64,000 bases of DNA. Origin: Shigella phage vB_SboM_Phaginator. Made by a program: the position numbers and the translations under genes. How positions within the stretch are numbered: position 1 is the stretch's first letter; the number at the start of each line of letters is the position of its first letter. Shown here piece by piece: positions 1 through 64,000 of the stretch. The notes beneath the pieces were generated by a model, which worked only from the letters and a program-made list of their open reading frames with translations, made no database searches and had not been told where the DNA came from. The stretch is taken from sequence record OL615012; one strand, written 5' to 3'.

Positions 1-11
1 AATTTTCCTTA

Positions 12-2189
12 TTAGGCCGCAAGGGCCTTCATAGTTTTAGCGATTTGGGAAACTTCATCATCACTTAAAGAGTTGCGATAACCGATGAAGTCAGAAACAA
101 TACGGAATTTCTTGGTAAACTCAGCAACCATTTTATCACTATTTTTTGAAGCATTACGTGATAATTCATCAAAGAGATTAGTTACTGTCCAGATATCATG
201 ACCGATGGTATCTTTTCCACCGTTGAAATATACACCCTGTAATGAACTAACCATATTAGCGAGTCGTGTATATTCTTCAGAAACTTCATCTACACTGAAG
301 TACTTCATCATAAAATCTAACTCAGGATACTTGATAATTTTATCAATATATCGTTTAGCTGAACTTGAATAACCTACATACTTATCATAATCTACATCAT
401 CAAAAGCATCTACATATAAATCACGCAAAGCTTCAAAAATACATTGGCACTGACCGAGTTCTTTTACCTTTTTCTGTAAAAGCGGACGAATAACATAAAA
501 TTCATTAATGCCAATAAGATTAGCCATACGAATCAAAATATTCATAGATGGATGACAAAGCGATGTAGTACCATCCATAGAGAAAATATCAGAACGATGC
601 ATATACGCTACATAACCAGTAATTTCATCTGCTTCTGATGTGAGAGTAAACAGTTCCTCTTTTTCCCAGCGCCCGTCTTTAATTTCAAACTTAAATGCAG
701 TAGCAGCTTTAGGACGAGGAGCTGCACTTTTTACTACCTTTGGAATATAACTTTTAACTAAAGCTTCGATTTCTGACAAATAATGTATGTTAACTTCATC
801 ACTTTCAAACATTGCCATAATATCAGGAAGCAAATCAATCTGCGATTCTACTTCCGGATTAATAAACAGAAGACGCTCATTATGATGAATATTCAAAGTG
901 TTATTAAATTCACTATCATCTAATGCACGTGCTAATCCACGGACAATATTAACACGATTTTTAATATTATCAATAACAATATTAATTTTTGTCGTATTAA
1001 TACCAAACAGACGATAGCTTGACGCAACGGCTGAAGTTTCATGACTTTGCTTAATGCGTTTCAGTCGAGGGTCAAGATTTACTTCATACACCACGCCTGC
1101 ATTACATAACTTACTGTCAGGTTCAAACATGCTCTGCATCTTTTTATATGACAGATTTTTAGTCGTGAATTTGACTGAATTACTAATCATATAATCTCGA
1201 GCAGAATACCCCATCTTCATCAATTCACGATATGTGTGACGGGGAGATGTAGATTCTTTAAATCGTTTTACATCTTCATTAAATGCTTTCTCACTAAGCT
1301 CTTTAACTCGTTCAATAATATTTTTACGAGTACGATCATCCAATGAAAGAGCTTCACGTGATGGAGCAATATCAAGTGAACCCATTGGAAATTTAATGTA
1401 ATTCACTTCATTGCGAATGCTTAGCCAGTTACGGTCTCTAATAACACCATCGATAGGATAAACGATACCGCCGTAGATAGCATATAATCCACCACGATCA
1501 GGCCAGTATCTTTCTGGATTTACACCGTAATAATCATCAAAATCCGGAAAATAATCAATTTCGCGGTCAAGACCATTAATGATAGCCAAATCTTTGAACG
1601 GTCGCATGATATAAGAAACTTCATAAGCAAAGTTTCTAAAGTCTTTTTCTTCAACTGGAACTACGATTTCAATGCCAGTTTTATCATCTGGACCCATTTC
1701 TTTCACGAATGTAGGTTTAATTTGTGGACCATCACCATCCATGTAAGCTACATAACCACGAATTTCACCTTTATGATACGAAGTAATACTAAATGTATCA
1801 GTATAACTAAACGGAGATTTAGAACCTAAACCAAATCCGCCAATGAAATCGTTAGATTCAGCCTTAGATGAACTGAAGTATGAATTATACAAACCAGGAG
1901 AATTATCATCACCCTGAATATCAAAATCACTCATACCCGGACCAAAATCTCGGCAAACAAATCGTGGATCTAAACGTCCAGGAACTTGTATGATAAATTT
2001 TTCAGGATTTCCATTGAGAGCATGGGCATCAATCATGTTGGTAATCAATTCACGAACAACTGCGCGAATTTTGTTTGTATACAAATCAGATGACAGAATT
2101 TTAAATACTTTAGGAGATGCTGTGATGCTAAATGCTTTTGATTTAGAACCATTACCAAGAATTGTTTCTTTTTCAGTGGTGATAATCAT
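12..2189 (-). CDS. rIIA: rIIA protein (725 aa), GHKL-ATPase-like N-terminus
   Basis: 725-aa ORF at the same coordinates and length as T4 rIIA; motif [10 protein letters not shown] resembles a GHKL ATP-binding fold. Confidence 0.9.
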
Positions 2190-2199
2190 AATTTCCTCA

Positions 2200-2403
2200 T
2201 TAATTCATATTACGCTTAATAACTTCAGCAACTTCTAGTAGTTCATCTTTAGTTGCGGTGTCGGATTGAATTTTATCTCTAATATCTTTAAAGCGGTTTT
2301 TAAATTCTTCGGCTTCTCCCATATCGAAAAAACGTTGAATGATTCTATATTCTCGATGAACTGCTTTATCAAAAAGTTCTAAATTTACTTTATATGATTT
2401 CAT
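2200..2403 (-). CDS. rIIA.1: small acidic protein at the rIIA.1 position
   Basis: 67-aa ORF directly upstream of rIIA; ATG preceded by GAGGA; position matches T4 rIIA.1. Confidence 0.65.
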
Positions 2404-2428
2404 TTCAATATCCTCATTTGCCCAATTA

Positions 2429-2458
2429 ATTATACCACATCCTTGTGGTAAAGTAAAC
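2429..2458 (-). promoter_or_regulatory. T4-type early promoter
   Basis: Minus strand reads GTTTAC-18 nt-TGGTATAAT; leader then GAGGA and the rIIA.1 ATG. Confidence 0.7.
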
Positions 2459-4278
2459 TACTGGCTCATCCATTCTTTACGAAGGTCAGCATTATCTCCC
2501 ATGAGCATTTCAAAAAGCTCTTTCCAATTCTCAGGAAGTTTAACAACATCATATACTGGGTTCTGAATCATCTCACGATATTCAGATTTTTCCAAAGAGC
2601 CAAGTCCCTTAATATAACGGATGCTATGTTTAGGTAGAGCATCTTTGGCACTCTCATATTCAGCGACTGTATAAAACCATTCTTGTTTTTTACCGACCTG
2701 AGCGATGATTACAGGAGTTTTGACAAAGCGAATTCGTCCTTGCTCAAACAGTTCTGGCCAATTACTAAAAAATCCGAGCAGAGAAGGATAAATGCTTCCT
2801 AAACCATCATGGTCAGCATCGGTCATAATAGCAATATTATGATAATTCAAGTTTTCAGCTTTTTCACCAAGAACTAATCCAGTGATTGCGCAAATATCAA
2901 ATAGTTCTTTGTTTTTAAGCATATCAGCATATGACATACCCCAACTGTTGAGAACTTTACCACGCAATGGATAACCACCATGAAGTTCTTTATCACGAAC
3001 ATCAATAAGATATCCGATAGCAGAATCACCCTCAGTCAAGAAAAGAGTAGTATCAGCATCTTTACCGCAAAGATTAGCTTTAATATGTTTATGAACCTTT
3101 GCCTTAGAAGCCTTTTTAGCTGCTTTAGTTTCTGCTGCTTTTTCTGCCGCTAATTTACGGGCCAAAGCAGCTTCAATAATCGGCATTAAAATTGCTTCAT
3201 TATTTAGAATAGCGCGTGAAATCTTTTTAGCATCAAGCTGAATATGACTACGAATTTCACCAAATGGAGAAGTCAAACGCTCTTTAGTTTGAGAATCAAA
3301 TCGCATGTTTTTCATATCACGAACAAACATAACGATAGTTAAACATTCTTTAACACGTGCTTTAGTCACATCAATTTTGAACTTACGTTTGATTTGTGGA
3401 ATAAGGTCTTCACAAATATCATCCATCACACAGTCAATGTGATGGCCACCATTCTTAGTGTGAATGTTATTCACATAAGTTAATTGGCGAAATCCATCCG
3501 GTGAACGACCAACCGCAATAGAACAATTTTCTTGTTCTTGAACAATAGCATGTTCATCATACTGTCGTGCATATTTCTTAAAATTGCCCTGAACCTTTTT
3601 ACCATTAAAGGTAAATTGAATATCAGGATAAACAACAGCAAGTGTCTGGAGACGATCTAGTGTAATGTCAAGATAAACTTGGGACAGCTCATTAGTTTCA
3701 AATGACATAAAATCAGGAATGAAAGTAACACGGGTTCCTTTCCATTTTCCAGGAATATCTTCCCATGATTTATTTTCCATGCCATTTGAACAACGAACTA
3801 CAATATTATTTTGACCGTCGCCAGTTTCACCGACAAACATCACAGAAAAAATGTTTGTCAAACTAGAACCAACACCGTTCATACCGCCGGTGACGCGTTC
3901 TTTATCATCACCAAAGTTACCACCTGCTTTTGGAATAGTCCACGCAGCAACAGGACCAGGAATTTCTTCACCGGTAGGTGTTTTAACCATCGCTTGTGGA
4001 ATACCACGACCGTTATCTTCAACTGTTACTTGATTGTTTTTGATAGTAACATTAATTTTATTCGCGAATTTAAACTTAGTACGAATACCTTCATCTACTG
4101 AGTTATCGATAATTTCATCAATAAGCTTAACAAGACCAGGTACATACTGAACACTTTCCCATTTACCAAACAGAAAGCGCTCATGCATTTCATTAGCAGA
4201 AGAGCCAATGTACATGCCACTACGCTTTTTGATATGTTCAATATCGCTCAGAATTTTAATTTCATTCTTAATCATCAC
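2458..4278 (-). CDS. 39: DNA topoisomerase II large subunit, single ORF covering T4 gp39 plus gp60
   Basis: 606-aa ORF with GyrB-like N-terminus (GMYIG, EDNGRGIP); T4 splits this into 39 and 60, T2-type phages have ~605-aa fused form. Confidence 0.9.
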   Translation of the reverse strand: MMIKNEIKILSDIEHIKKRSGMYIGSSANEMHERFLFGKWESVQYVPGLVKLIDEIIDNSVDEGIRTKFKFANKINVTIKNNQVTVEDNGRGIPQAMVKTPTGEEIPGPVAAWTIPKAGGNFGDDKERVTGGMNGVGSSLTNIFSVMFVGETGDGQNNIVVRCSNGMENKSWEDIPGKWKGTRVTFIPDFMSFETNELSQVYLDITLDRLQTLAVVYPDIQFTFNGKKVQGNFKKYARQYDEHAIVQEQENCSIAVGRSPDGFRQLTYVNNIHTKNGGHHIDCVMDDICEDLIPQIKRKFKIDVTKARVKECLTIVMFVRDMKNMRFDSQTKERLTSPFGEIRSHIQLDAKKISRAILNNEAILMPIIEAALARKLAAEKAAETKAAKKASKAKVHKHIKANLCGKDADTTLFLTEGDSAIGYLIDVRDKELHGGYPLRGKVLNSWGMSYADMLKNKELFDICAITGLVLGEKAENLNYHNIAIMTDADHDGLGSIYPSLLGFFSNWPELFEQGRIRFVKTPVIIAQVGKKQEWFYTVAEYESAKDALPKHSIRYIKGLGSLEKSEYREMIQNPVYDVVKLPENWKELFEMLMGDNADLRKEWMSQ

Positions 4279-4328
4279 TTATCCTCGTTTGGTTTCGGGA
4301 ATATTATACTCCGGCAATCATAAAGCTA

Positions 4329-4347
4329 AAGGCCCGAAGGCCTTTTA
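4329..4347 (-). terminator. stable tetraloop hairpin (AAAGGCC-CGAA-GGCCTTT)
   Basis: Perfect 7-bp stem with tetraloop immediately 3' of the interrupted ORF; T-run on plus side, so strand assignment uncertain. Confidence 0.45.
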
Positions 4348-4605
4348 TTTAAAACGAATAGTTGAATCCTTAAAGAACAGCCCAGAACATACTGTTCCTT
4401 CTACTTTCTGCCCAGTAGGTCCAATAGCACGAAATCCAGTATGTTGGAAATCATTTTCAGAGCAACCGAACTAGTTATATCCAGTGATTTCAATATTCGT
4501 AAAACCACTTGATGATAAAATTTTAGTTGCATTATCAGCATCAGTACATCCTACTAAAGATACTGCTAATACTAATGCTGCGATAGAACGATTAACATAT
4601 TTCAT
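4345..4605 (-). pseudogene. small lipoprotein-like ORF interrupted by an in-frame TAG
   Basis: ATG at 4605, MKYVNRSIAALVLAVSLVGC lipobox signal, 44 codons, TAG at 4471..4473, then 41 more codons in the same frame to TAA at 4345. Confidence 0.45.
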
Positions 4606-4610
4606 AATTT

Positions 4611-4982
4611 TCACTTAAATTTAATGGCTTGAAGGAGACTAATAATTCTTAAACGGCTTCTTTCATCTTTAACTGTAAAAGAAAGAGGGTCACCAGATTT
4701 CATAGTAATAGTACATTCAAAATCAAAATCTTCGGAAACTTCTTTGAAGAAGTCAAATTCTTCATCATAAATTAGAACATTACTCTGACAACTATGAAGA
4801 ATTTTTCCATCATTTCCAGATGCTGTACTAATCATTGTAACATTATGACCTTTCATATCTTCAACGATAAATTCACTAGTCAATATTACAGCATTAATAG
4901 AACTATTCCTATTACTAGCAGAAAGTAGATATTTCTGTTCTTCACCTTCACGAATGCGATATTTCTTACCAATTTTAAACAT
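4611..4982 (-). CDS. hypothetical protein (123 aa)
   Basis: ORF-track ORF co-directional in the early array between gene 39 and dexA. Confidence 0.6.
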   Translation of the reverse strand: MFKIGKKYRIREGEEQKYLLSASNRNSSINAVILTSEFIVEDMKGHNVTMISTASGNDGKILHSCQSNVLIYDEEFDFFKEVSEDFDFECTITMKSGDPLSFTVKDERSRLRIISLLQAIKFK

Positions 4983-4984
4983 AA

Positions 4985-5161
4985 TTACCCTTTAAGTAAG
5001 TCGTAAAAACCACCATTCACATGCTTAGGAGCAGAAGGCCGACGAGTAGACAAACGATGACATTTAGGGCAAACATCATTTTCTCGTTCAGAAATCTTTT
5101 TAATTTTTTCATATTCATGCCCACAATCTTCGGATTGGCATTTATAATCATACATTGGCAT
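4985..5161 (-). CDS. small zinc-ribbon protein (FmdB-like)
   Basis: Hand-translated 58-aa ORF MPMYDYKCQSEDCGHEYE...CPKC with two Cys pairs; fills the gap between two ORFs; below the 60-aa track cutoff. Confidence 0.5.
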   Translation of the reverse strand: MPMYDYKCQSEDCGHEYEKIKKISERENDVCPKCHRLSTRRPSAPKHVNGGFYDLLKG

Positions 5162-5163
5162 AA

Positions 5164-5571
5164 TTATTCCTTAAAGTGTGCTTTCAACATCTGATACAAG
5201 GACCATGCCTGTTCATTATTTTCAATAGTAACTTTCATTAAAGGAAAATCAGATGTATCAGTTACTGGTGCAGGTTCTTCAACTTCATCAACGATTGCAT
5301 TTGGGTCTTCAACTTCATCAAAAAACTGTGCATCATCTGCTAAAAGACAAATATAATTTTCACTTAAGATGTCTTCATATAAAAATAGTGTTCCACTAGA
5401 TGTCATAATTTTAGTTGGACTTTGAAGAGAATCAACATCCAAGATTTTAAAAGGATGCATACCTAAGCGCTGTGCATAAGTTCCATTCTCAATGTGGTCT
5501 TTAATAAAAGCTTCTTGGGCTTGTTTATTTTTGAATTGATACCATTTATTAACTTCAAATTTAATAGCCAT
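5164..5571 (-). CDS. hypothetical acidic protein (135 aa), at the T4 goF position
   Basis: ORF-track ORF; position relative to 39 and motB matches goF but sequence not recalled. Confidence 0.55.
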
Positions 5572-5786
5572 TAATAAATTTCCTTCCAGTAAGTTGTACC
5601 GTCTTCAGTGATTTCACGGAATACACCATAAATCGGTTGTTTATCACCAACCTTTTCATACACATAAACCGAAGTCAAGTGAGTAAACTTAATGGTGTGT
5701 TCCTTTTGAACTACTACCAAATCTGGATCGAATAATACATCTTCAAATTCGTCATTAGTACAATTCTGAACAATTTTACGTTTCAT
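5571..5786 (-). CDS. hypothetical protein (71 aa), at the T4 cef position
   Basis: 71-aa ORF, same length as T4 cef as I recall; ATGA-type overlap with the upstream gene. Confidence 0.55.
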
Positions 5787-5799
5787 TACAATTTCCTCA

Positions 5800-6069
5800 T
5801 TAATTGAACAGTGGAGCGATGCGTTTCAGAAGAGTAGCAGCACCTTTGGCGAATTTTACATCATGAAAAACAGTTTCTTCTTCCGTTACAACACGAGCTT
5901 TAATGTTTTCACAATCCCAATTTTTACGAACAATCTTTAAAAGCTGCAGTAAATCTTTACATTCAGCAATATCGATAACACATCCACGAGAATCTTCCAT
6001 TATTGCACGATAACCGTAAGCCATACCATAATCGTTGAAAGATTGTTCGATGATGATTAAGTTTTCCAT
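5800..6069 (-). CDS. hypothetical protein (89 aa)
   Basis: ORF-track ORF trimmed to the ATG after GGAGAATAAA; the track start is a TTG inside the leader. Confidence 0.6.
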   Translation of the reverse strand: MENLIIIEQSFNDYGMAYGYRAIMEDSRGCVIDIAECKDLLQLLKIVRKNWDCENIKARVVTEEETVFHDVKFAKGAATLLKRIAPLFN

Positions 6070-6093
6070 TTTATTCTCCAAGTTGTTTTCTGT

Positions 6094-6136
6094 ATCAGTA
6101 GTTGATATTGATATAGTACCATAATCAACTACTGAT
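6094..6136. repeat. perfect 13-bp inverted repeat (ATCAGTAGTTGAT / ATCAACTACTGAT, 17-bp spacer) over a promoter -10
   Basis: Arms at 6094..6106 and 6124..6136 are exact reverse complements; spacer contains TGGTACTATAT. Confidence 0.6.
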
Positions 6137-6166
6137 GTATATAGTTTTATGAAAAAATTTTAAACT

Positions 6167-6655
6167 TTATGCATAGAGAGCATTGCTATAGTGTTTAATC
6201 CAACTTTCAGGAACGACTTTGTATGTTCCTAAAAATACCACGTTGTACAACTTAACGCCATCTTCTACCCATTGATCGGTAATGTATCCACACATAGCGC
6301 GAGTATAAACAGCCTTTCCATCATCTTTGATAAATTTAAATTCGCAAGGAGCAATGAACTTAATAGCTTGACCGAGTTTCCACTTAAAGTCTACACCTAC
6401 ATGCGAAGTATCAATCGTTTCAATTCCTTTAGCAGGAACAGCTTTCAAAAACGCAGATTCAAGAAATTTCGCACGAACATAGCCAAACTGGGGTTTAGAC
6501 TTTCCATCTTTAGGAATGATACGCACTTTTACTTCAGAATCTTCATCTTTAACACCGTGTTTAAGCTGAATGCTTACAACTTCGACCAATTTTCCTGCTG
6601 CTTTAGAGCGGGATTTATCAGATACACGAGCTAATTCACCAATATTAATAATCAT
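6167..6655 (-). CDS. motB: MotB-like protein (162 aa)
   Basis: 162-aa ORF at the T4 motB position and length; shares a C-terminal motif with the next ORF. Confidence 0.55.
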   Translation of the reverse strand: MIINIGELARVSDKSRSKAAGKLVEVVSIQLKHGVKDEDSEVKVRIIPKDGKSKPQFGYVRAKFLESAFLKAVPAKGIETIDTSHVGVDFKWKLGQAIKFIAPCEFKFIKDDGKAVYTRAMCGYITDQWVEDGVKLYNVVFLGTYKVVPESWIKHYSNALYA

Positions 6656-6699
6656 AGTTATCTCTCACTTGTTAAAAAGATTTTATACTCCACGGGACC

Positions 6700-6729
6700 A
6701 TTATACTCTGGTCCCAAGAGTTTGTAAAC
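6700..6729 (-). promoter_or_regulatory. T4-type early promoter
   Basis: Minus strand GTTTAC-18 nt-(GAG)TATAAT upstream of the motB-like ORF. Confidence 0.6.
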
Positions 6730-7166
6730 TAGCTTACACGAACATTAATCACTGCGCTGCGAGGAACTACAGAGTACTCTCCAGCATGAACTACGTTCAG
6801 AAGTTCAACACCATCTTCAATCCACTGATCAGTCACCCATCCACCCACAGGATTCGCGAATGGACGACGAATATAAACTGCCTTACACAGTAGATCAGTT
6901 GGATCTTCAGGTTTTTCAATTTCTGTCAATAGACTAAAATCTTTTTCATAAATAATAAGCGGTGATACCATTCCATAATAGTTTCTAATTTCAATATACA
7001 TCATACCGATAAGAATTCCGCTATTAACACTAATAACAGTAAAAGGATATCCGCCAGTTAAACCAAGAAGTTCACAAAACTTATTATGAGCTGTATTAGA
7101 CAGTACCGAAAAATTCTTAATTTCATCAAATTTTTTCAATTGATAAACAGCATTATTTTTAATCAT
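6729..7166 (-). CDS. hypothetical protein (145 aa) with MotB-like C-terminal motif
   Basis: C-terminus GGWVTDQWIEDGVELLNVVHAGEYSVVP parallels motB GYITDQWVEDGVKLYNVVFLGTYKVVP. Confidence 0.6.
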   Translation of the reverse strand: MIKNNAVYQLKKFDEIKNFSVLSNTAHNKFCELLGLTGGYPFTVISVNSGILIGMMYIEIRNYYGMVSPLIIYEKDFSLLTEIEKPEDPTDLLCKAVYIRRPFANPVGGWVTDQWIEDGVELLNVVHAGEYSVVPRSAVINVRVS

Positions 7167-7176
7167 AATTTTCTCT

Positions 7177-7680
7177 TTAATCTAAGGTAATAAAGCCTTT
7201 TAATTCGGCATGTGACTTGCGGAACATTACTTGATGCCCACCAATGATAACTTTATCTTCAGGTACTTCGTATACAGCGAGATAAAATCCTTTAGAAGCT
7301 AATTCTTCACGCTCTTCTCGTGTGAACCATCTCATCATATCATATTCACTAGCAAAAGCAAAATGATAAAGAGCTATAAACCATCCTGGAATATAGTGAT
7401 CTACGCCTACATATTCTTCTTTCTCAAAATTAGTATTAATTGTTATATTAGCATTTTTAACTAATAGTTTGTCTTCGTGCGGAAGAGGAATTCTTTTATT
7501 ATCATTACTATGATGCATAAAATTAGGTTTATCATAACCTACGTGTAATAACCACTCTTCGCTCCATGAATCTATTATACTCCTGTATGGCGTTATTTGA
7601 ACACAAAGATCTCGACGTATTGTTATAGCATCTTCATAATTAAGAATACTAAATGATGATTCAACACGATAAATTTTCAT
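7177..7680 (-). CDS. hypothetical protein (167 aa)
   Basis: ORF-track ORF trimmed to the ATG after GAGGATAATAAA; track start is TTG inside the promoter. Confidence 0.6.
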   Translation of the reverse strand: MKIYRVESSFSILNYEDAITIRRDLCVQITPYRSIIDSWSEEWLLHVGYDKPNFMHHSNDNKRIPLPHEDKLLVKNANITINTNFEKEEYVGVDHYIPGWFIALYHFAFASEYDMMRWFTREEREELASKGFYLAVYEVPEDKVIIGGHQVMFRKSHAELKGFITLD

Positions 7681-7707
7681 TTTATTATCCTCAGTAGCTA
7701 TGGTGTT

Positions 7708-7737
7708 ATAATACCACAACTAACCGAGGAAGTAAAC
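7708..7737 (-). promoter_or_regulatory. T4-type early promoter
   Basis: Minus strand GTTTAC-18 nt-TGGTATTAT. Confidence 0.6.
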
Positions 7738-7743
7738 AACTTT

Positions 7744-8427
7744 TTATCGTTTTGTTGGAAGAGATAGAGGATCGCATTCTTCCTCTGATGGAGCGTCTTC
7801 AAGACCCATAGCATAGCGCAAAGCATACTTCATCATCAGGATGTCTTTCGCACAGTCATGAATAGAATCATGCGCAACGAATCCATCTAAAGTTCCTTTT
7901 GGAAGAGGACACGTGGTCATATCACGAACAAGGAGAAGTGCTTCAATTCTGGTACGAATATCACGCTGATTCCAGAATTTACACGGTTCTAACTTAAATG
8001 TATCAAGCTCATTCTCGGAAACGCCGTTAAGACGTTGAATATCGCGAATGAGATCGACTAAAATTGGAAAATCAAACGACATTCCACGGCACCAACCCTG
8101 AGATTTCCAAGGATCGATATTATGCGCATTGATGTAATCATTAAATTTTGCAATACCGTCGATAGTGCTTACATCTTCATCTGATGGTGCAATATTTTTT
8201 CGAGCTTCAGGAGATTGATTTTTCCACCATTCGATAGTGCTTTTAGTAAAAAGACGATGTCCTTTTTGGCTTTTTAAATCAAATTTGATTTTAATGCCAC
8301 GTGAAACTAATTCATCAAATGTTTCAACTACTTCTGGATTAGGGTCAAAGGCAATAACAGCCAAATCAATAACAGCTGCCTTTTCACCGCTTCCCATTGT
8401 TTCAAAATCTATAATAAAATCAAACAT
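7744..8427 (-). CDS. dexA: exonuclease A (DexA)
   Basis: 227-aa ORF, same length and position as T4 DexA; DEDD-like N-terminus MFDFIIDFET. Confidence 0.85.
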   Translation of the reverse strand: MFDFIIDFETMGSGEKAAVIDLAVIAFDPNPEVVETFDELVSRGIKIKFDLKSQKGHRLFTKSTIEWWKNQSPEARKNIAPSDEDVSTIDGIAKFNDYINAHNIDPWKSQGWCRGMSFDFPILVDLIRDIQRLNGVSENELDTFKLEPCKFWNQRDIRTRIEALLLVRDMTTCPLPKGTLDGFVAHDSIHDCAKDILMMKYALRYAMGLEDAPSEEECDPLSLPTKR

Positions 8428-8702
8428 TAAATTTTCCTTGCTAAATCGCGAATTTGACCTACAGTATAATCTTGGATATAAACTTTATTAATAGGCTCAT
8501 CAATAAATTTTGCCATAGATTCAATATCTTTTTGCATCTCTTCAAGACTGTATATTATCTTTAAAGCTTTTTCGCGAATAGTAATATTTTCAGGACCAGA
8601 ATTTTTCTCAATGACAGCTTTAACATTTGTCATAAGAGATTTAAACTGATGCAAACTTAATTCAATCATTAATAACCGCCTTATAAAGATGGCTAATTTC
8701 AC
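8427..8702 (-). CDS. hypothetical protein (91 aa)
   Basis: ORF-track ORF between dexA and dda; start may be an internal Met. Confidence 0.5.
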   Translation of the reverse strand: MKLAIFIRRLLMIELSLHQFKSLMTNVKAVIEKNSGPENITIREKALKIIYSLEEMQKDIESMAKFIDEPINKVYIQDYTVGQIRDLARKI

Positions 8703-8922
8703 CTAAAACATAATCACTGATTGTGACAGTTTTCACTTCACCACAAAAGAATTCTAACGCAATTAAATCTCGTTCAATTTCTTCTAATTGAAGAATTAAC
8801 TTGCCAGATTCAACTTTTACATTTCTACGATTTTTACTATAAGCTATTTCATAAATTTCGCTCACTTTATCTTGAAGCAGATAAAACTGGTCTTTAGTTA
8901 TTTCCACGAATAGCTTCCTCAA
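8662..8922 (-). CDS. hypothetical protein (86 aa)
   Basis: ORF-track ORF between dexA and dda. Confidence 0.5.
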   Translation of the reverse strand: MRKLFVEITKDQFYLLQDKVSEIYEIAYSKNRRNVKVESGKLILQLEEIERDLIALEFFCGEVKTVTISDYVLGEISHLYKAVIND

Positions 8923-9154
8923 ATTTAATTAGTAATTTACAGACACTTTCATCTAGTGTAATTACCGTATCTGTATTACTGTGATATGATTGTTTTTCAA
9001 TTCGTTTAATTGCTAATATAGTATCACTTATAAGATAAAGCTTATGAAGGAGCTCAGCTCCTGTTACCATAACATCGAGATTATCTTGCTTATTAGTATG
9101 CTTCCTTATACCATCTATTAGACGATTTAAATATTTTGAATTGATGTTAATCAT
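8894..9154 (-). CDS. hypothetical protein (86 aa)
   Basis: ORF-track ORF immediately downstream of dda. Confidence 0.5.
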   Translation of the reverse strand: MININSKYLNRLIDGIRKHTNKQDNLDVMVTGAELLHKLYLISDTILAIKRIEKQSYHSNTDTVITLDESVCKLLIKFEEAIRGNN

Positions 9155-9160
9155 ATAGCC

Positions 9161-10480
9161 TCACACATAAAACACATCATAACGACCACGTGTTACACCA
9201 ACATAAAGAAGCTGCTGAGCTAGTTCAGCATCTGCATAATGAATACAAGGCGTATAAATGAAAGCACGGTCTACAGACATACCCTGAGCTTTATGGAATG
9301 TTGATGCAGGAAGTGCTTTCACTTTACTAAACTGTGATTTAGCATCCCAAAAATCACTCCACGGAGCTTTTCCGCCTTTGTTCCAATTTTTATAAGTTTC
9401 TGCCGTTTTACCTAAAAACAGGTTAAACTTATATAGCTCTTCATCAGATGAAATTATTTTAATCTTTTCACGATAATATTCATCATCGCCGTAAGTTTCT
9501 ACTGTTAAATCCCAATGACGAATTAGATATTCTCCAGGAACACCACGAGCTTTAACAAAGGTTGATGTATACTCTGCTTCTATAATACGAACTAATTGTC
9601 CGTTATTAAAAATAATTTCTGATACAGGCTTTCCATCAATTTTATATGTTTTAATTAATGGTTCCTGCATTACAATAATTTCACCGACAATAAAATCTTT
9701 ATCAGTTTCAAAAATTTTTTTACGAATAATGCTATTTAACTTGTCAACAGATTTATTCGTAAATGCCATTACGCGATTTTCAAACAAATCATCTAGTGAT
9801 TTGACGATTGAAAAATAATTTACCATAAAATCGCGTAAAGCGGTATCACCAGTAAATCCACGTACTCCATGCCCGTCAACAACTTTATCATAAATCCATT
9901 TACCGTTGCGAACATCAGTAGCTACATCAATAATAGGAGCATTACTGCGTTTAACTTCAGTAAGTTCACACTGATAAAAATCTTTGTGCGTAAAGAATGG
10001 ACTGATATAAGCAGTATTTTCTCCTGGATCAACAGGTCTAATTTGCTTATTATCACCTATTCCAATTATAGTACACCAAGGTGGAATAGTTGAAAGCAGA
10101 ATTTTAAATAGCTTTCTATCATACATTGACACTTCGTCGCAGATTAATACCCTACATTTAGCTAAATCTGGTACTTCCTTCTGCTCAAAGAGGACATTTT
10201 CTTCATATGTTACCGGGTTAATTTTAAGAATACTATGAATAGTACTCGCTTCTTTCCCCGACAGTTTTGAAAGAATCTTTTTAGCTGCATGTGTAGGAGC
10301 TGCTAAAATAATACCAGTTTCACCTGTAGATATTAAAGCTTCAATGATGAACTTAGTAAGAGTAGTCTTACCAGTACCAGCAGGTCCATTAATAGTTACA
10401 TGATGTTTCTTTTCTTTAATAGCCCTCATAACAATGTTAAAGGCATTTTTCTGGCCTTCGGTCAAATCATCAAATGTCAT
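9161..10480 (-). CDS. dda: Dda DNA helicase (SF1B)
   Basis: 439-aa ORF, T4 Dda length; Walker A GPAGTGKT. Confidence 0.9.
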   Translation of the reverse strand: MTFDDLTEGQKNAFNIVMRAIKEKKHHVTINGPAGTGKTTLTKFIIEALISTGETGIILAAPTHAAKKILSKLSGKEASTIHSILKINPVTYEENVLFEQKEVPDLAKCRVLICDEVSMYDRKLFKILLSTIPPWCTIIGIGDNKQIRPVDPGENTAYISPFFTHKDFYQCELTEVKRSNAPIIDVATDVRNGKWIYDKVVDGHGVRGFTGDTALRDFMVNYFSIVKSLDDLFENRVMAFTNKSVDKLNSIIRKKIFETDKDFIVGEIIVMQEPLIKTYKIDGKPVSEIIFNNGQLVRIIEAEYTSTFVKARGVPGEYLIRHWDLTVETYGDDEYYREKIKIISSDEELYKFNLFLGKTAETYKNWNKGGKAPWSDFWDAKSQFSKVKALPASTFHKAQGMSVDRAFIYTPCIHYADAELAQQLLYVGVTRGRYDVFYV

Positions 10481-10788
10481 CGTAAATTCCCTGCAATTGG
10501 TATACTAACAATACGCCCAGTATCTAAAATTCGCTGATACAATCTTTGTGTGTCTACGTCAGGCTTAACATGTTTAACTTCTATTTTATTAAACCAAAAT
10601 TTACGTGGAGTCTCAACTAATCTTGGAATTCCCTTACCTAAAGCTAGTTGATACTGCTCTTTAAGAGTGGTAAATACTTTATCAGCAATATTCCATTCAA
10701 AAAATACAGCAGGACGATGTTCATCAAGTGGAACTGGCGCCGTAAATCCGTCTTTGTCTCGGTAAACTATCGCATATACATAAACCAT
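10477..10788 (-). CDS. dda.1: Dda.1-like protein (103 aa)
   Basis: ORF between dda and srd as in T4; ATGA overlap with dda. Confidence 0.6.
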   Translation of the reverse strand: MVYVYAIVYRDKDGFTAPVPLDEHRPAVFFEWNIADKVFTTLKEQYQLALGKGIPRLVETPRKFWFNKIEVKHVKPDVDTQRLYQRILDTGRIVSIPIAGNLR

Positions 10789-10789
10789 A

Positions 10790-11536
10790 TTATCCTCGGA
10801 TAAGTTTAAAAATTGAACAATTCAGCGGGTATCCTCTTTTTAATTTGAGTTTATCAATAAATGATAAGTTTTGAAACCGCTCTACACCTTGGATAATTTT
10901 ATCACACATATCATATTGCATTTCTGCTTCTGACAACTTTTTCACAGTTTTCCAATCCGAGCCTTTAAGAAGAACGTTCAATTTAACAACTTCAGCGCCT
11001 TCTGCTATACGAGAACCATCAATACGAGCTTTAAGTGCTACAATAGTTAATTTAATATCAGCGGTTTGTTTTGATTTAGAAAGCTGAGAAATGTGTTCAA
11101 TTCGGTTTTCACGTTTTTTCTGTATAGCTTTAATTTGATTATAAGTCTTTTTGATTTTAGCCCATTTCTTTTCATCTAAATTTAGTTTATGAACTTTTTT
11201 CGCAGATGAACGACCAATTCGCAAAGCAAATAAATCACGCTTTTCAATCAACTCTTCTAAAGTATAATCAGAACGAAATGTATTATACTTTTTCTTTACT
11301 GCAATAACGTTCCCTTTAATGTATCCAATGTTATTATCAAAACGTTCTAATGATAATTTCTCTCCTTCAATACGATTATCAAAAGGTTCTCCCGAGTAAG
11401 CACAAACTTTTTGATCTAAAATGTTCTTAATGTAATTGAAGTCTAAGTTAAAATCTTTAGAACGTCTTTTTGCAGATGCCTGAGTGTGCTCTAAACGACG
11501 TTTAATTTTACGAATTTGATTATTAGACAGTTTCAT
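10790..11536 (-). CDS. srd: Srd-like protein (248 aa)
   Basis: Length and position match T4 srd, upstream of modA. Confidence 0.6.
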   Translation of the reverse strand: MKLSNNQIRKIKRRLEHTQASAKRRSKDFNLDFNYIKNILDQKVCAYSGEPFDNRIEGEKLSLERFDNNIGYIKGNVIAVKKKYNTFRSDYTLEELIEKRDLFALRIGRSSAKKVHKLNLDEKKWAKIKKTYNQIKAIQKKRENRIEHISQLSKSKQTADIKLTIVALKARIDGSRIAEGAEVVKLNVLLKGSDWKTVKKLSEAEMQYDMCDKIIQGVERFQNLSFIDKLKLKRGYPLNCSIFKLIRG

Positions 11537-11571
11537 ATTTTTCTCACATCTTACGGACGGTTGACTACTAT

Positions 11572-11601
11572 ACTATAACATTTTTACTTCAGCTTGTAAA
11601 C
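11572..11601 (-). promoter_or_regulatory. T4-type early promoter
   Basis: Minus strand GTTTAC-18 nt-TATAGT upstream of the srd-like ORF. Confidence 0.55.
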
Positions 11602-11657
11602 AACTTTATGAAAAATGCTTTAAAACTTTTATGGTATAATGAATCTAAGTCCTTCCA

Positions 11658-12260
11658 TTATAGATTAAATCCTTCAAAGTCAAGAGTATAGATAGTGTAT
11701 GTTGAATACTTTTTATATTCATATCTATCTGCAATTCTAAATACACTTCCAGCTGGTATCATTACTTCTTGTTCATCTGAAACTAATTCCATATTACGAT
11801 AACGATGGCTATCCGGAAACTTAAAGTTTGGATTGTATTCTTTACAGCGTAGAGCTTTTATAGCATACTCCTGGAAATTGAATACCATAGGAGCTTTGAA
11901 TTCAAAAATAACCTGTGTGTTATACTCTAAACCGGAAGCAAAATGTAGAGCTATATTTTTATCATATGAAGCTGATACGACTTTATCAAATGTAATAATA
12001 TCAATTCCTTGATTTAACTCCTGCTTAGTCTCAACTGGAACACCTCTCCAAAGAGGTTTATCGTTTGGAACCAAACGAGATTTGATTATTTCATTTAACC
12101 AAGTATGGTCATCTGGCTTATTAGTAATACAATGAATTAAAAGTTCAATTTCAGATAAATTAAACCCTTCAGAAAGCAATTCTTCACGAATAGAAGCACG
12201 CACCGATGCATCCATTGATTTTATTTTAAAATCTTTTAGTTGCATTACTGAGTATTTCAT
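11658..12260 (-). CDS. modA: ADP-ribosyltransferase ModA
   Basis: 200-aa ORF, T4 ModA length; R-S-E triad context (PLWRG, SAS, EQEVMIP). Confidence 0.85.
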   Translation of the reverse strand: MKYSVMQLKDFKIKSMDASVRASIREELLSEGFNLSEIELLIHCITNKPDDHTWLNEIIKSRLVPNDKPLWRGVPVETKQELNQGIDIITFDKVVSASYDKNIALHFASGLEYNTQVIFEFKAPMVFNFQEYAIKALRCKEYNPNFKFPDSHRYRNMELVSDEQEVMIPAGSVFRIADRYEYKKYSTYTIYTLDFEGFNL

Positions 12261-12880
12261 TCAACTACCTCAATATCATACACTTTAAATGTTCCAAACG
12301 AATCGTGTAATTTTTCTTTTGAAATAGAAGTTATTTTATACTTTCCAATTGGAATCATCCATTCTTGTTCACGCACAATCATCATTAAGTTATCAGTACG
12401 CTCTGAATCTAGCCCATCAGTATCTTCATACGTGTACTTAAACTCAGTATTAGGAGAAGAAAGTATAATATCGCTGATATGGTCAGAATAATTAAAAGCT
12501 TTATCAGTTTTTAAACGAAGTATTGTTTCAGTGAAATATTCAGCATAAGAAAAAGAACACGCTGTATGCAAACTAGTAGTAAATGAATCTACCCTGTTCG
12601 TTGAAAACACTTCTCCAACCTGTAAATCTTTAATAAGTTCTTTTGTCGATTTTGATATACCGCGATATAACTGATAAGGTGATTTAGTTAAATGCTTTTT
12701 AACGATTTTATTCAACTGCCGATGAAGAGCTTCATTCTTTTTAGCTTCCATACATTGCCAAAGAATTGACTGCTCAAAGTCAGTAAATTTTTCACAGACC
12801 TTTTTATACATATCATATTGAAAATCAACGCTTTCAGCTTTTATAGATAACTGTTCAACATCTGCAAGATTAATAATCAT
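12257..12880 (-). CDS. modB: ADP-ribosyltransferase ModB
   Basis: 207-aa ORF, T4 ModB length, adjacent to modA; YRGIS and EQEWMIP motifs. Confidence 0.85.
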   Translation of the reverse strand: MIINLADVEQLSIKAESVDFQYDMYKKVCEKFTDFEQSILWQCMEAKKNEALHRQLNKIVKKHLTKSPYQLYRGISKSTKELIKDLQVGEVFSTNRVDSFTTSLHTACSFSYAEYFTETILRLKTDKAFNYSDHISDIILSSPNTEFKYTYEDTDGLDSERTDNLMMIVREQEWMIPIGKYKITSISKEKLHDSFGTFKVYDIEVVE

Positions 12881-12906
12881 GATAGCCTCCGTATATTTCA
12901 GAAGCT

Positions 12907-12936
12907 ATCATATCATCGTTAGGAAGGAAAGTAAAC
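12907..12936 (-). promoter_or_regulatory. T4-type early promoter
   Basis: Minus strand GTTTAC-18 nt-TATGAT, then GGAGG and the modB ATG. Confidence 0.6.
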
Positions 12937-12947
12937 AACTTTTTGAA

Positions 12948-13130
12948 TTATTTTGCCCAGGGAGCCCAAGGCGGAGGGTCAAGATGGTATGAAGCTAGTT
13001 CTTCTAGAAGAGCATCTGGGGCTTCAATTCCATAATTTTGTAATACTATACGGTACTCTTTCTTATAATCACTAGAATCATTCTGGATATTCGTAGAATG
13101 ATTATCTTCTAACATCTCAAATAAATCCAT
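12948..13130 (-). CDS. hypothetical protein (60 aa)
   Basis: ORF-track ORF in the modB-soc interval. Confidence 0.5.
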   Translation of the reverse strand: MDLFEMLEDNHSTNIQNDSSDYKKEYRIVLQNYGIEAPDALLEELASYHLDPPPWAPWAK

Positions 13131-13138
13131 ACTAATTC

Positions 13139-13609
13139 CTAGCGATAAAAACCAAATTGACGATTAGCTTCAATAATCTTTCTTTCTTCTTCGGACATTC
13201 TCCAGCGTAGTCCAACATCAAAATGAGCCCAGACCATCCTAACAAATGCATTTATATCTTTAATATCTTCAATAATGAATGTTTTACTTTTAGAAGGTTG
13301 ACTCGCTAATTTAACTTTATCGTCTTCAAACATGTCAAAAAGACCATATTCATGAGCTCTTTTATAGCCTTTAATAGTTAAAGCTTCAGAAGAAGAAAAT
13401 GGTGAATCTGTATTCTGCAAAATATCTTCAGTATGCTTTATAATTAGAATAACATTTTCTGGATATTTTCTTTCTTTTATATCTTTAATTAAAATATCCG
13501 GATTTTCTGCTAAAGGAATAATTAACGAGCATTTTTTATCAAGTGTATTTACTGATTTACCTTCTTTAGACATAAATTCTATTGAATAATGTTTTGCTAC
13601 TTCAATCAT
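13139..13609 (-). CDS. hypothetical protein (156 aa)
   Basis: ORF-track ORF. Confidence 0.6.
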
Positions 13610-13766
13610 GTGATTTCCTCTTGCCTACTAATGGGCCGTCAGGAATTTTGTTTTCCTGGATATATTTCTCATTTTCTTCCATCATTTTACTGCCAATTTT
13701 AAGAAGCAAATCCAAGGCTTCATTTGCTTTAGCCTTTGCCTCTTCTAACGTCATATCTTTGGTCAT
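13605..13766 (-). CDS. small hypothetical protein (53 aa)
   Basis: Hand-translated [30 protein letters not shown]...; ATGA overlap with upstream ORF, 5-nt overlap with downstream ORF. Confidence 0.4.
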
Positions 13767-13966
13767 GATTTATCACCATAGATGTCTCTCATCAATTTAA
13801 GCGCTGAGCGCTCTAATTTCTTTTCTTTCTCAGCACTAATCATTGATTTCATCCATTCTTCTGACTCGTTCTGTATTTCTTTATTTGCCTGTTCAACCCA
13901 ACCATCATCAATATACATTGAGTTTGGTCTATTGAACCATTCAAGCATTTTCTTCAGAACTTTCAT
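13763..13966 (-). CDS. hypothetical protein (67 aa)
   Basis: ORF-track ORF. Confidence 0.55.
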
Positions 13967-14438
13967 TTATTTTACCTAAAACGATAGTATGGACACCGTC
14001 AAATTCATGAATTTTTAGCAAATTTGGATTTAAATTATTCCATAAAGAGGTAATAAAATATGATAGCGCACTTTCGTCCGTAATTATAAATTTATTTCCC
14101 TTATCAATTTTCCAGTCATATATTGAATCATATGAATAGAAGGATAACGGTTTATTATTATAGTATGCTTCAGCAACATCAATATAGTTAGATTTAGTAA
14201 ATGCTTGAATTGCCATAAATGGAGAATTTTGTACAGTTTCAATAATTCCGATCTTTTTAAGTTTTATTTCAACATCTTCTGGAACTGGCATTGAAATAAA
14301 ATCTTCTACTAGATACATGTCATTGTCATATCTTTTATCAATCATTACTGCTACTGTAATTGGAACATCCTTGACAAACGCCATACTAATACTATTGATA
14401 GACATTTCAAACAAAATCGCTTCCATAATTTTCCTCAA
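13941..14438 (-). CDS. hypothetical protein (165 aa)
   Basis: ORF-track ORF; roughly the size and position of T4 mrh. Confidence 0.55.
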
Positions 14439-14776
14439 TCACAAGATGTAGATGAACAACTAGAATCACAAGAACTTCCACATGAATCGCCCGTCCATAC
14501 ATGAACAGGAACATTAGTATCATATGAATCAGAACTAGACTGTGTATTCTGCGTATTAGATGATGTAGTAGGTGTTGACCAGCGCCAAGGATTTTTATAA
14601 TATTCTTGGGCTTCTTCATAAGTCATAGTAACTGCTTCTACTGTTCCATCTCCCATATAAACATACTCAACTACAGTTAAAGGAAGATAGTCATTTGAAA
14701 TAGGAACTACACCTTCTCCGGGAGTTGTAGAGAAAAAATCCGTAAAGAAACTTTTAAACCAATTAAAGATAAACAT
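14435..14776 (-). CDS. hypothetical protein (113 aa) with Cys/Ser-rich tail
   Basis: C-terminus [18 protein letters not shown]. Confidence 0.6.
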
Positions 14777-14982
14777 TACAAAAAGCCTCTCTTGAATTCG
14801 ACTTGCTTTTCGCCATAATCATATCGAATCTCTGCATTAAATTCAACAGAACCATCTGCGTACATCATAAATGAGTGCACAACAACTTCTGTAGACCATG
14901 ACTGCAGTTCATATTTCTTCATTACATGCCGTGAAATGATAATATCTAAATCTTCATTTGGTTTAATCCAACGATTTAACAT
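14776..14982 (-). CDS. hypothetical protein (68 aa)
   Basis: ORF-track ORF; ATG preceded by GAGGAG and an early promoter. Confidence 0.6.
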   Translation of the reverse strand: MLNRWIKPNEDLDIIISRHVMKKYELQSWSTEVVVHSFMMYADGSVEFNAEIRYDYGEKQVEFKRGFL

Positions 14983-15008
14983 AGTGCTCTCCTCTATAAG
15001 ATAATTCT

Positions 15009-15038
15009 ATTATACCATACTCATTTTGGAAAGTAAAC
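15009..15038 (-). promoter_or_regulatory. T4-type early promoter
   Basis: Minus strand GTTTAC-18 nt-TGGTATAAT. Confidence 0.7.
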
Positions 15039-15046
15039 CAGTAAAA

Positions 15047-15073
15047 TGAAAAAGGACTCCCGAAGGAGTCCTT
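15047..15073 (-). terminator. intrinsic terminator after soc
   Basis: Minus strand AAGGACTCC-UUCG-GGAGUCCUU followed by a U-run. Confidence 0.7.
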
Positions 15074-15077
15074 GAAT

Positions 15078-15323
15078 TTATTCACCAGTTACTTTCCACA
15101 AATCTTCGTTTGCAGTAATCCATTCAGTACGTTGATTTTCTTCATATACTGTAGAATATGCTGCTTTTTCTGAAGGGAATATCTGATAATGAGCGCCAGA
15201 AATTTTGTGAACGTCAGAATAAAGAGGGAAAGCGACAGAAATTTCCTTTCCTTCAATTTTCTTATTTCCATCTAATTTCTGCTCAAATGTTTTGATATTA
15301 ACATAACCGCGAGTACTAGCCAT
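15078..15323 (-). CDS. soc: small outer capsid protein Soc
   Basis: 81-aa ORF MASTRGYVNIKTFEQKLDGNKK..., near-identical to T4 Soc as recalled. Confidence 0.95.
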   Translation of the reverse strand: MASTRGYVNIKTFEQKLDGNKKIEGKEISVAFPLYSDVHKISGAHYQIFPSEKAAYSTVYEENQRTEWITANEDLWKVTGE

Positions 15324-15339
15324 GTAATTCTCCTTTTAT

Positions 15340-15549
15340 TTAAATTACATGATTATTTATAATAAATTCTCGCGGAACGTTAAAATACCCAATTTTAGTT
15401 AATATAACAATATCGCCGTTAATAATTACCGGAGAATAATCTTCTGGAGCATTAAATTTCCAATGGGCTCTAATATTATATCCATCAGAACCAAATGCTC
15501 GAGTAGCCGGTCTCCCGGCTTTTTGCCACGCGTAGAAATCAAATTTCAT
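15340..15549 (-). CDS. hypothetical protein (69 aa)
   Basis: ORF-track ORF between soc and gene 56. Confidence 0.5.
   Translation of the reverse strand: MKFDFYAWQKAGRPATRAFGSDGYNIRAHWKFNAPEDYSPVIINGDIVILTKIGYFNVPREFIINNHVI
15354..15361 (-). promoter_or_regulatory. late promoter (TATAAATA)
   Basis: Exact TATAAATA on the minus strand ~45 nt upstream of the soc ATG. Confidence 0.7.
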
Positions 15550-15740
15550 TTTGAATGATCTATAATTAATTTTAAATCTTCTTCACTGACAAAAATTTCG
15601 TCAGGACCTTCTATAACTTCAACCATACGAAGTTGATTAGTTAAGAGCTCACATACGAGCTCCTTGTTATAATCTTTAAATAGCTGGTCAATACGTTTCT
15701 TATGGGCTTTCTTAAGCTGACGCTTATTTAAACGAGTCAT
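15546..15740 (-). CDS. hypothetical protein (64 aa)
   Basis: ORF-track ORF; ATGA overlaps at both ends. Confidence 0.5.
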   Translation of the reverse strand: MTRLNKRQLKKAHKKRIDQLFKDYNKELVCELLTNQLRMVEVIEGPDEIFVSEEDLKLIIDHSK

Positions 15741-16258
15741 TAATAACCTCGGTCTTGACGAGCGAAGTTTTCAGCATTTTTCAGGTAATAAAGTTTAAAG
15801 ATTTCTTCAGCTGACATTCCAAGAGCAATAAATTTATTCATGAAAAAGTGAAATTGGTCAATCAGTTCAAATTTAATTTCAAGCTGATCTTCGGGAGATA
15901 AATCTTGAATTTTCTTGGATTGCATTTCAGAATAACGTTTCTTCCAAGGTTTCCATACAGCAGAAGCTTCTTTTTCACCATTACTCATACCACCAAGAGA
16001 AGTATATAGTTCGCGAGTTTCATCTGCGATATAATCGTCTTGGTTTCGCAACCAAGCAAGAACTTCTCCTGCAGTTTCAAGTGAATCAGGATGACGATTT
16101 GTTTCTGGTTTATCATTAGCCAAACGAATCTGTAAATGCCGCTGCATATCAAGCATAACCTGCAGTGGGTCAATATTGTGCATAATATTCTCAGCATATG
16201 CACGATTTGCTTTATCAACGCCTTCGATCAAATGAGCACATTCATTAAAGTAAGCCAT
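15740..16258 (-). CDS. 56: dCTPase/dUTPase (gp56)
   Basis: Start trimmed to MAYFNECAHLIEG..., giving 172 aa (T4 gp56 ~171 aa). Confidence 0.85.
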   Translation of the reverse strand: MAYFNECAHLIEGVDKANRAYAENIMHNIDPLQVMLDMQRHLQIRLANDKPETNRHPDSLETAGEVLAWLRNQDDYIADETRELYTSLGGMSNGEKEASAVWKPWKKRYSEMQSKKIQDLSPEDQLEIKFELIDQFHFFMNKFIALGMSAEEIFKLYYLKNAENFARQDRGY

Positions 16259-16292
16259 TATTTTTCCTTTCAATTCATGGGTTAGTAGATTA

Positions 16293-16317
16293 ATTATACA
16301 ATAAATATATAAAGCAA
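16293..16317 (-). promoter_or_regulatory. MotA-dependent middle promoter candidate for gene 56
   Basis: Minus strand TTGCTTTA (MotA box), 11 nt, TATAAT, ~35 nt upstream of the gene 56 ATG. Confidence 0.5.
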
Positions 16318-16329
16318 TAAGGAGGACAT

Positions 16330-16530
16330 ATGGTACAAAAATTAATGGCACTTGTTAATGCCATAAAAGGTAATAAAAAACGTATAGCTTTTACTATTTC
16401 TGCTATGGTAGGAATTTTACTCTGGAACTTTATTCTATCACCTGTTGCAATTGCACATGGTATTAATATTCCAGTAGTTACTCTTGATACATTTGTAGAT
16501 TTAGCATTTGCTTTAGTTGGGTTAATTTAA
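16330..16530 (+). CDS. small hydrophobic protein (66 aa) on the opposite strand
   Basis: Plus-strand ORF after AAGGAGG; hydrophobic sequence; stop overlaps the gene 61 stop; lies where T4 has dam as I recall. Confidence 0.35.
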   Translation: MVQKLMALVNAIKGNKKRIAFTISAMVGILLWNFILSPVAIAHGINIPVVTLDTFVDLAFALVGLI

Positions 16531-17555
16531 ATCTTAGCATATTTAGATAACCGCATTTTAGCCATCAACCCCTGGGCAATATTATTTTTCATATATTCCA
16601 TAATTTGTTCAGGGGTTGCACCTTCCTTTCTAATCATATCATTGACATCTTTTGATTTCCAGGGAGATTTATCCCAAAACATAACCCTTTCTCCTGCATC
16701 AACTAATTTAGTCATTCGCTTGATAGTGTCAGGGTGACGAGGTTCATTATCTAAAACCCACACTCGTCTATCTTTAAATGGAACAACTTCTAGGTCTAAT
16801 TGACCGCCAGTAATGGCTATACCATTTTCAATAAAAAGTGAATCGATGGGTCCTTCTAGAACATATACATCACCATCTTTAACTCGTTCAACACCGTAAA
16901 TTTTTGTTGCCTCAGGATAAGCTTTGATGGTGATATACTTTTGTGGAGCATCTTTCTTTAATGCACGTCCTTGAAAAGACTCAGCTTTTCCATTAGCATT
17001 ATAAATTGGAATAACAAGACGAGGCTCAGAAATTTCCTTTTTGTATGTTCCCGGTGCTATGCTATTAACTAATTTAGGCCATTCGGTTGTAAACCAAAGA
17101 TATTTCCATTTATCCTTTGGAATACAACGAGCTTTTACATATTTTATAATTGGATGGTCTTCCGCCAGTTTATCTAATCTAACACATGACGGAAGAGATT
17201 TAATTATTTTCTTCTCAGGTTGCTTAGGAAGTTCTTTAGGTTTTTCTACTGGACGACTTTTACCTTTTTCTTTTCTTATTTCAAAGATATACTCACGATA
17301 TAAATCAGGTTCAAACTCCTTTAAATATATTCCGATTGGTGCATGATAATTACAGTTATAACAATGAATATTTCCTTCATTATTATCGCCATAATACCAT
17401 CCACGGGCTTTATTTTGATCGGTTTTTGAATCTCCACAAACAGGACATCTAAACCGTAATTTAAAAGTTGAACTATTATTTACTTGTGTGAATTTAGGTA
17501 AATGAGCTAATGCACGGTATGCAAACTCATTATCAATCCAAGGTATTGATGACAT
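16527..17555 (-). CDS. 61: DNA primase (gp61)
   Basis: 342-aa ORF, T4 gp61 length; zinc ribbon CPVCGDS...CYNC. Confidence 0.9.
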   Translation of the reverse strand: MSSIPWIDNEFAYRALAHLPKFTQVNNSSTFKLRFRCPVCGDSKTDQNKARGWYYGDNNEGNIHCYNCNYHAPIGIYLKEFEPDLYREYIFEIRKEKGKSRPVEKPKELPKQPEKKIIKSLPSCVRLDKLAEDHPIIKYVKARCIPKDKWKYLWFTTEWPKLVNSIAPGTYKKEISEPRLVIPIYNANGKAESFQGRALKKDAPQKYITIKAYPEATKIYGVERVKDGDVYVLEGPIDSLFIENGIAITGGQLDLEVVPFKDRRVWVLDNEPRHPDTIKRMTKLVDAGERVMFWDKSPWKSKDVNDMIRKEGATPEQIMEYMKNNIAQGLMAKMRLSKYAKI

Positions 17556-17557
17556 TT

Positions 17558-17722
17558 TTACTCTTCTTTTTCTTTAGATTCCTCTTTTTTCTTTTTAGGA
17601 ATCTGTTCAGGACCTTTATTTACTACAGCACCTGACGTTGTTCCAGTAGAGATATTTTCAGGATTACCACCTGAATCTCCAGCGACCATATCTTCTTTAA
17701 TAAATTCTTTATATGTTTTCAT
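17558..17722 (-). CDS. small charged peptide with internal-protein-like N-terminus (54 aa)
   Basis: Hand-translated MKTYKEFIKEDMVAGDSGGNPENISTGTTSGAVVNKGPEQIPKKKKEESKEKEE; GAGGT SD; below the 60-aa track cutoff. Confidence 0.45.
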   Translation of the reverse strand: MKTYKEFIKEDMVAGDSGGNPENISTGTTSGAVVNKGPEQIPKKKKEESKEKEE

Positions 17723-17723
17723 A

Positions 17724-18080
17724 TTAACCTCTATTCATAAAAGCATTAAAAATTTGGTCATCAATAGATGGCGCAGTAATATTTTCTGCATCATTTAGCA
17801 AATCATTAATTTCATCAGATAGCATAACACATGTACCTTTATTTCCTGTAATTGTTACTGCACAATTACGAACGTTTTCTTTATCAAATTTTAGGTTAAT
17901 ATTTTCGTAGTGAAAATCCTTTAATGCCGAATATATCTTTAAAATGAAATTGTCTTTTACTACAATAAACCCAACCTCACTATTAAAACGCGGTTCATGG
18001 AAACTGTAATAAACCTTTTCATCTATAAAATCGTATGAAATTTTTTCCATTTTTAAATATGAAAATTCAGAACTATACAT
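17724..18080 (-). CDS. hypothetical protein (118 aa)
   Basis: C-terminus IDDQIFNAFMNRG and its 3' DNA repeat the end of the next ORF. Confidence 0.6.
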   Translation of the reverse strand: MYSSEFSYLKMEKISYDFIDEKVYYSFHEPRFNSEVGFIVVKDNFILKIYSALKDFHYENINLKFDKENVRNCAVTITGNKGTCVMLSDEINDLLNDAENITAPSIDDQIFNAFMNRG

Positions 18081-18081
18081 A

Positions 18082-18714
18082 TTAACCTTTATTCATAAAA
18101 GCATTAAAAATTTGATCGTCAATAGAAACTTTTACTTTAGGCTGTTCTTCAAACGGTAATTCATATCCACATATTACAATTTTGTGATCGATACCAAAAT
18201 ACACAGAAGCAATATTATTAATATTATTTTCAGTGAAATCTAAATCAACATCAATATCTTTTTGACTAACGCTCAAAGGATAATTAATACGAATAATTCG
18301 ATTATCTTTAACAAAGATTCCACCGACATACTCTGTGCTGCGTTTAAAGTTTACACGTTTCCTAAATGAAAAATATTCAGGTTCTTTATGGGCTCGACTC
18401 ATAGGGCTTAAAGTGTATTCCGAATATGAAATATCAAATCCTACACCTTCAATATGAGCCAAAGTGTCATGATTAAACCAATTATAATCGTATGCCAAAT
18501 CCATTAAATTGTAATATGTGAAAGGCACCGGATTAACATCATATGTTGTACCTTTAAAATCTGCCCAGGCAACGATTTCGTTATCTTTAACAATTACAAA
18601 AATTGTGCCAATAAGATATCCACGGTTATTTTCATCAGGCGTTATATTATAACATTGTGCATCAGGAAATTTACCGTATTTAAACGGTGGATTTTTGTGC
18701 ATATAATAAATCAT
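18082..18714 (-). CDS. hypothetical protein (210 aa)
   Basis: C-terminus IDDQIFNAFMNKG; T4 61.2-like position. Confidence 0.6.
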   Translation of the reverse strand: MIYYMHKNPPFKYGKFPDAQCYNITPDENNRGYLIGTIFVIVKDNEIVAWADFKGTTYDVNPVPFTYYNLMDLAYDYNWFNHDTLAHIEGVGFDISYSEYTLSPMSRAHKEPEYFSFRKRVNFKRSTEYVGGIFVKDNRIIRINYPLSVSQKDIDVDLDFTENNINNIASVYFGIDHKIVICGYELPFEEQPKVKVSIDDQIFNAFMNKG

Positions 18715-18715
18715 A

Positions 18716-19009
18716 TTATTCGCCTGTGATTTCGGTTACGATATTTTTGTTATTAAAGTTTTTATCGCAATACAGAACATAATTATACTGCATTACACCA
18801 TCAGACTTAAGTTGTTTTTGCACTTCAGCTTTCATTTCAGGACGATCGCGCTCAACGATATTCATAATATCCGCTTCAATTTGAGTTTCAACTTCAGTCT
18901 GATCTGCAGTCATAGACCATTCACACAAGTCTTTATCATATCCTGCCATAGAAGGCTGAGCAGCACAAGAAGCCAAAGTAAAAATTGTAGCAAAAATAAA
19001 TTTTTTCAT
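18716..19009 (-). CDS. sp: Spackle (periplasmic, signal peptide)
   Basis: 97-aa ORF with signal peptide MKKFIFATIFTLASCAAQP; same length and position as T4 sp. Confidence 0.8.
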   Translation of the reverse strand: MKKFIFATIFTLASCAAQPSMAGYDKDLCEWSMTADQTEVETQIEADIMNIVERDRPEMKAEVQKQLKSDGVMQYNYVLYCDKNFNNKNIVTEITGE

Positions 19010-19037
19010 GATAATCTCCTCAGTAGTTTATGTTTAT

Positions 19038-19067
19038 ATAGTATATCAATTTCCAACAAAAGTAAAC
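19038..19067 (-). promoter_or_regulatory. T4-type early promoter
   Basis: Minus strand GTTTAC-18 nt-TACTAT, then GAGGAG and the sp ATG. Confidence 0.55.
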
Positions 19068-19069
19068 AG

Positions 19070-19327
19070 CTATTTTAAAACTTCTGCATAATCACATGTT
19101 ACAAACTGTTTCTCTAACTTGACGATTTTACGAAAGTATCTTTTGCATTGGCGAATCTGTCGCTTCGTAGGGCGCACAGCAAACTTAATAAATTCCACTC
19201 GACCAAATGGAGGACTTTCTTCTGCTGGAATATCTAACACCAATTCCCACGTATCCGCAATAAGTGCCTTGAATTGAGTATTTTTCCTAACATTATACGG
19301 AGTAGGTTTAAATAAAACAATATGCAT
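19070..19327 (-). CDS. hypothetical protein (85 aa), T4 61.4 position
   Basis: ORF-track ORF between dmd and sp. Confidence 0.55.
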   Translation of the reverse strand: MHIVLFKPTPYNVRKNTQFKALIADTWELVLDIPAEESPPFGRVEFIKFAVRPTKRQIRQCKRYFRKIVKLEKQFVTCDYAEVLK

Positions 19328-19328
19328 A

Positions 19329-19511
19329 TTATCCTCTGCAATCTACTTCACACACTTGCTTGTCATCAATGAAAGCTTTAACTAATGCTTTATTAACTTC
19401 AGCATATTGAGTAGTAGCCCATTGAACGTCATCTTTCATCATTGTGATTTCTTTAGTAAACATGCTTTCATTCTTAAACCACCCCATAAAAACTACCTTT
19501 ACTAATTCCAT
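19329..19511 (-). CDS. dmd: Dmd antitoxin (inhibitor of host RnlA/LsoA)
   Basis: 60-aa ORF MELVKVVFMGWFKNES... matches T4 Dmd as recalled; directly downstream of gene 41. Confidence 0.85.
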   Translation of the reverse strand: MELVKVVFMGWFKNESMFTKEITMMKDDVQWATTQYAEVNKALVKAFIDDKQVCEVDCRG

Positions 19512-19540
19512 AACAATCTCCTCATTTAACCAACAAGACT

Positions 19541-19570
19541 ACTATACCATAGTCTTGCCAGCTTGTAAAC
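19541..19570 (-). promoter_or_regulatory. T4-type early promoter
   Basis: Minus strand GTTTAC-18 nt-TGGTATAGT, then GAGGAG and the dmd ATG. Confidence 0.65.
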
Positions 19571-20997
19571 TAAAATTTTAATTCATTTGCCAAAGCATCT
19601 AACTGAGCTCGAGTGGATTCATTTCTTTGATAGCGATTCTGTTCAGCCTGAATCTGCTGTGAACCTGCTACTTCACTCACTTCAGTTGGAGTAGAATCTT
19701 GTTCAATTTCTACCCATTTCTGATTTCCCTTTTGAACACCCATCAAAAACTTATTCCACTTATTTTTATCACCATATCGTGATTTGATTTGCTTAATGAG
19801 TTGCTGTTCAGCAGCTGCTAGCTCCTCGGTTTCAATGACCGCAAGCATAAAATCGGCTGTTGCTGGAAGACCGGCAGATTCTGCAATATCGCTCATGTTA
19901 ACATCAGAAGAATCCCAAGCTTGTTTACCAACCTGTGCTGCGGTCCAAAGAACAGTTTCGGTTTCAACAGCAAGAGCACGCAATTCTTCTGCGATGGCTT
20001 TAACAGTTGTGTAACTATTTTCTGAATAAACTCTGATGCGGCAAGATTTACAAATACCTAGATAGTCAACAATAATGATTGTTGGAACAAAATTCTTCTT
20101 GAGCTTTAATTCGTTTAAAAGCGATCGAAATGTATTAGCGTCTGCTCCACCAGTAGGATACTGTTTAACGATTAAACGGCCGAGAGTAGATTTCTCACGC
20201 CATTTTTCCATTTTTCCTTTATATTCAGCGTAAGAAATATGCCCATCATCAATGTCATCAAGAGAAACGTCAAGCATATTAGCATCAATACGTTTAGCAC
20301 AGACTTCTTCTGCCATTTCCATGGAAATGTAAAGAACGTTATGTCCGAGCTGCAAATAATCTGCTGCCAATGAACACAGACCTAATGACTTACCAACGTT
20401 AACACCAGCCATTAAAACGTTCAGTGTTCCAGTTTCAGCTCCGCCTTTAGTAATTTTATTTAGAATTTTGAGTTTAAATGGAACTTTACGAGCTTTATTC
20501 ATATAAGATAGCCAACGTGCTTCATAATCATCCATCCAATCATGACCAACGTAGCTATCAAATGAAATTGACAATGCTTGTCGCATGATGTCAGGAATAG
20601 CACCAACATCCGGCATTTTCTTATTTCGTTTTTCCGGAGGAAGCTCAGCATTAGTTTGAATTTCAATTATTTTAGATGTGGCGTTAAACATCGCCCTTTG
20701 CTGAACATATTTTTCTGTTTCTTTTACTAACCAGCTATGGTCTTCCGGAGAATCGGCCAGTTTTGAAATAAGTGTTTTTACACCAGAATATTCTGTTTCA
20801 GTAAATGAACTATTTTCTAACGCAACATTTAACGCATTAATAGATGGAACGCTATGGTACTCATTAACATGAGATTTAATTAATTTGAATGTATTTTTAG
20901 CTGGACCACTTTCAAAATATTCTGAATCCATATATGGCCAAACTTTTGAAAAATAAGCTTGATCAAATATGAGATGAGAAAGAATAATTTCTACCAC
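19570..20997 (-). CDS. 41: replicative DNA helicase (gp41)
   Basis: 475-aa ORF, T4 gp41 length; DnaB-like Walker A GVNVGKS. Confidence 0.9.
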   Translation of the reverse strand: MVEIILSHLIFDQAYFSKVWPYMDSEYFESGPAKNTFKLIKSHVNEYHSVPSINALNVALENSSFTETEYSGVKTLISKLADSPEDHSWLVKETEKYVQQRAMFNATSKIIEIQTNAELPPEKRNKKMPDVGAIPDIMRQALSISFDSYVGHDWMDDYEARWLSYMNKARKVPFKLKILNKITKGGAETGTLNVLMAGVNVGKSLGLCSLAADYLQLGHNVLYISMEMAEEVCAKRIDANMLDVSLDDIDDGHISYAEYKGKMEKWREKSTLGRLIVKQYPTGGADANTFRSLLNELKLKKNFVPTIIIVDYLGICKSCRIRVYSENSYTTVKAIAEELRALAVETETVLWTAAQVGKQAWDSSDVNMSDIAESAGLPATADFMLAVIETEELAAAEQQLIKQIKSRYGDKNKWNKFLMGVQKGNQKWVEIEQDSTPTEVSEVAGSQQIQAEQNRYQRNESTRAQLDALANELKF

Positions 20998-21006
20998 ACT
21001 TACTCC

Positions 21007-21369
21007 TTAAAAGAATTTAAACTTTTTCTTTGACCTTTTATTAAATGCATCTTGTAGTTGCATTGTAATACATTTTTCTACATGAGGAGCTAACTCAGCT
21101 TTTCTTTCTTGGTCAAGAACAGCAAAGTCCATTACAACCTTTCCATCAACCCAATCCAGTTTAGTTACATACACTATATGTGTAGAACCATCTTCTAGTT
21201 TAATGACAATCTCCTGGATAACATTTTCCATGGCAGATTTAATTATCTTAAGAGATTCATTAAAAAGACGTTCTTTTCTTTCTTCTTCCCCCTCCGAAGA
21301 GGGGGATTCGTCGATAATTTCTAGATCTAAATCTAAATCATCTTTATTCATTAAATTCTTCCATATCAC
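21007..21369 (-). CDS. 40: gp40-like protein
   Basis: 120-aa ORF between uvsX and 41 as in T4; start may be the internal Met at 21351. Confidence 0.65.
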   Translation of the reverse strand: MIWKNLMNKDDLDLDLEIIDESPSSEGEEERKERLFNESLKIIKSAMENVIQEIVIKLEDGSTHIVYVTKLDWVDGKVVMDFAVLDQERKAELAPHVEKCITMQLQDAFNKRSKKKFKFF

Positions 21370-22525
21370 TTAACTGTTCGAGGTCAGTTTCTAAATCAGC
21401 TGCTGATTTACTTTTACTTTCTGGAGATTTAAATTTTTCAACCTTTGAGTTAATCAATTCATCAACTTCAGCTTCAACAATTTCATTACTATCAATAGCA
21501 CCTAATTGATAAGCACGTTTAATAGCATCTCGGAATGGTTGATGCTTAAATAAAGGACCCCAGAATGTAGTGCAGTTGGTATCTTTTGCACGCCAAGATT
21601 TTTCTTCGCGAATCATCTCGCCGGTTTCTTCGTCAAGAAATTCACGAGCATACCAACCATTTTTAGGTTTTACTACAAATCCTAATTCAAGAGCCATATC
21701 TAGCAATCCAGAATAAGGATCAATACCACCGTCAAATTTAACATCAATAAAGAATTTACTTTTTTCTTTAACGGTACGAGATTTTTCTACATTTAGAACA
21801 AATTGATACCCCTGAAGATCAGAACCATCTTTAATCTGACGCTTACCGATAATGAATACTGTATCAGCCGAATACATTACGCCTGTACCACCTGTCATCA
21901 CGGTTTTACTAAACATTTCAATTGTTTCAATTGTATGGTTAACCGCAACGCACGGAATATTTTTAATGCTAAAATAAGGAGTAACAATACGGAATAATGA
22001 CTTCAGTGATTTAGCACGAGTCATATCTGCCACAGATTTTTCATTTAAGGCATCTTCCGTTTCTTTCTTAGAAGCCATATTACCGATTGAGTCGATGAAT
22101 ACAATAACCTTTTCACCACGCTCAATAGCTTCAAGCTGGTTCACCATATCAATTTTCAGCTGTTCAACTGACTGAATCGGCGTATGAATTACTCGTTCCG
22201 GGTCAACTCCCATGGATCGCAAATAAGCTGGAGTAATACCAAATTCACTATCATAGAATAGACAAACCGCGTCAGGATATTTGTTCAAATATGCCGCAAC
22301 CATAGTCAAAGACATATTTGATTTAAAGTGTTTAGAAGGCCCTGCGAAAATAGTTAAACCAGACTGCATGCCGCCATCAATCGCACCAGAAATAGCAATA
22401 TTAAGCATTGGGATTTTTGTACGGATTACATCCTTTTCATTAAAGAATTTAGATGTAGTCAGTTCAGCAGTCATTTTAGAAGTGGAAGCTTTAATCAAAC
22501 GGGATTTTAAATCTGCAATAGACAT
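21344..22525 (-). CDS. uvsX: UvsX recombinase (RecA-like)
   Basis: 393-aa ORF MSIADLKSRLIKASTSK...; near-identical to T4 UvsX as recalled. Confidence 0.95.
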   Translation of the reverse strand: MSIADLKSRLIKASTSKMTAELTTSKFFNEKDVIRTKIPMLNIAISGAIDGGMQSGLTIFAGPSKHFKSNMSLTMVAAYLNKYPDAVCLFYDSEFGITPAYLRSMGVDPERVIHTPIQSVEQLKIDMVNQLEAIERGEKVIVFIDSIGNMASKKETEDALNEKSVADMTRAKSLKSLFRIVTPYFSIKNIPCVAVNHTIETIEMFSKTVMTGGTGVMYSADTVFIIGKRQIKDGSDLQGYQFVLNVEKSRTVKEKSKFFIDVKFDGGIDPYSGLLDMALELGFVVKPKNGWYAREFLDEETGEMIREEKSWRAKDTNCTTFWGPLFKHQPFRDAIKRAYQLGAIDSNEIVEAEVDELINSKVEKFKSPESKSKSAADLETDLEQLSDMEEFNE

Positions 22526-22602
22526 TCATTTTTTCCATAGGCATCATTATATTTTCCTCACTGGTTAAAGATAGGGTAATTATAACACAATAAATTTAGG
22601 CA

Positions 22603-23451
22603 TTAATCGACTGCTATTGGATGAATAGCATTAAACTTATGAAACGCTTCTGATTTTTCTTTGCGCGAAACACACATGCGAAGAACCTTTAATGGCTCGT
22701 CTTCTTCACCCAACGATTTTCGTTTTTCAATATTCGACGTTTTCCAACGAGCTTGCTCTGGAAACTCTCTATTGATTTGCTCAAGCGCTCTATTATGTTT
22801 AGAATTACTGCGAATTGAACTGCACCCGCCAGGAGCTTGTGCTTTTCCAGATACAACCAGATATTTGAACAAGGCCAAATGCGGATAACCTTGATTAATT
22901 AAATTGAGAAATGCATACATATCTTCGCATAAATCAATTTTTCCATACCCAATTTGTTCTGTCGTAAGTTTTCCGAGGTCATACCATGTATTCGTGAATC
23001 CATATGAATTTTCACGATAATTACCCCAAGATGAAGTAATTTTAAAAATAGGTAGACGAGCATGGCCATGATAATACCCACAATCCATGGCATCCTCAAC
23101 ATATTGAATCAATTCATAGAACTGTTCACGAGTCAATTGATTGACTTTATCTACGCAACGACGATCATCTCTTTTTCGCATTGAACTCATACGAATAGTA
23201 GTATCATCGTCAATCATCCAGATTCGTTGACCTGCATACATATCAGTAATTGCTTTACGAGTACCGGCAATTCCGTTTACATCATCAGGAATAGTTATAA
23301 TTTTAGCTCTAGACCCATAAGCGTCATGATAAGCTTTTTCTTCATGTTCACGCACTACAATATGTGGTTCATAATCAGTCGGAAACATATCAAGGGCAGA
23401 AACTGCCCCTACGCGTTGATAGCTTGGAATTACGAATTGAATCATTTCCAC
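22603..23451 (-). CDS. glycosyltransferase at the beta-gt locus, putatively beta-glucosyl-HMC alpha-glucosyltransferase
   Basis: 282-aa ORF between uvsX and 42; not the ~351-aa T4 beta-gt; IDDDTT looks like a GT-A DxD motif. Confidence 0.6.
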   Translation of the reverse strand: MEMIQFVIPSYQRVGAVSALDMFPTDYEPHIVVREHEEKAYHDAYGSRAKIITIPDDVNGIAGTRKAITDMYAGQRIWMIDDDTTIRMSSMRKRDDRRCVDKVNQLTREQFYELIQYVEDAMDCGYYHGHARLPIFKITSSWGNYRENSYGFTNTWYDLGKLTTEQIGYGKIDLCEDMYAFLNLINQGYPHLALFKYLVVSGKAQAPGGCSSIRSNSKHNRALEQINREFPEQARWKTSNIEKRKSLGEEDEPLKVLRMCVSRKEKSEAFHKFNAIHPIAVD

Positions 23452-24182
23452 TCACCGTTATAATCTTTTTTCACAATATGAGTTTCGCCAGTATTCCACC
23501 AATGATCAACCAAGTAAAAATGACGAGAATATACATGAAGACTTCCAACATTCCATATAATAGAACCTGCTTTATACTGACGAGTTGAATCGCCGGCATT
23601 CAAATCAGATACTAATTTATCTAATACGTATTTTTGCCATGCATAATCATTACGGAATCCGAAGACCACATCATTTGAGCGCATGCTTACTACTGCATTG
23701 ACTTTCTTATCACGAATCAGGTACTGTACTGTATTAGTACACATGAAATCTGACATACCATCTTTATTGTAATCAAATTGCATGGATGGACGAGTATAAA
23801 TCATGATACCACGTCGAGAATCAGGATTTTGACCAAGTTCAGCTAAACACATATCATACTGGGCATAGTTATCTTCTGACCAAATAGCCCAACCATAATT
23901 CGAGTTAATTTCGCCTTTAGAAGATGCTACCTGCTGCCAAATCTTTGGTGTTTCACCTGGAATATCTTTAACAAACAAGCTCTTAGATTTATACCATTCA
24001 AGTTCACGCTGAATGTATTCATCATTAAGAGCGCCAAAAATAAACGGTTCATCTGCTACAAATGATGCGCCAATAATTTCAATAGTTTTAACACCAGTTT
24101 TATCAACTACGAAATCTTTTTCTTTTAATGCAAGCCCCAAATGAAGACGGATTTCTTCAACTGTCATAGAGTCACTAATCAT
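23442..24182 (-). CDS. 42: dCMP hydroxymethylase (gp42)
   Basis: 246-aa ORF, T4 gp42 length; thymidylate-synthase-like fold. Confidence 0.9.
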   Translation of the reverse strand: MISDSMTVEEIRLHLGLALKEKDFVVDKTGVKTIEIIGASFVADEPFIFGALNDEYIQRELEWYKSKSLFVKDIPGETPKIWQQVASSKGEINSNYGWAIWSEDNYAQYDMCLAELGQNPDSRRGIMIYTRPSMQFDYNKDGMSDFMCTNTVQYLIRDKKVNAVVSMRSNDVVFGFRNDYAWQKYVLDKLVSDLNAGDSTRQYKAGSIIWNVGSLHVYSRHFYLVDHWWNTGETHIVKKDYNGEWK

Positions 24183-24189
24183 TTAAACC

Positions 24190-24339
24190 TCAATTGATGC
24201 ATTCATATTTAAATTGTAACAGTAATAAACCCCACCCTATGATAAGAGTTGGAATCATAGCAGGAACTGTTACGCTATAGTATATACTTATTATAACCAT
24301 CAAGATTAAAAGCAACACTGCTATAATTTTGCTTTTCAT
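24190..24339 (-). CDS. small membrane protein (49 aa)
   Basis: Hand-translated MKSKIIAVLLLILMVIISIYYSVTVPAMIPTLIIGWGLLLLQFKYECIN; ATGA overlap with the imm stop. Confidence 0.45.
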   Translation of the reverse strand: MKSKIIAVLLLILMVIISIYYSVTVPAMIPTLIIGWGLLLLQFKYECIN

Positions 24340-24587
24340 TCTTTCTCTCTGATGATAATTACCTGATTTGGCTGTGCAGACTTTTTAGTTTCACCAGCAA
24401 TTGACCAAATAAATGTAATAAACCAACCAATAATTGACCAGTTAAACAGTAAAGATGTGAAAAAGATTCCTACTGTCGATTTTGACCCACGCATCAAGGC
24501 GATAAACCATGGAAGCATGTATATAATAATAGCCAACACACCTGAAACTAAAACCATAAAAATTGAACCTGCTACTAAAGTTTCCAT
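24336..24587 (-). CDS. imm: Imm superinfection-immunity membrane protein
   Basis: 83-aa hydrophobic ORF between 43 and 42, T4 Imm length. Confidence 0.8.
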   Translation of the reverse strand: METLVAGSIFMVLVSGVLAIIIYMLPWFIALMRGSKSTVGIFFTSLLFNWSIIGWFITFIWSIAGETKKSAQPNQVIIIREKE

Positions 24588-24594
24588 GTTTTCC

Positions 24595-24975
24595 TCACTT
24601 AGTCAAATTTTTTACACATGAATTATAAGAATTCACTACATACTCCATCGGAGCATTTTTACCAGTACGCCATTGGTAATTATTAGCCCAATTAGCCCAA
24701 AGCTCGGCGCAGTAGTTTTCAATTTTTTCTTCGCGTGTAATTACATCCGAATTACGATATGCTTGAGCAGATTCATCTGGACGAATAGCTTCGTCAAAAT
24801 TCGCCTGCATTTGTTCTACTGTTTGCTTTGGAGCTTCTTTATAACACTTGACATTAGGATTATAAAATTTGCTTGAACAGTTTACAATTTTTCCTACATC
24901 AGACTGATTTACTACCGGTCCTTGAGCTACACAACCAGTAAGACTTAATGCAATAACCAAAATAGCGATTTTCAT
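24595..24975 (-). CDS. predicted lipoprotein (126 aa)
   Basis: Signal peptide with lipobox MKIAILVIALSLTGC. Confidence 0.65.
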   Translation of the reverse strand: MKIAILVIALSLTGCVAQGPVVNQSDVGKIVNCSSKFYNPNVKCYKEAPKQTVEQMQANFDEAIRPDESAQAYRNSDVITREEKIENYCAELWANWANNYQWRTGKNAPMEYVVNSYNSCVKNLTK

Positions 24976-24985
24976 AATAATTTCC

Positions 24986-25222
24986 TCAAATGCAAGTAGT
25001 AATTACTCCAGTAGTGCTTATGCAGGTATTACCCATTTGCACACCTAAAGATCCATTTGTATTCACATGAAGATTATCATCAATTTTAACTGATATTTTA
25101 CCATTAGTGTGAATAACGGTGCTAGATTCAATCACAGGTTGAGTATCATTTTCAACACTAACAAATGGAACTGCTGCTAATGCAACTAAACAAACTGCTA
25201 AGCATCCCATAACAATTTTCAT
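24986..25222 (-). CDS. secreted small protein (78 aa)
   Basis: Trimmed to the ATG after GGAGAATAAA; signal peptide MKIVMGCLAVCLVALAAVPFVS. Confidence 0.6.
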   Translation of the reverse strand: MKIVMGCLAVCLVALAAVPFVSVENDTQPVIESSTVIHTNGKISVKIDDNLHVNTNGSLGVQMGNTCISTTGVITTCI

Positions 25223-25259
25223 TTTATTCTCCAAATCTGTATCAGTAGTTGATAGTTGT

Positions 25260-25289
25260 ATAGTACCATGGAAGAACAGTCTTGTAAAC
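25260..25289 (-). promoter_or_regulatory. T4-type early promoter (TACTAT -10) with conserved leader
   Basis: Minus strand GTTTAC-18 nt-TGGTACTATA then leader CAACTATCAACTACTGATACAGATTTGGAGAATAAAATG. Confidence 0.6.
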
Positions 25290-25371
25290 AGTTTTGTGAA
25301 AATTTTTTAGGGAATTCTAAAGGTCCAGAATCATCTGTTTTTCATAAGTATAGATTTATATTACTTGTATG

Positions 25372-25392
25372 AAAAAGGGACCCGGAGGTCCC
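25372..25392 (-). terminator. intrinsic terminator after gene 43
   Basis: Minus strand GGGACC-UCCG-GGUCCC followed by UUUUU. Confidence 0.7.
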
Positions 25393-25405
25393 TAGATTTG
25401 TTCTA

Positions 25406-28102
25406 TCAGCCAAACAGGAAGTCTAACGAAGCTTTTTCTTCATAGTCCATACCAGCCGATTCACACATGCCTGCAAGCGGTTTAACAAACGATTTTTGGA
25501 ACAAAGTCGAGTAGTCAATCCAAGACAGTACGTCAGAACGAATTTCTTTTGGAAGTTCTGTACCCGACGGCCAAGCAATGCATTTGTCACCAAATGGATT
25601 TCCTTCACGCAATGGAAGAACCATTACTTTATTTCCATCCAAAATTGGAGCTACACCTAAACCGTTAACAGCTCGACGATAAGTTAGCACCCCACGAATA
25701 TGGAACGGGCATTTAAATCCTGGCCAACCTTTATCGTCATATTTCGCTATATCGTTCGCGGTTTTTACTTCAGCAATAACTTTATAGTCAAGTTGACGAT
25801 ATTCTTTCTCAAAGTTCTTATAGTATTCTTGAACAGACTCTTCACCTTCCTGAAGAATACGACGAATACTTTCTTCGAGAGCTTCTTGCACTGCTTTTGG
25901 TGTTGAACTCTGCTGAGTTTCCATACCCATGATTTTTAGATGTGGTTCAGCAAAACGCTTATCTTCCATATCATAAACGTTCAGAGCATAACGCTTTTTC
26001 GCTTTCCAAAATCCACCAACGCCCTTTGAACCAAGTGGAGGGCAAGAAATAGCTTCACGGTCCATATGCATCAGATGCTCGCGGTTATTCATATAATCAC
26101 ATAACTCACGATATGCAACATCAATCATAGGTTCCATCTTTTTCTTACCGAACTGATTCATGAATTCAACTAAATCGTTCTGCTCTTTGAATCGGTCAAG
26201 ACCAACTTTTTCAATAACTTTATCTACACAAACATATACCGAATCAGTATCACCTGCTGCAATGAAATCTTCGTCATTAGTTCCGCATACTTTATTCAGA
26301 TATTCATTAATTTTACGAGCAATCCACTGAATACCAACTTGGCCGAAAATTGTGATAGCAGTAGCATTTCGCAAATCATAGTAACGGAAATGAATATTAC
26401 CAAGAGCACCATAAAGACTGTTAATAAGAATTTTACGGTTCAGCTGATTTGTATTAGCAAGTGTAGCTGCTTTTTCACATTCCTCAATCAGACTATTGAG
26501 AACAGATTCAGTATAATTCGATAGTTCATTTAAGAAATCATCATTGAACTTAACATATCGTTCAACTTCTGGTTTAGTTGAACAAGACCCTGCGCCTTTC
26601 ATAATAATCTTTTTAATAGCTTCGGCATTCATTTCTTCAGCGAACATTTTCTTTTTCCAATCTTTACGCTGGAAAAATACTTTAGCGATTTCCTTTGGAA
26701 TGATACCTTCTTGATGCTTATCATACATCCATCCATTCGGAGAACAAGAATATTCATCACTCGGTTTAGGAGCTGTTCCTGCGATATATTCATGAATTGG
26801 ATGAACTTTAAACTGACCACGAATAGTCTCAGGACTAATGTTAACCTGACGAATAATGCTCGGATACAGAGACGTCAAGTCAAAACTCATAATATATCGA
26901 CGAGCAATTGGTTTAGGTTCAAATACGAATGCACCCGGAAAACTCTGTTTAACGTGCGAACCTTGTTGAGGAATAACCTTATGTTCACCTTTCAATGAGT
27001 TAAAAATAATAGCATCCCAGGTTTTAATAGGACTCATTACACCGGAAAAAGGCATTTTAGCGTAATAAGACATACTTAAAACTAGATCGATAAACCCGCG
27101 AATTTTATCAATTGCTTGAACTGATTCTACGTCAATGATGTTATAACTAATGTATCGTTGATGATTAGTCTCACGAAGTTTATTAATAGGACCGTCGTAT
27201 GGTAATTTACCTTTTTTGGTTTCATGCTGAGCAACTGATTCCAAAGAGAATGACGGCAAATTAGTAAAAGCGAATTTCTTGTACAAATCTAAATAATCAA
27301 GAATAGATACGCCATCAATAGAATAAATTTCTTTGCTACCGTACATATTTTGAATTAGTTTAGATTTTACTCGACCGATTGGAGAGAAGCGTTTCATACT
27401 ACGTTCACCGAGAACCATTTTAACGCGATTCATGATATACGGAACGTCAAACCCCTCAATATTCCAACCAGTAAAAATAGCAGGTCGTTTCTGTTCCCAG
27501 AGATTGATATATTCCATGAGCATATCACGCTCATTATCGAATGGCATATAAATTACTCGGTCAAGAATTTCTTGAGGAACTTCATCACCACCTTCACAGT
27601 CAAGCTTAGCAGCTAACTTTGCATCCCATTTTGATACTGAACCATACATTGAATTCAAAAGGTCGAAAACATAAAAACGATCATCAATTGAATCGTAATG
27701 AGTGATAGCATCAATTTCATATTCAGCTTTCATTGGGTCAGGAAATTTATCACCAGTAACCTCAATGTCACAATTAGCTACACGAACAAATTTTCGGTCA
27801 TAAACAATTTCTGAACCGTATGTATCACTGATATAAGCGAGTTTAAAATCGTTCATACCGAGAGCTTCGAGACCGATGTCTTCCATTCGTTTCATCCAAT
27901 CTCGGGCATCTTTCATTGATGGAAATTTTTGAGGAGCACAGTTTTTACCGTAAATGTCTTTGTATTTTGATTCTTCCTTACAGTGTCTAAACATAGTTGG
28001 AAGATATTCTACTTCACGAGTACGTTCCTTTCCGTTTTCATCAATATAACGTTCAACAATGTTATTTCCGACTGTTTCAATAGAGATATAAAATTCTTTC
28101 AT
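25406..28102 (-). CDS. 43: DNA polymerase (gp43, family B)
   Basis: 898-aa ORF, T4 gp43 length; exonuclease and polymerase motifs (YGDTDS). Confidence 0.95.
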   Translation of the reverse strand: MKEFYISIETVGNNIVERYIDENGKERTREVEYLPTMFRHCKEESKYKDIYGKNCAPQKFPSMKDARDWMKRMEDIGLEALGMNDFKLAYISDTYGSEIVYDRKFVRVANCDIEVTGDKFPDPMKAEYEIDAITHYDSIDDRFYVFDLLNSMYGSVSKWDAKLAAKLDCEGGDEVPQEILDRVIYMPFDNERDMLMEYINLWEQKRPAIFTGWNIEGFDVPYIMNRVKMVLGERSMKRFSPIGRVKSKLIQNMYGSKEIYSIDGVSILDYLDLYKKFAFTNLPSFSLESVAQHETKKGKLPYDGPINKLRETNHQRYISYNIIDVESVQAIDKIRGFIDLVLSMSYYAKMPFSGVMSPIKTWDAIIFNSLKGEHKVIPQQGSHVKQSFPGAFVFEPKPIARRYIMSFDLTSLYPSIIRQVNISPETIRGQFKVHPIHEYIAGTAPKPSDEYSCSPNGWMYDKHQEGIIPKEIAKVFFQRKDWKKKMFAEEMNAEAIKKIIMKGAGSCSTKPEVERYVKFNDDFLNELSNYTESVLNSLIEECEKAATLANTNQLNRKILINSLYGALGNIHFRYYDLRNATAITIFGQVGIQWIARKINEYLNKVCGTNDEDFIAAGDTDSVYVCVDKVIEKVGLDRFKEQNDLVEFMNQFGKKKMEPMIDVAYRELCDYMNNREHLMHMDREAISCPPLGSKGVGGFWKAKKRYALNVYDMEDKRFAEPHLKIMGMETQQSSTPKAVQEALEESIRRILQEGEESVQEYYKNFEKEYRQLDYKVIAEVKTANDIAKYDDKGWPGFKCPFHIRGVLTYRRAVNGLGVAPILDGNKVMVLPLREGNPFGDKCIAWPSGTELPKEIRSDVLSWIDYSTLFQKSFVKPLAGMCESAGMDYEEKASLDFLFG

Positions 28103-28140
28103 AGATATTCCTTAGTTTATAGCCCGAGTTATTAGGCTCT
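28103..28140 (-). promoter_or_regulatory. gene 43 translational operator
   Basis: Leader AGAGCCUAAUAACUCGGGCUAUAAACUAAGGAAUAUCU-AUG matches the T4 gp43 autoregulatory hairpin plus RBS as recalled. Confidence 0.65.
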
Positions 28141-28160
28141 TGATATATTATACTCCAAAT

Positions 28161-28178
28161 AAGGGGCCGAAGCCCCTT
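28161..28178 (-). terminator. tetraloop hairpin (AAGGGGC-UUCG-GCCCCUU)
   Basis: 7-bp GC stem with UUCG loop between the small ORF and the gene 43 leader; weak U-tract. Confidence 0.45.
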
Positions 28179-28180
28179 GC

Positions 28181-28402
28181 TTAAATTAGTACTATTTGTC
28201 GGTGAAAAATTGTCATTCCATCTGCATTAATTGACTTAACGACTGCGGTAAAGTGTTTTTGTTCTGGATGAATTAATTTTTGAAATTCTACCTGAAATTT
28301 TAGTTGGAGGTTTTCTGGTAAATCAAAAAGTGTTTCTGTTGCAGAAAGATTATATTTTTCTTTAAGAGACGCCATGTATTCTTGTGGAGTTATAGCAGTC
28401 AT
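28181..28402 (-). CDS. small hypothetical protein (73 aa) between regA and 43
   Basis: Trimmed to MTAITPQEYMASLKEKY... starting 1 nt after the regA stop; I do not recall a gene here in T4. Confidence 0.4.
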   Translation of the reverse strand: MTAITPQEYMASLKEKYNLSATETLFDLPENLQLKFQVEFQKLIHPEQKHFTAVVKSINADGMTIFHRQIVLI

Positions 28403-28403
28403 A

Positions 28404-28772
28404 TTAATTACCAATCGTATATTTAGGAACGAGTTTCCATTCATGTTTTTGTTTAAAAGAAATAACTCGGAAGTTATTAGTTAAATCTTTCATAAAAGTT
28501 CTTTGACCAGGAACGATTTCAATCAGTCCCCAATCTTCTAATAGCCATGCAATCGAATCACGACGAACTTCATCTTCTTCTGTCATTTCAACTTGACGAC
28601 CATCCATACGAAGCATTTCTTTAAAATGAACGATATAATATAGTCCTTTTTTCTGAAGAATATGACAGGACTGATACAGAACTTTATCTTTATTATTAGC
28701 AATTCCCATACGAGTCAAAGTTTCTTTTACTTTCAGAAAATCTTCAGGTTTTTTAAGAGTAATTTCAATCAT
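28404..28772 (-). CDS. regA: RegA translational repressor
   Basis: 122-aa ORF MIEITLKKPEDFLK... matches T4 RegA as recalled. Confidence 0.95.
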   Translation of the reverse strand: MIEITLKKPEDFLKVKETLTRMGIANNKDKVLYQSCHILQKKGLYYIVHFKEMLRMDGRQVEMTEEDEVRRDSIAWLLEDWGLIEIVPGQRTFMKDLTNNFRVISFKQKHEWKLVPKYTIGN

Positions 28773-28773
28773 T

Positions 28774-29337
28774 TTACCATTCCAATGCTAGTTTTTTGAG
28801 TTGTTTCTGTTCTTTTACGTTCTTAGTCACTTCTTTCAAAAAATCATCCGTGACTAAACCTTTTAGTTCTTTTAATACTAAAGGAAGTTTTCCATTTTTA
28901 GTAAGAATTGATTTATAGTTAATTGCATCATTTGTGTTAACTTGATACCGCTTAGCAAGTAACTTAATAATCAATACTTCGGTGGAATCTTCAACTAGTT
29001 TTGCCCATTTACCATATCTTTTACCACGAGGAACTGCAGCCATTAGATAATTAAAATGGGCTTCATCACTTAAGCCTGATCCAATTAAATTCATTGCATA
29101 CACTGCCGGCATGCACTCCGGAAATTGTGACAATGCATTTTCAACCATGAATTTTGAATAATCTTTTTGAGCAATAGAGCATTTAGTTTTATTATTAATA
29201 GCTCCAATTATTTCAAAAAATTCATTTTCAGCTTTTTCCTTGAAAGAATCAGCAGCAGATTGGACAGCTGTCCAATCTTTTGAATACCAAGCAACTTGAT
29301 GCTCGTTTAATTGAATATCATCTTCAAATAAGCTCAT
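28774..29337 (-). CDS. 62: clamp loader small subunit (gp62)
   Basis: 187-aa ORF, T4 gp62 length, between regA and 44. Confidence 0.9.
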
Positions 29338-29338
29338 A

Positions 29339-30313
29339 TCACTTCCACTGCATTTCGCATGCCAATTGAATGAAAAGATATGCTAAATGTAATTCCGTAT
29401 TAGCCGCAATTCCATGATACTGGTTATTTTCACCAACAATTTCATACATACGAATAATACTCTGTGGAGTTACACGTGAATAGATTTCTTCGGCAAGTTT
29501 ACCCACGAACCACGAATAATCGGCTGCATATTTTGGTGCTAAAGCTCTGAGTTGTTTAACATCTTTATTTTTGAGAGACTCAAGAACATCATCAATAGCA
29601 CCACGATCGTTAGTAACCAGTGATAAAATACCAGCATCCAAAACACCTTTAGATGAATAACTATCGAGCTCGCCAATAGTTTTACGAAAATCAGGAAAAT
29701 TCTTTTTAACCAAAGCTGCTACAACTTTCATATCAGCTATAGCAATTCCTTCATGTTTACAGATTTCAGTCAATCGACGAATCATCTGCTTCATCATTTC
29801 AATTTTATCTTCATCGGTCGGTTGACCGAACGTAATAACTCGGCAGCGTGACTGAAGTGGTTTAATAATACCATCAATATTGTTAGCAGTAATAATAATA
29901 CTACAGTTTGAACTATAAGCTTCCATAAAGGAACGAAGATGTCGCTGAGACTCTGCTAATCCTGAGCGGTCAAATTCATCAATAACGATTACTTTTTGAC
30001 GACCATCAAATGAAGCGGCGCTGGCAAAATTAGTCAAAGGACCACGAACGAAATCAATTTTACAATCTGATCCATTCACAAACATCATATCAGCATTTAC
30101 ATCATGACACAATGCTTTTGCTACAGTTGTTTTACCTGTTCCTGGAGAAGGAGAATGAAGAATAATATGTGGAATCTTACCTTTACTTGTAATAGATTTA
30201 AAGGTTTCTTTATCAAAGGCGGGAAGAATACATTCATCGATAGTAGATGGACGATATTTCTGTTCAAGAATGTGTTCTTTTTCATTTACGGTAATCATAA
30301 TTTCCTCATTCAA
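29339..30313 (-). CDS. 44: clamp loader ATPase subunit (gp44)
   Basis: 324-aa ORF; Walker [14 protein letters not shown] Walker B. Confidence 0.9.
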
Positions 30314-30332
30314 GTTTTAGTGTAAATTATAA

Positions 30333-30346
30333 AGGGCCGAAGCCCT
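30333..30346 (-). terminator. tetraloop hairpin after gene 45
   Basis: AGGGC-UUCG-GCCCU immediately 3' of the gene 45 stop. Confidence 0.45.
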
Positions 30347-30349
30347 CTA

Positions 30350-31036
30350 TTAAAAATCGTGGGTAGAATCAGCTTCAAGAGCTACTACATAATTCGCGTG
30401 TTCACCTTCAAATTTAGCAGCACCTTGTTTACCTTTTGCCCAAAGCAGAAGTTTATAATTTCCTGGTTGCATTTTCATATTTGCCATATTGATAATGAAA
30501 TTAAATGTATTTTCACCATCATAATCACCAAGAGTCAAAGAATATTTAACACGAGTCAAAGCAGAATCTTCTACTTTATTAAAACCGTTAATTACGATTT
30601 TACCTTCTTTTACTGTGATAGCAATTGTATCAATCTGCAGACCACGAGATACACGCAACAGCTGTTGAAGGTCTTCAGCTTTAATTTCAGTAACAACAGA
30701 TGCTACCGGGAATGGAATTGGTTTATTAGGAGCAACTACTGTACTCGGATCGGCTGCTGGCCAAAAAATTGTTGAGCGGGCATCAGCAATTTTAATATTT
30801 CCATCTTCTGACTGAGAAATTTCTGCATCATCATTAACTAAAGACAGAATACCGAGAAAACCGTTCAAATCGTAAATTGCTACATCAAAATCAATAACGT
30901 CAGAAATATTTGCTTCCGCATAAGTTGTACCATTAACTGCACGAGTCATAATAAATTGACCTGATTTAAGCATAATGCCAGAGTTAATAGTAGCGAAATT
31001 TTTAAGCAGAGCAGTAGTATCTTTAGACAGTTTCAT
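30350..31036 (-). CDS. 45: sliding clamp (gp45)
   Basis: 228-aa ORF MKLSKDTTALLKNFATINSGI...; T4 gp45 length. Confidence 0.95.
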   Translation of the reverse strand: MKLSKDTTALLKNFATINSGIMLKSGQFIMTRAVNGTTYAEANISDVIDFDVAIYDLNGFLGILSLVNDDAEISQSEDGNIKIADARSTIFWPAADPSTVVAPNKPIPFPVASVVTEIKAEDLQQLLRVSRGLQIDTIAITVKEGKIVINGFNKVEDSALTRVKYSLTLGDYDGENTFNFIINMANMKMQPGNYKLLLWAKGKQGAAKFEGEHANYVVALEADSTHDF

Positions 31037-31067
31037 GTAATTTCCTTCAATTCAAATGAGATTTAAT

Positions 31068-31091
31068 TTTATAACTAATTTAATAAAGCAA
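31068..31091 (-). promoter_or_regulatory. MotA-dependent middle promoter candidate for gene 45
   Basis: Minus strand TTGCTTTA, ~10 nt, TATAAA upstream of the gene 45 ATG. Confidence 0.45.
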
Positions 31092-31481
31092 TTAACGATT
31101 AAAATCAGCCGCAATTGTTTCCGCAACAATTTGAGCAGCAACAATTAGGCGTTCATCTGCATTACCGCAATATTCATCTTCAAGGCGTTCACCACATGAA
31201 GTCATAATAAACTTAGCACCGGCGTTTAAGGATTCTGTAGTATGTTTGCGCATTAGTTCAATCCATTTATTACTTACTTCACGATCGATAGCTTCATAAT
31301 ACGCATGACGAGCAGGTGCAGATTTAATTTTGTTCTGAATAACTTCCATTGCGTTATCAGAAAGAGACAAAACCCATGCGCGACGAATTTTATTTTGGTT
31401 TTGCGGATTTGAGTCAGAACGCACGTGTTTTGGCTGAATATCTTTTACATCAACAGTATAATTCACAGTAATTTTAGTCAT
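31092..31481 (-). CDS. rpbA: RNA polymerase binding protein RpbA
   Basis: 129-aa ORF upstream of gene 45, T4 RpbA length. Confidence 0.8.
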
Positions 31482-31490
31482 AATACACCT

Positions 31491-31679
31491 TTAGTCATAA
31501 TAATCAGTAACAGTCCAAGATTCATTTCTATTGGACATTATTTTTGTATATTCTGCTTTAAATGCATTCCTAAGCATAGATTCAGTAACTATATGCTCTT
31601 CATTAGAAAAATTATTTCTCAGAATATATCGTTTTATTTCAGGAAAAGTTAATAGATGCTGTCCAGTTGAATATTCCAT
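31491..31679 (-). CDS. 45.2: hypothetical protein (62 aa), T4 45.2 position
   Basis: ORF between 46 and rpbA, same size as T4 45.2. Confidence 0.6.
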   Translation of the reverse strand: MEYSTGQHLLTFPEIKRYILRNNFSNEEHIVTESMLRNAFKAEYTKIMSNRNESWTVTDYYD

Positions 31680-31734
31680 GTTTTTCCTCCATAGAGATTA
31701 TACTCTAATAAATTAAAGCATAATCTCTTATAAA

Positions 31735-33417
31735 TTAAACCATTACAGTAAATCGACCAACTTTCTTCATTTGAAGATGCTGACCATATGCTTGTGGGTC
31801 ATGGTCTCTATGTGAAATAACAAAAACATTAGTATTTTTTAAACTATCTAAAATAGTTGAAATAGCTTTTACACCTTCAACGTCGGTCGCTGAATCAAAA
31901 ACTTCATCAAGAATTAGTGTGTTTATTTTAACACCTGAAACTTTTTCAGCAATATCACGCCAAGTAAATAAAAGAGCAATATCAATTCGTGCTTTTTCAC
32001 CTTGACTGAATGAAGCATAACTAAAATCTTCACGACCACGGGATTTAATTGTCTCATTAAATTCTTCATCTAATGTAAACACATAATCCGCTTCCATTAT
32101 TTTAAGATAATGGTTAATCTGCTTATTAAATAATGGAATGTACTTTTTAATAATAGCACCTTTAATACCAGAATCTTTGAGCATATCAGTCAAAATTCCT
32201 CGGTGGTATTTTTCCATTACTAAATTAGTTTTTGTCTTAACAATTTTATCAAGTTCTTCTTGAAGCAGTGCTATTTCATCAGCATGGTCAATAAACTCAG
32301 AAGATGCTTTTTCTATAGCTGCTTTAACTTTTTTAGCTTTATCTACCGTCGTGATTAGAGATTGCTTTTTATTGCGAATATCATTTGCCAACGACTGCTG
32401 AGTTTTAATATTATCTCGGTATTCATCAACAAGAACTTTTAAATTATCACGGTGCGTTGAAAGCTGTTCAAACGAATGCGTACATTCAGAAACTTTATCT
32501 TTAATTTTAGAAACAACTTTATCACCGGAACTTAATTGTGACAAGCAGGTTGGACATAATCCACCTTCGTGATACATATTAATGACTTTATTATACGAGT
32601 CAATTTTTGATTTAATTAAAACTGCTTCTTGACCGATTTTATTAAATGCATCAGTCGGGTCTTCATCCAAAACAATATTAACTAATCTTTCATTAGCTTC
32701 TTCTATTTCCGATTTTAGCGTTCTAGCTTCTTTTGCCAAATCATCATACATATTTTGTAGACGAGTAAGGTTGTCACCCGTTAATTTTTTCTGGCGTTCA
32801 ACGTTATCATTATATATTTTAATTTGTTGGATAATACTATCTTTTTTAACATCAAGCACTTGGTTTTGTGAATTTAATTCACGTATTAGTGCTTTATTAA
32901 GCTTATCCATTTCAGCTAATGTTCCTACCTCAAGCAGGTCTTCCACAAGCTTTCTTCGTGCAGGGGTCGACAAACCCATGAAAGGGGTATACCCTGCTGT
33001 ACCAAGGACAACAATCTGCTTGAAACTGGCATATGACATTCCGATAAGCTGTTCAAATTCTGCTTGGAAATCTTTACTGCTGGCAGATTCATTAAGACGT
33101 GTACCGTTAACGGTGATTTCGAAAACGTTTGGTTTTTGTCCTCTTTTGATATAGTACTTTTTCTCATCATATTCCATCCACAGTTCAACTAAAAGTTCTT
33201 TCTTATTTGTGCTGTTTATTAATTGACCTTTCTTTACATCACGAAATGGCTTGCCAAAAAGCCCAAATGTGATGGCTTCTAACATAGTAGACTTACCACC
33301 GCCATTTCGTCCAGTAATAAGAGTTTTTTGAACCTTATCTAATTGAATGTCAATAGGATTTCCACCTACTGACATTATATTTTGATACCTAACTCGGTTT
33401 AGTTTAAAATTCTTCAC
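31735..33417 (-). CDS. 46: recombination nuclease subunit gp46 (Rad50/SbcC-like)
   Basis: 560-aa ORF, T4 gp46 length; Walker A GRNGGGKST, zinc hook CPTC, D-loop LILDEVFD. Confidence 0.9.
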   Translation of the reverse strand: MKNFKLNRVRYQNIMSVGGNPIDIQLDKVQKTLITGRNGGGKSTMLEAITFGLFGKPFRDVKKGQLINSTNKKELLVELWMEYDEKKYYIKRGQKPNVFEITVNGTRLNESASSKDFQAEFEQLIGMSYASFKQIVVLGTAGYTPFMGLSTPARRKLVEDLLEVGTLAEMDKLNKALIRELNSQNQVLDVKKDSIIQQIKIYNDNVERQKKLTGDNLTRLQNMYDDLAKEARTLKSEIEEANERLVNIVLDEDPTDAFNKIGQEAVLIKSKIDSYNKVINMYHEGGLCPTCLSQLSSGDKVVSKIKDKVSECTHSFEQLSTHRDNLKVLVDEYRDNIKTQQSLANDIRNKKQSLITTVDKAKKVKAAIEKASSEFIDHADEIALLQEELDKIVKTKTNLVMEKYHRGILTDMLKDSGIKGAIIKKYIPLFNKQINHYLKIMEADYVFTLDEEFNETIKSRGREDFSYASFSQGEKARIDIALLFTWRDIAEKVSGVKINTLILDEVFDSATDVEGVKAISTILDSLKNTNVFVISHRDHDPQAYGQHLQMKKVGRFTVMV

Positions 33418-33677
33418 AAAAGATTCCTTTTAATGTATCTTTTAGACCATTCTATCATATCATCATAATCTAAAAAGTATTCATCAAATTCAGCCATGCA
33501 AACAACGCCTTGTGCTGCTTTTGATGTGATATAAATTATTCCAACATATCTAGAATCTTCTTCGGTGTAATCAATGTTTGCTATGAATTCATCATTAATG
33601 TCAAATGTCGAAAACTTCACAGTATGCATCCTTAATACAAGATACAGCCATATCTCGTAATGATTTAGGTGTGTCAT
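33414..33677 (-). CDS. hypothetical protein (T4 46.1/46.2 region)
   Basis: ORF-track ORF; true start may be the internal Met near 33629. Confidence 0.5.
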   Translation of the reverse strand: MTHLNHYEIWLYLVLRMHTVKFSTFDINDEFIANIDYTEEDSRYVGIIYITSKAAQGVVCMAEFDEYFLDYDDMIEWSKRYIKRNLL

Positions 33678-33864
33678 TATCTAAAATGTTGAAGTTAAAA
33701 GATACAGCCCAGTCAGTGCAGACCGTGACCTTTTTAATACAATTATCTTCAACTTCTAGTGGTTCAAACCAGTATTCAATAATTTCTTTATGCCCAATAT
33801 CATCTTTTACTTCGCATTCAAAATGCTGACTCATCATAACATTTTTAAATTCATCAAAAGTCAT
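33601..33864 (-). CDS. hypothetical protein (T4 46.1/46.2 region)
   Basis: ORF-track ORF overlapping the previous ORF. Confidence 0.5.
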   Translation of the reverse strand: MTFDEFKNVMMSQHFECEVKDDIGHKEIIEYWFEPLEVEDNCIKKVTVCTDWAVSFNFNILDNDTPKSLRDMAVSCIKDAYCEVFDI

Positions 33865-34880
33865 TGTGTTGCCTCTACATATAGCTGATTTGCATATTGA
33901 ATAAGTGCTTCACGGTCAGAATCAGTGATGTCTGGAATTGCATTAATATACTCTTCCATTAATGTCTGAAGCGATTGAACTTCAACTTCTTCACTGTCAT
34001 CTGACTCGACAGAGTTATCAATCTTTGACACAACTCGTAATGAATGCACAACTTTTTCTAGTTCAGATTCGAACTTCGTCAGATTTTTGTCTACTTCAGT
34101 TACTATAACACGTACTGATAGATTTGTAAAATCTTTATAGTCAATTTTTCCTTTAAATGGATAATGAATTCTACGATGCCAGGTAGTATTATTTGGAATA
34201 AATTCCATTCGTTCTGTTTCTGTATCAAACACCCAGAACCCACGAGGGTCATTCTCGTCACCTGCAGTTAGTGTCCATGGTGTCCCAATATATCTGACGT
34301 TTGCAGCCTCAGAGATAGTATGGAAGTGACCAGACCACACTTCTTTATAAGTCTTAAGGAAATCAGGTTCAAGACCATGAGATTTCATTCCTTTATAAAA
34401 ATAAAATCCGTTCAGTTCCCAGTGACCAACACAAAAAGAAGCAGATGAAGTTTTGATGTGCTCAAGAATTTCACCAGTATTTTCTTCACACATCCAAGGA
34501 ATTAAATCAATTAAACATCCGTCAAAATCTACCGTAGTAGGCTTATCATATACTTTAACATTAGGATATTTAGCCAAAAGCTCAGTAGAGGCATTTGGAT
34601 GCATTACATTTTTGTAGTGGAGATCGTGATTTCCTACAATAGTATGTAATGTGATTCCAGCGTCATCAAGCATTTGAACTATTTCGCGAGCGAACTCCAT
34701 AGTTTTATGCGTGATTGCTTTTCGCACATCAAAAATATCGCCGTATTGAATCCATGTAGTAATTCCATTTTTCTTAGAATATTCTATTGCTTGTTTAATT
34801 CCATCAATTTGAATACCGCGAATCCACTCATCATCGGCTTTAACACCTAAATGCCAATCACCTAAATTTAAAATTTTCAT
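33861..34880 (-). CDS. 47: recombination nuclease subunit gp47 (Mre11/SbcD-like)
   Basis: 339-aa ORF, T4 gp47 length; calcineurin-like phosphoesterase motifs (GDWH, GNHD). Confidence 0.9.
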   Translation of the reverse strand: MKILNLGDWHLGVKADDEWIRGIQIDGIKQAIEYSKKNGITTWIQYGDIFDVRKAITHKTMEFAREIVQMLDDAGITLHTIVGNHDLHYKNVMHPNASTELLAKYPNVKVYDKPTTVDFDGCLIDLIPWMCEENTGEILEHIKTSSASFCVGHWELNGFYFYKGMKSHGLEPDFLKTYKEVWSGHFHTISEAANVRYIGTPWTLTAGDENDPRGFWVFDTETERMEFIPNNTTWHRRIHYPFKGKIDYKDFTNLSVRVIVTEVDKNLTKFESELEKVVHSLRVVSKIDNSVESDDSEEVEVQSLQTLMEEYINAIPDITDSDREALIQYANQLYVEATQ

Positions 34881-35017
34881 ATATCAAGAACCGTCATTGA
34901 AATGCAAAATAAAATTATTGAAATAAACCCATCTGGTGTGCTAAAGAACCCAATCCAACACGCTCTAGTGAATAGATAAAACGCTAGAAAAAGTATCACA
35001 TATCCAAGAAATATCAT
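34877..35017 (-). CDS. small membrane peptide (46 aa)
   Basis: Hand-translated MIFLGYVILFLAFYLFTRACWIGFF...; ATGA overlap with the gene 47 start. Confidence 0.4.
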   Translation of the reverse strand: MIFLGYVILFLAFYLFTRACWIGFFSTPDGFISIILFCISMTVLDI

Positions 35018-35040
35018 TATATCAAACTCCGTATAAAGCT

Positions 35041-35058
35041 AAAGGGCCGAAGCCCTTT
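35041..35058 (-). terminator. tetraloop hairpin at the alpha-gt 3' end
   Basis: AAAGGGC-UUCG-GCCCUUU overlapping the alpha-gt stop. Confidence 0.5.
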
Positions 35059-36259
35059 ATTTTGTAATAATGTCAAACTGTTCTTTAAAGCAGAAGCTTG
35101 AATCTTGGTGCTGATACAAAAATTCATATGCTTTTTCTCGCTCACGGTCATAAAGAGCTCGGTCAGATGACAGTTCTTTAATACGCTCAAATGTTGATTC
35201 CATGTCATTTTCATCAAACCAAATGATACCGCTATCATGAGAAATTAACGGAGTATTATCAACACGGAATTTTAAATTTTCGCCAGTAGATTTCCAAAAT
35301 ACCGGAATTGTTCCGCATGCACCAAGCTCGAGATGAGTATATTCTAAAGAACGTTGTAAATATTTTTTGTCCAACTTACTCAGTTGATAACCAAATCCGG
35401 ATTTACTCATGCGTTCAAGCATTTCGCTATTTACATAACGGTCAAGAATTTGCGTTGGCAAATTAGGAGCAATTTTAATTTGGTCTACTTGATGAAGACG
35501 ATAATACTCGTATGGAATTCCTTTTTCTTTAATGGGAATGAACGCTGGAGAACGTTCCAGACCTTCCATAATAGTACTTAGTCCTGCAGGTTTAAGATGT
35601 TTTTCGTGAAAATCAAACATCTGATAAAAGCCTTTCCATGTAGTAGTACGACCAATCCAACGGTTGATATTCATGTTAATTTCAGAAACATCTTTCCAGT
35701 AGGTTGATCGAACTTTCGCAATATCCATAGGAGGCTGAAAGTTATATACGGTCGGTGCTTCTTCAATATCATCAAACAGAGAAACAGTTTCTGGATACCA
35801 TTCTTTCATCAGAACTTTATTAAAATCACCATTATCAGAATGGCTAAAAATAACATCAGCTCGACGAACAGTTTCTTCTAATCCCAAATTTCGACGCAAA
35901 GAAAGAGAAGAATGGTCATGCTGATAAACTACAACACGAACAGAAGGTTTAATGTTATCAATAATTTTTTTATAGTTATTAATAGTGTCTTCTTCAACAG
36001 AAGTAGCAGGAACTGAATTGATAATTAGAATATCACAATCATTTACCAGCTTAAGTGTTTTATCGTATTCTTTTGCCAATAAAACTGGAATTGAAAATGA
36101 CTTATAATCATGCGCGCAATTACGAGTAAATGATTTATCTTTAGCATAAACCAAAGTTACTTCATGACCATTTTTAATAAACCAATCACGTTGCTCGAGT
36201 GAGAATTTTGTTACACCACAACCTTCAAGACCTCGAGCCATAAAAATACATACTTTCAT
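35057..36259 (-). CDS. agt: DNA alpha-glucosyltransferase
   Basis: 400-aa ORF M(K/R)ICIFMARGLEGCGVTKFSLEQRDWFIKNGHEV...; near-identical to T4 alpha-gt as recalled. Confidence 0.95.
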   Translation of the reverse strand: MKVCIFMARGLEGCGVTKFSLEQRDWFIKNGHEVTLVYAKDKSFTRNCAHDYKSFSIPVLLAKEYDKTLKLVNDCDILIINSVPATSVEEDTINNYKKIIDNIKPSVRVVVYQHDHSSLSLRRNLGLEETVRRADVIFSHSDNGDFNKVLMKEWYPETVSLFDDIEEAPTVYNFQPPMDIAKVRSTYWKDVSEINMNINRWIGRTTTWKGFYQMFDFHEKHLKPAGLSTIMEGLERSPAFIPIKEKGIPYEYYRLHQVDQIKIAPNLPTQILDRYVNSEMLERMSKSGFGYQLSKLDKKYLQRSLEYTHLELGACGTIPVFWKSTGENLKFRVDNTPLISHDSGIIWFDENDMESTFERIKELSSDRALYDREREKAYEFLYQHQDSSFCFKEQFDIITK

Positions 36260-36283
36260 TTAATATCCTCTTTGTTTTGGTTT

Positions 36284-36308
36284 ATTTTACCAAAAATTTA
36301 TAAAGCAA
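36284..36308 (-). promoter_or_regulatory. MotA-dependent middle promoter candidate for alpha-gt
   Basis: Minus strand TTGCTTTA, 11 nt, TAAAAT, ~25 nt upstream of the alpha-gt ATG. Confidence 0.5.
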
Positions 36309-36325
36309 TATAGGAGCCGAAGCTC

Positions 36326-36499
36326 CTATCCGCATAATACGCCATACAGAGGCTCGTTAGAACTTTTAAATTTTATGCGCTTATATTTTATAGTTCCTTC
36401 TGCTTTAGCTTTATCATGAGACTCTTTAAAGCGTCTCATCATTTCCTCTTTAGAGGAACGAATTTTATTATAATCTATTTCAGAAGTCTGGGTGTTCAT
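36326..36499 (-). CDS. small basic protein (57 aa)
   Basis: Hand-translated MNTQTSEIDYNKIRSSKEEMMRRFKESHDKAKAEG...; stop lies in a GGAGC-CGAA-GCTCC hairpin. Confidence 0.4.
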   Translation of the reverse strand: MNTQTSEIDYNKIRSSKEEMMRRFKESHDKAKAEGTIKYKRIKFKSSNEPLYGVLCG

Positions 36500-36502
36500 C
36501 TT

Positions 36503-36709
36503 TCATAGTTGCCACCATTTTTTGACTTGATAGGAATCAACCCACACTTTCATATTAGGGTCTGCTCTTACAATAGGAGGATTAACTTCTTTAATTGAAC
36601 TATCATGGTATTCTTTTTCAGAAATTTTCACACAAAGATGACCATTCAAAGATTCAGTAAATCCTGCATTAATTTTAAGACGCTTGAATTTTACGTGTGT
36701 AAGCATCAA
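36503..36709 (-). CDS. hypothetical protein (68 aa)
   Basis: ORF-track ORF between 55 and alpha-gt. Confidence 0.5.
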   Translation of the reverse strand: MMLTHVKFKRLKINAGFTESLNGHLCVKISEKEYHDSSIKEVNPPIVRADPNMKVWVDSYQVKKWWQL

Positions 36710-36992
36710 TCATATCCTCAATTTGCGATCTAGTAGTCTTCCAAAGAATACTGATGAGTTCATCGTTATATGGCTGTTTTAGAATATCCCGACTTTTCTT
36801 GATAGCATATTCGTATTGAGCAAAATTATTGTTTTCAGCTGCAATCTGAGCGTGCTTATAAAGACGATTCAGTTCGCGTTTGTTTTTAGACAATAACTTA
36901 TTTGCTTTTCTTTCTGCTTCAAGACGGTTCTTTTCTTCAATAGAAGAAATAAGCTTTTCCACTTCATCATTAATTTCGGGTTTATCAGTCAT
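36675..36992 (-). CDS. hypothetical protein (105 aa)
   Basis: ORF-track ORF. Confidence 0.55.
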   Translation of the reverse strand: MTDKPEINDEVEKLISSIEEKNRLEAERKANKLLSKNKRELNRLYKHAQIAAENNNFAQYEYAIKKSRDILKQPYNDELISILWKTTRSQIEDMIDAYTRKIQAS

Positions 36993-36993
36993 A

Positions 36994-37212
36994 TTATTTC
37001 TCTAATATAAAATAAAAATCATCATCTGTTAAATGATACCGATAGTTTAATTCTACACCATTAGATTTAAAAGCGGTATCATACGGATTTTCTGGATCAA
37101 TATCAATGTCAAGAGCTAAAACTTCCCTGAGATACATTTTAAGTAAATAGGGAATAGCTTCAACTTCAGGTATTTCTTCCAAGAATCCGGAGAGGTTAAT
37201 CGTTAGCCTCAT
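36994..37212 (-). CDS. hypothetical protein (72 aa)
   Basis: ORF-track ORF directly downstream of gene 55. Confidence 0.55.
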
Positions 37213-37753
37213 ATAAAAAATCCAAACTAGGAGAATCGTCTACAACACTTTTCTTTTCAGCCCCCGGTGTTCTATAGGTTGATTCTTCGTAATGCGTCAT
37301 TTTATCGTAGATGTCTTGAATAAAAGTTTCATCTACTAACGCAACCATATCGTCGTCACGACTGTCATAGACATTGTGAACGAAGTAACTATATTTCTTT
37401 GCAACTTCCTTACGTTCTTTTTTAATACGCTGGACGAATGCATTAAAACAAGCTTGAGTTATATATGCATGTGGGTTTTTATATTTCGTTTCATCAAAAT
37501 TATGAAGCCCCTTAATAGAAGCTTCTATACCATCTGCAATCATTTCTTGTTTCCAAGACTGGGTGTATCCTGAAAAGTTGAAACGTTTAGATAAGCCTTC
37601 TGCAATAAGCATAATGGCTAATCCGATAGTATCATTCTGACGAACTACTTTATTTGGGTCTTTATTATTTGCTAATTCTGTTTTCCAATCAATAATAGCT
37701 TGTAAAAGCTCTTTATTGTTTACGTAATTATATTTAGGCTTAGTTTCTGACAT
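37196..37753 (-). CDS. 55: late sigma factor gp55
   Basis: Trimmed to [23 protein letters not shown]... (185 aa); matches T4 gp55 as recalled. Confidence 0.95.
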
Positions 37754-37831
37754 TTTCACCTCTTAGCTCAATTCATAGATCTATTATATCATAATATTTG
37801 AAGATCTATCTTAAAGCATAGAGGATATCAG

Positions 37832-38101
37832 TTATCTAAGTAAGCAGTATGCTTGGAACACTTTCTCCATCATCTTTTTAAATTCATGAATATCTATATA
37901 ATGACTAGTTAGATCAGCATGATATAAAAAGTCTAAAAACTTTTCATGTGTACTAGCATATTCACTTTCATTTAATTCAGAAACATGGCTTTCCCAATAT
38001 CCAACACCAGTCTTATTTGGGAAAAATGAAATTTTCATGTATTGGTCAACATAGAAAATGCCATAATTTTCAATAGTAATAGAAATATTAATAAATTTCA
38101 T
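37832..38101 (-). CDS. hypothetical protein (89 aa)
   Basis: ORF-track ORF in the 55-nrdH interval. Confidence 0.5.
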   Translation of the reverse strand: MKFINISITIENYGIFYVDQYMKISFFPNKTGVGYWESHVSELNESEYASTHEKFLDFLYHADLTSHYIDIHEFKKMMEKVFQAYCLLR

Positions 38102-38313
38102 ACATTCATCAACTTAGCCGCTTCAAGAGCTGCATCTAGTGAATCAAATTGGTCAACGTATTCAATCAATTCGCCGTAATTGGCATATAACCACCATTGG
38201 CTAAATTCATACTCAAGGATGAATCCATTTCCCTCAATTTGAGTTAAACCATTGCCGTTTGTATTTACTTCATATCCGGCAAGACGTAAATCGTTAATAA
38301 GAGCTTCGTTCAT
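38098..38313 (-). CDS. hypothetical protein (71 aa)
   Basis: ORF-track ORF; ATGA coupling. Confidence 0.5.
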   Translation of the reverse strand: MNEALINDLRLAGYEVNTNGNGLTQIEGNGFILEYEFSQWWLYANYGELIEYVDQFDSLDAALEAAKLMNV

Positions 38314-38315
38314 AA

Positions 38316-38642
38316 TTATACCTTAGTAATTTTCAGGTCTGCAAATTTTTTCTTGCGTTGATTTTTCATGCGACGAATAGTTTTATCGGAAATTTCATGC
38401 TTTTGATAAGCTTTAGATTCTACACCAAAAGCTTTAACATCAAATTCTGACAAGATATATTGAACCAACAATTCACGGACAGTATTGCGTCCAATCTTCT
38501 GATCATTCTGTTTCATCGTCTGATGAAGCTCTTTTTCCCATTTATCCAAAATTTGAGGAGTTACAATATCGCCTTTTTCTAGCAAAGAAACTACTTTATC
38601 ATATGCGTAAGAATTGATGGCGTTTTTAATTTGAATAGTCAT
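38316..38642 (-). CDS. hypothetical protein (108 aa)
   Basis: ORF-track ORF. Confidence 0.55.
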   Translation of the reverse strand: MTIQIKNAINSYAYDKVVSLLEKGDIVTPQILDKWEKELHQTMKQNDQKIGRNTVRELLVQYILSEFDVKAFGVESKAYQKHEISDKTIRRMKNQRKKKFADLKITKV

Positions 38643-38675
38643 ACATTATCCTCAATTACGTTAAAATTTTATTAT

Positions 38676-38696
38676 CCAAAAAGGGCCGAAGCCCTT
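38676..38696 (-). terminator. intrinsic terminator
   Basis: Minus strand AAGGGC-UUCG-GCCCUU followed by UUUUU. Confidence 0.6.
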
Positions 38697-38895
38697 AGCT
38701 AAACTTTTTGGCACCCTTCCAGCCTTCATACATCATTGCGGCTGATATTAATATTGCTCCTGAGCAACTTGAATATTTGTGATTCCAAAACCAGTTTAGA
38801 AAAACTTCATCGTCAATACCTTGGGCTATCATATTTTCAAAGAACTGACGACGAGATTCGGCAATTCGTTGTGATAATTTAGATTCAGGATTCAT
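38695..38895 (-). CDS. hypothetical protein (66 aa)
   Basis: ORF-track ORF. Confidence 0.5.
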   Translation of the reverse strand: MNPESKLSQRIAESRRQFFENMIAQGIDDEVFLNWFWNHKYSSCSGAILISAAMMYEGWKGAKKFS

Positions 38896-39027
38896 TTAAA
38901 TTTTCCAGTTACCGTTTTCATCAATAAATTTAATCCAGTCATTTACTGACCACTTAGTTGTATCACCTTTTGGAGTAACATTTAAAGTGTATAACCCCTG
39001 CTTAAAAAGCATTCGTTTGATATTCAT
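38896..39027 (-). CDS. small hypothetical protein (43 aa)
   Basis: ORF-track ORF 38896..39111 trimmed to an internal ATG to avoid 77-nt overlap with the upstream gene. Confidence 0.35.
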   Translation of the reverse strand: MNIKRMLFKQGLYTLNVTPKGDTTKWSVNDWIKFIDENGNWKI

Positions 39028-39034
39028 ATTTTCC

Positions 39035-39328
39035 TCAGCTGTAACGATAACACTCGTTTGATTTACGTTTAGCAACTCGTTGAGAAGTATTATAATCAAA
39101 ATCATCGTCAATGTAAACTGATTTTTTCAACTTTCTTACTTCACCACGTAATTGGCGATTTAGCTCATCTTTAACTTCTGAATCAATGCCTTTCATTCTA
39201 CGCCATTTATCTGAGCGAAAAATGTTTTCAACCATATCTTTATGACTTACCCCATCAGGAGCTTTACGCTTTCCGAAATAGTCATAATCACGAACTTTCA
39301 AGTCTTTACGACGATACGTTTTACCCAT
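39035..39328 (-). CDS. basic hypothetical protein (~97 aa)
   Basis: ORF-track ORF trimmed to MGKTYRRKDLKVRDYDYFGKRK... Confidence 0.5.
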   Translation of the reverse strand: MGKTYRRKDLKVRDYDYFGKRKAPDGVSHKDMVENIFRSDKWRRMKGIDSEVKDELNRQLRGEVRKLKKSVYIDDDFDYNTSQRVAKRKSNECYRYS

Positions 39329-39503
39329 GGAGTTTAATTTCCTTAGCAACTGAACTAAATACAGCACGATCGCAAATCATGCGTTTATGTAACTTGAGTA
39401 TAATATAGCAAACTTCAAAACTATTTACATGAATAACACGAACAGCATTACCATTAATGAGATAATACTGTCCCTTTTTAATTTCTTTATCAACCATAAC
39501 CAT
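39321..39503 (-). CDS. hypothetical protein (60 aa)
   Basis: ORF-track ORF downstream of nrdH. Confidence 0.5.
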   Translation of the reverse strand: MVMVDKEIKKGQYYLINGNAVRVIHVNSFEVCYIILKLHKRMICDRAVFSSVAKEIKLHG

Positions 39504-39635
39504 ATCAATTCCTCAAAGGTAATTCATATGTTAATAATACCACGGTTTGAACTTGTTGTAAACAACTTTGTGAAAAATATTTTAGGGAATGACAAGAAGG
39601 GAACGATAGCTTAGAATGGTAATATACAGAATGTA

Positions 39636-39658
39636 AGAAAGAAAGGCCCAGAGGGCCC
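39636..39658 (-). terminator. candidate terminator after nrdH
   Basis: GGGCC / GGCCC hairpin followed by a U-rich run on the minus strand. Confidence 0.45.
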
Positions 39659-39661
39659 GTC

Positions 39662-39970
39662 TTAGTCTTCTATGATATCTCTATTATATCCAAGTGAAAT
39701 GAGAGTTTCTTTGAAGTGTTTAATGTTCTTTTGTCTAGAATCATTAATGAAAATGACTGGATAACGAATGTTAAGAGATGTGAATCCAGCGCGTTTAGCA
39801 AGAGATACAATCAGCGGACGATCATACTCAATCTTACCATTATTTGTAAGAACTTTATAGAAAGTAAAAGGAGCATTAAGCTCCTTTAGAAGTTTTGTAA
39901 CTGATTGACATCCAGGACAACGACCTACTTCATCTGGAATTCCATAGACTTCAATCTTATTTTGTTTCAC
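39662..39970 (-). CDS. nrdH: glutaredoxin-like protein NrdH
   Basis: 102-aa ORF with CPGC redox motif; T4 NrdH length and position. Confidence 0.85.
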   Translation of the reverse strand: MKQNKIEVYGIPDEVGRCPGCQSVTKLLKELNAPFTFYKVLTNNGKIEYDRPLIVSLAKRAGFTSLNIRYPVIFINDSRQKNIKHFKETLISLGYNRDIIED

Positions 39971-39972
39971 AA

Positions 39973-40185
39973 CTATTCCTTACTAAGAGCAGCATTCAGC
40001 TTGTTAGTAATTTTATCCAGACGCTTATTGAACTCACTAGAAGATAAGCCCTTTTCTGGAGAAATTAAACTAATCACGAAAAATATAGCAATAAAAGGAA
40101 TAAGGAAAATAGCTCCAACTGCCATAAACAGAAAGAATGTTACGGTTGTAAGAAAATCAGCTAAACCTTTACGAAATTTATACAT
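39973..40185 (-). CDS. small membrane protein (70 aa)
   Basis: Hydrophobic stretch FLFMAVGAIFLIPFIAIFFVISLI. Confidence 0.55.
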   Translation of the reverse strand: MYKFRKGLADFLTTVTFFLFMAVGAIFLIPFIAIFFVISLISPEKGLSSSEFNKRLDKITNKLNAALSKE

Positions 40186-40299
40186 ATTTACCCTTAATTA
40201 ATTAACCAAGCATTGATAAGCACTAAACTATATTGTGAATAAAATTCTGGACCAAAATGAAAAATCATATCATTTATAGTATCCATAATGTAATTCAAT

Positions 40300-40770
40300 T
40301 TAATCATGTGTCCACACCCCATCGGTATTTGACCAAAGTCGCTGATTATCTGATCCTCGCCACAGCTTTTTAGTCGGAAGATTTTTCTCATACTTCCCAT
40401 CAATAATAACATCAACATATTTAAGCATTTCTAGTTGTTTAATATCTTCAAACTTATATCCTGTCCACAACCAAATGCTTTTATTGGGATAAAGATTTTT
40501 TACTGTTTGAACAATGCAATGAATAACATCTCGGTTATCAGGATAGAGAGGGTCACCTCCGGTTATAGTCAATCCTTCTATATAATCATTATTCAAACAT
40601 TCAATTAATTGTTCTAGTGTTTCACTAGTGAATGGAATACCATTTCTAGCATTCCATGTTGATTTATTATAACACCCTTCGCATTTATGCAAACAACCTG
40701 TAACGAAAAGAACGACCCTGCAACCAGGGCCATTCACAAAATCGCAAGGATAAAATCTATCATAATTCAT
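40300..40770 (-). CDS. nrdG: anaerobic ribonucleotide reductase activase NrdG (radical SAM)
   Basis: 156-aa ORF with CLHKCEGCYN cluster; T4 NrdG length. Confidence 0.9.
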   Translation of the reverse strand: MNYDRFYPCDFVNGPGCRVVLFVTGCLHKCEGCYNKSTWNARNGIPFTSETLEQLIECLNNDYIEGLTITGGDPLYPDNRDVIHCIVQTVKNLYPNKSIWLWTGYKFEDIKQLEMLKYVDVIIDGKYEKNLPTKKLWRGSDNQRLWSNTDGVWTHD

Positions 40771-42584
40771 TGGTGTTTAACCCTATGCATGATTTCTTTA
40801 TTTTTACCGAGATTAAATCCGCGCTCGTTCGGATTTCCCAAATAACCGCATGTTCTTCTTATGGTATTCATCTTTTTAGGATCAGTTTCTCCACAAATAG
40901 AACAAACAAATCCGTTTTCAGTAGGAGTCATTTCATGGGTACTTCCACACGTAAAACATTTATCTACTGGCATGTTAACACCAAAATAATCTAAATGCTG
41001 TGCAGCATAATCCCATACGGCCTCAAGACCTTTTAGATTATTTTTCATATCAGGAAGTTCAACATAAGAAATGTGACCACCTGTCGCAATGAAATGATAT
41101 GGCGCTTCACGAGAAATCTTTTCAAACGGAGTAATATTTTCTTCTACTGAAACATGGAAACTATTAGTGTACCAGCCTTTATCAGTAACATCTTTTACGC
41201 TTCCATATTTTTCTGTATCAAGTTTACAGAAGCGATAACAAAGGTTTTCAGCAGGAGTAGAATACAAGCTAAAAGCAAATCCGGTTCTTTCAGTCCACTG
41301 TTTAAGACGAGCATTCATTTTAGTTAAAATTTCTTGTCCAATATCACGACCGACAAGAATATTCAATTCGTGAATACCAATGTATCCTAGAGACACTGAA
41401 CTTCTGCCATTTTTAAATAACTCAATTATATCGTCATCAGGTTTAAGACGAACCCCGAATGCACCTTCTTGGTAAAGAATAGGAGCAACAGTCGCTTTAA
41501 CTCCTTTTAAGGAACTAATTCTACACATCAAAGCTTCAAAACATAAATCCATTCGTTCATTGAATAATTCAACAAATTTCTGTTCATTGAATTGTGTTCC
41601 AATATAAGAATCTAATGCGATACGAGGAAGATTCAGTGTTACAACACCGAGATTATTACGTCCATCAAGAATTTCATTGCCAGTCGAATCTTTCCATACA
41701 CTCAAGAAACTGCGGCAACCCATTGGAGAAACAGGAATAGATGAACCAGTGATAGCTTTATTGTTCTTAGCTGAAATAATATCAGGATACATCCTTTTGC
41801 TTGCACACTCTAGAGCAAGCTGTTTAATATCATAGTTCGGATCGTCTTTGTAAAGATTAACACCTTCTTCAACGAACATAACAAGCTTAGGGAAAATAGG
41901 AGTTATCCCATCACGACCAAGACCTTTAATGCGATTTTTCAGAATTGCTTTCTGAATCATTCGTTCAGTCCAGTCAGTTCCCGTACCAAATGTAATTGTT
42001 ACAAAAGGCGTTTGTCCGTTTGAACTAAAGAGAGTATTTACTTCATATTCATAAGCTTGGAATGCATCGTATACGTCTTTTTCTGTTTTAGATTGAGCAT
42101 AATTCAACGCATCAGCGATTTGCCATTTTTCTGCATCCTCAATATGTTTTGCATAGGTGCGTTTAACATAAGGAGAAAGTACTTTATCTACATTCGCAAA
42201 AGTCGTTCCGCCATATTGATGGGAAGCAACTTGCGCAGTAATTTGTGCCATAATTGCAGTAGCAACGCCAATTGATTTAGGAGTTTCAATCTGCGCATTA
42301 CCAAGCTTAAATCCGTTCTCAAGCATTCCTTTTAAATCTACTAAACAGCAATTAGTAAATGGAAGAGCAGGGGAATAATCAATATCATGGAAATGAATAA
42401 TTCCGCTTTCATGCGCTTTCATAATAAAAGACGGGACCATATTTTTGGCAATGTGTTTAGACACAATACCAGCCATAAGGTCCCGTTGAGTTGGAAAAAC
42501 ACGAGAATCTTTATTAGCATTCTCGTTTAAAAGGTCTTTATTAGTTTTATGAATCAATCCTTCAATTTCTTTTTCAATTGTCAT
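40767..42584 (-). CDS. nrdD: anaerobic ribonucleoside-triphosphate reductase NrdD, uninterrupted
   Basis: 605-aa continuous ORF with C-terminal zinc ribbon CFTCGS...CSICG; T4 NrdD is 605 aa from two exons. Confidence 0.9.
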   Translation of the reverse strand: MTIEKEIEGLIHKTNKDLLNENANKDSRVFPTQRDLMAGIVSKHIAKNMVPSFIMKAHESGIIHFHDIDYSPALPFTNCCLVDLKGMLENGFKLGNAQIETPKSIGVATAIMAQITAQVASHQYGGTTFANVDKVLSPYVKRTYAKHIEDAEKWQIADALNYAQSKTEKDVYDAFQAYEYEVNTLFSSNGQTPFVTITFGTGTDWTERMIQKAILKNRIKGLGRDGITPIFPKLVMFVEEGVNLYKDDPNYDIKQLALECASKRMYPDIISAKNNKAITGSSIPVSPMGCRSFLSVWKDSTGNEILDGRNNLGVVTLNLPRIALDSYIGTQFNEQKFVELFNERMDLCFEALMCRISSLKGVKATVAPILYQEGAFGVRLKPDDDIIELFKNGRSSVSLGYIGIHELNILVGRDIGQEILTKMNARLKQWTERTGFAFSLYSTPAENLCYRFCKLDTEKYGSVKDVTDKGWYTNSFHVSVEENITPFEKISREAPYHFIATGGHISYVELPDMKNNLKGLEAVWDYAAQHLDYFGVNMPVDKCFTCGSTHEMTPTENGFVCSICGETDPKKMNTIRRTCGYLGNPNERGFNLGKNKEIMHRVKHQ

Positions 42585-43054
42585 TTTAAACTCTTTCTAA
42601 GCTGCTTCTTAAATGAAGCTATTAACTGTGTTTTAGTGTCAGATTCATTATATTCAAATCCTCTTTGAAGCATCTCAGCCATCATTTCCTCTTTTCCTAA
42701 ACGAGAAAATTCCTTTGATTTATCTCCAACAAAGTTAGGGTGAATATTATTTTGGGTGTAATCGGATTTTAAATAAGTAAGTAAATTTTCTAACCATTCA
42801 AGATAATCAACACCTTGTCCCTTTAAGCCAGAACGATTAAATTTGTGCTTCATTTGACCTTCCGTAGCATTGCAGAGATTACAAAGCAATCCACGCACCT
42901 TTCCTGCTTTTGGTCCATTTAATTCATGGTCATGGTCGAGGTGATTAGCTTGAACATCAGGATTTAGTTCTCGTTGGCAAATTAAGCATTTACCGTTTTG
43001 TGCATCATAAAATTTCTGTTTTTCTTCTTTATATAATTTGCCAGTCAATAACAT
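42581..43054 (-). CDS. 49: endonuclease VII (gp49)
   Basis: 157-aa ORF MLLTGKLYKEEKQKFYDAQNGKCLICQREL...; matches T4 gp49 as recalled. Confidence 0.95.
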   Translation of the reverse strand: MLLTGKLYKEEKQKFYDAQNGKCLICQRELNPDVQANHLDHDHELNGPKAGKVRGLLCNLCNATEGQMKHKFNRSGLKGQGVDYLEWLENLLTYLKSDYTQNNIHPNFVGDKSKEFSRLGKEEMMAEMLQRGFEYNESDTKTQLIASFKKQLRKSLK

Positions 43055-43095
43055 AATAAACCCTTACCTTAAATAGATAAGGGTATTTATTATTT

Positions 43096-43599
43096 TCAAG
43101 TATTGTAAAACATTTGATTCAATCGCTTATATTGCCGAATCTTTTGGTCAGAAAAAGAAATTTGGGTTTCAAGCCATTCAATATATTCTGCCGCAGCTTG
43201 CATCAAATTTCCTTCATAGCCATCGTTATTTTCTTGTGCAGCTAATTTAGCTAATGCATATGAAATACGTTCACCTTGAAAATCAGCTTTAGGCTTCTGA
43301 ACAACTTGATTAGTTCGCTCTACAACTTCTTCAATTTCGCCATTTTCGACTGATTCAGTATTCCACAAGCACCAATACGTAATTGGCTTATCGTAGATGT
43401 TAATAATCTTTCCATCATAAAGTTCAATTTCAATAATTCCAGTGTCAGGCTCTATATCATCTTCACATTCTTTTGCAAGTTCACGAACTTTAAAGACAGT
43501 ACCTGCACTAAGTTCCGGCCAGTAATTACACAGCCCTGTATCAGCACGATTAATTCTAAACCACTTATCTACTGTAATCATGTCCCATCTCCATATCAA
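43096..43599 (-). CDS. pin: Pin-like protein (protease inhibitor position)
   Basis: 167-aa ORF directly downstream of gene 49 as T4 pin. Confidence 0.6.
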   Translation of the reverse strand: MIWRWDMITVDKWFRINRADTGLCNYWPELSAGTVFKVRELAKECEDDIEPDTGIIEIELYDGKIINIYDKPITYWCLWNTESVENGEIEEVVERTNQVVQKPKADFQGERISYALAKLAAQENNDGYEGNLMQAAAEYIEWLETQISFSDQKIRQYKRLNQMFYNT

Positions 43600-43704
43600 T
43601 TAAGTCATTTATCGTTGGTTCATTATATACTGTTTCTTCATCAGTGTAAACCGGTTCTTCCGGCTCTGGCTCTACAGTTTCCCATCTAGCCGCCCACCAA
43701 GGTT

Positions 43705-44025
43705 TTATAGCGTAATCCATTCTCGTACTGTCTGAGTTACTACACGTTCACGGGGCTCGACTAGTTCAACAGTCGGAACTGCATAATACCAGTCAGAATG
43801 ATAAGAACCTGACCGAGATTCATTTACAGCCACATGTACATTATGTTTTGGACTAAAGTAAACACACTGACGATATTGACATTTACCATCTTGCACCCAG
43901 TCTTCTATTTCGACAGGTTTAAGATAATCGGAAAAATCGAAATCATAGTTTTCCGAAAATGCATCATGGTCTTCAATGATTTCGCTCAGAACTGCATCAA
44001 CATCTAATTTATTTTCAATAGTCAT
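43705..44025 (-). CDS. hypothetical protein (106 aa)
   Basis: ORF-track ORF between nrdC and pin. Confidence 0.55.
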   Translation of the reverse strand: MTIENKLDVDAVLSEIIEDHDAFSENYDFDFSDYLKPVEIEDWVQDGKCQYRQCVYFSPKHNVHVAVNESRSGSYHSDWYYAVPTVELVEPRERVVTQTVREWITL

Positions 44026-44208
44026 TTTTCACCAATTAATTTCGCAATTTATTAAGTTCTTCATCATCAATCCAGGATTCTAGTCCTGATGGCAGGGCAC
44101 ATTCAATTTCCCAAAGAAGTTCTTCAATTTTATGAAGACGATCTAGTTCTTCAGCAGGAATAGTAACCATTGACGGAGCTCGTGATACATTAATATCGTA
44201 AATCATAT

Positions 44209-44424
44209 TTACCCCAATTTAACCATACAATCGCCGTATTTCCACTTAGAAATAGACTTTTCACCATTAGAATAATAAACTTCGAGTTTAGCACGATTAT
44301 TTTTAATTTGAATAACCTTGGCTGTCATCAAAGTTCCATACCCATAATAAACTGCAACTTCATCACCTACATATACCGCGCTTCCGCGATAATCATGAAT
44401 ATAATCAGTTCCTTCGAGCATCAT
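44209..44424 (-). CDS. hypothetical protein (71 aa)
   Basis: ORF-track ORF; ATGA overlap with nrdC. Confidence 0.55.
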   Translation of the reverse strand: MMLEGTDYIHDYRGSAVYVGDEVAVYYGYGTLMTAKVIQIKNNRAKLEVYYSNGEKSISKWKYGDCMVKLG

Positions 44425-44684
44425 TTAAAATATTCTCGCAGTTGGTCAAATCCACCAATATGACTTCCATCAGGAGCAAATATCTGGGGCATTGTTAAGC
44501 CGATTTGAGTATCACGACCTAGTTTAGTCAGAAGCTCAGCGATTTTCTCATCATCAAAAACACCTTTTTCCGGCATAATGTTGATAAATTCAAACGGCTG
44601 TTTCTTCACAGTCAAAAGACGTTTTGCATTATCGCAATACACGCATTTATGAATGTTGCTATCATAACCATATACTTTAAACAT
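44421..44684 (-). CDS. nrdC: thioredoxin/glutaredoxin NrdC
   Basis: 87-aa ORF with CVYC active site; T4 NrdC length. Confidence 0.9.
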   Translation of the reverse strand: MFKVYGYDSNIHKCVYCDNAKRLLTVKKQPFEFINIMPEKGVFDDEKIAELLTKLGRDTQIGLTMPQIFAPDGSHIGGFDQLREYFK

Positions 44685-44685
44685 A

Positions 44686-44943
44686 TTATTCCTTAATTCC
44701 TAGTACTTGTTTAAAAGTCTCATCGTAATCAAGACTTTGGCCTGTTTGTTCTTTATGTTTGTATATAATATCACTTACTTCTAATAGCATATTTTTGTAT
44801 GAACGAGTTAAAGCAGATTTAAGCACGCTGTATCTATCAGGAAATTTACCATGTTCATTATAATAAGCTATTGCTAATTCACGGACTGCCTTTTCAGCAG
44901 CCTCCATATATTCTTTACGCTTGGTCATTTTCTTCTCGGTCAA
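44686..44943 (-). CDS. hypothetical protein (85 aa), 1st ORF after nrdC
   Basis: ORF-track ORF; positional equivalent of T4 nrdC.1. Confidence 0.55.
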
Positions 44944-45211
44944 ATCGGTGTTTACAATGGCGACATTTATAACGAAGATTACTAGTCTGCCAATGAACTA
45001 ATTGTACCTGTTCAGTACCGCATTCAGGGCAATTAGGAACGTTTTTAGAAGCCCTTTCGCGACGCTTAACCATAGCCATAATGGCATCCCATGCTGGAGG
45101 TTTAAAATCTAAATCGTCAGTAACTAGCAGTCCTTTATCAAACCCAGCGCATGGAGTCCATTCAGGAAAATCTGAAGCTTCGGCAATATCTTCTAATAAA
45201 CGCTTTTTCAT
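44915..45211 (-). CDS. zinc-ribbon protein (98 aa), 2nd ORF after nrdC
   Basis: CPECG...CRHCKHRF four-Cys ribbon. Confidence 0.6.
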
Positions 45212-46134
45212 TTCAGTACCTCAATAGCATCACGTAAACCATTTGCTTTGGCGGTTAAAGCCTTAAGAACTTTAGTATGCTCTTCAATCTGTTTTTCAAC
45301 TTCAATCAAACGAGCACTGAGATATTCGCGTTCTTCTTTCATAGTATCATTCCCACGATTGGGCTTTGGCGTAGGTTTAAATTTACTAGGGTCCTTTAAC
45401 TTAATAACAACTTTAGTTTCAAACAGTGAAAGACCATAATTCGTATTATCATCAAAGGATTCAACTACGTCCATTTTAGACAATAACGTACGAAGATTAT
45501 AAGTCAAAGAACGAATCGTTTTATTATGTTTATTAGCTTCACATGGTTTCATATATGGAAGATTTTTATATATTTCATGTGGAGCACAAACAATAATTGA
45601 CAATTCAAATAGTCCATTCTGTGATGATGGAATGAATTTAGCCGTAACCCAATCTTTTACATTTACATTAATAGTACGGTCATCGCCATGACAAAACAGT
45701 CTACGAGAATGCTTAAAAAGCATATTCACATTATTATTAAATTCGTGTGAAAACTCACTAGCAAATTTTTCTTTACTATTTTTAGAAAACCATTCTTCTA
45801 AATAAGTTCTTTTCACGTCATTAATAATATTAAATGTAACAACATTAGCATTTGATACATTAGTCTCAATATAGCTTGGATACATAAATTTTTTAACATT
45901 ATTAACAGCTATCACAGAAGATAGTAATCGGGAACGTTTAAACCATTCAAGCAAATTACCTAACGAATGAGAATAAGCGTTTTGAGTATCTTTACAAATA
46001 TGGTTTTCCCATCCAATATAGTCTAAAAAATCACGAAGAATATTATTGATTACTGCTCTGTGTCCGATTTGATAATTACGGTGTTTAGTAATAAGACTGT
46101 CAAAATAATCAATATAATGCTTACGAGTTTTCAT
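45208..46134 (-). CDS. hypothetical protein (308 aa) with C-terminal coiled coil, 3rd ORF after nrdC
   Basis: Globular N-domain, Pro-rich linker KPTPKPNRG, heptad-rich C-terminal ~50 aa. Confidence 0.65.
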   Translation of the reverse strand: MKTRKHYIDYFDSLITKHRNYQIGHRAVINNILRDFLDYIGWENHICKDTQNAYSHSLGNLLEWFKRSRLLSSVIAVNNVKKFMYPSYIETNVSNANVVTFNIINDVKRTYLEEWFSKNSKEKFASEFSHEFNNNVNMLFKHSRRLFCHGDDRTINVNVKDWVTAKFIPSSQNGLFELSIIVCAPHEIYKNLPYMKPCEANKHNKTIRSLTYNLRTLLSKMDVVESFDDNTNYGLSLFETKVVIKLKDPSKFKPTPKPNRGNDTMKEEREYLSARLIEVEKQIEEHTKVLKALTAKANGLRDAIEVLK

Positions 46135-46186
46135 GTTCTTCTCACTTGGTTAATGATTTATACTCCGAGCCATCCTTGGCTTTAAA

Positions 46187-47188
46187 TTACTTAATTAACT
46201 GTAAAGCTTGTTCAAGACGATCCAAGCGATTGACAGATTCTTCCCAAATCTTTTTAGCCTGCTCATATTCTTTCTGCGCTTTATTAGAAATTTCTAGAAC
46301 TTCTTTATAAGCTTTTTCTAGTGCAATAACTTCTGGACGAATTTCTGCCGGTTCAGGCGAATCATCAAGATTATCCATTAGTTCCTCAAGGGTAGTTTCT
46401 TCTTTAGGAGTATTCACAATTTCATCACATTTTTGTTGGTAAATTTCTTTACTAGTAGGTGAATAAGTACATTTCACTTCACGAAGACTAATTACAATTT
46501 TATATCCTTCCCAGCCGCATATATTCTTAAAAGGATATGTATGAATATTTTCTACTGTTTCCATACAAAGTAATGCGGTCTCTAATTGACGAGTTATAGT
46601 GCTAGCAATTGAGAAAAATTTATTAATGTTCTTTTGGTTAGTTTCTGGTGTAAAAAATCCATAATTCACAAAAATAGATACTTTATTTTTATCAAGTTCA
46701 TATTCTTTTATGATAATCATATCAGAAGCCAAAGGATGAATTTGACGATAATCGCCATAACATAATTTAGAAGCTGATTTTAGAATCTGTCCTTTGAAAA
46801 GTCTGAAATTACTAATCCAACGACGAGTAAAAATATTCTCAGGGTCTTCTTTATTATTAAGATGATAAGAATTAACATCACCGAACCAATTATATCCTAC
46901 TACATCTTTGGTTCGTTTAATTTCTTTCCCAAAATTACCAAGAATATCCCGATTAACCAAATATGAAAGAAGACGAGACTCTTTAAAGGTTTTCTTGATA
47001 ACATCTTTATCTACACGGCTAGAAATTTTACGAATTTCATGAATAAATTTAGTAGAAGAAACAATACTTGCATCAACACTATTGAGCCATTGATTGATAA
47101 TAGAAAGAACGATATTTTGACCAAACATCGGTATAGCTTTATCATCAATAACGCTATTGAATGATTTGATATATTCGTTACGAGTCAT
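46187..47188 (-). CDS. hypothetical protein (~333 aa) with C-terminal coiled coil, 4th ORF after nrdC
   Basis: Trimmed to MTRNEYIKSF... after GAGGAG; Pro-rich linker then coiled-coil tail. Confidence 0.65.
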   Translation of the reverse strand: MTRNEYIKSFNSVIDDKAIPMFGQNIVLSIINQWLNSVDASIVSSTKFIHEIRKISSRVDKDVIKKTFKESRLLSYLVNRDILGNFGKEIKRTKDVVGYNWFGDVNSYHLNNKEDPENIFTRRWISNFRLFKGQILKSASKLCYGDYRQIHPLASDMIIIKEYELDKNKVSIFVNYGFFTPETNQKNINKFFSIASTITRQLETALLCMETVENIHTYPFKNICGWEGYKIVISLREVKCTYSPTSKEIYQQKCDEIVNTPKEETTLEELMDNLDDSPEPAEIRPEVIALEKAYKEVLEISNKAQKEYEQAKKIWEESVNRLDRLEQALQLIK

Positions 47189-47216
47189 AATAATCTCCTC
47201 AGTAGAAAGTAAGAAC

Positions 47217-47246
47217 ATTATACCACATCCTTGTGGCAATGTAAAC
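47217..47246 (-). promoter_or_regulatory. T4-type early promoter
   Basis: Minus strand GTTTAC-18 nt-TGGTATAAT. Confidence 0.7.
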
Positions 47247-48265
47247 TAGTTCAGTGCATTTAGTGCATTGTTCAGTTTAGAACGTTGCTTCGTAAGATTT
47301 TTGACTTTTTCTTGAGCTTTTTCCAACATCTTTTCAGCTTCTAGCACTTCATTGGTCGCTTTAACGAGTTCATCATCTACTGCCTTAAGAGACTTCTCAA
47401 TCGCGTCAGCGTGCCATTTTTCTACAGGTTTAAAATTTGAATTTTCAGTAGGAAGAAAATTCACTTTATTAAGTTTACATGCATCTATATTGCTTGAGCT
47501 ATACATCCAAAATTTAGGATCGTTTGATAAGTAATTGGATAAATTTAAGTTATCTTGCACTTCCTGCTTTTTCTCTTGCGGGACTTCGTCCTTTCTCAAA
47601 AAATCGTATTTAAATGAAACGATCATATCAAGTTCATATGATGTTGTATCTAACTTAAATCGTTCAAAACGAGGTAAAATCTTAGATTGAACAGCAGCAA
47701 CAACATCCATATACTTAAATGCTTCTGTCAACTGTGATTTAAGACATTCACAAATTGAAAGAGAATTTTTTGTATTAGGTTTAAAGCTAATTCGTGCAGT
47801 TCTATTATTTTCTTTTAACGGTCTTACTTCCATCTGAAGAGTATAACCATCAAATTTCAGGTTCTTTAAGTTAATATCAGAGCCTTTTAATCGACTAGCA
47901 GTAGACAAAATTTGCTTTAATTGTCTACGGAACAGAGCAATAAATCTCCATTCAATACGATAATGATTCGGATTGAAAAATCCAGATGATAAATCGACCT
48001 TACTTTGACCAACGCCTTGAACAAATAGAGGATTTTTATAATCAATAGTTTTACAGAAATCGGTGAGCTGCTCACGAGCAGTCATTTGTGTAATATATCC
48101 CGCTTTACTAAAATGACGTAACCATTCACTGCTATTCATATACTTAAAGTGAATATCACGATTAACTTTATCAGGGTCTAAATTATTTTGGCACAAAAAT
48201 GTCATAACATCACGAGTATAGCTGGCATTACGAACCATATCTTCAATTTGAGAACGAGTTTTCAT
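47246..48265 (-). CDS. hypothetical protein (339 aa) with C-terminal coiled coil, 5th ORF after nrdC
   Basis: Coiled-coil tail ...LEAEKMLEKAQEKVKNLTKQRSKLNNALNALN. Confidence 0.65.
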   Translation of the reverse strand: MKTRSQIEDMVRNASYTRDVMTFLCQNNLDPDKVNRDIHFKYMNSSEWLRHFSKAGYITQMTAREQLTDFCKTIDYKNPLFVQGVGQSKVDLSSGFFNPNHYRIEWRFIALFRRQLKQILSTASRLKGSDINLKNLKFDGYTLQMEVRPLKENNRTARISFKPNTKNSLSICECLKSQLTEAFKYMDVVAAVQSKILPRFERFKLDTTSYELDMIVSFKYDFLRKDEVPQEKKQEVQDNLNLSNYLSNDPKFWMYSSSNIDACKLNKVNFLPTENSNFKPVEKWHADAIEKSLKAVDDELVKATNEVLEAEKMLEKAQEKVKNLTKQRSKLNNALNALN

Positions 48266-48273
48266 GGTGTTCC

Positions 48274-49182
48274 TTAAGATTTAAGTAAATCAATAATTTT
48301 AATTAACTTTTCACGCTCAGATTTAGCTTTACTACTCAATCCAGATAGTCTGAAAATTTCATCATCATATTGTTGAATAGAAATATTCAGCTCTTCAATT
48401 TGCTTATTAAAATAATCAATTTGTTCAGAATGTTTTTCGTTACTACGAACTGGTACAGGTTTTGTAGGCAATTTAGTTGAACTGGATTCATCCGGGCGAT
48501 AAATTAAAATACAACTTGAACCAATTGGACATTTTGCACCAGATGAATATTCTAATGTTCCAGCTTCTTTTAAAACTTCAAAAGCTAAACAGAGATGATG
48601 CCCCATATTAACATAATCTGTAGAGCGAGCTCTGATGTAATAATCATCTCCGCGAATACTAAATTTAAAGCATTTAAGGTCTTCTGTATTATTGGTCTTA
48701 AAAATCATTTGTTTATCTAGACCTTTAGCTAATCGAGCGCCTAATGCTAATAATCGTCGTTGATTTTCCCACAAATCCGCAATCATTTGGTCAAATGATA
48801 ATTTCGGCATTAGTCGACCATAAAGGTCGTATCCTTTATTATAATTGCGAAGGATTTCACTCGCGTTAATACGAGACAATGCTCCAATTTTATTAAGGGC
48901 TTTCATGATGCGATTAGATAAACCCATTCCAGACCCGTTTGTTCGCTGTAAATGTTTTTCTAATCCAAATCCAATATCAACTTTAAACTTATCTAAAATT
49001 TCTGCATGAACATCTCTGTCAATAACATTCAAATCCAAAGTTGGGTTAAATCTATGAAAAAATTTATCTGGCTCTCCACGACGAAGTACAGTCCATTCAT
49101 TCAATTTTTTATTAACTAAAGATTTAATTACTGCATTGACATTATTAATTACTACTGACATATTTTCCTCACTCAATTTCAA
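48274..49182 (-). CDS. hypothetical protein (302 aa) with C-terminal coiled coil, 6th ORF after nrdC
   Basis: Pro-rich linker KLPTKPVPV then coiled-coil tail. Confidence 0.65.
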   Translation of the reverse strand: MKLSEENMSVVINNVNAVIKSLVNKKLNEWTVLRRGEPDKFFHRFNPTLDLNVIDRDVHAEILDKFKVDIGFGLEKHLQRTNGSGMGLSNRIMKALNKIGALSRINASEILRNYNKGYDLYGRLMPKLSFDQMIADLWENQRRLLALGARLAKGLDKQMIFKTNNTEDLKCFKFSIRGDDYYIRARSTDYVNMGHHLCLAFEVLKEAGTLEYSSGAKCPIGSSCILIYRPDESSSTKLPTKPVPVRSNEKHSEQIDYFNKQIEELNISIQQYDDEIFRLSGLSSKAKSEREKLIKIIDLLKS

Positions 49183-49576
49183 TTTTACTAAATACGCAGA
49201 ATATGATGGAAAAGACTATATAAGCACCGCATACAGATTGAACTAATACCATTCCAAAGAACCAAACAATATTATCAAACAATGTCTGTTTTACGTCGAA
49301 AGGACGTAAACTTACAGTAATATTATCGTCTTTTTCTATTGATGAATACATCTCTGGGGAAATATATTCGCTAAATCTATAACCGTCTTTGAGTTCATAT
49401 ACGGCAATAAACGATAAACTAGACCCCTTTCCTTGAGTTCCTGTAAGGGTATTAACTACAGTAACATCATAATCTTTATAATGCATATAATCATTAATTG
49501 CGTAATAACCATATGCAATTACTATACATAAACAACATATCAATAAATTCAATCTTTTAATTATCAACTGTTTCAT
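49169..49576 (-). CDS. membrane protein (135 aa), 7th ORF after nrdC
   Basis: N- and C-terminal hydrophobic helices. Confidence 0.6.
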   Translation of the reverse strand: MKQLIIKRLNLLICCLCIVIAYGYYAINDYMHYKDYDVTVVNTLTGTQGKGSSLSFIAVYELKDGYRFSEYISPEMYSSIEKDDNITVSLRPFDVKQTLFDNIVWFFGMVLVQSVCGAYIVFSIIFCVFSKIEIE

Positions 49577-49631
49577 AATAATCTCAATTAAAAGGGCTTA
49601 GAACCATTATACCATCCTTGGTATAAAGCGG

Positions 49632-50159
49632 TTATGCGAGTACCGTCTTTAACCGTTCTTCAAACTTCCGAAGAGTATTTTGGCGTTCAGCTCTTTGCTT
49701 TTTGTAAGTTTCAATACGCTCTGAAATGAGAGTGTATCGTTCATTTACTGATTCTTTCATAAAATCAGGAATTTCACGAGAAGCTTTAATCTCGTCAAAT
49801 TTATCAATAACAGCTTGCTCTTCAGCAATTAAGTTATCATACATCAAAATATCTTTCTTGATGAACTCAATATCTTCTTGAGTTACACGAGATAATTTAG
49901 ATGCTTTATCCTTTTTGTACTGTTCGTTAGTATCACGAGACCAGTGTAATGTACGATTTTTATTCGTATTTTTGTAAATTTCTACAATACCAATCTCATC
50001 GATAATAACGATCCAATTCCAACGGGATTTGTAAATTTGTCCTCCATCAACCGTGATTTCACCTCCGATTGAGATGTCATTAAAGAACTTGCTTTGTGCT
50101 TCTGATTTAAATTTACCATCGTTGTAATTTACCAGGTTGAAAATATCTTTAGCGTTCAT
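49632..50159 (-). CDS. hypothetical protein (175 aa), 8th ORF after nrdC
   Basis: Trimmed to MNAKDIFNLVNY... after GGAGGA; the track N-terminus is translated promoter. Confidence 0.6.
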   Translation of the reverse strand: MNAKDIFNLVNYNDGKFKSEAQSKFFNDISIGGEITVDGGQIYKSRWNWIVIIDEIGIVEIYKNTNKNRTLHWSRDTNEQYKKDKASKLSRVTQEDIEFIKKDILMYDNLIAEEQAVIDKFDEIKASREIPDFMKESVNERYTLISERIETYKKQRAERQNTLRKFEERLKTVLA

Positions 50160-50187
50160 TTTGTGTTCCTCCGTAGTTGATAGTTGT

Positions 50188-50217
50188 ATAGTACCACAGA
50201 GGAACAGTCTTGTAAAC
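50188..50217 (-). promoter_or_regulatory. T4-type early promoter (TACTAT -10) with conserved leader
   Basis: Minus strand GTTTAC-18 nt-TGGTACTATACAACTATCAACTAC. Confidence 0.6.
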
Positions 50218-50219
50218 AA

Positions 50220-50534
50220 CTAAAAGAAACTTCTTTCACAATTTTTTCCACTGAACCATGCACTGACCGCTTTCTTAGTCTCAGGAGCAGTGTTATCCAT
50301 AAACCATTCAAAGGCAGCCTTTTTATGATTCTGGAGGGCTTCTCGGGCTTTAATCTGCTCACGGTCTATTAACACTAATACGTGAGCCTTTCTTGTCACC
50401 ATGGGCTTCTTATGATTTTTTGAATACTCCCAATCATTTGTCCATCGCATCGTTGTTGCGAACTGATGAACCGCGTCTTTAATTTTAGTTTCATAAATTT
50501 CACGAGCCTTTGAGTATAACATCATTACCTCCAT
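50220..50534 (-). CDS. hypothetical protein (104 aa), 9th ORF after nrdC
   Basis: ORF-track ORF. Confidence 0.55.
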   Translation of the reverse strand: MEVMMLYSKAREIYETKIKDAVHQFATTMRWTNDWEYSKNHKKPMVTRKAHVLVLIDREQIKAREALQNHKKAAFEWFMDNTAPETKKAVSAWFSGKNCERSFF

Positions 50535-50623
50535 TTACCAGTTTAATTCTAGTCATCTTTTTAATGGCAGTCCATATAATCTATTTCTGAACTGCCTTTT
50601 TGTCATAGAAGTCCTCTTATGAA

Positions 50624-51592
50624 TTATTTCAGAAGAGTAACCTCAGCAATTTCTTCCCAACCGTTTTTGTCGGTCATAATAAAGTCAGCAAGATAAAGTG
50701 CAGTACGCAGTGAAACATTGCGTAAACGATTAACATTAACTTTCATCCATGATAATGCTTTATAAGTTTCTTCATCAGAAAGACCGCGCTTTTGCATCAT
50801 GTCAGTTGAAAGAATAACATCTTCAACCCTGACCATAATTTCTTCATTAGTGTGAACACCCAAATCTAAATAAACTGAGCGGGACACTAATGCTTGTAAA
50901 TGTGGAGCAAGTTTAGTACCACGGTCTAATTCGCGGTCAATGTCAACGTTTGTGATAAAAACAATCGTTCCTTTAAATTCAAACTCACGCTCAATGCCTT
51001 TTTCTTCTAAGTAAGAAGATGCAGTGCTCCAGCAGACTTTACGGGTCTCTCCAGTGTCCAGAGCAGCTTTCAGAAGATTAAGAATGTCCATATCAGAGAA
51101 AACATCCACATCATCAATCAAAAGGACAGAATTCTCTTCACGATTATTCCAAAGTTGTTCATAAAGACCGATACCGGAGATTTTACCGTTAATGCTTTTA
51201 TATTCAATGTATCCAATATCATTTGCTTTATTTAAAGCTTTATCTAAAGAATACGTTTTACCAATACCCGCCGCACCAGAGATAATTAATGAACGAATGT
51301 TTCCGTTAATAATACCATTCGTCATCATTCCCATAACATTAAATCTTTTATTAATGCGGGTTTTCATATCTTCATATGATTCTTTAACTTCTTCAACTTT
51401 TACACCATCATATGAAATGTCTGATTTGTAAACCCAAACACCGCGACGCTTACCGTCAATTTCAACAAAAACTTTACCATCTCCTTGTGCATCCACCGGA
51501 GCATTATCTGGGAACCATTCGCCTAAGAGCTCAAAAGTTCCAGAGATTTCTTTACCGAAGTAGATACCCTTATTGATAGTTACAGTTTTCAT
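50624..51592 (-). CDS. P-loop ATPase (AAA-like), 10th ORF after nrdC
   Basis: Trimmed to MKTVTINKGIYF... (322 aa); Walker A ISGAAGIGKTY, Walker B VLLIDDVDVF. Confidence 0.7.
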   Translation of the reverse strand: MKTVTINKGIYFGKEISGTFELLGEWFPDNAPVDAQGDGKVFVEIDGKRRGVWVYKSDISYDGVKVEEVKESYEDMKTRINKRFNVMGMMTNGIINGNIRSLIISGAAGIGKTYSLDKALNKANDIGYIEYKSINGKISGIGLYEQLWNNREENSVLLIDDVDVFSDMDILNLLKAALDTGETRKVCWSTASSYLEEKGIEREFEFKGTIVFITNVDIDRELDRGTKLAPHLQALVSRSVYLDLGVHTNEEIMVRVEDVILSTDMMQKRGLSDEETYKALSWMKVNVNRLRNVSLRTALYLADFIMTDKNGWEEIAEVTLLK

Positions 51593-51626
51593 TTTATTCT
51601 CCAAATCCGTATCAGTTGATAGTTGT

Positions 51627-51656
51627 ATAGTACCATAAAGCTTTATGCTTGTAAAC
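51627..51656 (-). promoter_or_regulatory. T4-type early promoter (TACTAT -10) with conserved leader
   Basis: Minus strand GTTTAC-18 nt-TGGTACTATACAACTATCAACTGATACGGATTTGGAGAATAAAATG. Confidence 0.6.
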
Positions 51657-51680
51657 TGTTTTGTGAAAAATTTTTGAAAT

Positions 51681-51705
51681 AAAAAAAGGGAGCCCGAAGG
51701 CTCCC
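51681..51705 (-). terminator. intrinsic terminator
   Basis: Minus strand GGGAGCC-UUCG-GGCUCCC followed by UUUUUUU. Confidence 0.75.
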
Positions 51706-51707
51706 TA

Positions 51708-52721
51708 TCATTTATAATAACTTCGGTGGTTTTCAAGATAGACCTTCTCAAGGAAGTCATCCCAGAAACTCATGTCTACTTTTTGCTGCATACCGTTCTT
51801 AGAAGCTTCAGTAGATGCTGCTTCTACTTGATCGACCACATCTTCCAAAAACTCTTGAACCGTTTTAAATGGATGCTTACCCAACTTCACGTCAAGAATA
51901 AATGGAGCATCTTTGAGTGGATAAACCAAGTCACCAGTTTTGTAAATTTCCAATAGTTGGAGTCCACCACGGCAAGCATGACTCAGAGCTTTCCAGTCAA
52001 TACCTTCATTGGCTTCGGCCTTACGAGCACGTTCACCATATTCAGCATCTAATTTGTTCAGTGACTGCTTAAGCTCAATAAGAGAAAGCGTTGTCTGATA
52101 TTTACGACCCAACACAGTGTAGAACGTTTGTGGGCCTGTTTTCTCATGATTATGGAACACCCATTCACAGAATTCGTTTTCTGGAAGACGATGCTTAATA
52201 TCTTCAACTTTAGTGCGACGCTGCTTAATGGAACCGTCTTCTTGGTAATCAACCCATTGCTCGGGGATTTGATTAACTACTTTCAATACATCACGTAATG
52301 CAGCCAAACGAGAACCCTTGACACCGTATTTAGAAGCTTGCTTGCGGACATATCCTAAATAGGATTTCATGTTAGTCGTATAAAAACGAGAACGGTTGTC
52401 TTGAATAAACTTCCACACATCAGGCAAATCAGATTTAACCACTAGTTCAGGTGGAGTGTGAAGCATATCCAATGCTACAGTTTCACCATCTGCTGCTAAT
52501 TTAAAGAAATATTTAAGACTGTATAGTTCATGGTCAATATCATCTTTAGTGTTTTTAGATGATGTGTTGTTAGTGTTTTTACTCATGTGCTCTTTAACGT
52601 TTCCGATAAGAATATCACGAGCAGGAGGAACAAAGATTTCTTTAAAATCTACATCAGATTCTGGAGTAGAAGTTCCATAAAGATGACTACCAAAATAGCT
52701 TTTCATTACTGTTTTCATCAT
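51708..52721 (-). CDS. predicted nucleotidyltransferase (Pol-beta superfamily-like), 11th ORF after nrdC
   Basis: 337-aa ORF; N-terminal GSHLYGTSTPESDVDF fits the G[GS]-x9-13-DxD signature. Confidence 0.6.
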   Translation of the reverse strand: MMKTVMKSYFGSHLYGTSTPESDVDFKEIFVPPARDILIGNVKEHMSKNTNNTSSKNTKDDIDHELYSLKYFFKLAADGETVALDMLHTPPELVVKSDLPDVWKFIQDNRSRFYTTNMKSYLGYVRKQASKYGVKGSRLAALRDVLKVVNQIPEQWVDYQEDGSIKQRRTKVEDIKHRLPENEFCEWVFHNHEKTGPQTFYTVLGRKYQTTLSLIELKQSLNKLDAEYGERARKAEANEGIDWKALSHACRGGLQLLEIYKTGDLVYPLKDAPFILDVKLGKHPFKTVQEFLEDVVDQVEAASTEASKNGMQQKVDMSFWDDFLEKVYLENHRSYYK

Positions 52722-53179
52722 TCAGCCTTATATTCAATAACAGGACATACTTTAGCTTTACGAGCTTTTAAAAATTCAACGATAATCGATTTCTTGGGTT
52801 GAATAGGAGGTAAACCTTTATACGCTCTATCAATATTTTCTACGTGTAAAGCATAGTCCTTTTTCCATTTATAATCTTTATATTTTTCACGCAGTTGTGC
52901 AGGAATAACAAATGAACCGATAATAAGTAAAACAACCAAAAGCGCAAGTATAAATGCTGATGGAAGAAGAGTCCATAAACTACCGAAAATAAGCCAACGT
53001 TGTAGGCTTTCTGCACAAATAATTGTTAGCCCTACGAGTATAGTACACCCAAAAATAGAAACGAAAAATGTAGGAATGGCAATAGACCAAAAATATGCGC
53101 ATAGTGTCTTAGGTCGTTGCCATTCATCGTTAAACAATTTGAATAATTTATAGTGCCAAGAGTTTTCATTAATAATCAT
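52718..53179 (-). CDS. multi-pass membrane protein (153 aa)
   Basis: Three to four hydrophobic helices. Confidence 0.6.
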   Translation of the reverse strand: MIINENSWHYKLFKLFNDEWQRPKTLCAYFWSIAIPTFFVSIFGCTILVGLTIICAESLQRWLIFGSLWTLLPSAFILALLVVLLIIGSFVIPAQLREKYKDYKWKKDYALHVENIDRAYKGLPPIQPKKSIIVEFLKARKAKVCPVIEYKAE

Positions 53180-53181
53180 AA

Positions 53182-53703
53182 TTATCCTTTCATTGAAGGC
53201 GTAACGGTTGTTAAATACTTAATCATCGCTTCAGCTTCTGATTTTGATAATGAAATTTCTCCATTGTTTTGACGAATAGAAATAAAATCCGGATGACGGT
53301 CACCACCAGCTTTTAAAACACACATATAAGTATCAGTTTCATCTTCAATATTTGAAATGATTGAAGCAGTTCCACATGAATGCGGTTTTTGATAAATCAA
53401 TACAGCTTTTCTTCCGCCATTTGACTGTTCATAAACTTTTAATACATCAAACAAATCACTTCTTTTATCAATAGCTAAAATGTTATTTTCATCTTCAATG
53501 TTAAATCCTTCGGATACTTCATAAAGTGTTACCCATAAATCACCGATGTCAATAACAGCATTTACTTTTCCACGGCTTTCAAGAGTATGACAAATTTTCT
53601 TGATTTCGTCATAACTCATTTTAATAATATCATCTCCTTGACTAAGAAAGATGTCATTTTTAAATTCAACACGAATTAAACCGCTTTCACTTGAAATAAA
53701 CAT
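53182..53703 (-). CDS. hypothetical protein (173 aa), paralog of next ORF
   Basis: C-terminus SKSEAEAMIKYLTTVTPSM parallels TKDEAIALKTYLDSVIPTM of the neighbour. Confidence 0.6.
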   Translation of the reverse strand: MFISSESGLIRVEFKNDIFLSQGDDIIKMSYDEIKKICHTLESRGKVNAVIDIGDLWVTLYEVSEGFNIEDENNILAIDKRSDLFDVLKVYEQSNGGRKAVLIYQKPHSCGTASIISNIEDETDTYMCVLKAGGDRHPDFISIRQNNGEISLSKSEAEAMIKYLTTVTPSMKG

Positions 53704-53709
53704 ATTTCC

Positions 53710-54252
53710 TCACTTTGAAATCATAGTTGGAATAACAGAATCAAGATAAGTCTTTAGTGCAATAGCTTCGTCTTTGGTAAATGTGACAATATGCGATCGA
53801 AAATCATCAATTTGACGAATAGTTAAGACATCTCCATCTTCATAACATTTTGATACGTTTAAAACAGTTTCATCATTCTGATTGCAAGCGTTAGTAATAA
53901 TAGCATTGCAATTTTTAAACCATTTTAAACTATGTTTTCTTTCATTAGAATAATAAAAATATTTAATCTTAGTTATAAAATTATCCCAATTATTAATTGA
54001 TAAGCATATTGACTCGCTTTCAATATTAAATCCTGGGCATAAAGAATAGAAATGAATTTTATGCTCATCATTAATGCTTACAATTTTATCAGTATAAGAA
54101 TTTTCAATTTGGGTTAAACGAACAATTTCGTTAGGCGTAAAATATAGCATATCGTCTTCTTGTGTCAAACGATACATATTATTTACTTTTTCTATAGCCA
54201 ATTCACCAAAAAGTGAACTAACTTCTAATACTAATCGTTTCGCCTCACTCAT
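53710..54252 (-). CDS. hypothetical protein (~180 aa), paralog of previous ORF
   Basis: ORF-track ORF trimmed from GTG to adjacent ATG; shared internal GFNIE and C-terminal motifs. Confidence 0.6.
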   Translation of the reverse strand: MSEAKRLVLEVSSLFGELAIEKVNNMYRLTQEDDMLYFTPNEIVRLTQIENSYTDKIVSINDEHKIHFYSLCPGFNIESESICLSINNWDNFITKIKYFYYSNERKHSLKWFKNCNAIITNACNQNDETVLNVSKCYEDGDVLTIRQIDDFRSHIVTFTKDEAIALKTYLDSVIPTMISK

Positions 54253-54359
54253 CACTGTATACTCCTCTGAATCATATCAATAATGTTGTTCACCAGATTA
54301 TAAGTAAACATTGGGTAATTATATTGAATCATCACATACACAACAAACAAAATTTTCAT
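54252..54359 (-). CDS. small hydrophobic peptide (35 aa)
   Basis: Hand-translated MKILFVVYVMIQYNYPMFTYNLVNNIIDMIQRSIQ; stop overlaps the next start. Confidence 0.3.
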   Translation of the reverse strand: MKILFVVYVMIQYNYPMFTYNLVNNIIDMIQRSIQ

Positions 54360-54386
54360 TCTCTTCTCCTTGACAGTTGACAAGAT

Positions 54387-54416
54387 TACTATACCATAAC
54401 CTTGCCAACTTGTAAA
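54387..54416 (-). promoter_or_regulatory. T4-type early promoter
   Basis: Minus strand GTTTAC-18 nt-TGGTATAGT. Confidence 0.6.
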
Positions 54417-54419
54417 CCA

Positions 54420-54593
54420 TTAAATGACGTTTTCAATAAAATTCTGAAGCTTTGTGTGAGCATCAACCATGATTTTCATTTCTTCCTTTGCGAAAGCTGT
54501 ACCTCTTTCCCGAGCAGAATACTCATAGTCAGAAACTGCATTAGCATATTCTTCAATTAGTTTCATTAAAAACATCTGCTTTTCAGTTTTCAT
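54420..54593 (-). CDS. small hypothetical protein (57 aa)
   Basis: Hand-translated MKTEKQMFLMKLIEEYANAVSDYEYSARERGTAFAKEEMKIMVDAHTKLQNFIENVI; overlaps upstream stop. Confidence 0.4.
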   Translation of the reverse strand: MKTEKQMFLMKLIEEYANAVSDYEYSARERGTAFAKEEMKIMVDAHTKLQNFIENVI

Positions 54594-54777
54594 TATTCCA
54601 CCTAATCATTTCAAGATATTGAACTAACTTAGCTTTAGATTTATCCAAATCCTTTTTAGCTGCTTCTATACCGTCGTATGAATATCCTTCACAATGCTCA
54701 ACTGCTAATTGATATGAATCTATTTCAATATCACGTGCTAATTTAATGATTTTTTCAAACTGTTCGCGTGTTAGCAT
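54583..54777 (-). CDS. hypothetical protein (64 aa)
   Basis: ORF-track ORF. Confidence 0.5.
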   Translation of the reverse strand: MLTREQFEKIIKLARDIEIDSYQLAVEHCEGYSYDGIEAAKKDLDKSKAKLVQYLEMIRWNNEN

Positions 54778-54779
54778 AC

Positions 54780-55019
54780 TTAAACTCTCGTATTATGATC
54801 GATAATTTCATCAAGAAACATATCTAACGCTTCTAAAGCATTATCAACTTTAGCTTCAAGTTCATCAATACCTTTATTTGCAATGCCTGACGAAAACCAA
54901 GCAAAGTCACTAAGTTCCTCATCTGCTTTACGAATTGAAGCCACTAATTCCTTGATTTTATCTGCTTGCTCTATACTAATCATTATTCCACCACATATGA
55001 AAGAGAGAATATTGCACAC
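54780..55019 (-). CDS. hypothetical acidic protein (up to 79 aa)
   Basis: ORF-track ORF; true start probably an internal Met ([13 protein letters not shown]...). Confidence 0.5.
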
Positions 55020-55171
55020 GCCATGTGAGTTGCAACTTCATCACACATATTATAACGTTTCTTAAGAAGTTCTACAAGTTCTTCACTAGTAACTTCATCC
55101 ATGTTGACGAAAAAATCACCATTAATGATGACGTAGATATTTCCTTCTTGATTGAGTGCTTCAATTTTCAT
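54983..55171 (-). CDS. hypothetical protein (62 aa)
   Basis: Trimmed to [14 protein letters not shown]... after GAGGAG; the track N-terminus is translated promoter. Confidence 0.55.
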
Positions 55172-55199
55172 GATGTTCTCCTCTTTATCCGATGGTTGT

Positions 55200-55229
55200 A
55201 TAGTACCACGGCTCAAACAGAAAGTAAAC
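55200..55229 (-). promoter_or_regulatory. T4-type early promoter (TACTAT -10)
   Basis: Minus strand GTTTAC-18 nt-TGGTACTATACAACCATCGG. Confidence 0.6.
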
Positions 55230-55240
55230 CGGTAAAATGA

Positions 55241-55261
55241 AAAAAGTCTCCCGAAGGAGAC
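55241..55261 (-). terminator. intrinsic terminator
   Basis: Minus strand GUCUCC-UUCG-GGAGAC followed by UUUUUU. Confidence 0.7.
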
Positions 55262-55266
55262 TAATG

Positions 55267-55653
55267 TTATTCGAGGGAAAGAAGATACTTACTCTGGTAA
55301 AACATCCCAGTAATATCATCTATCGTGCTTTGAATGGCTGGAGGCATTTCTTTATAAATGCTGTTAGATTGGTCTAGTATGCGATCAATCATTTTAATTG
55401 TGTCGGTAGGAAGTTTACTGGCATCTGGAATTGAAGGTGTGTATTTTCTACCAGAATACCCCAAATATTGCTCACCAAATTTATCAATCAAATCTGGCAA
55501 CTCGGAGAAAATAAAATCGTATGCTTTGTGTCTAGCATAACTTTTAGTTTCAAAATGTGCAGAATGAAAATAAGCTTGTGCAGCCATTAATAAACCTAAG
55601 TATTCATCTGCCTTTGAAGGTTTTCCACTTTGTGAAAAGTCGCTGAATTTCAT
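55267..55653 (-). CDS. hypothetical protein (128 aa), T4 rI.-1 position
   Basis: ORF directly downstream of rI. Confidence 0.6.
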
Positions 55654-55943
55654 TCAGTCTCCAATTTAATGTTCATAATTCTAGCGTATGATTGTGCCAT
55701 CTCCGCGCCTCGTTCTATACATTCAAAATCAGAAGAGCACGGGTCATTTTTATAGGTCGTTCTCATAAAACTATAGAACTGTTCAGATGATTCTACGCTT
55801 TTATTTTCAAAAAGCATATAAACATGTCTAATACCAGATTCCATAAATTTATCAAAATGAGGATCGACATTCGCTTCAATCGATGGAGATAAAACAAATG
55901 ACAATCCTAGCATGGCAAATAGTGCCGTTGCTTTTAAGGCCAT
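55650..55943 (-). CDS. rI: antiholin RI (lysis inhibition)
   Basis: 97-aa ORF MALKATALFAMLGLSFVLSPSIEA... with signal-anchor N-terminus; matches T4 RI as recalled. Confidence 0.85.
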   Translation of the reverse strand: MALKATALFAMLGLSFVLSPSIEANVDPHFDKFMESGIRHVYMLFENKSVESSEQFYSFMRTTYKNDPCSSDFECIERGAEMAQSYARIMNIKLETE

Positions 55944-55955
55944 AAAGGCCTCCTA

Positions 55956-56168
55956 TCATTTTTGTCCTGTATTTACTTTATGCCGATGCACGGCCTTAAC
56001 TTTATCAAGGTATTTTTCAAAATTTCGCAATCTAGTATAGTCTGCCGGAGATTGGTTGAGTGATACTTCTCGACGCAAAGCTGAAATGATATTTCCAACT
56101 TCCCTACGAATTTCATCTAATTGAAGCACAGTAAGATTGCGAAGTTGCTTTTCAGTTAATTGTAGCAT
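55956..56168 (-). CDS. hypothetical protein (70 aa), T4 rI.1 position
   Basis: ORF between tk and rI. Confidence 0.55.
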
Positions 56169-56210
56169 ATATACCCCTTTAGTTAGATAAACCTATTTAT
56201 AACTTTTGCA

Positions 56211-56792
56211 CTAACCGAGCTTTTTAGTTAATTCATTCCAATGTTTTCTGCACAAAGAAACATAAATTTCATCACCAATACAGATTTGATTACCTTCTTT
56301 AACTGGTGTTCCATCTTCCATTAATCGAGCTGTCATAATCGCTTTTTTGCCGCAATGACAGACTGCTTTCAGTTCAATAAGTTTATCTGCAATCGCTAAA
56401 AGTTCTTTAGAACCTTCAAACAATTTTCCAGCGAAATCAGTCCTTAATCCATAAGCCATAACAGGAACATTATATGTATCAACAATTCGGCTCAATTGAT
56501 GCACTTGTTCAGTTTTTAAAAACTGAGCTTCATCTACAAATACGCAATGAATATCTTTTTGTGCTTCGGCCCATTTATAGAATTCGAAAATGTCCATATC
56601 ATCTGTAATAATATTCGCTTCCTGCTTAATTCCAATGCGAGAAACGACTTCACAGACAGAATCGCGAGTATCAATAGCAGGCTTAAGAACTAATACACCC
56701 ATTCCACGTTCTTTATAATTATGTGCAGCAGTCAAAAGAGAAGCAGATTTTCCAGCATTCATTGCTGCATAAGTAAAAATTAAACTCGCCAT
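56211..56792 (-). CDS. tk: thymidine kinase
   Basis: 193-aa ORF, T4 Tk length; P-loop AAMNAGKS and Cys cluster CHCGKK...C. Confidence 0.95.
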   Translation of the reverse strand: MASLIFTYAAMNAGKSASLLTAAHNYKERGMGVLVLKPAIDTRDSVCEVVSRIGIKQEANIITDDMDIFEFYKWAEAQKDIHCVFVDEAQFLKTEQVHQLSRIVDTYNVPVMAYGLRTDFAGKLFEGSKELLAIADKLIELKAVCHCGKKAIMTARLMEDGTPVKEGNQICIGDEIYVSLCRKHWNELTKKLG

Positions 56793-56801
56793 ATCACCTT
56801 C

Positions 56802-56987
56802 TTAAAGCGTATTCACATAAGCTATTAATTCGTTTTCTTTCTTATCAAACCGATCAGCAAATTCTTCCTGCTGTTCGGGAGATAGCGGGCCATATTCATC
56901 ATAAAAGGTGTTTGCTTCTGTATGCTCATCTAGAAGTTCATGGATAAGCTCAAACAATTTATCTTTTTGTTCTTTACTCAGACTCAT
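56802..56987 (-). CDS. small acidic protein (61 aa)
   Basis: ORF-track ORF upstream of tk. Confidence 0.55.
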   Translation of the reverse strand: MSLSKEQKDKLFELIHELLDEHTEANTFYDEYGPLSPEQQEEFADRFDKKENELIAYVNTL

Positions 56988-57153
56988 ATATTAATTTCCA
57001 GGAGTTTTAAAATAATTCGCTTTTGCTTAAATATTTCCATAGTTAAATGACCAGTATCTTTTTGACCGATTCCAATGGCAAAACCTTTATTAACAGCGAG
57101 TTCAATTAAATTATCAAGCTCACGTAACACTTCGTATTGTAACTCAAAACTAT

Positions 57154-57381
57154 TCATTTTGGTTTACCTTCTTTAACGAAATCAGGATAAGGATAAAATC
57201 CCGAATAAAATCCTTCACCTTTATGATTGATGCATCCTTTATTAGAACAATAGCACCAATAATCGAAATCACAAGCCATTTCATCATTACATAAAGCAAA
57301 AACAACAGGCCATTTACACTTTTCGCAATGGGCATTTTTAAGAATACTAGTTTGGCTCATAACCATGTAACCTTTAAGCAA
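57154..57381 (-). CDS. small Cys-rich protein (75 aa)
   Basis: Eight Cys including CEKCKW and CYCSNKGC. Confidence 0.5.
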   Translation of the reverse strand: MLKGYMVMSQTSILKNAHCEKCKWPVVFALCNDEMACDFDYWCYCSNKGCINHKGEGFYSGFYPYPDFVKEGKPK

Positions 57382-57569
57382 TATTCTTCTACATGTTGTT
57401 TACGACCTTTCTTATCAATAAAGGTATATTCAACGAATGTTCCAATGTAGTCTTTATCTACATCATGTGGACTATTAATTGGACATTTAGTACGGCAAAT
57501 GCGTTCCCATTGACGAATAATTTCCACTTTGTTTTTAGGATCAAACGGATGTGGGTAATGTACTTTCAT
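57357..57569 (-). CDS. hypothetical protein (70 aa)
   Basis: ORF-track ORF. Confidence 0.5.
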   Translation of the reverse strand: MKVHYPHPFDPKNKVEIIRQWERICRTKCPINSPHDVDKDYIGTFVEYTFIDKKGRKQHVEEYCLKVTWL

Positions 57570-58020
57570 AATCCACCACTATTAAATCAATATCAGGAGT
57601 AAACATGTCGATTAATTTAGAAACTTTATCCCAATCGCCGCCAGCAATACCACAACCTATGCGTGGAATGTAAATTATCGGTTTAAACAAAAGGGTTTCT
57701 GCCTGTAGATTTAATTCTATCATGCAGTTTACTAAAGCACCATAATCAAGATTAGGACCTGGTTCGTATTGCGTATACAAGTTATAACATATGCCAAAAC
57801 CATTAGGTTTATGTTTAAAAACAATAGACATATCACCGAGTTTTTCACGCGAACCATATTCAGTTGTGGTCTTATCTATTTCTAAAATTTTGGGATAGGC
57901 TCTTGCTAATTGACCAGCTACACCACTGCCCATTGTATGAAAACAATTGCACCCGTGCGCAATAATATTACCTTGAAGAAATAGGGCGACAATATCGCCC
58001 TTGATATATTTTACAATCAT
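57541..58020 (-). CDS. macro-domain protein (predicted ADP-ribose binding/hydrolase)
   Basis: 159-aa ORF; IKGDI...GNIIAHGCNCFHTMGSGVAGQLA and IGCGIAGGDW resemble macro-domain signatures. Confidence 0.6.
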   Translation of the reverse strand: MIVKYIKGDIVALFLQGNIIAHGCNCFHTMGSGVAGQLARAYPKILEIDKTTTEYGSREKLGDMSIVFKHKPNGFGICYNLYTQYEPGPNLDYGALVNCMIELNLQAETLLFKPIIYIPRIGCGIAGGDWDKVSKLIDMFTPDIDLIVVDYESTLPTSV

Positions 58021-58364
58021 CTAGTACTCAATCCTCGATTATAAGAATCTACCAAACGGTCAACCATTGAATGACAAGCGGCTTTATCTTTCTCCTCCGC
58101 AACTGAACATTCTAAGGTATTCCACTTTTTAGCATATCGTTTTAATAATGTATCGTTTTTGTATCTGCTTGATTTATCTCTTTCTCCGTCTTTATATGCA
58201 TATATTAATTTCTGTGCAAATTCAGCTTGGCATGCTTTATTTTTCCCACAATAATCTGCCGCAGTGCGGTTTACATATTCTCTAATTTCAGTATATGATG
58301 TATCTGCTGACGCAGAAGCAGAAAATGAAATTAATCCTATACATAAAACCAAAATTTTAGTCAT
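58017..58364 (-). CDS. secreted protein (115 aa)
   Basis: Signal peptide MTKILVLCIGLISFSASASA; four Cys. Confidence 0.6.
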   Translation of the reverse strand: MTKILVLCIGLISFSASASADTSYTEIREYVNRTAADYCGKNKACQAEFAQKLIYAYKDGERDKSSRYKNDTLLKRYAKKWNTLECSVAEEKDKAACHSMVDRLVDSYNRGLSTR

Positions 58365-58902
58365 TTACTATTTCCAAAAGTTTATTATTTTTAAGGTAAT
58401 TAGCCTTTTCTAGGACTTCAGAAGCATATTTAGAACCAGCTTTAACATTCCATCCCGAATTATAAGAGGATATTGCTTTTCTTATATCGCCCTTATGTAT
58501 ATTTAACCAATAAGAAAGTTCAATGTACGCCCAGGAAGCTGAATTGGATCGTTTATTCAACATTCTTTTTATTTCAGCATCGGTCATATTATAACCAAGT
58601 TCCTTAACTCTTGCTCGCATAGTAGGCAAATAATTTTGGAACATTCCGTAGGCGTGATGCTTTGGTTTAGATTTTAAATTAACTCCGCCAGAGCTTTCTT
58701 GCCATAAAATAGCAGCCATTATATGACCTAATCCGCTCTTGTGGATATTTTTGTGTGTTTTATATTTTCCATCCTTAGAAAATTGTTCCCCGAATTGATA
58801 CGCGTAACGCATGTTATCGAGTTGGACATTACTGAAAGTATGCTCGGAGCTATGTGCCATCATTGAAATGGCCAATAGACCAGCGAGTAGTGCTTTTCTC
58901 AT
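58357..58902 (-). CDS. secreted lytic transglycosylase-like protein (SLT domain)
   Basis: Signal peptide MRKALLAGLLAISMMA; motifs WQESSGG, YGMFQ, SSYNSGW fit the SLT E-S/GLMQ/AYNxG pattern. Confidence 0.6.
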   Translation of the reverse strand: MRKALLAGLLAISMMAHSSEHTFSNVQLDNMRYAYQFGEQFSKDGKYKTHKNIHKSGLGHIMAAILWQESSGGVNLKSKPKHHAYGMFQNYLPTMRARVKELGYNMTDAEIKRMLNKRSNSASWAYIELSYWLNIHKGDIRKAISSYNSGWNVKAGSKYASEVLEKANYLKNNKLLEIVND

Positions 58903-58909
58903 GCTTACC

Positions 58910-59371
58910 TCATTGAGTTTTAATTACTGCTTTAGAAGCCTTTCCTGGTAAACGACGACTGTTGATAATTGCCATCCTACATTGAAGTGACGGGTCTTTG
59001 AACTTCTCATTAGGCTTACAAACTGTAAATCCAAGCCAAAGATTTCCATCTGTGATTTCTAAACGTCCAGGACGATATTCAACCCCATCAATAAAATCCT
59101 CGTCAATGTCAGGACGCGGAGGCATACTCAGGAATTCATTAACTTCTAAAACATGGTCTTTTATTTTATGGAATAATTCAAAAACATATGTCTCATCAAT
59201 CTCCCGTTGAATTGCACGATCAAGAAGATGTTGAGAATATTTTAGATGAAACGATGAGACCCCTGCTGCTTTTGATGCCTCACGAATCTCATTGTTAATT
59301 TGACGAAACTCCGACTCAAAGTGACGACGAAGCTTATTTCGACGGATAAAAACTTCTGTGTTGATAGTCAT
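58910..59371 (-). CDS. regB: RegB endoribonuclease
   Basis: 153-aa ORF MTINTEVFIRRNKLRRHFE...; T4 RegB length and sequence as recalled. Confidence 0.9.
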   Translation of the reverse strand: MTINTEVFIRRNKLRRHFESEFRQINNEIREASKAAGVSSFHLKYSQHLLDRAIQREIDETYVFELFHKIKDHVLEVNEFLSMPPRPDIDEDFIDGVEYRPGRLEITDGNLWLGFTVCKPNEKFKDPSLQCRMAIINSRRLPGKASKAVIKTQ

Positions 59372-59399
59372 GTTATTCTCCTCTTAACTGATAGAAAAA

Positions 59400-59429
59400 T
59401 TATACCACAGTCAAGAGGAAAAGTAAACA
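59400..59429 (-). promoter_or_regulatory. T4-type early promoter
   Basis: Minus strand GTTTAC-18 nt-TGGTATAAT, then GAGGAG and the regB ATG. Confidence 0.7.
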
Positions 59430-59430
59430 A

Positions 59431-59709
59431 TTATTCTTTAAATCTAATCAATTTATTCATAGACTTTGAAACTTCTGCACGAACCTCATGTAGGTTTTTA
59501 AGCTGTTCAAGACGCTGCTCATAGTAAGCAATTTCATCTTCTTCGAGACAGTCCTGCGAATCTTCTTTAAGATAACGTGCATAGTCCTGGAAAGCTTTAC
59601 GGACTACTTCCTGGAAGTCATCAAGACTTTGAATTTTCTTAGGAGCAACAGATACACGACGAGGGGCAGTATAATACTCATAACCAAACCCTGCGCTTAA
59701 TTGAGCCAT
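59431..59709 (-). CDS. hypothetical protein (~92 aa)
   Basis: ORF-track ORF trimmed to [13 protein letters not shown]..., abutting the upstream ORF's stop. Confidence 0.5.
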
Positions 59710-60011
59710 TAATATTTTTCCTCTGGTTGGAACACAGCACGACAAGCCCACATACTGGCTTCTTTGAGTTTCGTTTTAGCAATAGTTAACTGATCGAGGC
59801 TTTCAGCATAATTCTTCGCGAATTCACAGTCTTCACAATTATCTAGTGCTTCCCAGAATTCATCATATAAAGCGTCAAAGATAAGTCCTAAACGAACTTC
59901 AGCGTCTTTGATAGCATTCACTTTACCGATTTTCTCTTCAGTATGTGGCTTATAACCCTTAATATCTTCAATCATATTTGACTTCCTCACCAGTACATAA
60001 ATCATATTCAA
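59709..60011 (-). CDS. hypothetical protein (88-100 aa), 2nd ORF after regB
   Basis: ORF-track ORF; start ambiguous (MNMIYV... or MIEDIKG...). Confidence 0.5.
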
Positions 60012-60189
60012 CTAAACGAATAGGTTCATGAATGCCATATCCTTGAACAGAAATTTCTGTCGTAGGATAAATTCCATCAATATCACCCATATTCCATGCT
60101 TCATTAAATTGTTGTTCGCCTGAATTACTAAACCATTCGGCGAAAGCATTTAGCACATCTTTAGAACCTTCAATAATTATCTTTGCCAT
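59968..60189 (-). CDS. hypothetical acidic protein (73 aa)
   Basis: ORF-track ORF; ATGA-coupled to the GrcA-like gene. Confidence 0.5.
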   Translation of the reverse strand: MAKIIIEGSKDVLNAFAEWFSNSGEQQFNEAWNMGDIDGIYPTTEISVQGYGIHEPIRLVEYDLCTGEEVKYD

Positions 60190-60551
60190 TACAAACTCTC
60201 AGTAAAGGTACGAGCGATAACGTCGCGCTGCTGTTCCGGAGTCAGAGAGTTAAAGCGAACTGCATAACCGGATACACGGATGGTCAGCTGCGGATATTTT
60301 TCCGGATGCTTAACTGCATCTTCCAGAGTTTCGCGACGCAGAACGTTAACGTTCAGGTGTTGACCACCTTCAATTTTAACTGTAGGCTGTGGTTCAATTT
60401 CAATTTCACGGGCATGCAAACCGTAGAAAATTTCTGGGTCTACAAAAGAGTCCTCTTTAAAGGTTTTAGAGACAATAATTCGTGCTTGAATACCATCTTC
60501 AAAATAAATAGTACCTTTGTGTGTGCCTTCAAGAATTTGATATGCTTTCAT
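60189..60551 (-). CDS. GrcA/YfiD-like autonomous glycyl radical cofactor
   Basis: 120-aa ORF; C-terminus ...[60 protein letters not shown] carries the RVSGY glycyl-radical motif and matches E. coli GrcA as recalled. Confidence 0.7.
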
Positions 60552-60558
60552 ATAAACC

Positions 60559-60888
60559 TCAATTAGAAAATAAATTTATCCAAGATTGTTCTTTAATTAA
60601 AAATGGCTCAGAATCATATGCCATTAAACTCTGTGTGATTAGTCCTTTAAAAGGCCCATCAATAAATTCCATGGTAAAATATGGAATTTTATTCATTAAC
60701 CGTGCATTAGGAGCCGTACACAAAACTCTGCATCCTTTGAATACGCCTTTTTGTAATTTGTATTGCTTGGGATAAAATTCGCTCAAAATGTTATTATTTG
60801 CTAAAATTTCAAAATGATTCACCAATTTATTTTTAATAGTTTTTGGCGAAAAATAAAGATATTCGAAAAGCTGAGTGTCTGTCATCAT
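60559..60888 (-). CDS. hypothetical protein (~109 aa)
   Basis: ORF-track ORF trimmed to an internal Met to give ATGA coupling. Confidence 0.5.
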
Positions 60889-61427
60889 TGCATTCCGATT
60901 ATGAAAAACTGTGGACGAGTAATACCACCAATGCAGCATTTACTATTGCAACAGTGGTGCACAGTTTCAATATGAATATCGTAAATTTTATCCATATCAG
61001 GAGATTTAACAGGCTCATCGATTATATACAAAATCCGCGAAAGCGATAAACCTCTGAACTTGCTACCTCTATTACCAACAAAACTACGGACAGAAACAGT
61101 AAATAAACGGAATCGAATATCATCATTAGAATAGCGTGAAAATTCTTTTTTAATGTGGCCCGCAGAAATTTTAGCGTAAGCTGAAGTATTAGAAAGAACA
61201 ATAACTGTTCCACCGTCATACAACCAATTAGCGGCAAAATTAGTTACTGCAGTTGATTTACCGGATTGACGTCCACCATCTAGTCGAAGTGTGCAGTATT
61301 CTTTAAATAAATGTGGCGAATCAGGTACATAAAATCCACTATTACAAATTTCTTCTACTCTAGCATCAGAATGGTGTGTAAAAGCATTCATCAGGGATAG
61401 ATAAGGACCAGTTAAAAATGTTCTCAT
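60885..61427 (-). CDS. small P-loop NTPase with C-terminal Cys cluster (~180 aa)
   Basis: Trimmed to MRTFLTGPYL... after AGAGAGAATAAA; Walker A GGRQSGKST, Walker B ILYIIDEP, tail HHCCNSKCC. Confidence 0.55.
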   Translation of the reverse strand: MRTFLTGPYLSLMNAFTHHSDARVEEICNSGFYVPDSPHLFKEYCTLRLDGGRQSGKSTAVTNFAANWLYDGGTVIVLSNTSAYAKISAGHIKKEFSRYSNDDIRFRLFTVSVRSFVGNRGSKFRGLSLSRILYIIDEPVKSPDMDKIYDIHIETVHHCCNSKCCIGGITRPQFFIIGMQ

Positions 61428-61593
61428 TTTATTCTCTCTAAATTTGGGCCATTCCATGGCGCGTGAATTGTCCATTTCTGTATTTACCCATTACCGCACT
61501 TGGGCTCGACCTTATTACAGGTTGGCTGGAATCCCTCACAGAATCATGAGGTCCAGCTTGTTCCCATTTTATTTGAATGTAAATAGATCTGAG

Positions 61594-62172
61594 TTAGGAA
61601 TTACGGGCTGCATTAGCAACGGCGTAAGCGTACTGGACATTAGCGTCTTTAAACGTACCTTTAGAGGTATCTATTTCTGCCTTAAAGCCGCCTTTAGCCA
61701 TAACATCGGCAAATTCTTTACGGAAAGCCATTGCATCAAGACCTTTCCATGATGATTTATGCTTGGCAAATTCAAGACCAGCGTAGTTGACAGCCTTAGC
61801 TAATTTATTATCAATAACCCATTTACCGGCTTTAGGCACAAACTTCGGGCCTTTTTGTTTAGAGAACAGTTTTAAATTCCAGCGACGAAGGTCACTGTCG
61901 GCTTTAACAAAAGCTGCGTCTAAGTTACTAGCAACAACATCTTCAATATGAGCAAATTTAAGTCCGTCAACTTCAATATTTAGATCGTTACGCCAGCGAA
62001 GTCCTTCCCAAGCGAAGGCTTTAAAGTCGGAAGCCTTTGTAGCTAAGTACCGTTCAATAGGAGCTGTTTTAGGGTCAAAGCCGTTTCCCGATCGGTAGGT
62101 CCACTCATCTTTATTAATGCCTTTGGCCTTTACTATAGAAGCTTCGGCAATAAATTCTTGATAGGTTTTCAT
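61594..62172 (-). CDS. ipIII: internal protein, IPIII-like (capsid targeting sequence)
   Basis: 192-aa basic ORF beginning MKTYQEFIAEA, the T4 internal-protein targeting sequence; T4 IPIII ~194 aa. Confidence 0.75.
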   Translation of the reverse strand: MKTYQEFIAEASIVKAKGINKDEWTYRSGNGFDPKTAPIERYLATKASDFKAFAWEGLRWRNDLNIEVDGLKFAHIEDVVASNLDAAFVKADSDLRRWNLKLFSKQKGPKFVPKAGKWVIDNKLAKAVNYAGLEFAKHKSSWKGLDAMAFRKEFADVMAKGGFKAEIDTSKGTFKDANVQYAYAVANAARNS

Positions 62173-62200
62173 GTGTTTCCTTGTTTGTTTTGATAGAGTA

Positions 62201-62230
62201 ATTATACCATATTAATACTTAAGCGTAAAC
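62201..62230 (-). promoter_or_regulatory. T4-type early promoter
   Basis: Minus strand GTTTAC-18 nt-TGGTATAAT upstream of the IPIII-like gene. Confidence 0.7.
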
Positions 62231-62233
62231 CGT

Positions 62234-62494
62234 TTAAGCTTTACCGCCAGAAATAATTCCGAAGTTGTTAAAATCATATCCAATATCGTCAACATCTACT
62301 TTAGGACTTGCTACAGCATAAGCAATTTCACTACGTTTTGCACAGGTGTTGATTTCTTTACCATCGCCACCTAAGAAAGAATACCCATTACGTTTTAATG
62401 AGCCAAAGTCTTCCGCATCACCAATGAAAGCTTTAACTTTAAATTTAGAACCTTTGGCATCTGCTTCAACGATAAATTCTTGATACATTTTCAT
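62234..62494 (-). CDS. internal protein, IPII-like (capsid targeting sequence)
   Basis: 86-aa ORF beginning MKMYQEFIVEA. Confidence 0.65.
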   Translation of the reverse strand: MKMYQEFIVEADAKGSKFKVKAFIGDAEDFGSLKRNGYSFLGGDGKEINTCAKRSEIAYAVASPKVDVDDIGYDFNNFGIISGGKA

Positions 62495-62500
62495 TTTTCC

Positions 62501-62604
62501 TTAGTAAATTGATTTACCAAAGTATTTGTACCAAGTCGGACGTTGATCAATTTTTTCATCTAAGCGTGCTTGATTTATCGCAATGGACGCTTCGGACGGG
62601 TCAT
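62501..62604 (-). pseudogene. denV: denV (endonuclease V) deletion remnant
   Basis: ATG after GGAGG encodes MTRPKRPLR then stop; a second frame reads [30 protein letters not shown], matching the T4 endonuclease V C-terminus as recalled. Confidence 0.6.
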
Positions 62605-62631
62605 AATTTCCTCCAAGTAGTTGATGAATGT

Positions 62632-62661
62632 ATAGTATCAAAACCCTTGGAGGAAGTAAAC
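62632..62661 (-). promoter_or_regulatory. T4-type early promoter upstream of the denV remnant
   Basis: Minus strand GTTTAC-18 nt-TACTAT, then GGAGG and the remnant ATG. Confidence 0.55.
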
Positions 62662-62662
62662 A

Positions 62663-63465
<803 letters not shown>

Positions 63466-63466
<1 letters not shown>

Positions 63467-63921
63467 TAAAAGAGGCTGTTCATTATTCGGTAAAGTGAAG
63501 GACCCATCACATATTGCCACTGAGTACGAGGAATAAGAGCAAAAGCATCCATCTCTGGAATCATAACACCATCTTTATTTTCAAAATAAGACTCGCAATG
63601 GCAATTTCTAAACATCTCATGCTCTACTGGAATCGTATAATAAAACAGCTGTAAGTCTTTATTACTAGAATATTTAAATACACCTAGGTCTTCTAGAAGG
63701 TCTGGATTATAATTGCTAAAACCGGTCTCTTCTAAGCATTCTCTTCGTGCTGCATCTAGTGCGCTCAAATCAGAATTTTCTACACGGCCTTTTGGAATAT
63801 CCCAGCGATGTGCCATCATTCCAGGCTTACGAGAACCAGTAACCCGTCCCATGAATAAATCTTTATCTTCTGTCATAAAGATAATACCAGCTGATAATGT
63901 TTTCATTTTAATTTCCTGCAT
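63466..63921 (-). CDS. nudE: Nudix hydrolase NudE
   Basis: 151-aa ORF with Nudix box RECLEETGF; adjacent to e as in T4. Confidence 0.85.
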
Positions 63922-64000
63922 TCGGTGATAAAATTATTTAAATTTTGAGTATATTTCTTTTCATCAAAAATCTTTTGCTGCCTACGTAAACGCCATGGCA

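Follow-up and report, generated by a model that had tools for sequence, protein, structure and literature searches.

Gene 61.1 of Shigella phage vB_SboM_Phaginator: a conserved homologue of the gp23 maturation-site segment and a candidate substrate of the prohead protease

The window analysed here, which is the whole stretch of 64,000 nucleotides from Shigella phage vB_SboM_Phaginator (sequence record OL615012), contains directly upstream of the primase gene 61 a minus-strand ORF of 54 codons, whose first ten residues resemble the capsid-targeting sequence (CTS) of the phage internal proteins. The question is what such a peptide, of the sequence MKTYKEFIKEDMVAGDSGGNPENISTGTTSGAVVNKGPEQIPKKKKEESKEKEE, does at the edge of a replication gene, and whether it is made at all. 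The ORF, its translation and a GAGGT Shine-Dalgarno (SD) sequence had been proposed in the first-pass annotation, and all three agree exactly with the sequence. The translation unit comprises the following features.

17558..17722, minus strand: coding sequence of gene 61.1, 54 codons plus the TAA stop at 17558-17560 (from the ORF list and the sequence)
17727..17731, minus strand: SD sequence GAGGT, 4 nt 5' of the 61.1 ATG and inside the last codons of an upstream 118-aa ORF (read from the sequence)
17720..17768, no strand assigned: 49-nt direct repeat, with a second, 94% identical copy at 18078-18126 (repeat search)

The ATG of 61.1 lies 1 nt past the stop codon of the 118-aa ORF, while the 61.1 stop ends 2 nt short of the ATG of gene 61, and inspection of the upstream sequence left no possible in-frame start 5' of the 61.1 ATG. 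The 49-nt repeat takes in the final codons of an ORF of the AdfA type, the SD and an ATG, and as it occurs at both starts, 61.1 and the 118-aa ORF share one translation-initiation region. In the window, which covers roughly the first 64 kb of a T4-type genome, the minus-strand gene order is 41 (helicase), dmd, 61.4, sp, 61.2, the 118-aa ORF, 61.1, 61 (primase) and 56. Among them, 18082..18714 is identified as AdfA (E 3e-139) and 17724..18080, the 118-aa ORF, matches the C-terminal part of AdfA. The genes dmd, tifA (61.4) and adfA (61.2) between 41 and 61.1 form a published anti-toxin island; compared with the Dmd, TifA and AdfA proteins of this island, gp61.1 shows no homology to any known member, and only its neighbours match.

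The ORF at 17558..17722 is gene 61.1 of T4-type phages (Tequatrovirus), which is already known and annotated. The PHROG 1823 profile matches gp61.1 with an E-value of 7e-34, residues 1-54 falling on profile positions 1-54, and a tblastn search with the peptide returned 1,432 phage records. The T4 counterpart is T4p034 (18966..19130; UniProt P39228), the label 'gp61.1 hypothetical protein' is carried by the records of RB14, T2, JS98 and RB49, and T4 and the nearest relative, Escherichia phage REP1, likewise annotate it, either under the name 61.1 or as a hypothetical protein. Its earlier description as unannotated is thus correct for the 60-aa ORF track of the window and incorrect for these phages. 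The 901 nt around the ORF share 99.9% identity with REP1 and at least 95% with about 500 Tequatrovirus records, while the protein is 96-100% identical to those of T2, RB14 and T6, with 100% identity over residues 1-42 to T2 and RB14.

Gene 61.1 is under strong purifying selection. The dN/dS ratio of its conserved core, as compared with the Mosigvirus homologue, is 0.13, and comparison with JS98 gives a pN of 0.07 and a pS of 0.78, where synonymous sites are saturated. Frame and sequence are kept from T4 to Vibrio and Aeromonas phages, conservation among T-even genomes being one of the checks proposed in the first-pass annotation; together with the PHROG 1823 match and the dN/dS value this shows that the ORF is a real gene. 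Models of Pfam (E up to 1), NCBIfam and PADLOC gave zero matches to gp61.1, while an Rfam scan of 16500-19600 returned nothing, and an RNA explanation is unneeded. In the literature searched, 61.1 appears in genome tables only, and no study deals with what it does, with its leader or with its resemblance to gp23.

The clue to gp61.1 comes from the capsid protein gp23, to which nearly the whole peptide can be aligned. As aligned with gp23, it falls into three parts.

17693..17722, minus strand: codons 1-10, MKTYKEFIKE, a CTS-like leader ending in I-K-E, with the predicted gp21 cut after Glu10, between 17693 and 17692
17594..17692, minus strand: codons 11-43, DMVAGDSGGNPENISTGTTSGAVVNKGPEQIPK, a homologue of gp23 residues 66-98, with which mature gp23* begins
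17561..17593, minus strand: codons 44-54, KKKEESKEKEE, a charged C-terminal tail; K43 opens the Lys run but falls in the hhalign block

BLASTP aligns residues 2-38 of gp61.1 with gp23 residues 57-93 at 16/37 identities, ungapped, with an E-value of 1e-8. In the aligned rows, gp23 reads QAFGSFLTE followed by AEIGGDHGYNATNIAAGQTSGAVTQIGP and gp61.1 reads KTYKEFIKE followed by DMVAGDSGGNPENISTGTTSGAVVNKGP, where the break in each row is the maturation cut Glu65/Ala66 of gp23, at which gp21 strips 65 N-terminal residues from the capsid protein (PMC9546572). In all, gp61.1 is collinear with gp23 residues 55-98, and its Glu10 falls on gp23 Glu65. An exhaustive profile search yielded 50 cluster representatives of the 61.1 family, which occurs in two forms, a short one of 50-70 aa and a long one of 130-165 aa, where the 61.1 module is C-terminal and the cut-type site is internal. 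Both forms lead to the same region of gp23: hhalign of the short-form family against six diverse gp23 N-termini gives a probability of 97.4% (E 1.5e-11), and that of the long-form family against gp23 residues 61-101 a probability of 97.7% (E 1.6e-12). When a 14-member family profile was searched against all PDB sequences, T4 gp23 was the sole match (E 1.2e-5, residues 58-94).

In six distant phages, 15-21 of the 36 positions compared between the 61.1 core and gp23 are identical, and the invariant columns common to both proteins are the P1 Glu, G-D, I, three more G's and P. The families also differ in fixed positions, gp23 having A-E-I/V-G/A-G-D-H-G-Y where 61.1 has D-M-V-A-G-D-S-G-G. A recent copy of gene 23 is ruled out, as the nucleotide identity is 56/111, which points to an old homology. 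A decoy of the Lit/Gol type was considered and set aside as well; the likeness to gp23 stops near residue 98, and beyond that point the tail bears no relation to the gp23 sequence. An early impression of cognate resemblance in KP27 and RB49 was not upheld over six pairs.

The homology covers gp23 residues 55-98 only, and gp61.1 has no capsid fold and no match to Pfam PF07068 at E up to 1. The name 'major capsid domain-containing protein', which is carried by some records, overstates the match; this automatic name probably reflects the short gp23 match. In the unexpanded head, gp23 residues 66-105 lie inside and probably contacted the scaffolding core, and the head-length mutations A66D, A94V and G97S map to them; after expansion, the segment goes to the outside and becomes the N-arm and N-fist, part of the Soc binding site (PMC9546572). 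About 1,432 records contain the 61.1 module, as compared with about 1,590 having a capsid protein that extends over the T4-type N-terminal segment. In cyanophages and Vi01-like phages, the capsid-protein match begins no earlier than about residue 19-30 of the query, and the ten most frequent names among the 61.1 matches include no cyanophage genus. Word-index protein searches with the gp23 N-terminus and with the long form gave almost nothing useful.

The likeness of the leader to an internal-protein targeting sequence, as first proposed from the sequence, is upheld, with 8/10 identities between MKTYKEFIKE and MKTYQEFIAE. Only four of the 2,724 ATG sites in the window reach at least 5/10 identities to the latter, namely that of 61.1 and the minus-strand starts of three genes for internal proteins, at 62172, 62494 and 62944, while the rest do not exceed 4/10; the similarity is therefore not a product of chance. 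In the leader of IPIII, residues 4 and 7 are implicated in targeting, while residues 8 and 10 are implicated in processing (Mullaney and Black 1996, reviewed in PMC9026906), and gp61.1 retains all four of these key residues (Y4, F7, I8 and E10). It departs from the T4 leader in two places, at K5 and K9, and either lysine is seen in an IP-type leader of JS98 (MKTYKEFIAEA and MKTYQEFIKES). Short forms of many lineages have similar leaders (e.g. KTFNEFLKE, KTFDEFVE, IKFKDFVE and IGFKQFVEE): the pattern aromatic-x-x-hydrophobic-hydrophobic is found in 29/37 versus 32 of 175 window ORFs, and a strict CTS-like pattern in 18/37 versus 3/175. These counts, together with the pre-cleavage segment of gp23 (F59-x-x-F62-L63-x-E65), indicate one pattern common to internal-protein leaders, the gp23 pre-cleavage segment and 61.1 leaders. 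The earlier emphasis on the leader as the key feature stands in part: the leader is indeed CTS-like, but the conserved part of the family is the gp23-homologous segment.

The putative cleavage site is conserved throughout the family. All 70 family sequences contain Glu at P1 before the core, and P3 is L, I, V, M or F in 65 of them (L or I in 44/70), while the background of the hydrophobic-x-E motif elsewhere in family proteins is 3.3%. The preference of gp21 is I/L-x-E (PMC12991175), and I8-K9-E10 of gp61.1 fits this motif and is homologous in position to the site proven for gp23. At the other end of the module, 69/70 members carry a tail rich in Lys and Arg, which in the long forms aligns with gp23 GMVRR. 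The 61.1 module of a long-form relative has a pLDDT of about 50-58 in its AF2 model, which suggests that the module may be disordered.

The long forms, which are found in many relatives, carry no N-terminal targeting leader. Their N-terminal domain occurs in 613 phage records, including Mosigvirus, Slopekvirus, Acinetobacter, Aeromonas and Vibrio phages, and comprises about 100 residues with a W..A.K.GIID..G motif; it is helical, with a block-mean pLDDT of 79-97 over residues 1-70 (AF2). Fold searches with this domain gave no functional lead, profile comparison gave no alignment with the gp23 propeptide, and no remnant of it was found in the window. In a DNA alignment of the window with a Mosigvirus long form, YKEF-IKE (from Tyr4 on) stands opposite the pre-cleavage FKELPLFE, and the 61.1 ATG takes the place of an internal codon. 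This alignment suggests that Tequatrovirus 61.1 may be an N-terminally truncated version of the long form, and that leader residues 4-10 and the long-form pre-cleavage segment may share descent.

From these features, gp61.1 is provisionally identified as a disordered gp21 substrate that either the prohead core or gp21 would recognise, with a cut after Glu10 giving a 44-residue peptide, a reading to which about an even chance is assigned. Its cleavage, prohead targeting and role are inferred from sequence comparison. The protein would be recognised like the gp23 N-terminal region and the internal-protein leaders, dock in the assembling prohead, on either its scaffolding core or gp21, and be cut after I-K-E10, leaving a 44-residue peptide with Asp11 at its N-terminus (DMVAGDSGGNPENISTGTTSGAVVNK), for which a mass of 4,602 Da (as compared with 5,901 Da for the uncut protein) and a pI of 5.0 are computed. 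It may then occupy or compete for the partner of the gp23 N-terminal arm, or modulate gp21. It is known that gp21 can set off a host sensor via a disordered loop with an I/L-x-E-type motif (PMC12991175); as that loop is disordered, a disordered IKE site is a plausible gp21 target. The head-assembly gene 40 adjoins gene 41 on its upstream side, in the neighbourhood of 61.1, and this also counts for a role in the head.

Several observations count against gp61.1 being a head substrate. Directly behind the predicted cut, 38/70 members have D or E, and with such an acidic residue the protein could be a pseudo-substrate or be cut poorly. The JS98 leader of 61.1 is MKSFKEVMNE, which has diverged (F7V and I8M), while the IP leaders of the same phage still read MKTY.EF[IL].E. 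Cognate gp23 and 61.1 sequences show no co-variation over six pairs (sum 106 versus a permutation mean of 104.3, p about 0.3). The gene also stays upstream of the primase gene and not among the head genes: it is found there in 11/11 phages examined, directly in most and within three small genes in KP27 and RB49, while genes 41 and 61 of Aeromonas SW69-9 and Morganella MP1 have nothing but 61.1 between them. The phages compared for position were RB14, RB49, JS98, RB69, SHSML-52-1, KP27, MP1, DP45, SW69-9 and VH7D, and the comparison spans seven host genera (Escherichia, Shigella, Klebsiella, Morganella, Acinetobacter, Aeromonas and Vibrio).

Expression is a further point, for which one more feature is of concern.

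17721..17747, minus strand: promoter-like element (TGCTTTTA, 11 nt, TAATAT) overlapping the 61.1 start, with a 27-nt 'promoter' annotated at the equivalent place in phage Lutter

This element, which we take to be of the MotA type from the T4 middle-promoter consensus, would give transcripts that start inside 61.1 and serve gene 61 rather than 61.1. A scan of the window found no exact TATAAATA late promoter near 61.1, the nearest sites being at 15354 and 56194, while the IP genes are downstream of two exact TATAAATA sites (63443 and 63456). A one-mismatch variant, TATAAACA, upstream of sp is a putative promoter, annotated as such in phage Lutter; in a one-mismatch scan of the window the number of sites was that of chance (220 versus 220.8 expected). 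In T4, the 61.1 transcript is classed as early and gp61.1 was not detected in the time-course proteome, while ipII and ipIII have early transcripts and late proteins (PMC9697503 Table S2). In the T4 head mass-spectrometry study, gp61.1 is absent from the nine processed head proteins, and it is not named in that study or in the supplementary files searched. The early transcript, the lack of an exact late promoter near the gene and the lack of protein detection are counted against the head-substrate reading, although an early 61.1 transcript is in itself compatible with a head role, as those of ipII and ipIII are also early.

The same facts can be read in favour of a protein that acts in the cytoplasm. 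As a mimic of the gp23 maturation site, gp61.1 may be an early disordered peptide that restrains or buffers gp21 as a pseudo-substrate, or that decoys defences sensing gp23 or gp21, which is considered somewhat unlikely. The early T4 transcript with no late promoter would fit this function, as would the acidic residue after the site, by which the peptide could be a poor substrate, and the position of 61.1 at the border of the anti-toxin island dmd, tifA (61.4) and adfA (61.2). Both potential targets are known to be sensed by the host, since binding of gp23 to a SecB-like chaperone triggers CmdTAC (PMC11618068) and gp21 activity triggers CBASS (PMC12991175). However, 61.1 is far more conserved and positionally fixed than the neighbouring accessory anti-defence genes, gp61.1 is not similar to any known anti-defence protein, and T4, which possesses 61.1, is still sensitive to CmdTAC (PMC11618068) and to the EcCdnG CBASS operon (PMC12991175). 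In a bolder version, held to be rather unlikely, gp61.1 would be a free-standing mimic of the gp23 maturation site, preserved throughout T4-like phages, that is made before gp23 and either tunes gp21 as a pseudo-substrate or timer, or blunts the gp23 and gp21 sensors. If gp61.1 is such a mimic, the internal-protein leaders could descend from the same ancient capsid-protein cleavage segment.

A replication accessory, which would act with the primosome or on DNA and keep its capsid likeness as a relic of its origin, is improbable, although the slot between the helicase gene 41 and the primase gene 61 is kept in all eleven phages, 61.1 is tightly packed against gene 61, and the Lys/Arg-rich tail is near-universal in the family. 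The conserved residues are exactly those common to gp23, including the cleavage-site Glu, for which a replication function gives no reason; moreover, no replication family in Pfam or NCBIfam matches gp61.1 and the fold search of the long-form N-terminal domain was uninformative. The gene order of T4-like phages also often mixes functions, as with the head gene 40 beside 41.

The first-pass annotation had itself suggested a packaged and injected peptide; as an effector of this kind, the 44-residue product would stay in the head with the DNA and act in the next host. The CTS-like leader would fit such an effector, and a basic tail could hold the peptide on DNA, yet what remains after the cut is only a gp23-like disordered segment with a short charged tail, and the tail of Phaginator is mixed (KKKKEESKEKEE), its product being acidic. 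In addition, the unexpanded head has openings of 14-17 A at its capsomer centres, through which scaffold peptides, once cleaved, probably leave (PMC9546572), and gp61.1 was not seen in the T4 proteomics consulted, namely the time-course proteome (PMC9697503 Table S2) and the head mass-spectrometry study. Injection is thus decidedly improbable, and a role in head assembly or maturation is likelier, because the conserved part of gp61.1 is the gp23-like segment and there is no separate effector domain. A chance ORF or a decaying, functionless remnant, which might be supposed from the shortness of the ORF and the lack of protein detection in the T4 proteome, is refuted by the conservation of frame and sequence from T4 to Vibrio and Aeromonas phages, the low dN/dS, the SD and the tight spacing with both neighbours, and its probability is close to nil.

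With gp61.1 as a candidate gp21 substrate, what may be new here is a cheap and concrete hypothesis for a widely conserved T4 gene, the ORF itself being already known. The protein resembles a detached copy of the protease-recognition segment of gp23 with a leader matching an experimentally defined CTS. If it is cut or packaged, it would be one more member in the small set of T4 head-protease substrates, would tie the origin of the targeting leader to the cleavage site of the capsid protein itself, and would give T4 head-loading technology a minimal tag of natural origin. Should it instead be a pseudo-substrate or decoy, it would be relevant to recent work in which bacteria were found to sense the capsid protein and the prohead protease of T4.

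Among known systems, gene 61.1 of T4 is the same gene, with 54 codons in the same slot between 61.2 and 61, and shows no substantive difference, while T4 lacks the paralogue of the AdfA C-terminus (118 aa) which the Phaginator window has between 61.2 and 61.1. The long forms (PHROG 2086) of Mosigvirus, Slopekvirus, Acinetobacter, Morganella and Vibrio phages share the C-terminal module, the hydrophobic-x-E junction and the slot upstream of the primase gene, and differ from Phaginator gp61.1 by the extra helical N-terminal domain. Likewise small are the prohead core proteins and internal peptides of T4, namely gp67, gp68 and the products into which gp21 cleaves them; according to the T4 head mass-spectrometry study, such proteins enter the core and are cleaved by gp21 at L/I-x-E sites. 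Unlike 61.1, the genes of gp67 and gp68 lie in the late head-gene cluster 20-67-68-21-22-23. The CTS of IPII and IPIII (MKTYQEFIAE) is alike in its length of ten residues, in its identity to the gp61.1 leader, in Y4, F7, I8 and E10 and in its I-x-E end. Unlike the genes of IPII and IPIII, 61.1 is outside the internal-protein loci, in the 41-61 cluster, with no late promoter found, and the body after the leader is a gp23-like peptide, probably disordered, whereas the internal proteins are folded and basic. The closest counterpart of that body is gp23 around Glu65/Ala66, comprising the end of the propeptide, the N-terminal arm and the 'N-fist', where about 44 residues are homologous and share the motif GD.G....I..G..SGA....GP.

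Two AdfA-type ORFs lie upstream of 61.1, the T4-type 54-codon gene of the window, and they are associated with a direct repeat:

18082..18714, minus strand: AdfA (anti-DarT factor A, gene 61.2), 210 aa (PF23813, E 3e-139)
17724..18080, minus strand: 118-aa ORF adjoining AdfA, matching the AdfA C-terminal half only (E 1e-7)
17720-17768 and 18078-18126: 49-nt direct repeat, copies 94% identical

The 118-aa ORF and the 210-aa AdfA share the C-terminal end SIDDQIFNAFMN(R/K)G, and each repeat copy spans the 3' end of an AdfA-type ORF, the Shine-Dalgarno sequence and the next ATG. The translation-initiation regions of 61.1 and the 118-aa ORF are identical, both being supplied by the repeat. T4 contains 61.2 only, RB14 the 118-aa form only and the window both. 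The repeat looks like the recombination joint by which the 118-aa ORF was inserted or duplicated.

Three promoter-like elements are located in this region:

17721-17747, minus strand: TGCTTTTA, 11 nt, TAATAT; Lutter annotates a 27-nt promoter
18079-18105, minus strand: second copy of this element, within the repeat copy that precedes the 118-aa ORF
19031-19038, minus strand: TATAAACA, just upstream of sp and beside an early-type promoter; in Lutter the equivalent position is annotated as an 8-nt promoter

As the first element overlaps the 61.1 start codon, its transcripts would start within 61.1 and serve the primase gene 61. If TATAAACA is an active late-promoter variant, late transcription of the sp-to-61 block, 61.1 included, would also be possible. 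At the other end of gene 61, a plus-strand ORF was found:

16330..16530, plus strand: 66-aa ORF between genes 56 and 61, annotated in RB14 as RB32ORF030w

Its Lutter counterpart is a hypothetical protein. The 3' end of the ORF and the end of gene 61 share 4 nt. Both flanking genes are on the minus strand; a plus-strand orientation is unusual in this block.

The leader pattern of gp61.1 (aromatic-x-x-hydrophobic-hydrophobic) also occurs in the internal-protein-type genes, whose leaders include MKTYQEFIAE and MKMYQEFIVE, and in an Alt-like protein:

61594..62172, 62234..62494 and 62663..62944, minus strand: three internal-protein-type genes
RB14 23507-23623, minus strand: C-terminal 39 residues of the Alt-like protein alt.-2, starting with MAGFNQFLVEE

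All three internal-protein-type genes are downstream of two TATAAATA sites (63443 and 63456); the ORF call of the third begins at TTG 62959, and its leader at ATG 62944. MAGFNQFLVEE fits the pattern aromatic-x-x-F-L-x-E and may be connected with the reported processing of the Alt C-terminus by the prohead protease gp21.

Some 61.1 relatives have an altered architecture. The metagenomic P0040, P0054 and P0058 contain, in the same ORF, the 61.1 module with a basic tail, then another leader-like stretch (NFKQFVEGLE, DFKQFVESLE and GFKAFMEG) and a further domain of ~90 residues. They resemble a fusion or read-through of two units that each bear a leader. In RB69 (AY303349.1, 877-1343), a frameshift divides the long-form 61.1 gene, which carries the module at its C-terminal end, into RB69ORF032c and 61.1. 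This split reflects a sequencing error or else a genuine disruption. SHSML-52-1, a close relative of RB69, has a single intact 155-aa ORF in the place of the split gene.

What the first reader, a model, noticed from the sequence alone, without database searches (positions are those of the whole stretch)
17724..18128. Two adjacent genes share duplicated 3' ends at DNA and protein level
The 118-aa and 210-aa ORFs both end ...IDDQIFNAFMN(R/K)G. About 45 bp at and after each stop (around 17723..17767 and 18080..18124) are nearly identical. Otherwise the proteins differ. This suggests a recent partial duplication or recombination between neighbours.
Basis: seen in the sequence. Interest (0 to 1): 0.4.

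Follow-up and report, generated by a model that had tools for sequence, protein, structure and literature searches.

The report
Shared gene tail carrying a promoter
Two neighbouring anti-defence genes of a T4-like phage end in the same 49-base module, which encodes a conserved protein tail, holds a known promoter for the primase gene, and marks where related phages gain or lose one of the genes.

Summary
A 49-nt direct repeat (46/49 identical) lies at 17720-17768 and 18078-18126, on the minus strand, 358 nt apart.

The window is a Tequatrovirus (T4-like phage). The 210-aa gene is adfA (T4 gene 61.2, anti-DarT factor A). The 118-aa gene is an old, diverged, selected paralogue of AdfA's C-terminal half, so the proteins do not "otherwise differ".

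The repeat does several jobs:
- It encodes the invariant tail SIDDQIFNAFMN(R/K)G.
- It contains the stop codon, the ribosome-binding site and the start codon of the next gene.
- It holds the MotA box and -10 element of P61, a middle promoter mapped in T4.

The peptide is conserved across genera although synonymous sites are saturated. It also ends three further, otherwise dissimilar protein families at the same locus.

The repeat bounds a gene-presence polymorphism. T4 has adfA only, lacking exactly 358 bp. T2 has only the short gene. About 157 phage records have both. A second exact indel of this kind occurs in Gaprivervirus.

"Recent partial duplication" is only partly right: excess DNA identity is marginal (P=0.035).

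This is a modest result, mostly explained by known elements. What the tail does is unknown.

The parts
17720..17768 (-). Repeat copy 1. It covers the last 14 codons of the 118-aa gene (S105-G118), the stop TAA (17724-17726), one T, and the ATG of gene 61.1 (17720-17722). It is identical to the single copy in T4 and is therefore the orthologue of T4 promoter P61.
18078..18126 (-). Repeat copy 2. It covers the last 14 codons of adfA (S197-G210), the stop TAA (18082-18084), one T, and the ATG of the 118-aa gene (18078-18080). It differs from copy 1 at 3 positions (GAC GAT for GAT GAC; AAA for AGA). All three lie outside the MotA box and the -10 element.
17739..17748 (-). MotA box TAATGCTTTT of the P61 orthologue, formed by the codons F-N-A-F. 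It matches 9 of 10 positions of the consensus wwwTGCTTtA and lies 12 nt upstream of the -10 element.
17721..17726 (-). -10 element TAATAT of the P61 orthologue, made of the stop codon, the spacer T and the first two bases of the 61.1 start codon. The predicted transcription start is 17714, equivalent to T4 19122.
18097..18106 (-). MotA box TAATGCTTTT of the second, duplicated P61-like promoter, inside the adfA tail codons.
18079..18084 (-). -10 element TAATAT of the duplicated promoter. The predicted start is about 18072-18074, just downstream of the ATG of the 118-aa gene.
   Evidence: inference
17724..18080 (-). 118-aa gene (PHROG 4122): a short paralogue of the C-terminal half of AdfA. It is present in 298 phage records.
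18082..18714 (-). adfA (T4 gene 61.2, anti-DarT factor A), 210 aa. It has Asn at residue 167, the position equivalent to RB69 residue 164.
17558..17722 (-). Gene 61.1 (54 aa). Its start codon is the last triplet of repeat copy 1. The primase gene 61 follows at 16527-17555.
17769..18126 (-). The 358-bp unit (body of the 118-aa gene plus one repeat copy) that is absent from T4 and present here.

Best explanation
The window comes from a Tequatrovirus. The region is the 'anti-toxin island' between the helicase gene 41 and the primase gene 61. On the minus strand it reads dmd, 61.4 (tifA), sp, adfA (61.2), a 118-aa gene, 61.1, 61.

The two genes with the same 3' end are tandem paralogues. One is full-length adfA. 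The other is a single-domain relative of its C-terminal half.

The 49-nt repeat is a compact module with several uses:
1. It encodes an invariant C-terminal peptide, SIDDQIFNAFMN(R/K)G, predicted at low confidence to be a helix. The peptide is kept by protein-level selection.
2. It contains the stop codon, the Shine-Dalgarno sequence (GAGG or AAGG) and the start codon of the next gene.
3. It contains a MotA-dependent middle promoter. The MotA box lies in codons F-N-A-F, a 12-nt spacer follows, and the -10 element TAATAT is formed by the stop-start junction. In T4 this is the mapped promoter P61, which serves the primase gene.

The phage in this window therefore carries two P61-type promoters 358 nt apart.

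Because both copies are under the same constraints they stay nearly identical. That gives T4-type homologous recombination a 49-bp substrate, so the short gene behaves as a cassette that is gained or lost exactly at the repeats.

Shown here: the repeat, the paralogy, purifying selection on gene and tail, identity of copy 1 with the T4 P61 sequence, and the exact indels.

Inferred: activity of the second promoter copy, recombination as the cause of the indels, and any anti-toxin role for the 118-aa protein.
For: Identity of the phage and genes:
- The region is 99.8% identical to Escherichia phage REP1 and matches 664 T4-like records.
- The gene order matches T4.
- The 210-aa protein hits Pfam AdfA PF23813 over its full length at 461.7 bits. 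The 118-aa protein scores 31.9 bits (cut-off 27) on profile positions 113-211. The two PHROG families cross-hit.

Paralogy beyond the tail:
- hhalign without the tails gives P=0.002, co-linear.
- Smith-Waterman without the tails gives 65 against 31.5 +/- 5.6, with 0 of 2000 shuffles reaching it. The match is to the C-terminal half only.

The short gene is real: dN/dS is 0.09-0.37, and orthologues of 46-49% identity exist in VR20 and VR25.

Selection on the tail peptide:
- Between genera the tail has pS 0.73-0.75 and pN 0.03-0.06.
- The tail is invariant in all AdfA and short-gene sequences collected.
- The same motif ends PHROG families 8539, 37928 and 28853 at the syntenic position.

Promoter:
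- The table of T4 middle promoters in PMC2988021 lists P61 with its start site at 19122, gives the MotA box consensus wwwTGCTTtA, and places the box 12 +/- 1 bp from the -10 element.
- In T4 that start lies 7 nt downstream of the TAATAT at the 61.2 stop / 61.1 start junction, with TAATGCTTTT 12 nt upstream.
- Both window copies match TGCTT-N14-TAATAT.
- The record of phage Lutter annotates 'promoter' on both tails.

Cassette behaviour:
- T4 lacks exactly 358 bp and keeps one copy.
- T2 and L009 have the short gene only.
- In the phage collection adfA is in 486 records, the short gene in 298, and both adjacent in 157.
- The contig of L021 equals VR25 minus its 119-aa gene, with the boundaries in the tails.
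- T4 is known to recombine at short homologies (PMC9391042).
Against: - P61 was mapped in T4 only. Activity of either copy in this phage, and of the second copy anywhere, has not been tested.
- Transcripts from either promoter copy would start after the ATG of the next gene. The promoter therefore serves genes further downstream, not the adjacent one.
- The excess of identical synonymous codons between the two copies is marginal (P=0.035). Recent homogenisation is neither required nor excluded.
- T4's single tail is entirely of the copy-1 type, and L021's is entirely of the upstream type. Neither is a visible hybrid, so the direction of change (insertion or deletion) is unresolved.
- The T2 arrangement is not a simple microhomology deletion of the present sequences.
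- The function of the tail peptide is unknown. The AlphaFold models have low confidence (mean pLDDT 68 and 60) and there is no structural match in the PDB.
- T2 lacking adfN is sensitive to DarTG1 although T2 carries the short gene. The short protein therefore does not neutralise that DarT1 at native expression.
Confidence: 0.75

Rival explanations
1. The two neighbours are otherwise unrelated genes, and a recent partial duplication or gene conversion copied only the last ~45 bp from one to the other.
For: - The two copies differ at only 2 of about 6.3 synonymous sites, whereas the gene bodies are too diverged to align as DNA.
- In VR20 the two tails in one genome share synonymous variants (CAG, GCC, TTC, AAG) that differ from those in Tequatrovirus. 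This hints at concerted evolution.
Against: - The proteins are homologous well beyond the tail.
- The tail is present in every AdfA and short-gene sequence, including genomes that have only one of the two genes (T4, T2, RB69-like). It was therefore not recently copied from a neighbour.
- The codon-identity excess is marginal (P=0.035).
- In VR25 the two tails differ at 7 positions.
Confidence: 0.15
2. The identity is purely a nucleotide-level constraint from the promoter P61 and the ribosome-binding and start region. The shared peptide is a by-product of that DNA.
For: - The MotA box and -10 element fall inside the repeat and are untouched by the 3 mismatches.
- The last two codons supply the Shine-Dalgarno sequence of the next gene.
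Against: - Between genera, synonymous sites of the tail are saturated (pS 0.73) while the peptide is kept (pN 0.03-0.06).
- RB69-type (GCA TTT) and Gaprivervirus (GCC TTC) tails alter the TGCTT core.
- The codons S-I-D-D-Q-I lie upstream of the MotA box and are still invariant.
- The distant families ending in ...DSQIFNYWMKK and ...DDEIFNAWMKR keep the peptide without any MotA box or TAATATG junction.
Confidence: 0.1
3. The tail is a portable functional peptide: a binding motif or 'warhead' for a common partner such as a toxin, the sliding clamp or another replisome protein. Recombination at its own coding sequence has grafted it onto unrelated small proteins. The locus would then be a cassette-exchange site for anti-defence genes.
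For: - Five PHROG families (3781, 4122, 8539, 37928, 28853) at the same position after sp share only the tail, or little else.
- Exact cassette indels at tails occur in two genera.
- The locus lies in a described anti-toxin island (PMC9391042).
Against: - The same pattern is expected if one ancestral gene diversified rapidly and only its tail stayed constrained.
- A weak, co-linear N-terminal resemblance between the 145-aa family and AdfA (E 0.15; P 0.07) fits common descent.
- No partner is known.
- The tail does not match the clamp-binding ends of gp43 and gp55 in this window ([17 protein letters not shown]).
- The residue known to control DarT1 binding (RB69 position 164) is not in the tail.
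Confidence: 0.25
4. The 118-aa ORF is a decaying remnant of a tandem adfA duplication, or the arrangement is an assembly artefact.
For: - The ORF corresponds only to the C-terminal half of AdfA.
- One public record (phiD1) shows four tails together with ambiguous bases in this region.
Against: - dN/dS is 0.09-0.37 and the length is kept at 117-119 aa across genera.
- The ORF has its own start codon and Shine-Dalgarno sequence.
- T2-type phages keep it as the only family member.
- It is present in 298 independent records, 157 of them with adfA adjacent.
Confidence: 0.03

Closest known systems
AdfA (anti-DarT factor A; T4 gene 61.2; Pfam PF23813), described by LeRoux et al. 2022 and discussed in PMC11257639
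   Same: The 210-aa gene is a full-length member at the same locus. The 118-aa protein aligns with the AdfA C-terminal half, which holds the DarT1 specificity residue, and has the identical C-terminal tail.
   Different: - The short protein lacks the N-terminal half and is only about 30% identical outside the tail.
- T2 was described as lacking an adfA homologue but carries this short gene.
- T2 without adfN is DarTG1-sensitive, so the short protein does not neutralise that DarT1.
- The window's AdfA has Asn at the RB69-164 position. It has neither the neutralising His nor the inactive Arg.
T4 MotA/AsiA-dependent middle promoter P61 (start site T4 19122; PMC2988021, Table 1)
   Same: Copy 1 is base-for-base the T4 sequence from the MotA box to the start codon. 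Copy 2 keeps the MotA box, the 12-nt spacing and the -10 element.
   Different: This phage has two copies in tandem, 358 nt apart. The second has not been tested and would start inside the 118-aa gene.
Short-homology recombination causing deletions and amplifications in T4, and the anti-toxin island dmd-tifA-adfA (Srikant et al. 2022, PMC9391042)
   Same: The genomic island is the same. Indels are bounded by direct repeats, with one repeat copy left behind.
   Different: - The repeat here is 49 bp of functional sequence, not a 2-10-bp chance microhomology.
- The polymorphism is a natural one spread over hundreds of isolates, not one selected in the laboratory.
Mobile regulatory cassettes that mediate modular shuffling in T4-type genomes (promoter-early stem-loops; recalled from the literature, not checked here)
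   Same: A repeated regulatory sequence at gene boundaries acts as a recombination joint for swapping small accessory genes.
   Different: Here the joint is a middle promoter that lies inside coding sequence. There is no conserved stem-loop.

Membership tests
AdfA family (Pfam PF23813) | The protein scores above the Pfam gathering threshold on the AdfA model | tested here: met
   The 210-aa protein scores 461.7 bits over profile positions 1-211. The 118-aa protein scores 31.9 bits (cut-off 27), but only on profile positions 113-211. About half of that score comes from the tail: tail-only hits of other families score 16-21 bits.
AdfA family (Pfam PF23813) | Homology extends beyond the shared 14-residue tail | tested here: met
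   For the 118-aa protein against the AdfA C-terminal half, Smith-Waterman without tails gives 65 with 0 of 2000 shuffles reaching it, and hhalign without tails gives P=0.002. This is not met for PHROG families 8539, 37928 and 28853, where P is 0.07-0.7.
AdfA family (Pfam PF23813) | Two-domain architecture of about 210 aa | tested here: not met
   The 118-aa protein shows no significant match to the N-terminal half (36 against 27.8 +/- 5.1; 83 of 1000 shuffles reach it). The feature is met for the 210-aa protein.
AdfA family (Pfam PF23813) | Binds and neutralises a DarT toxin; His at the RB69-164 position gives activity against DarT1 | not testable with these tools
   The window's AdfA has Asn167 at that position, and the short protein has Asn72 at the aligned position. 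Indirect evidence: T2 lacking adfN is DarTG1-sensitive although it carries the short gene.
AdfA family (Pfam PF23813) | Location between sp and 61.1 in the anti-toxin island of T-even phages | tested here: met
T4 middle promoter (MotA-dependent) | MotA box wwwTGCTTtA centred near -30 | tested here: met
   Both copies have TAATGCTTTT, which matches 9 of 10 positions. The consensus is taken from PMC2988021.
T4 middle promoter (MotA-dependent) | A -10 element TAnnnT placed 12 +/- 1 bp from the MotA box | tested here: met
   Both copies have TAATAT after a 12-nt spacer.
T4 middle promoter (MotA-dependent) | An experimentally mapped MotA-dependent transcription start | not testable with these tools
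   The start was mapped in T4 only: P61, start 19122. Copy 1 is identical to the T4 sequence. Copy 2 has only been predicted, and was annotated as a promoter by the authors of the Lutter record.
T4 middle promoter (MotA-dependent) | The phage encodes MotA and AsiA | not tested
   These genes lie outside the part of a T4-type genome covered by this window. Relatives at 99% identity are Tequatroviruses.
Repeat-mediated deletion or insertion by homologous recombination | The indel boundaries coincide with the direct repeats and one copy remains | tested here: met
   T4 against the window: an exact 358-bp gap with a single tail. L021 against VR25.
Repeat-mediated deletion or insertion by homologous recombination | Recurrent, independent events | tested here: inconclusive
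   Both adfA alleles (T4-type and window-type) occur together with the short gene, and the pattern is seen in two genera. No phylogeny of events was built.

The most novel reading that the evidence does not exclude
The motif D-D-Q-I-F-N-A-F-M-N-R-G would be a portable C-terminal module shared by at least five otherwise dissimilar small-protein families encoded just after sp in T4-like phages. It would bind one common partner. Its coding DNA would double as a middle promoter and as the recombination joint through which anti-defence cassettes (adfA, the 118-aa gene, the 145-aa family) are stacked, swapped or lost. The short gene, which is all that 'adfA-less' phages such as T2 retain, would be an inhibitor of a toxin not yet identified.
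Probability: 0.25. Interest if true: 0.55.

Novelty: new member of a known kind. Interest (0 to 1): 0.33.

Why it matters
- It places an uncharacterised gene, carried by about 300 sequenced T-even phages, in the AdfA anti-toxin family. T2, reported to lack adfA, is one of those phages.
- It points to a 14-residue tail as the most constrained part of that family and so the obvious target for mutagenesis.
- It shows one stretch of DNA serving at once as coding sequence, mapped promoter, translation start region and recombination joint. That helps explain how accessory anti-defence genes are shuffled in T4-type genomes.
- Anyone deleting adfA or the short gene must keep or replace the tail, because it carries the primase promoter P61.
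- None of this overturns current understanding.

Tried and rejected
- RNA element: there is no Rfam match in 17000-19600. The two copies fold differently and not better than shuffles (z -2.0 and +0.1).
- Structure: the AlphaFold models of AdfA (mean pLDDT 68) and of the short protein (60) are too uncertain to compare domains. Foldseek against the PDB found nothing (best E 1.2). Against viral models it found only AdfA relatives and a 118-aa protein.
- Wider homologues: an exhaustive HMMER search with an AdfA profile over 1.84 billion representatives returned only AdfA and fragments of it. Word-indexed searches returned 5 clusters for the short protein and 16 for AdfA. No cellular relatives were found.
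- Internal duplication in AdfA: BLASTP finds no similarity between the N-terminal and C-terminal halves.
- The idea that AdfA is a fusion of the 145-aa family and the short gene: the only support is a weak N-terminal match (E 0.15; P 0.07). It is not established.
- Clamp-binding motif: the gp43 and gp55 C-termini in this window ([17 protein letters not shown]) do not align convincingly with the tail.
- More copies of the DNA-level tail: a scan of IMG/VR found only 14 stretches, all from contigs already fetched.
- T2 as a microhomology deletion of a 'both' genome: the junction TTAGAGGTTAGT does not fit.

Full report
**Observation**

The region was read directly and its ORFs listed. On the minus strand a 210-aa ORF (18082-18714) is followed, one base after its stop, by a 118-aa ORF (17724-18080). 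One base after that stop comes a 54-aa ORF (17558-17722). The first two proteins end in SIDDQIFNAFMNKG and SIDDQIFNAFMNRG.

The repeat finder reports a single 49-nt direct repeat at 17720-17768 and 18078-18126, with 46/49 identity and 358-nt spacing. It runs from the Ser codon of the tail through the stop codon TAA and one T to the ATG of the next gene. The flanks are unrelated. The 11-mer AGGTTAATATG occurs nowhere else in the window (0.08 expected).

**Identity of the locus**

- The segment is 99.8% identical to Escherichia phage REP1 and matches 664 T4-like records.
- Gene order and annotation in relatives and in T4 give, on the minus strand: 41, dmd, 61.4 (tifA), sp, 61.2, the 118-aa gene, 61.1, 61 (primase).
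- The 210-aa protein is AdfA, anti-DarT factor A (Pfam PF23813, 461.7 bits, full length). One record annotates it as such.
- Published work places adfA with dmd and tifA in an 'anti-toxin island' (PMC9391042).

**The two genes are paralogues**

- BLASTP aligns residues 21-118 of the short protein with 111-210 of AdfA (37% identity, E 6e-11).
- The short protein passes the Pfam AdfA threshold (31.9 bits against 27) on the C-terminal half of the model. The two PHROG families cross-hit.
- The tail alone contributes much of these scores, so I removed it. hhalign of tail-less family alignments still gives a co-linear match (P=0.002). A Smith-Waterman score of 65 exceeds all 2000 shuffles (31.5 +/- 5.6). 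The match is to the C-terminal half only.
- The short gene is under purifying selection (dN/dS 0.09-0.37) and has orthologues of 46-49% identity in phages VR20 and VR25. It is a real and old gene, not a fragment.

**The tail is an ancient peptide motif**

- The tail is invariant in all AdfA and short-gene sequences collected.
- In loci from other T4-like genera, the gene or genes immediately after sp end in the same motif:
  - RB69-type AdfA ends in ...SVDDQIFNAFMNRG.
  - A 145-aa family in Gaprivervirus and Dhakavirus (phrog_8539) ends in ...S(I/V)DDQIFNAFM(N/K)R(G/D).
  - A 126-aa family (phrog_37928) ends in ...DIDSQIFN(Y/C)WMKK.
  - A 111-aa family (phrog_28853) ends in ...SDDEIFNAWMKR.
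- Apart from AdfA and the short gene, these families share nothing significant beyond the tail.
- Between this window and VR20 or VR25, the tail's synonymous sites are saturated (pS 0.73-0.75, as in the gene body), but the peptide is almost unchanged (pN 0.03-0.06).
- Selection therefore acts on the peptide, and nucleotide constraint cannot explain its conservation across genera.

**The repeat also contains a known promoter**

- The record of phage Lutter annotates 'promoter' on both tails.
- The review of T4 prereplicative transcription lists the middle promoter P61 with its start site at T4 19122. It gives the MotA box consensus wwwTGCTTtA, placed 12 +/- 1 bp from the -10 element (PMC2988021).
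- In T4, position 19122 lies 7 nt downstream of TAATAT (19134-19129). That hexamer is the 61.2 stop codon, one T, and the first two bases of the 61.1 start codon.
- Twelve nt upstream lies TAATGCTTTT, formed by the codons F-N-A-F.
- Copy 1 in the window is identical to this T4 sequence. Copy 2 keeps the box, the spacing and the -10 element.
- The three mismatches between the copies lie upstream of the box (two) and in the spacer (one).
- A MotA-type pattern search picks up both copies among 31 hits, against 15 +/- 4 expected; 23 of the 31 are on the minus strand.
- Predicted starts are 17714 and about 18072-18074. Both lie just after the ATG of the adjacent gene, so these transcripts serve downstream genes, ultimately the primase gene.
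- Activity of the second copy is inferred, not shown.

**How much is 'recent duplication'?**

Given identical amino acids and this phage's codon usage, 6.6 of 12 informative codons are expected to be identical. Ten are observed (P=0.035). Peptide identity plus codon bias, plus the promoter constraint in Tequatrovirus, explains most of the DNA identity.

There is a hint of homogenisation. The two tails of VR20 share synonymous variants, but those of VR25 differ at 7 positions. Gene conversion is possible but not required.

**The repeat bounds a presence/absence polymorphism**

- T4 aligns with the window on both sides and lacks exactly 358 bp, keeping one tail.
- T2 and the contig of L009 have the short gene but no adfA. 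There sp is followed by TTAGAGGTTAGT and then the ATG, which resembles the last bases of the tail.
- In the phage collection the adfA C-terminal half is in 486 records, the body of the short gene in 298, and the adfA-to-short-gene junction in 157. That gives roughly 330 records with adfA only, 157 with both and 140 with the short gene only.
- Both adfA alleles (T4-type and window-type) occur together with the short gene.
- In Gaprivervirus, the contig of L021 equals VR25 minus its 119-aa gene, again with the boundaries in the tails.
- T4 is known to recombine at much shorter homologies (PMC9391042).
- The direction of each event is unresolved, because the surviving tails are not visible hybrids.

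**Function**

- AdfA binds DarT1 when residue 164 (RB69 numbering) is His (PMC11257639). The window's AdfA has Asn there.
- T2 was described as lacking an adfA homologue, yet it carries the short gene.
- T2 lacking adfN is DarTG1-sensitive, so the short protein does not neutralise that DarT1 at native levels. My best guess is that it inhibits another toxin variant, but this is inference.
- The role of the tail is unknown.
- The AlphaFold models have low confidence (mean pLDDT 68 and 60) and predict the tail as a terminal helix. No structural or cellular homologues were found.
- No RNA family or shared RNA fold was found.

**Verdict**

The finding is real, and known elements explain most of it: tandem AdfA-family paralogues whose conserved tail overlaps the mapped promoter P61 and the start region of the next gene. 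As far as I could find, three things have not been described:
- the assignment of the 118-aa gene as a half-size AdfA paralogue, present in T2;
- the sharing of the tail by several families at this locus;
- the exact cassette polymorphism at the tails.

Interest is moderate to low.

Noticed in passing
window 18214-18216 (minus strand, adfA codon 167): At the position equivalent to RB69 AdfA residue 164, this phage's AdfA has Asn (NINNIAS). In RB69, His at that position neutralises DarT1 and Arg does not. Most other clusters have His, and the RB69 type has Arg.
   Followed up: partly
window about 18495-18714, compared with L002 3040-3259: The first ~220 nt of adfA are strongly diverged between this phage and T4, whereas the rest of the gene is about 90-95% identical. 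This looks like a mosaic breakpoint inside adfA.
   Followed up: no
window 15740-16530: T4 has dam (and T2 has dam plus another gene) between gene 56 and the primase gene 61. Here that interval is much shorter and holds only a 66-aa ORF on the plus strand (16330-16530). No dam gene is present at this position.
   Followed up: no
L049 (Yersinia phage phiD1) 2443-3979: This record shows adfA, the short gene, a 3' fragment of the short gene and then a second full copy, giving four tails. The stretch contains many ambiguous bases. It may be a misassembly across the repeat or a mixed population with variable copy number.
   Followed up: partly
L019 3397-3618 and L020 3397-3618 (phages VR20, VR25); also L023-L028: A second, 73-aa gene resembling 61.4 (tifA), about 40% identical, sits between the tail-bearing genes and 61.1. 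The regular 61.4 homologue upstream of sp is still present.
   Followed up: no
L008 3485-3952; also L011, L022: In RB69-like and more distant phages, the 61.1 sequence forms the C-terminal third of a 154-155-aa protein (phrog_2086) rather than a separate 54-aa gene.
   Followed up: no
L003 2813-2824 (T2): Between sp and the short gene, T2 has TTAGAGGTTAGT. This resembles the last bases of the tail module (TAGAGGTTAAT), as if a stub of a tail were left there.
   Followed up: partly
whole window, minus strand: The MotA-type pattern TGCTT-N13-15-TANNNT occurs 31 times against 15 +/- 4 expected, 23 of them on the minus strand. Several hits lie close to published T4 middle promoters, for example 130-153 and 384-408 near PrIIB2 and PrIIB1.
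   Followed up: no

What the first reader, a model, noticed from the sequence alone, without database searches (positions are those of the whole stretch)
22603..23451. Beta-gt locus holds a different 282-aa GT-A-like glycosyltransferase
Between uvsX and gene 42, where T4 encodes a ~351-aa beta-glucosyltransferase, this phage has a 282-aa protein with a DxD-like IDDDTT motif. The intact alpha-gt is present at 35057..36259. This fits the T2/T6 arrangement in which beta-glucosyl-HMC alpha-glucosyltransferase makes gentiobiosyl-HMC, which alters sensitivity to modification-dependent restriction.
Basis: partly seen in the sequence, partly recalled or inferred. Interest (0 to 1): 0.4.

Follow-up and report, generated by a model that had tools for sequence, protein, structure and literature searches.

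The report
T2/T6-type second DNA glucosyltransferase gene
This is the well-known T2/T6-type "beta-alpha" glucosyltransferase gene, which adds a second glucose to already glucosylated phage DNA; most T4-like coliphages carry it at this position, so the finding is correct but ordinary.

Summary
The ORF is real and intact. Its likely start is the ATG at 23445, which overlaps the gene 42 stop as ATGA. That gives 280 aa rather than 282.

It is the ortholog of beta-glucosyl-HMC-alpha-glucosyltransferase (ba-gt, also called TAGT, Pfam PF20691). It is 99% identical to the T2 and T6 enzymes and sits at the same position between uvsX and gene 42.

An intact alpha-gt lies at 35057..36259. No beta-gt, segA or dam was found in the window.

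The window is collinear at 97% identity with Durham phage Solly, and each of its two transferases differs from Solly's by one residue. Solly virion DNA was measured as about 1/3 5-hmC, about 2/3 gentiobiosyl-hmC and a trace of alpha-glucosyl-hmC.

The fold, the distribution (alpha-gt plus TAGT is the majority arrangement and T4 is the exception) and the defence consequences are all published. Verdict: reader supported; already known; low interest.

Side notes:
- T2 alone carries R11H at a family-invariant residue.
- Both public T6 sequences carry lesions in this gene.

The parts
22603..23445 (-). ba-gt / TAGT coding sequence, 280 aa from ATG 23445 to TAA 22603..22605.
   Evidence: ORF. ATGA overlap with the gene 42 stop. 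PHROG 842 at E=3e-89. PF20691 at 41.3 bits against a cut-off of 27.5. 99% identical to T2 and T6. 100% identical to the phage vB-Eco-KMB42 protein.
23203..23211 (-). Codons D79-D80-D81, the GT-A DXD-type motif (predicted to bind metal and UDP-sugar).
   Evidence: Invariant in 49 homologs down to 13% identity. Lies directly after strand E74-78 of the model. Aligns with the FLDDD of GT2 enzyme 9jma, but that match is weak (E=0.099).
23413..23415 (-). Codon R11 in the IPSYQR loop after strand 1 (predicted nucleotide-binding loop).
   Evidence: Invariant in 49 homologs. Aligns with IPTYNR of 9jma. The window has R; only T2 and SV76 records have H.
23442..24182 (-). Gene 42, dCMP hydroxymethylase. 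It makes the hmC precursor and lies immediately upstream, with overlapping stop and start codons.
   Evidence: PF00303 at E=1e-15. Annotated as dCMP hydroxymethylase in matching records.
35057..36259 (-). alpha-gt (GT-B). It makes alpha-glucosyl-hmC, the acceptor substrate of ba-gt.
   Evidence: PF11440 at E=1e-236. PDB 1xv5 at E=4e-257. 397/400 identical to T2. One residue different from Solly.
15743..16258 (-). Gene 56, dCTPase/dUTPase. It excludes cytosine from phage DNA and is part of the hmC pathway.
   Evidence: tblastn with the EL protein annotated 'dCTP pyrophosphatase': 98.3% over 172 aa. No Pfam hit at E<=1e-5.
21344..22525 (-). uvsX, the downstream neighbour that marks the boundary of the locus.
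   Evidence: PF21134 and PF00154.

Best explanation
The gene encodes the T2/T6-type beta-glucosyl-HMC-alpha-glucosyltransferase (ba-gt, also written g-gt or TAGT). It is a GT-A-fold enzyme that uses UDP-glucose. It acts after alpha-gt has placed an alpha-linked glucose on 5-hydroxymethylcytosine in newly replicated phage DNA. It then adds a second glucose in beta-1,6 linkage, giving gentiobiosyl-hmC.

Shown here:
- orthology to the T2 and T6 enzymes;
- synteny between uvsX and gene 42;
- an intact reading frame;
- a GT-A fold with the invariant DDD and R11;
- the presence of alpha-gt, gene 42 and gene 56.

Inferred from close relatives and the literature:
- the reaction itself;
- a T6/Solly-like modification pattern, in which most glucosylated sites are gentiobiosylated and roughly a quarter to a third of hmC is left bare;
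- the consequences for defence systems: shielding from enzymes specific for alpha-glucosyl-hmC (Brig1 in vitro, BapA), but no shielding from GmrSD/BrxU or from 5hmC glycosylases such as Brig3.
For: Sequence and family:
- 276/280 identical to T6 and 277/280 to T2.
- PHROG 842 'beta-glucosyl-HMC-alpha-glucosyltransferase' at E=3e-89.
- PF20691 TAGT above the gathering score.
- 688 phage records carry a homolog, about 472 of them at >90% identity, and most are annotated with this name.

Context:
- The gene order uvsX, ba-gt, 42, imm is the same as in T2, T6, Solly, EL, NR1 and QOTSP.

Structure:
- AlphaFold model with pLDDT 92.4 and pTM 0.90.
- Top BFVD hits are ba-gt and TAGT proteins.
- R11, R63 and D79-D81 are invariant in 49 homologs.

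Experimental proxy:
- The window's ba-gt and alpha-gt each differ from Solly's by one residue.
- The window is collinear with Solly at 97.07% identity over 25 kb.
- Solly DNA measured by HPLC/MS is about 1/3 5-hmdC, about 2/3 gentiobiosyl-mdC and a trace of alpha-glc-mdC (PMC13390438).

Genetics in T6:
- Deleting ba-gt converts T6 DNA to alpha-glucosyl-hmC only, and makes it a substrate for Brig1 and BapA (PMC11078745, PMC13160076).
Against: - No chemistry was done on this phage.
- T2 and T6 enzymes that are about 98% identical give 5% and 72% gentiobiosylation. EL-type phages give an intermediate level. Sequence identity therefore does not fix the extent of modification.
- Residue 40 is H in the window, Y in T2, Solly and EL, and N in T6. 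Its effect is unknown, although the position is variable.
- Only 64 kb of the genome is visible, so a b-gt homolog elsewhere cannot be excluded. One phage, KMB26, carries both genes side by side.
Confidence: 0.93

Rival explanations
1. The gene is an ortholog but works poorly, as in T2. Virion DNA would then be mostly alpha-glucosyl-hmC with only a few percent gentiobiosyl-hmC.
For: T2 carries a 99%-identical gene yet has only about 5% gentiobiosyl-hmC (PMC13160076, PMC11078745). The window's alpha-gt is 397/400 identical to T2's.
Against: The window lacks both substitutions that set T2 apart from the seven other sequences compared, R11H and P251S. R11H was also private to T2/SV76 in the collection-wide search. 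The window keeps the family-invariant R11. Its two transferases are each one residue from Solly's, and Solly is measured as high in gentiobiosyl-hmC (PMC13390438).
Confidence: 0.05
2. The protein is a TAGT-family transferase with a different donor or acceptor, for example one that adds another sugar or acts directly on hmC, rather than the classical second glucosylation.
For: The TAGT family is diverse. Many phages carry solitary TAGTs without alpha-gt or beta-gt, and the family also pairs with beta-gt (PMC13216743). Distant members are only 13-30% identical.
Against: It is 99% identical to the T6 enzyme, whose deletion removes gentiobiosyl-hmC (PMC11078745, PMC13160076). Closely related Durham phages contain gentiobiosyl-mdC and no other sugar (PMC13390438).
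Confidence: 0.02

Closest known systems
T6 and T2 beta-glucosyl-HMC-alpha-glucosyltransferase (ba-gt / g-gt / TAGT; T6 YP_010067197.1, T2 BBF63203.1)
   Same: 99% identical and 280 aa. Same position between uvsX and gene 42, with the same ATGA overlap with gene 42. Same partner, alpha-gt.
   Different: Three substitutions against T2: R11 not H, H40 not Y, P251 not S. Against the T6 RefSeq record: H40 not N, D55 not G, R106 not H, and DDD where that record has DD.
Durham collection phage vB_Eco_Solly (OY720021.1), glucosyl transferase SOLLY_044
   Same: One amino-acid difference in ba-gt (H40Y) and one in alpha-gt (I339T). 97.07% nucleotide identity, collinear over 25 kb. No dam gene in either. 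Solly's DNA modifications have been measured (PMC13390438).
   Different: A different isolate, with about 3% nucleotide divergence.
Pfam PF20691, TET-associated glycosyltransferase (GT-A fold, sister group to GT2)
   Same: Scores above the gathering threshold over the whole domain (residues 5-209). GT-A fold with a DXD-type motif.
   Different: The Tequatrovirus subfamily is a tight clade. It has an extra C-terminal region of about 70 aa (residues 210-280) outside the Pfam model.
T4 beta-glucosyltransferase (b-gt; GT-B fold, PDB 1JG7)
   Same: Occupies the same genomic position. It is also an inverting UDP-glucose transferase that makes a beta linkage on phage DNA.
   Different: No sequence similarity (best local E=2.2). 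Different fold, GT-B against GT-A here (PMC13216743). Different acceptor: bare hmC rather than alpha-glucosyl-hmC. In T4 it is accompanied by segA, which the window lacks.

Membership tests
T2/T6 ba-gt (beta-glucosyl-HMC-alpha-glucosyltransferase) | High full-length sequence identity to the T2 and T6 enzymes | tested here: met
   277/280 identical to T2 and 276/280 to T6. PHROG 842 at E=3e-89.
T2/T6 ba-gt (beta-glucosyl-HMC-alpha-glucosyltransferase) | Located between uvsX and gene 42, in the place of T4 b-gt | tested here: met
   for the window. for T6, T2 and T4.
T2/T6 ba-gt (beta-glucosyl-HMC-alpha-glucosyltransferase) | Co-occurs with the enzymes that make its acceptor: gene 42 hydroxymethylase, gene 56 dCTPase and alpha-gt | tested here: met
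T2/T6 ba-gt (beta-glucosyl-HMC-alpha-glucosyltransferase) | Intact reading frame with the conserved catalytic residues | tested here: met
   No stop codon or frameshift. R11, R63 and D79-D81 are present. Two public T6 records, by contrast, carry lesions.
T2/T6 ba-gt (beta-glucosyl-HMC-alpha-glucosyltransferase) | Transfers glucose from UDP-glucose in beta-1,6 linkage onto alpha-glucosyl-hmC DNA | not testable with these tools
   Only a proxy is available: Solly, one residue different, has about 2/3 gentiobiosyl-mdC (PMC13390438), and deleting ba-gt in T6 abolishes the modification (PMC11078745).
Pfam PF20691 TAGT / GT-A superfamily | Score above the Pfam gathering threshold | tested here: met
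   41.3 bits against 27.5, covering model positions 2-205 of 205.
Pfam PF20691 TAGT / GT-A superfamily | GT-A fold: a single Rossmann-like nucleotide-binding domain with an acidic DXD motif after strand 4 | tested here: met
T4 b-gt family (GT-B) | Sequence or fold similarity to T4 b-gt | tested here: not met
   BLASTP best E=2.2. The fold is GT-A. tblastn with T4 b-gt finds nothing in the window.

The most novel reading that the evidence does not exclude
The most novel reading concerns the gene family rather than this window. The long-known difference between T2 (about 5% gentiobiosyl-hmC) and T6 (about 72%) may be caused by T2's private R11H substitution in the family-invariant nucleotide-binding loop, possibly together with P251S, which makes the T2 enzyme only weakly active. 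On that reading, R11-type alleles such as the one in this window predict high gentiobiosylation. I did not find this explanation in the papers I searched, but the classical literature is not in the library.
Probability: 0.35. Interest if true: 0.3.

Novelty: already known. Interest (0 to 1): 0.1.

Why it matters
The main value is for annotation and for predicting phenotype. It tells a user of this phage to expect DNA of the T6/Solly type: gentiobiosyl-hmC plus a sizeable fraction of bare hmC and no beta-glucosyl-hmC. That pattern in turn predicts behaviour towards defence systems:
- still sensitive to GmrSD/BrxU;
- sensitive to 5hmC glycosylases such as Brig3;
- partly protected from Brig1-like and BapA-like enzymes.

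It reveals no new biology. The gene, its fold, its distribution and its role in counter-defence were all described between 1993 and 2026.

Tried and rejected
- **Relation to T4 b-gt:** rejected. There is no sequence similarity and the fold class differs.
- **Solved structure of a relative:** none found by sequence. With a family profile the only match was a GT2 enzyme at E=0.099. That match is used only to show how the motifs line up, not as evidence of homology.
- **A second primary transferase or T4-specific neighbours in the window:** no b-gt, segA or dam.
- **Promoter and terminator scan of 22300..24700:** no more sites than in shuffled sequence, so no regulatory claim is made from it.
- **GTG start at 23451:** rejected in favour of ATG 23445 (plus the annotations).
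- **Original cloning paper:** I recall it as Winkler and Ruger 1993. It could not be found in the library.
- **Not used:** The search of protein representatives and the metagenome and genome scans, because the answer was already clear.

Full report
**Observation.** The minus-strand ORF at 22603..23451 exists (282 aa from a GTG). The DNA reads ...GAG TGG AAA TGA TTC AAT..., so the ATG at 23445 overlaps the TGA stop of the upstream gene as ATGA. Every annotated ortholog I fetched starts at that ATG and gives an 843-nt gene: T2, Solly, EL, NR1 and QOTSP. The T6 RefSeq record starts at the same ATG but is 840 nt because of a one-codon deletion. The protein is therefore 280 aa. The flanking genes are uvsX (PF21134 and PF00154) and gene 42 (PF00303). 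The alpha-gt at 35057..36259 is intact: 400 aa, PF11440 at E=1e-236, PDB 1xv5 at E=4e-257 and 397/400 identical to T2.

**Identity.** PHROGs places the protein in phrog_842, 'beta-glucosyl-HMC-alpha-glucosyltransferase', at E=3e-89. Pfam gives PF20691, TET-associated glycosyltransferase, at 41.3 bits against a cut-off of 27.5. A tblastn search of 50,697 phage records finds homologs in 688. About 472 of these are above 90% identity, all in T4-like phages of enterobacteria, and another roughly 200 are at 60-80% identity in Klebsiella, Enterobacter and Citrobacter phages. The protein is 277/280 identical to T2 and 276/280 to T6, and 100% identical to the protein of phage vB-Eco-KMB42. The 4-kb neighbourhood is 98-99% identical to many Tequatrovirus genomes with the order uvsX, ba-gt, 42, imm. 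T4 instead has uvsX, segA, b-gt (351 aa), 42. The window protein has no detectable similarity to T4 b-gt, and the window contains no b-gt or segA homolog.

**Fold and motif.** I built an alignment of 49 homologs with identity to the query ranging from 98% down to 13%. AlphaFold2 run on it gave a confident model, with mean pLDDT 92.4 and pTM 0.90.
- Foldseek against viral models returned ba-gt and TAGT proteins.
- Five residues are invariant in all 49 sequences: R11, R63, D79, D80 and D81.
- D79-D81 follow strand E74-78 directly, which is the canonical position of the DXD motif in GT-A enzymes.
- A weak profile match to the GT2 glucosyltransferase 9jma (E=0.099) lines up IPSYxR with IPTYNR and miDDD with FLDDD.

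The same conclusion has been published for the T6 enzyme (PMC13216743).

**Mechanism.** From the literature:
- alpha-gt glucosylates hmC at the replication fork but cannot modify adjacent hmC, which leaves about 25% of hmC bare (PMC13160076).
- ba-gt then adds a second glucose, beta-1,6-linked to the first, giving gentiobiosyl-hmC (PMC11078745, PMC13160076, PMC6024577).
- Deleting ba-gt in T6 yields DNA that carries only alpha-glucosyl-hmC. That DNA is degraded by Brig1 in vitro, and the mutant phage is more sensitive to Brig1 in vivo (PMC11078745). The deglucosylase BapA releases glucose from it but not from wild-type T6 DNA (PMC13160076).
- GmrSD and BrxU still cleave gentiobiosylated DNA (PMC13216743, PMC13390438).

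An inverting GT-A enzyme that uses UDP-alpha-glucose to make a beta linkage fits this chemistry. That last point is an inference.

**Prediction for this phage.** Window 12001..37000 is collinear with Durham phage Solly at 97.07% identity in a single alignment. The window's ba-gt differs from Solly's only at residue 40 (H against Y), and its alpha-gt only at residue 339 (I against T). Solly DNA was measured as about one-third 5-hmdC, about two-thirds alpha-5-gentiobiosyl-mdC and a low background of alpha-glucosyl-mdC (PMC13390438). I therefore expect the same pattern here. This is an inference by proxy, not a measurement.

**How common it is.** A published survey found that the vast majority of phages with T-even-type transferases pair either alpha-gt or beta-gt with a TAGT. 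[quoted passage not shown] My own counts agree: about 472 records carry a T2/T6-type ba-gt at >90% identity, against 29 records carrying a T4-type b-gt at >90% identity.

**Side observations.**
- *T2.* Among 686 records, only the T2 records and SV76 carry H at position 11 (8 records). R11 is invariant in the family, and T2 is the phage with only about 5% gentiobiosylation. T2 is also the only one of the eight sequences compared with S251. P251 is conserved in at least 90% of the close homologs. This suggests, but does not show, that the T2 enzyme is only weakly active.
- *T6.* The T6 RefSeq record (NC_054907 / AP018814) has DD where every other sequence has DDD. The independent T6 record MH550421 has DDD but carries an amber codon at position 10, CAG to TAG, and its annotators started the gene downstream. 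Both public T6 sequences of this gene thus carry an apparent lesion, either real in those stocks or a sequencing error.
- *EL.* EL has intermediate gentiobiosylation. It carries seven substitutions in ba-gt and a T4-like alpha-gt allele.

**Verdict.** The feature is an already known gene in its usual place, and interest is low.

Noticed in passing
Window 23413..23415 (R11); L002 7283..8125 (T2): T2's ba-gt carries R11H at a residue that is invariant in 49 family members. H11 occurs in only 8 of 686 phage records, all of them T2 or SV76. T2 is the T-even phage with only about 5% gentiobiosyl-hmC. T2 is also the only one of the eight sequences compared with S251. This is a possible cause of T2's low gentiobiosylation. 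The window has R11 and P251.
   Followed up: partly
L001 3001..3840 (T6 NC_054907); L004 3138..3980 (T6 MH550421): Both public T6 sequences of this gene carry an apparent lesion. The RefSeq record lacks one codon of the invariant DDD, giving DD and 279 aa. MH550421 has an amber codon at position 10 (CAG to TAG) and is annotated from a downstream start. The RefSeq protein, YP_010067197.1, is the one used as the TAGT query in PMC13216743.
   Followed up: partly
Window 23391..23411, minus strand: A 6-bp G+C-rich hairpin (GGGCAG-TTT-CTGCCC) lies inside codons 12-18 of ba-gt. It is identical in the window, T2 and both T6 records. The scan found one such site where about one is expected by chance, so it may mean nothing.
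   Followed up: no
Window 22579..22602, minus strand (between the ba-gt stop and uvsX): The sequence TGCCTAA, an 11-nt spacer, then TATAAT preceded by TGT looks like a T4 MotA-dependent middle promoter for uvsX. It overlaps and follows the ba-gt stop codon. The resemblance is from my memory of the MotA-box consensus. The sigma-70 scan did not call it.
   Followed up: no
Window 24190..24339, minus strand: A 49-aa hydrophobic ORF sits between gene 42 and imm. It is annotated as 'Phage protein' in Solly, EL and NR1. No gene is annotated in the T4 record at the corresponding gap.
   Followed up: no
Window near 15743..16258 and its flanks: No dam (DNA adenine methyltransferase) homolog is present in the window. 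Solly's annotation likewise shows no dam gene in this region. T2 and EL have dam next to gene 56. PMC13390438 notes that the dam-carrying Durham phages are the ones with intermediate gentiobiosylation.
   Followed up: partly
OR539218.1 (phage vB-Eco-KMB26) 23132..25047: This Tequatrovirus has a 55%-identical b-gt homolog immediately next to a 96%-identical ba-gt. It may be the single phage with all three transferase types mentioned in the preprint version of PMC13216743.
   Followed up: no

What the first reader, a model, noticed from the sequence alone, without database searches (positions are those of the whole stretch)
28181..28402. Extra small ORF between regA and gene 43
About 300 bp separate the regA stop from the gene 43 ATG. 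A 73-codon ORF (MTAITPQEYMASLKEKYNLS...) starts 1 nt after the regA stop and is followed by a UUCG hairpin and the recognisable gene 43 operator. I do not recall a gene at this position in T4.
Basis: partly seen in the sequence, partly recalled or inferred. Interest (0 to 1): 0.35.

Follow-up and report, generated by a model that had tools for sequence, protein, structure and literature searches.

The report
Known accessory gene orf43.1, absent from T4
The extra 73-codon reading frame between regA and the DNA polymerase gene is a real but already catalogued small phage gene (orf43.1), which about half of T4's close relatives carry and T4 lacks; its function is still unknown.

Summary
The window is a T4-type (Tequatrovirus) genome. 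On the minus strand, regA (28404-28772) is followed after one nucleotide by a 73-codon ORF (28181-28402). Then come the C(UUCG)G hairpin, a predicted middle promoter, the gene 43 operator hairpin and gene 43. T4, T2, T6 and RB69 have only a 78-81 nt spacer at this site.

The ORF is not new. Its product is identical to RB18 ORF43.1, matches Pfam PF25760 'Phage RB18 ORF43.1 protein' (106 bits) and PHROG 3826, and is named 'ORF43.1 in regA 3' region' in UniRef.

It is a real gene:
- dN/dS is 0.05-0.40 among close alleles.
- GC by codon position matches regA.
- Homologues lie at the same site in at least five Tevenvirinae genera.
- The AlphaFold model is confident (pLDDT 90).

It behaves as a swappable cassette. 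Tequatrovirus records split into 255 with no ORF, 177 RB18-type and 69 RB51-type. The two types are 44% identical in protein, while their flanks are 97-99% identical in DNA.

No fold, family or defence-library match indicates a function. My best guess is a dispensable small binding protein, translated by coupling to regA. Verdict: already known, low interest.

The parts
28404..28772 (-). regA, the translational repressor gene. Its stop codon (28404-28406) lies one nucleotide upstream of the orf43.1 ATG.
   Evidence: Pfam PF01818 at E 1.2e-74. DNA is 98.9-99.2% identical to T4 and RB51 regA.
28181..28402 (-). orf43.1: 73 codons plus TAA, encoding an 8479-Da protein with pI 6.25. The product is identical to RB18 gp43.1.
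   Evidence: PF25760 at 105.9 bits against a cut-off of 27, and phrog_3826 at E 5e-38. Exact-sequence cluster named 'ORF43.1 in regA 3' region'. dN/dS 0.05-0.40. AF2 pLDDT 90.
28161..28178 (-). C(UUCG)G tetraloop hairpin AAGGGGC-UUCG-GCCCCUU, starting 3 nt after the orf43.1 stop codon (28181-28183).
   Evidence: Seven-pair stem in the RNA fold. The hairpin is conserved directly after the ORF stop, or after the regA stop where there is no ORF, in all genera aligned. Stem changes are compensatory, and IME523 has a UACG loop. One record annotates it as a rho-independent terminator.
28147..28173 (-). Predicted middle promoter for gene 43, overlapping the hairpin. Its -10 TATAAT is at 28147-28152.
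   Evidence: Yersinia phage fPS-90 annotates a 'predicted middle promoter' at the homologous 27 nt. The GGAGTATAAT motif is largely conserved across genera. The sigma-70 scan does not call it, as expected for a promoter without a -35 box. No transcript data were examined here.
28121..28138 (-). Gene 43 translational operator hairpin AGCCU-AAUAACUC-GGGCU.
   Evidence: Five-pair stem with an 8-nt loop in the fold. Identical to T4. Matches the review's description: an 18-base hairpin, a -UAAC- loop, and a position upstream of the AUG (PMC3014915).
28108..28113 (-). Shine-Dalgarno sequence AAGGAA of gene 43.
   Evidence: Read directly from the sequence. The AAGGAA motif is invariant in the seven-genome alignment.
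25406..28102 (-). Gene 43, the 898-aa family B DNA polymerase.
   Evidence: ORF list. The first 1400 nt are 97.6% identical to T4 gene 43.

Best explanation
The ORF at 28181-28402 (minus strand) is the known gene orf43.1. It is a genuine, dispensable, protein-coding accessory gene that forms the last cistron after 45-44-62-regA.

Shown here:
1. It encodes an 8.5-kDa soluble protein under purifying selection. The confidently predicted fold has two helices and a C-terminal beta-hairpin.
2. Wherever the family occurs, the gene sits exactly between the regA stop and the UNCG hairpin that precedes gene 43's own promoter and operator.
3. Its start codon is within 0-1 nt of the regA stop, or overlaps it, in 8 of 9 lineages.
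4. Tequatrovirus genomes show three states at this site: no ORF (as in T4, T2 and T6), the RB18-type allele (this window), and the RB51-type allele. The alleles are as divergent as those of different genera, while the flanks are 97-99% identical.

Inferred:
1. It is transcribed with regA on read-through early or middle transcripts and translated by termination-reinitiation coupling. Its A+U-rich start region (UAAUUAAUAUGAC) resembles RegA operators, so RegA may repress it.
2. The three states are exchanged between co-infecting phages by homologous recombination in the conserved flanks. Independent insertions or deletions are less likely.
3. The protein is a non-enzymatic binding protein. Its conserved polar stripe (D27, E30, Q33, Q37) probably contacts a host-encoded or competitor-encoded target rather than RegA or gp43, and it affects fitness only on some hosts. 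I give this functional guess about 0.3. The confidence score below refers to the identity, the coding status and the cassette behaviour.
For: Identity:
- PF25760 at 105.9 bits and phrog_3826.
- RB18 annotates the ORF as 'gp43.1'.
- The exact sequence is in a cluster named 'ORF43.1 in regA 3' region' and is seen on 88 contigs.

Coding status:
- Nei-Gojobori dN/dS is 0.05-0.40 in 15 pairs of RB18-type alleles. It is below 0.55 between allele types, where dS is saturated.
- GC1/2/3 matches regA, and only 90 of 20000 shuffles give an ORF this long.
- 14 invariant or nearly invariant residues across 29 clusters.
- AF2 pLDDT 90 and pTM 0.73. BFVD models of family members superpose at TM 0.74-0.93.

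Position:
- The gene lies between regA and 43 in Tequatrovirus, Dhakavirus, Moonvirus, Karamvirus, Kanagawavirus and three metagenomic or unclassified contigs.
- Start-codon junctions are TAA-T-ATG, TGA-T-ATG, TAA-T-GTG or overlapping TAATG.

Cassette behaviour:
- 255 records have the T4-type junction, 177 are RB18-type and 69 are RB51-type. Together these make 501 of about 502-504 Tequatrovirus-like records.
- Between the window and RB51, gene 62, regA, the spacer and gene 43 are 97.3%, 99.2%, 97.4% and 98.5% identical in DNA, but orf43.1 is 56.8% identical.
- RegA and ORF43.1 protein identities are incongruent: 100 vs 44 (window/RB51), 99 vs 44 (CF1/MW325771), 76 vs 74 (window/L025).

Dispensability:
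- The gene is absent from T4, T2, T6 and RB69.

RegA operator resemblance:
- The review gives the SELEX consensus aaAAUUGUUAUGUAA and notes that an upstream UAA may contribute to RegA recognition (PMC3014915).
Against: There is no direct expression evidence for this phage: no ribosome profiling, proteomics or transcript maps were available.

Nothing indicates the protein's function:
- PADLOC, NCBIfam and PDB sequence searches found nothing.
- An exhaustive HMM search of 1.84 billion representatives found only family members and one repeat artefact.

Within the RB18-type allele, selection is purifying rather than diversifying. The arms-race reading therefore rests only on the presence/absence pattern and the depth of allelic divergence.

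The direction of change in T4, loss or never gained, cannot be decided. Outgroup genera (Krischvirus, Jiaodavirus, Gelderlandvirus, Marfavirus, Gualtarvirus) lack the ORF.

The upstream SD is weak (GGU about 9 nt from the AUG) in the RB18-type allele.
Confidence: 0.88

Rival explanations
1. The ORF is a chance open frame in an A+T-rich non-coding spacer and is not translated.
For: The SD is weak. The sequence is A+T-rich (31% GC). No expression data are available.
Against: Only 0.45% of shuffles give such an ORF, and the codon-position GC pattern equals that of regA. dN/dS is 0.05-0.40. The frame is kept in alleles with 57% DNA identity and across at least five genera. The fold prediction is confident.
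Confidence: 0.02
2. It is a recent insertion specific to this phage lineage, such as a novel moron or mobile ORF, rather than an old shared gene.
For: The difference from T4 is a clean 223 nt with a 4-nt TTAA microhomology at the borders. Outgroup genera lack any ORF at this site. Cronobacter phage leN has an unrelated ORF at the same site, so the site can accept insertions.
Against: The same allele occurs in 177 phage records, and diverged alleles in 133 more. dS between allele types is saturated. There is no endonuclease or transposase domain, and no flanking direct or inverted repeats beyond 4 nt.
Confidence: 0.03
3. ORF43.1 is a functional partner of its neighbours. It would modulate RegA-mediated repression or gp43 autoregulation, for example by binding RegA made from the same message.
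For: The gene is always adjacent to regA and its translation is coupled to regA. It always sits upstream of the gene 43 operator. A conserved polar patch could bind a conserved partner.
Against: There is no co-variation. RegA is 100% identical in phages whose ORF43.1 proteins are 44% identical, and in phages with no ORF43.1 at all. gp43 and its operator are likewise unchanged. Gene order in this replication cluster is conserved anyway, so adjacency carries little weight.
Confidence: 0.15
4. ORF43.1 is a small helix-turn-helix-like or winged-helix-like nucleic-acid-binding regulator.
For: The topology is helix, short helix, long helix, then a beta-hairpin. The motif GLSxTQTxFDLxExxQxxFQ carries invariant Gln residues on the long helix. 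Four of 29 members give sub-threshold hits to the HTH family DUF4817, with best E 0.01.
Confidence: 0.08

Closest known systems
ORF43.1 of phage RB18 (Pfam PF25760 'Phage_RB18_ORF43', PHROG 3826, UniRef 'Uncharacterized protein ORF43.1 in regA 3' region')
   Same: The 73-aa product is identical to that of RB18. The gene occupies the same position, one nucleotide after regA and one before the hairpin. The profile matches over its full length.
   Different: Nothing differs. From memory only, this gene was first described by Miller & Jozwik, J Bacteriol 1990, 'conserved regA and variable orf43.1 genes in T4-like bacteriophages'. That paper could not be retrieved here.
RB51-type orf43.1 allele (RB32ORF047c; 78 aa, 9.2 kDa)
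   Same: It belongs to the same family (PF25760), sits at the same site and has the same downstream hairpin, promoter and operator. Its flanks are 97-99% identical to the window.
   Different: It shares only 44% protein and 57% DNA identity with the window's gene. It has a 5-residue longer N-terminus. It starts 10 nt after the regA stop with its own AAGG Shine-Dalgarno sequence, rather than a 1-nt coupling junction.
T4 regA-43 intercistronic region (C(UUCG)G hairpin plus the gene 43 translational operator)
   Same: The 78 nt between the ORF stop and the gene 43 AUG are 100% identical to the T4 spacer. The operator fits the published description (PMC3014915).
   Different: In T4 this stretch directly follows the regA stop. 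Here orf43.1 lies between them, so the hairpin closes orf43.1 rather than regA.
Small polymorphic accessory ORFs of T-even genomes (variable genes that differ between otherwise collinear relatives)
   Same: orf43.1 shows presence/absence and allelic polymorphism within a 97-99% identical backbone. The window carries roughly a dozen other such differences from T4.
   Different: Those differences lie mostly in other parts of the map. orf43.1 sits inside the highly conserved core replication cluster, and its borders are exact to the nucleotide.

Membership tests
ORF43.1 family (Pfam PF25760 / PHROG 3826) | Sequence match to the family profile above the curated threshold, over the full length | tested here: met
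   PF25760 at 105.9 bits against a cut-off of 27, residues 5-73 matching profile positions 1-69 of 69. phrog_3826 at E 5.4e-38, positions 1-73 of 73. All 29 cluster representatives match PF25760.
ORF43.1 family (Pfam PF25760 / PHROG 3826) | Location between regA and gene 43 in a T4-type genome | tested here: met
   This holds in the window and in every homologue-bearing locus examined, 17 in total.
ORF43.1 family (Pfam PF25760 / PHROG 3826) | Size of about 71-79 aa with the conserved K14, L19, F26-D27-L28 and E30 core | tested here: met
   The window protein has 73 aa, and all six invariant columns are present in it.
T4 gene 43 translational operator | 18-nt hairpin with a 5-bp stem and an 8-nt loop containing UAAC, upstream of the SD and AUG of gene 43 | tested here: met
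   AGCCU-AAUAACUC-GGGCU at 28138-28121. Identical to T4. The description is from PMC3014915. Binding by gp43 was not testable here.
UNCG tetraloop hairpin | A G+C-rich stem closed by C-G around a UUCG loop, conserved through compensatory changes | tested here: met
   GGGGC-UUCG-GCCCC. Relatives have GGGAC-UUCG-GUCCC, GGGCC-UUCG-GGCCC and GGAGCC-UACG-GGCUCC.
Helix-turn-helix / winged-helix DNA-binding proteins | Structural superposition on known HTH or winged-helix domains, or a profile match above threshold | tested here: not met
Free-standing homing endonuclease genes or other mobile ORFs of T-even phages | A GIY-YIG or HNH nuclease domain, or terminal repeats | tested here: not met
   PF25760 is the only Pfam domain. 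There are no flanking repeats beyond a 4-nt TTAA.
Known anti-defence or defence proteins (PADLOC models) | A profile match | tested here: not met
   Four family members gave no PADLOC match at E up to 1. PADLOC models cover defence systems rather than anti-defence proteins, so this test is weak.

The most novel reading that the evidence does not exclude
The regA-43 gap may be a fixed 'slot' holding at least six ancient, deeply diverged orf43.1 allelic lineages, plus an empty state. These are exchanged across Tevenvirinae genera independently of the backbone. The protein, whose fold has no solved relative, could be a host-range or counter-defence factor whose allele determines which hosts or competing elements the phage can overcome.

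A secondary possibility concerns RNA. The regA segment encoding FRVISF may pair over a long range with the gene 43 operator or SD in read-through transcripts. The perfect complement is 10 nt in T4-type phages and 12 nt in JS98. orf43.1 would then lengthen the loop between the two arms.
Probability: 0.15. Interest if true: 0.45.

Novelty: already known. Interest (0 to 1): 0.13.

Why it matters
As a finding, it matters little. The gene has been annotated for decades, has its own Pfam and PHROG families, and occurs in hundreds of sequenced phages.

What remains open is its function. It is a confidently folded orphan protein inside the otherwise highly conserved core replication cluster. It is absent from T4, T2, T6 and RB69, the classical T-even phages checked here, which may explain why nothing on its function turned up in the paper and database searches made here. 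It occurs as three cleanly separable states in about 500 near-identical genomes. That makes it an easy target for isogenic knock-in and knock-out tests of host range or defence evasion.

Tried and rejected
Literature:
- Full-text searches for 'orf43.1', 'gp43.1', 'gene 43.1', 'regA-43', PF25760 and phrog_3826 found nothing relevant.
- The 1990 and 1992 Miller/Jozwik papers are not held. The attribution of the first description therefore rests on memory and on database names.

Fold and family searches:
- BFVD returned only family members.
- An HMM search against PDB sequences and the PADLOC and NCBIfam libraries gave nothing.
- The afdb50 library was unavailable.
- Rfam found nothing in 27800-28900.

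Wider homology:
- The exhaustive profile search added only two more divergent members, P0034 and P0035, both located after regA.
- It also returned P0033, a 3009-aa tandem-repeat translation matched in 49 short stretches, which I treat as an artefact.

Ideas considered and dropped:
- Helix-turn-helix protein: not supported.
- Homology with the 105-aa ORF at the same site in Cronobacter phage leN: hhalign probability 0.3%, so unrelated.
- Mobile-element signatures: none.
- The 87-codon extended start at 28444: rejected because its extension overlaps regA and is not part of the family profile.

Not attempted:
- A linker-fused AF2 complex with RegA.

Full report
**1. What is in the sequence**

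The window is the left end of a T4-type genome. It starts at T4 coordinate 1 and is collinear with T4. At the junction it is 100% identical to Shigella phage ESh30 and 99.5% identical to RB18.

All genes in this region are on the minus strand. Gene 43 is at 25406-28102 (898 aa) and regA at 28404-28772 (Pfam PF01818, E 1e-74). Genes 62, 44, 45, rpbA, 45.2 and 46 lie upstream.

One nucleotide after the regA stop, an ATG at 28402 opens a 73-codon frame that ends with TAA at 28181-28183. One nucleotide later begins GCAAGGGGCUUCGGCCCCUU, a seven-pair stem with a UUCG loop. Next come GGAGUAUAAU and the 18-nt hairpin AGCCU-AAUAACUC-GGGCU, then AAGGAA and the gene 43 AUG.

The hairpin fits the published description of the gene 43 operator: an 18-base hairpin with a UAAC-containing loop, upstream of the AUG (PMC3014915).

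**2. Comparison with T4**

T4 (NC_000866) has 78 nt between regA and 43 and no ORF. T2 and T6 also have 78 nt, and RB69 has 81 nt.

The three-way alignment shows that the window differs from T4 by a clean 223-nt block, one T plus the 222-nt ORF. The only border homology is TTAA. The 78 nt downstream are 100% identical.

**3. The ORF is already known**

- Its product is identical to the RB18 protein annotated 'gp43.1'.
- It matches Pfam PF25760 'Phage RB18 ORF43.1 protein' at 105.9 bits against a cut-off of 27, and PHROG 3826 over its full length.
- The exact sequence sits in a 76-member cluster and is seen on 88 contigs. UniRef names it 'Uncharacterized protein ORF43.1 in regA 3' region'.

From memory, the gene was described by Miller & Jozwik (J Bacteriol 1990) as the 'variable orf43.1' next to the conserved regA. 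I could not retrieve that paper, so this attribution is recollection supported by the database names.

**4. It is a real gene**

- Only 90 of 20000 shuffles of the 301-nt interval give a same-strand ORF this long.
- GC at codon positions 1/2/3 is 0.50/0.26/0.18, nearly the same as regA at 0.49/0.26/0.19.
- Among six RB18-type alleles, Nei-Gojobori dN/dS is 0.05-0.40, mostly near 0.13. Between allele types dS is saturated and dN is about 0.35-0.8.
- Twenty-nine 90%-identity clusters align with six invariant and eight nearly invariant residues: K14, Y17, L19, F26, D27, L28, E30, Q33, Q37, P46, F51, G62, R68 and E72.
- AlphaFold2 run on that alignment gives pLDDT 90 and pTM 0.73. The model has helix 6-16, a short turn at 25-27, helix 30-44 and a beta-hairpin at 50-58 and 64-72.
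- BFVD models of other family members superpose at TM 0.74-0.93.

**5. Distribution and evolution**

tblastn finds the family in 310 of 50,697 phage records, whereas RegA is found in 2365.

In every locus inspected the gene lies between regA and 43. These loci cover:
- Tequatrovirus: RB18, RB33, RB51, teqdroes, DalCa, Sf23, NiC89, VIPECOOM02 and fPS-90.
- Dhakavirus: JS98.
- Moonvirus: CF1.
- Karamvirus: CkP1.
- Kanagawavirus: IME523.
- MW325771 and two metagenomic contigs.

The start codon is 1 nt from the regA stop, or overlaps it, in 8 of 9 lineages. The RB51-type allele has a 10-nt gap with its own AAGG. This points to translational coupling, which is an inference.

Within Tequatrovirus the site has three states:
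- T4-type direct junction, 255 records.
- RB18-type allele, 177 records.
- RB51-type allele, 69 records.

Together these make 501 of the roughly 502-504 records.

Between the window and RB51, gene 62, regA, the spacer and gene 43 are 97.3%, 99.2%, 97.4% and 98.5% identical in DNA. orf43.1 is 56.8% identical, no closer than the window is to JS98 at 58.3%.

Protein identities of ORF43.1 do not follow those of RegA (RegA first, ORF43.1 second):
- window and RB51: 100% and 44%.
- CF1 and MW325771: 99% and 44%.
- window and contig L025: 76% and 74%.
- JS98 and contig L025: 89% and 39%.

The gene therefore behaves as a cassette with several old allelic lineages. These are most simply exchanged by homologous recombination in the conserved flanks, which is an inference.

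Outgroup genera lack any ORF at the site: Krischvirus, Jiaodavirus, Gelderlandvirus, Marfavirus and Gualtarvirus. Cronobacter phage leN has an unrelated 105-aa ORF there. Whether T4 lost the gene or never had it cannot be decided from these data.

**6. Function**

Nothing identifies a function.
- The PDB sequence search, PADLOC and NCBIfam are empty.
- An exhaustive profile search of 1.84 billion representatives returns only the family and one tandem-repeat artefact.

The protein is soluble, has pI 4.6-6.6 and carries no enzymatic motif. A helix-turn-helix reading was considered and is not supported.

RegA, gp43 and the operator stay unchanged whether the phage has one allele, the other, or none. 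A specific partnership with these neighbours is therefore less likely, at about 0.15. A role directed at something variable outside the cluster, such as a host factor or a competing element, is more likely at about 0.3. This is an inference from population pattern only.

The start region UAAUUAAUAUGAC resembles RegA operators as reviewed in PMC3014915: A+U-rich, including the AUG, with an upstream UAA. RegA repression is therefore plausible but untested.

**7. Verdict**

The feature is the already known, annotated gene orf43.1, so novelty is 'already known' and interest is low.

The remaining open question is the function of a confidently folded orphan protein. It sits in a three-state cassette inside the core replication cluster and would be straightforward to test genetically.

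Noticed in passing
window 28461-28470 and 28124-28133 (minus strand); L004 (JS98) regA nt 302-313 and gene 43 SD: In mRNA sense, regA nt 303-312 (CCGAGUUAUU, codons of the conserved peptide FRVISF) is a perfect 10-nt complement of the gene 43 operator loop and 3' stem (AAUAACUCGG). The same holds in T4 and RB51, and 149 of 5000 spacer shuffles reach this length. In JS98 the same regA segment, with synonymous differences, is a perfect 12-nt complement of the gene 43 SD region (17 of 5000 shuffles). Six other lineages show only 6-8 nt. This could be long-range occlusion of the gene 43 start region in read-through transcripts, or it could be chance.
   Followed up: partly
window 28161-28178; L004-L007, L009, L017, L025: The UNCG hairpin directly after the orf43.1 stop, or after the regA stop where there is no ORF, is kept across genera. 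Stem changes are compensatory: GGGGC/GCCCC, GGGAC/GUCCC, GGGCC/GGCCC and GGAGCC/GGCUCC. The loop is UUCG in most and UACG in IME523.
   Followed up: partly
window 16299-16318, 15362-15776, 22514-23459, 2807-2857, about 36250-36275, about 40750-40770, about 42046-42049: Compared with T4, the window has no tblastn match to dam, segF, segA, beta-glucosyltransferase, 60.1, mobB, mobC, I-TevII or 49.3. A 282-aa ORF at 22603-23451 replaces segA and b-gt. The 60.1/mobA region that separates genes 60 and 39 in T4 is reduced to 51 nt.
   Followed up: partly
window 4608-4979, 8930-9160, 17769-18077, 24976-25208, 37827-38086, 44033-44419: These are further small insertions or replacements relative to T4, each 230-390 nt. 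One example is an 82-aa hydrophobic-N-terminus ORF at 24986-25234, between imm.1 and gene 43. orf43.1 is thus one of roughly a dozen cassette-like differences in this 64 kb.
   Followed up: no
window 28181-28444 (minus strand): Several GenBank records annotate an 87-aa version of the protein that starts at an ATG inside regA (cluster members P0039, P0042, P0043, P0046). JS98-like phages have 80-85-aa versions. The extension is not part of the family profile and looks like a gene-caller artefact.
   Followed up: yes
L023 (Cronobacter phage leN) 1632-1949; L022 (Morganella phage MP1) 1012-1176: Other T4-like genera carry unrelated small ORFs around regA. Cronobacter phage leN has a 105-aa ORF between regA and 43, with hhalign probability 0.3% against the ORF43.1 family. 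Morganella phage MP1 has a 54-aa ORF between 62 and regA. The borders of regA seem to accept small genes repeatedly.
   Followed up: partly
P0033 (from the representative protein library): The top hit of the exhaustive profile search is a 3009-aa predicted protein made of one unit of about 60 aa repeated about 50 times. It matches in 49 short stretches covering only profile positions 37-68. It looks like a translated tandem DNA repeat whose summed score is inflated, not a relative.
   Followed up: partly
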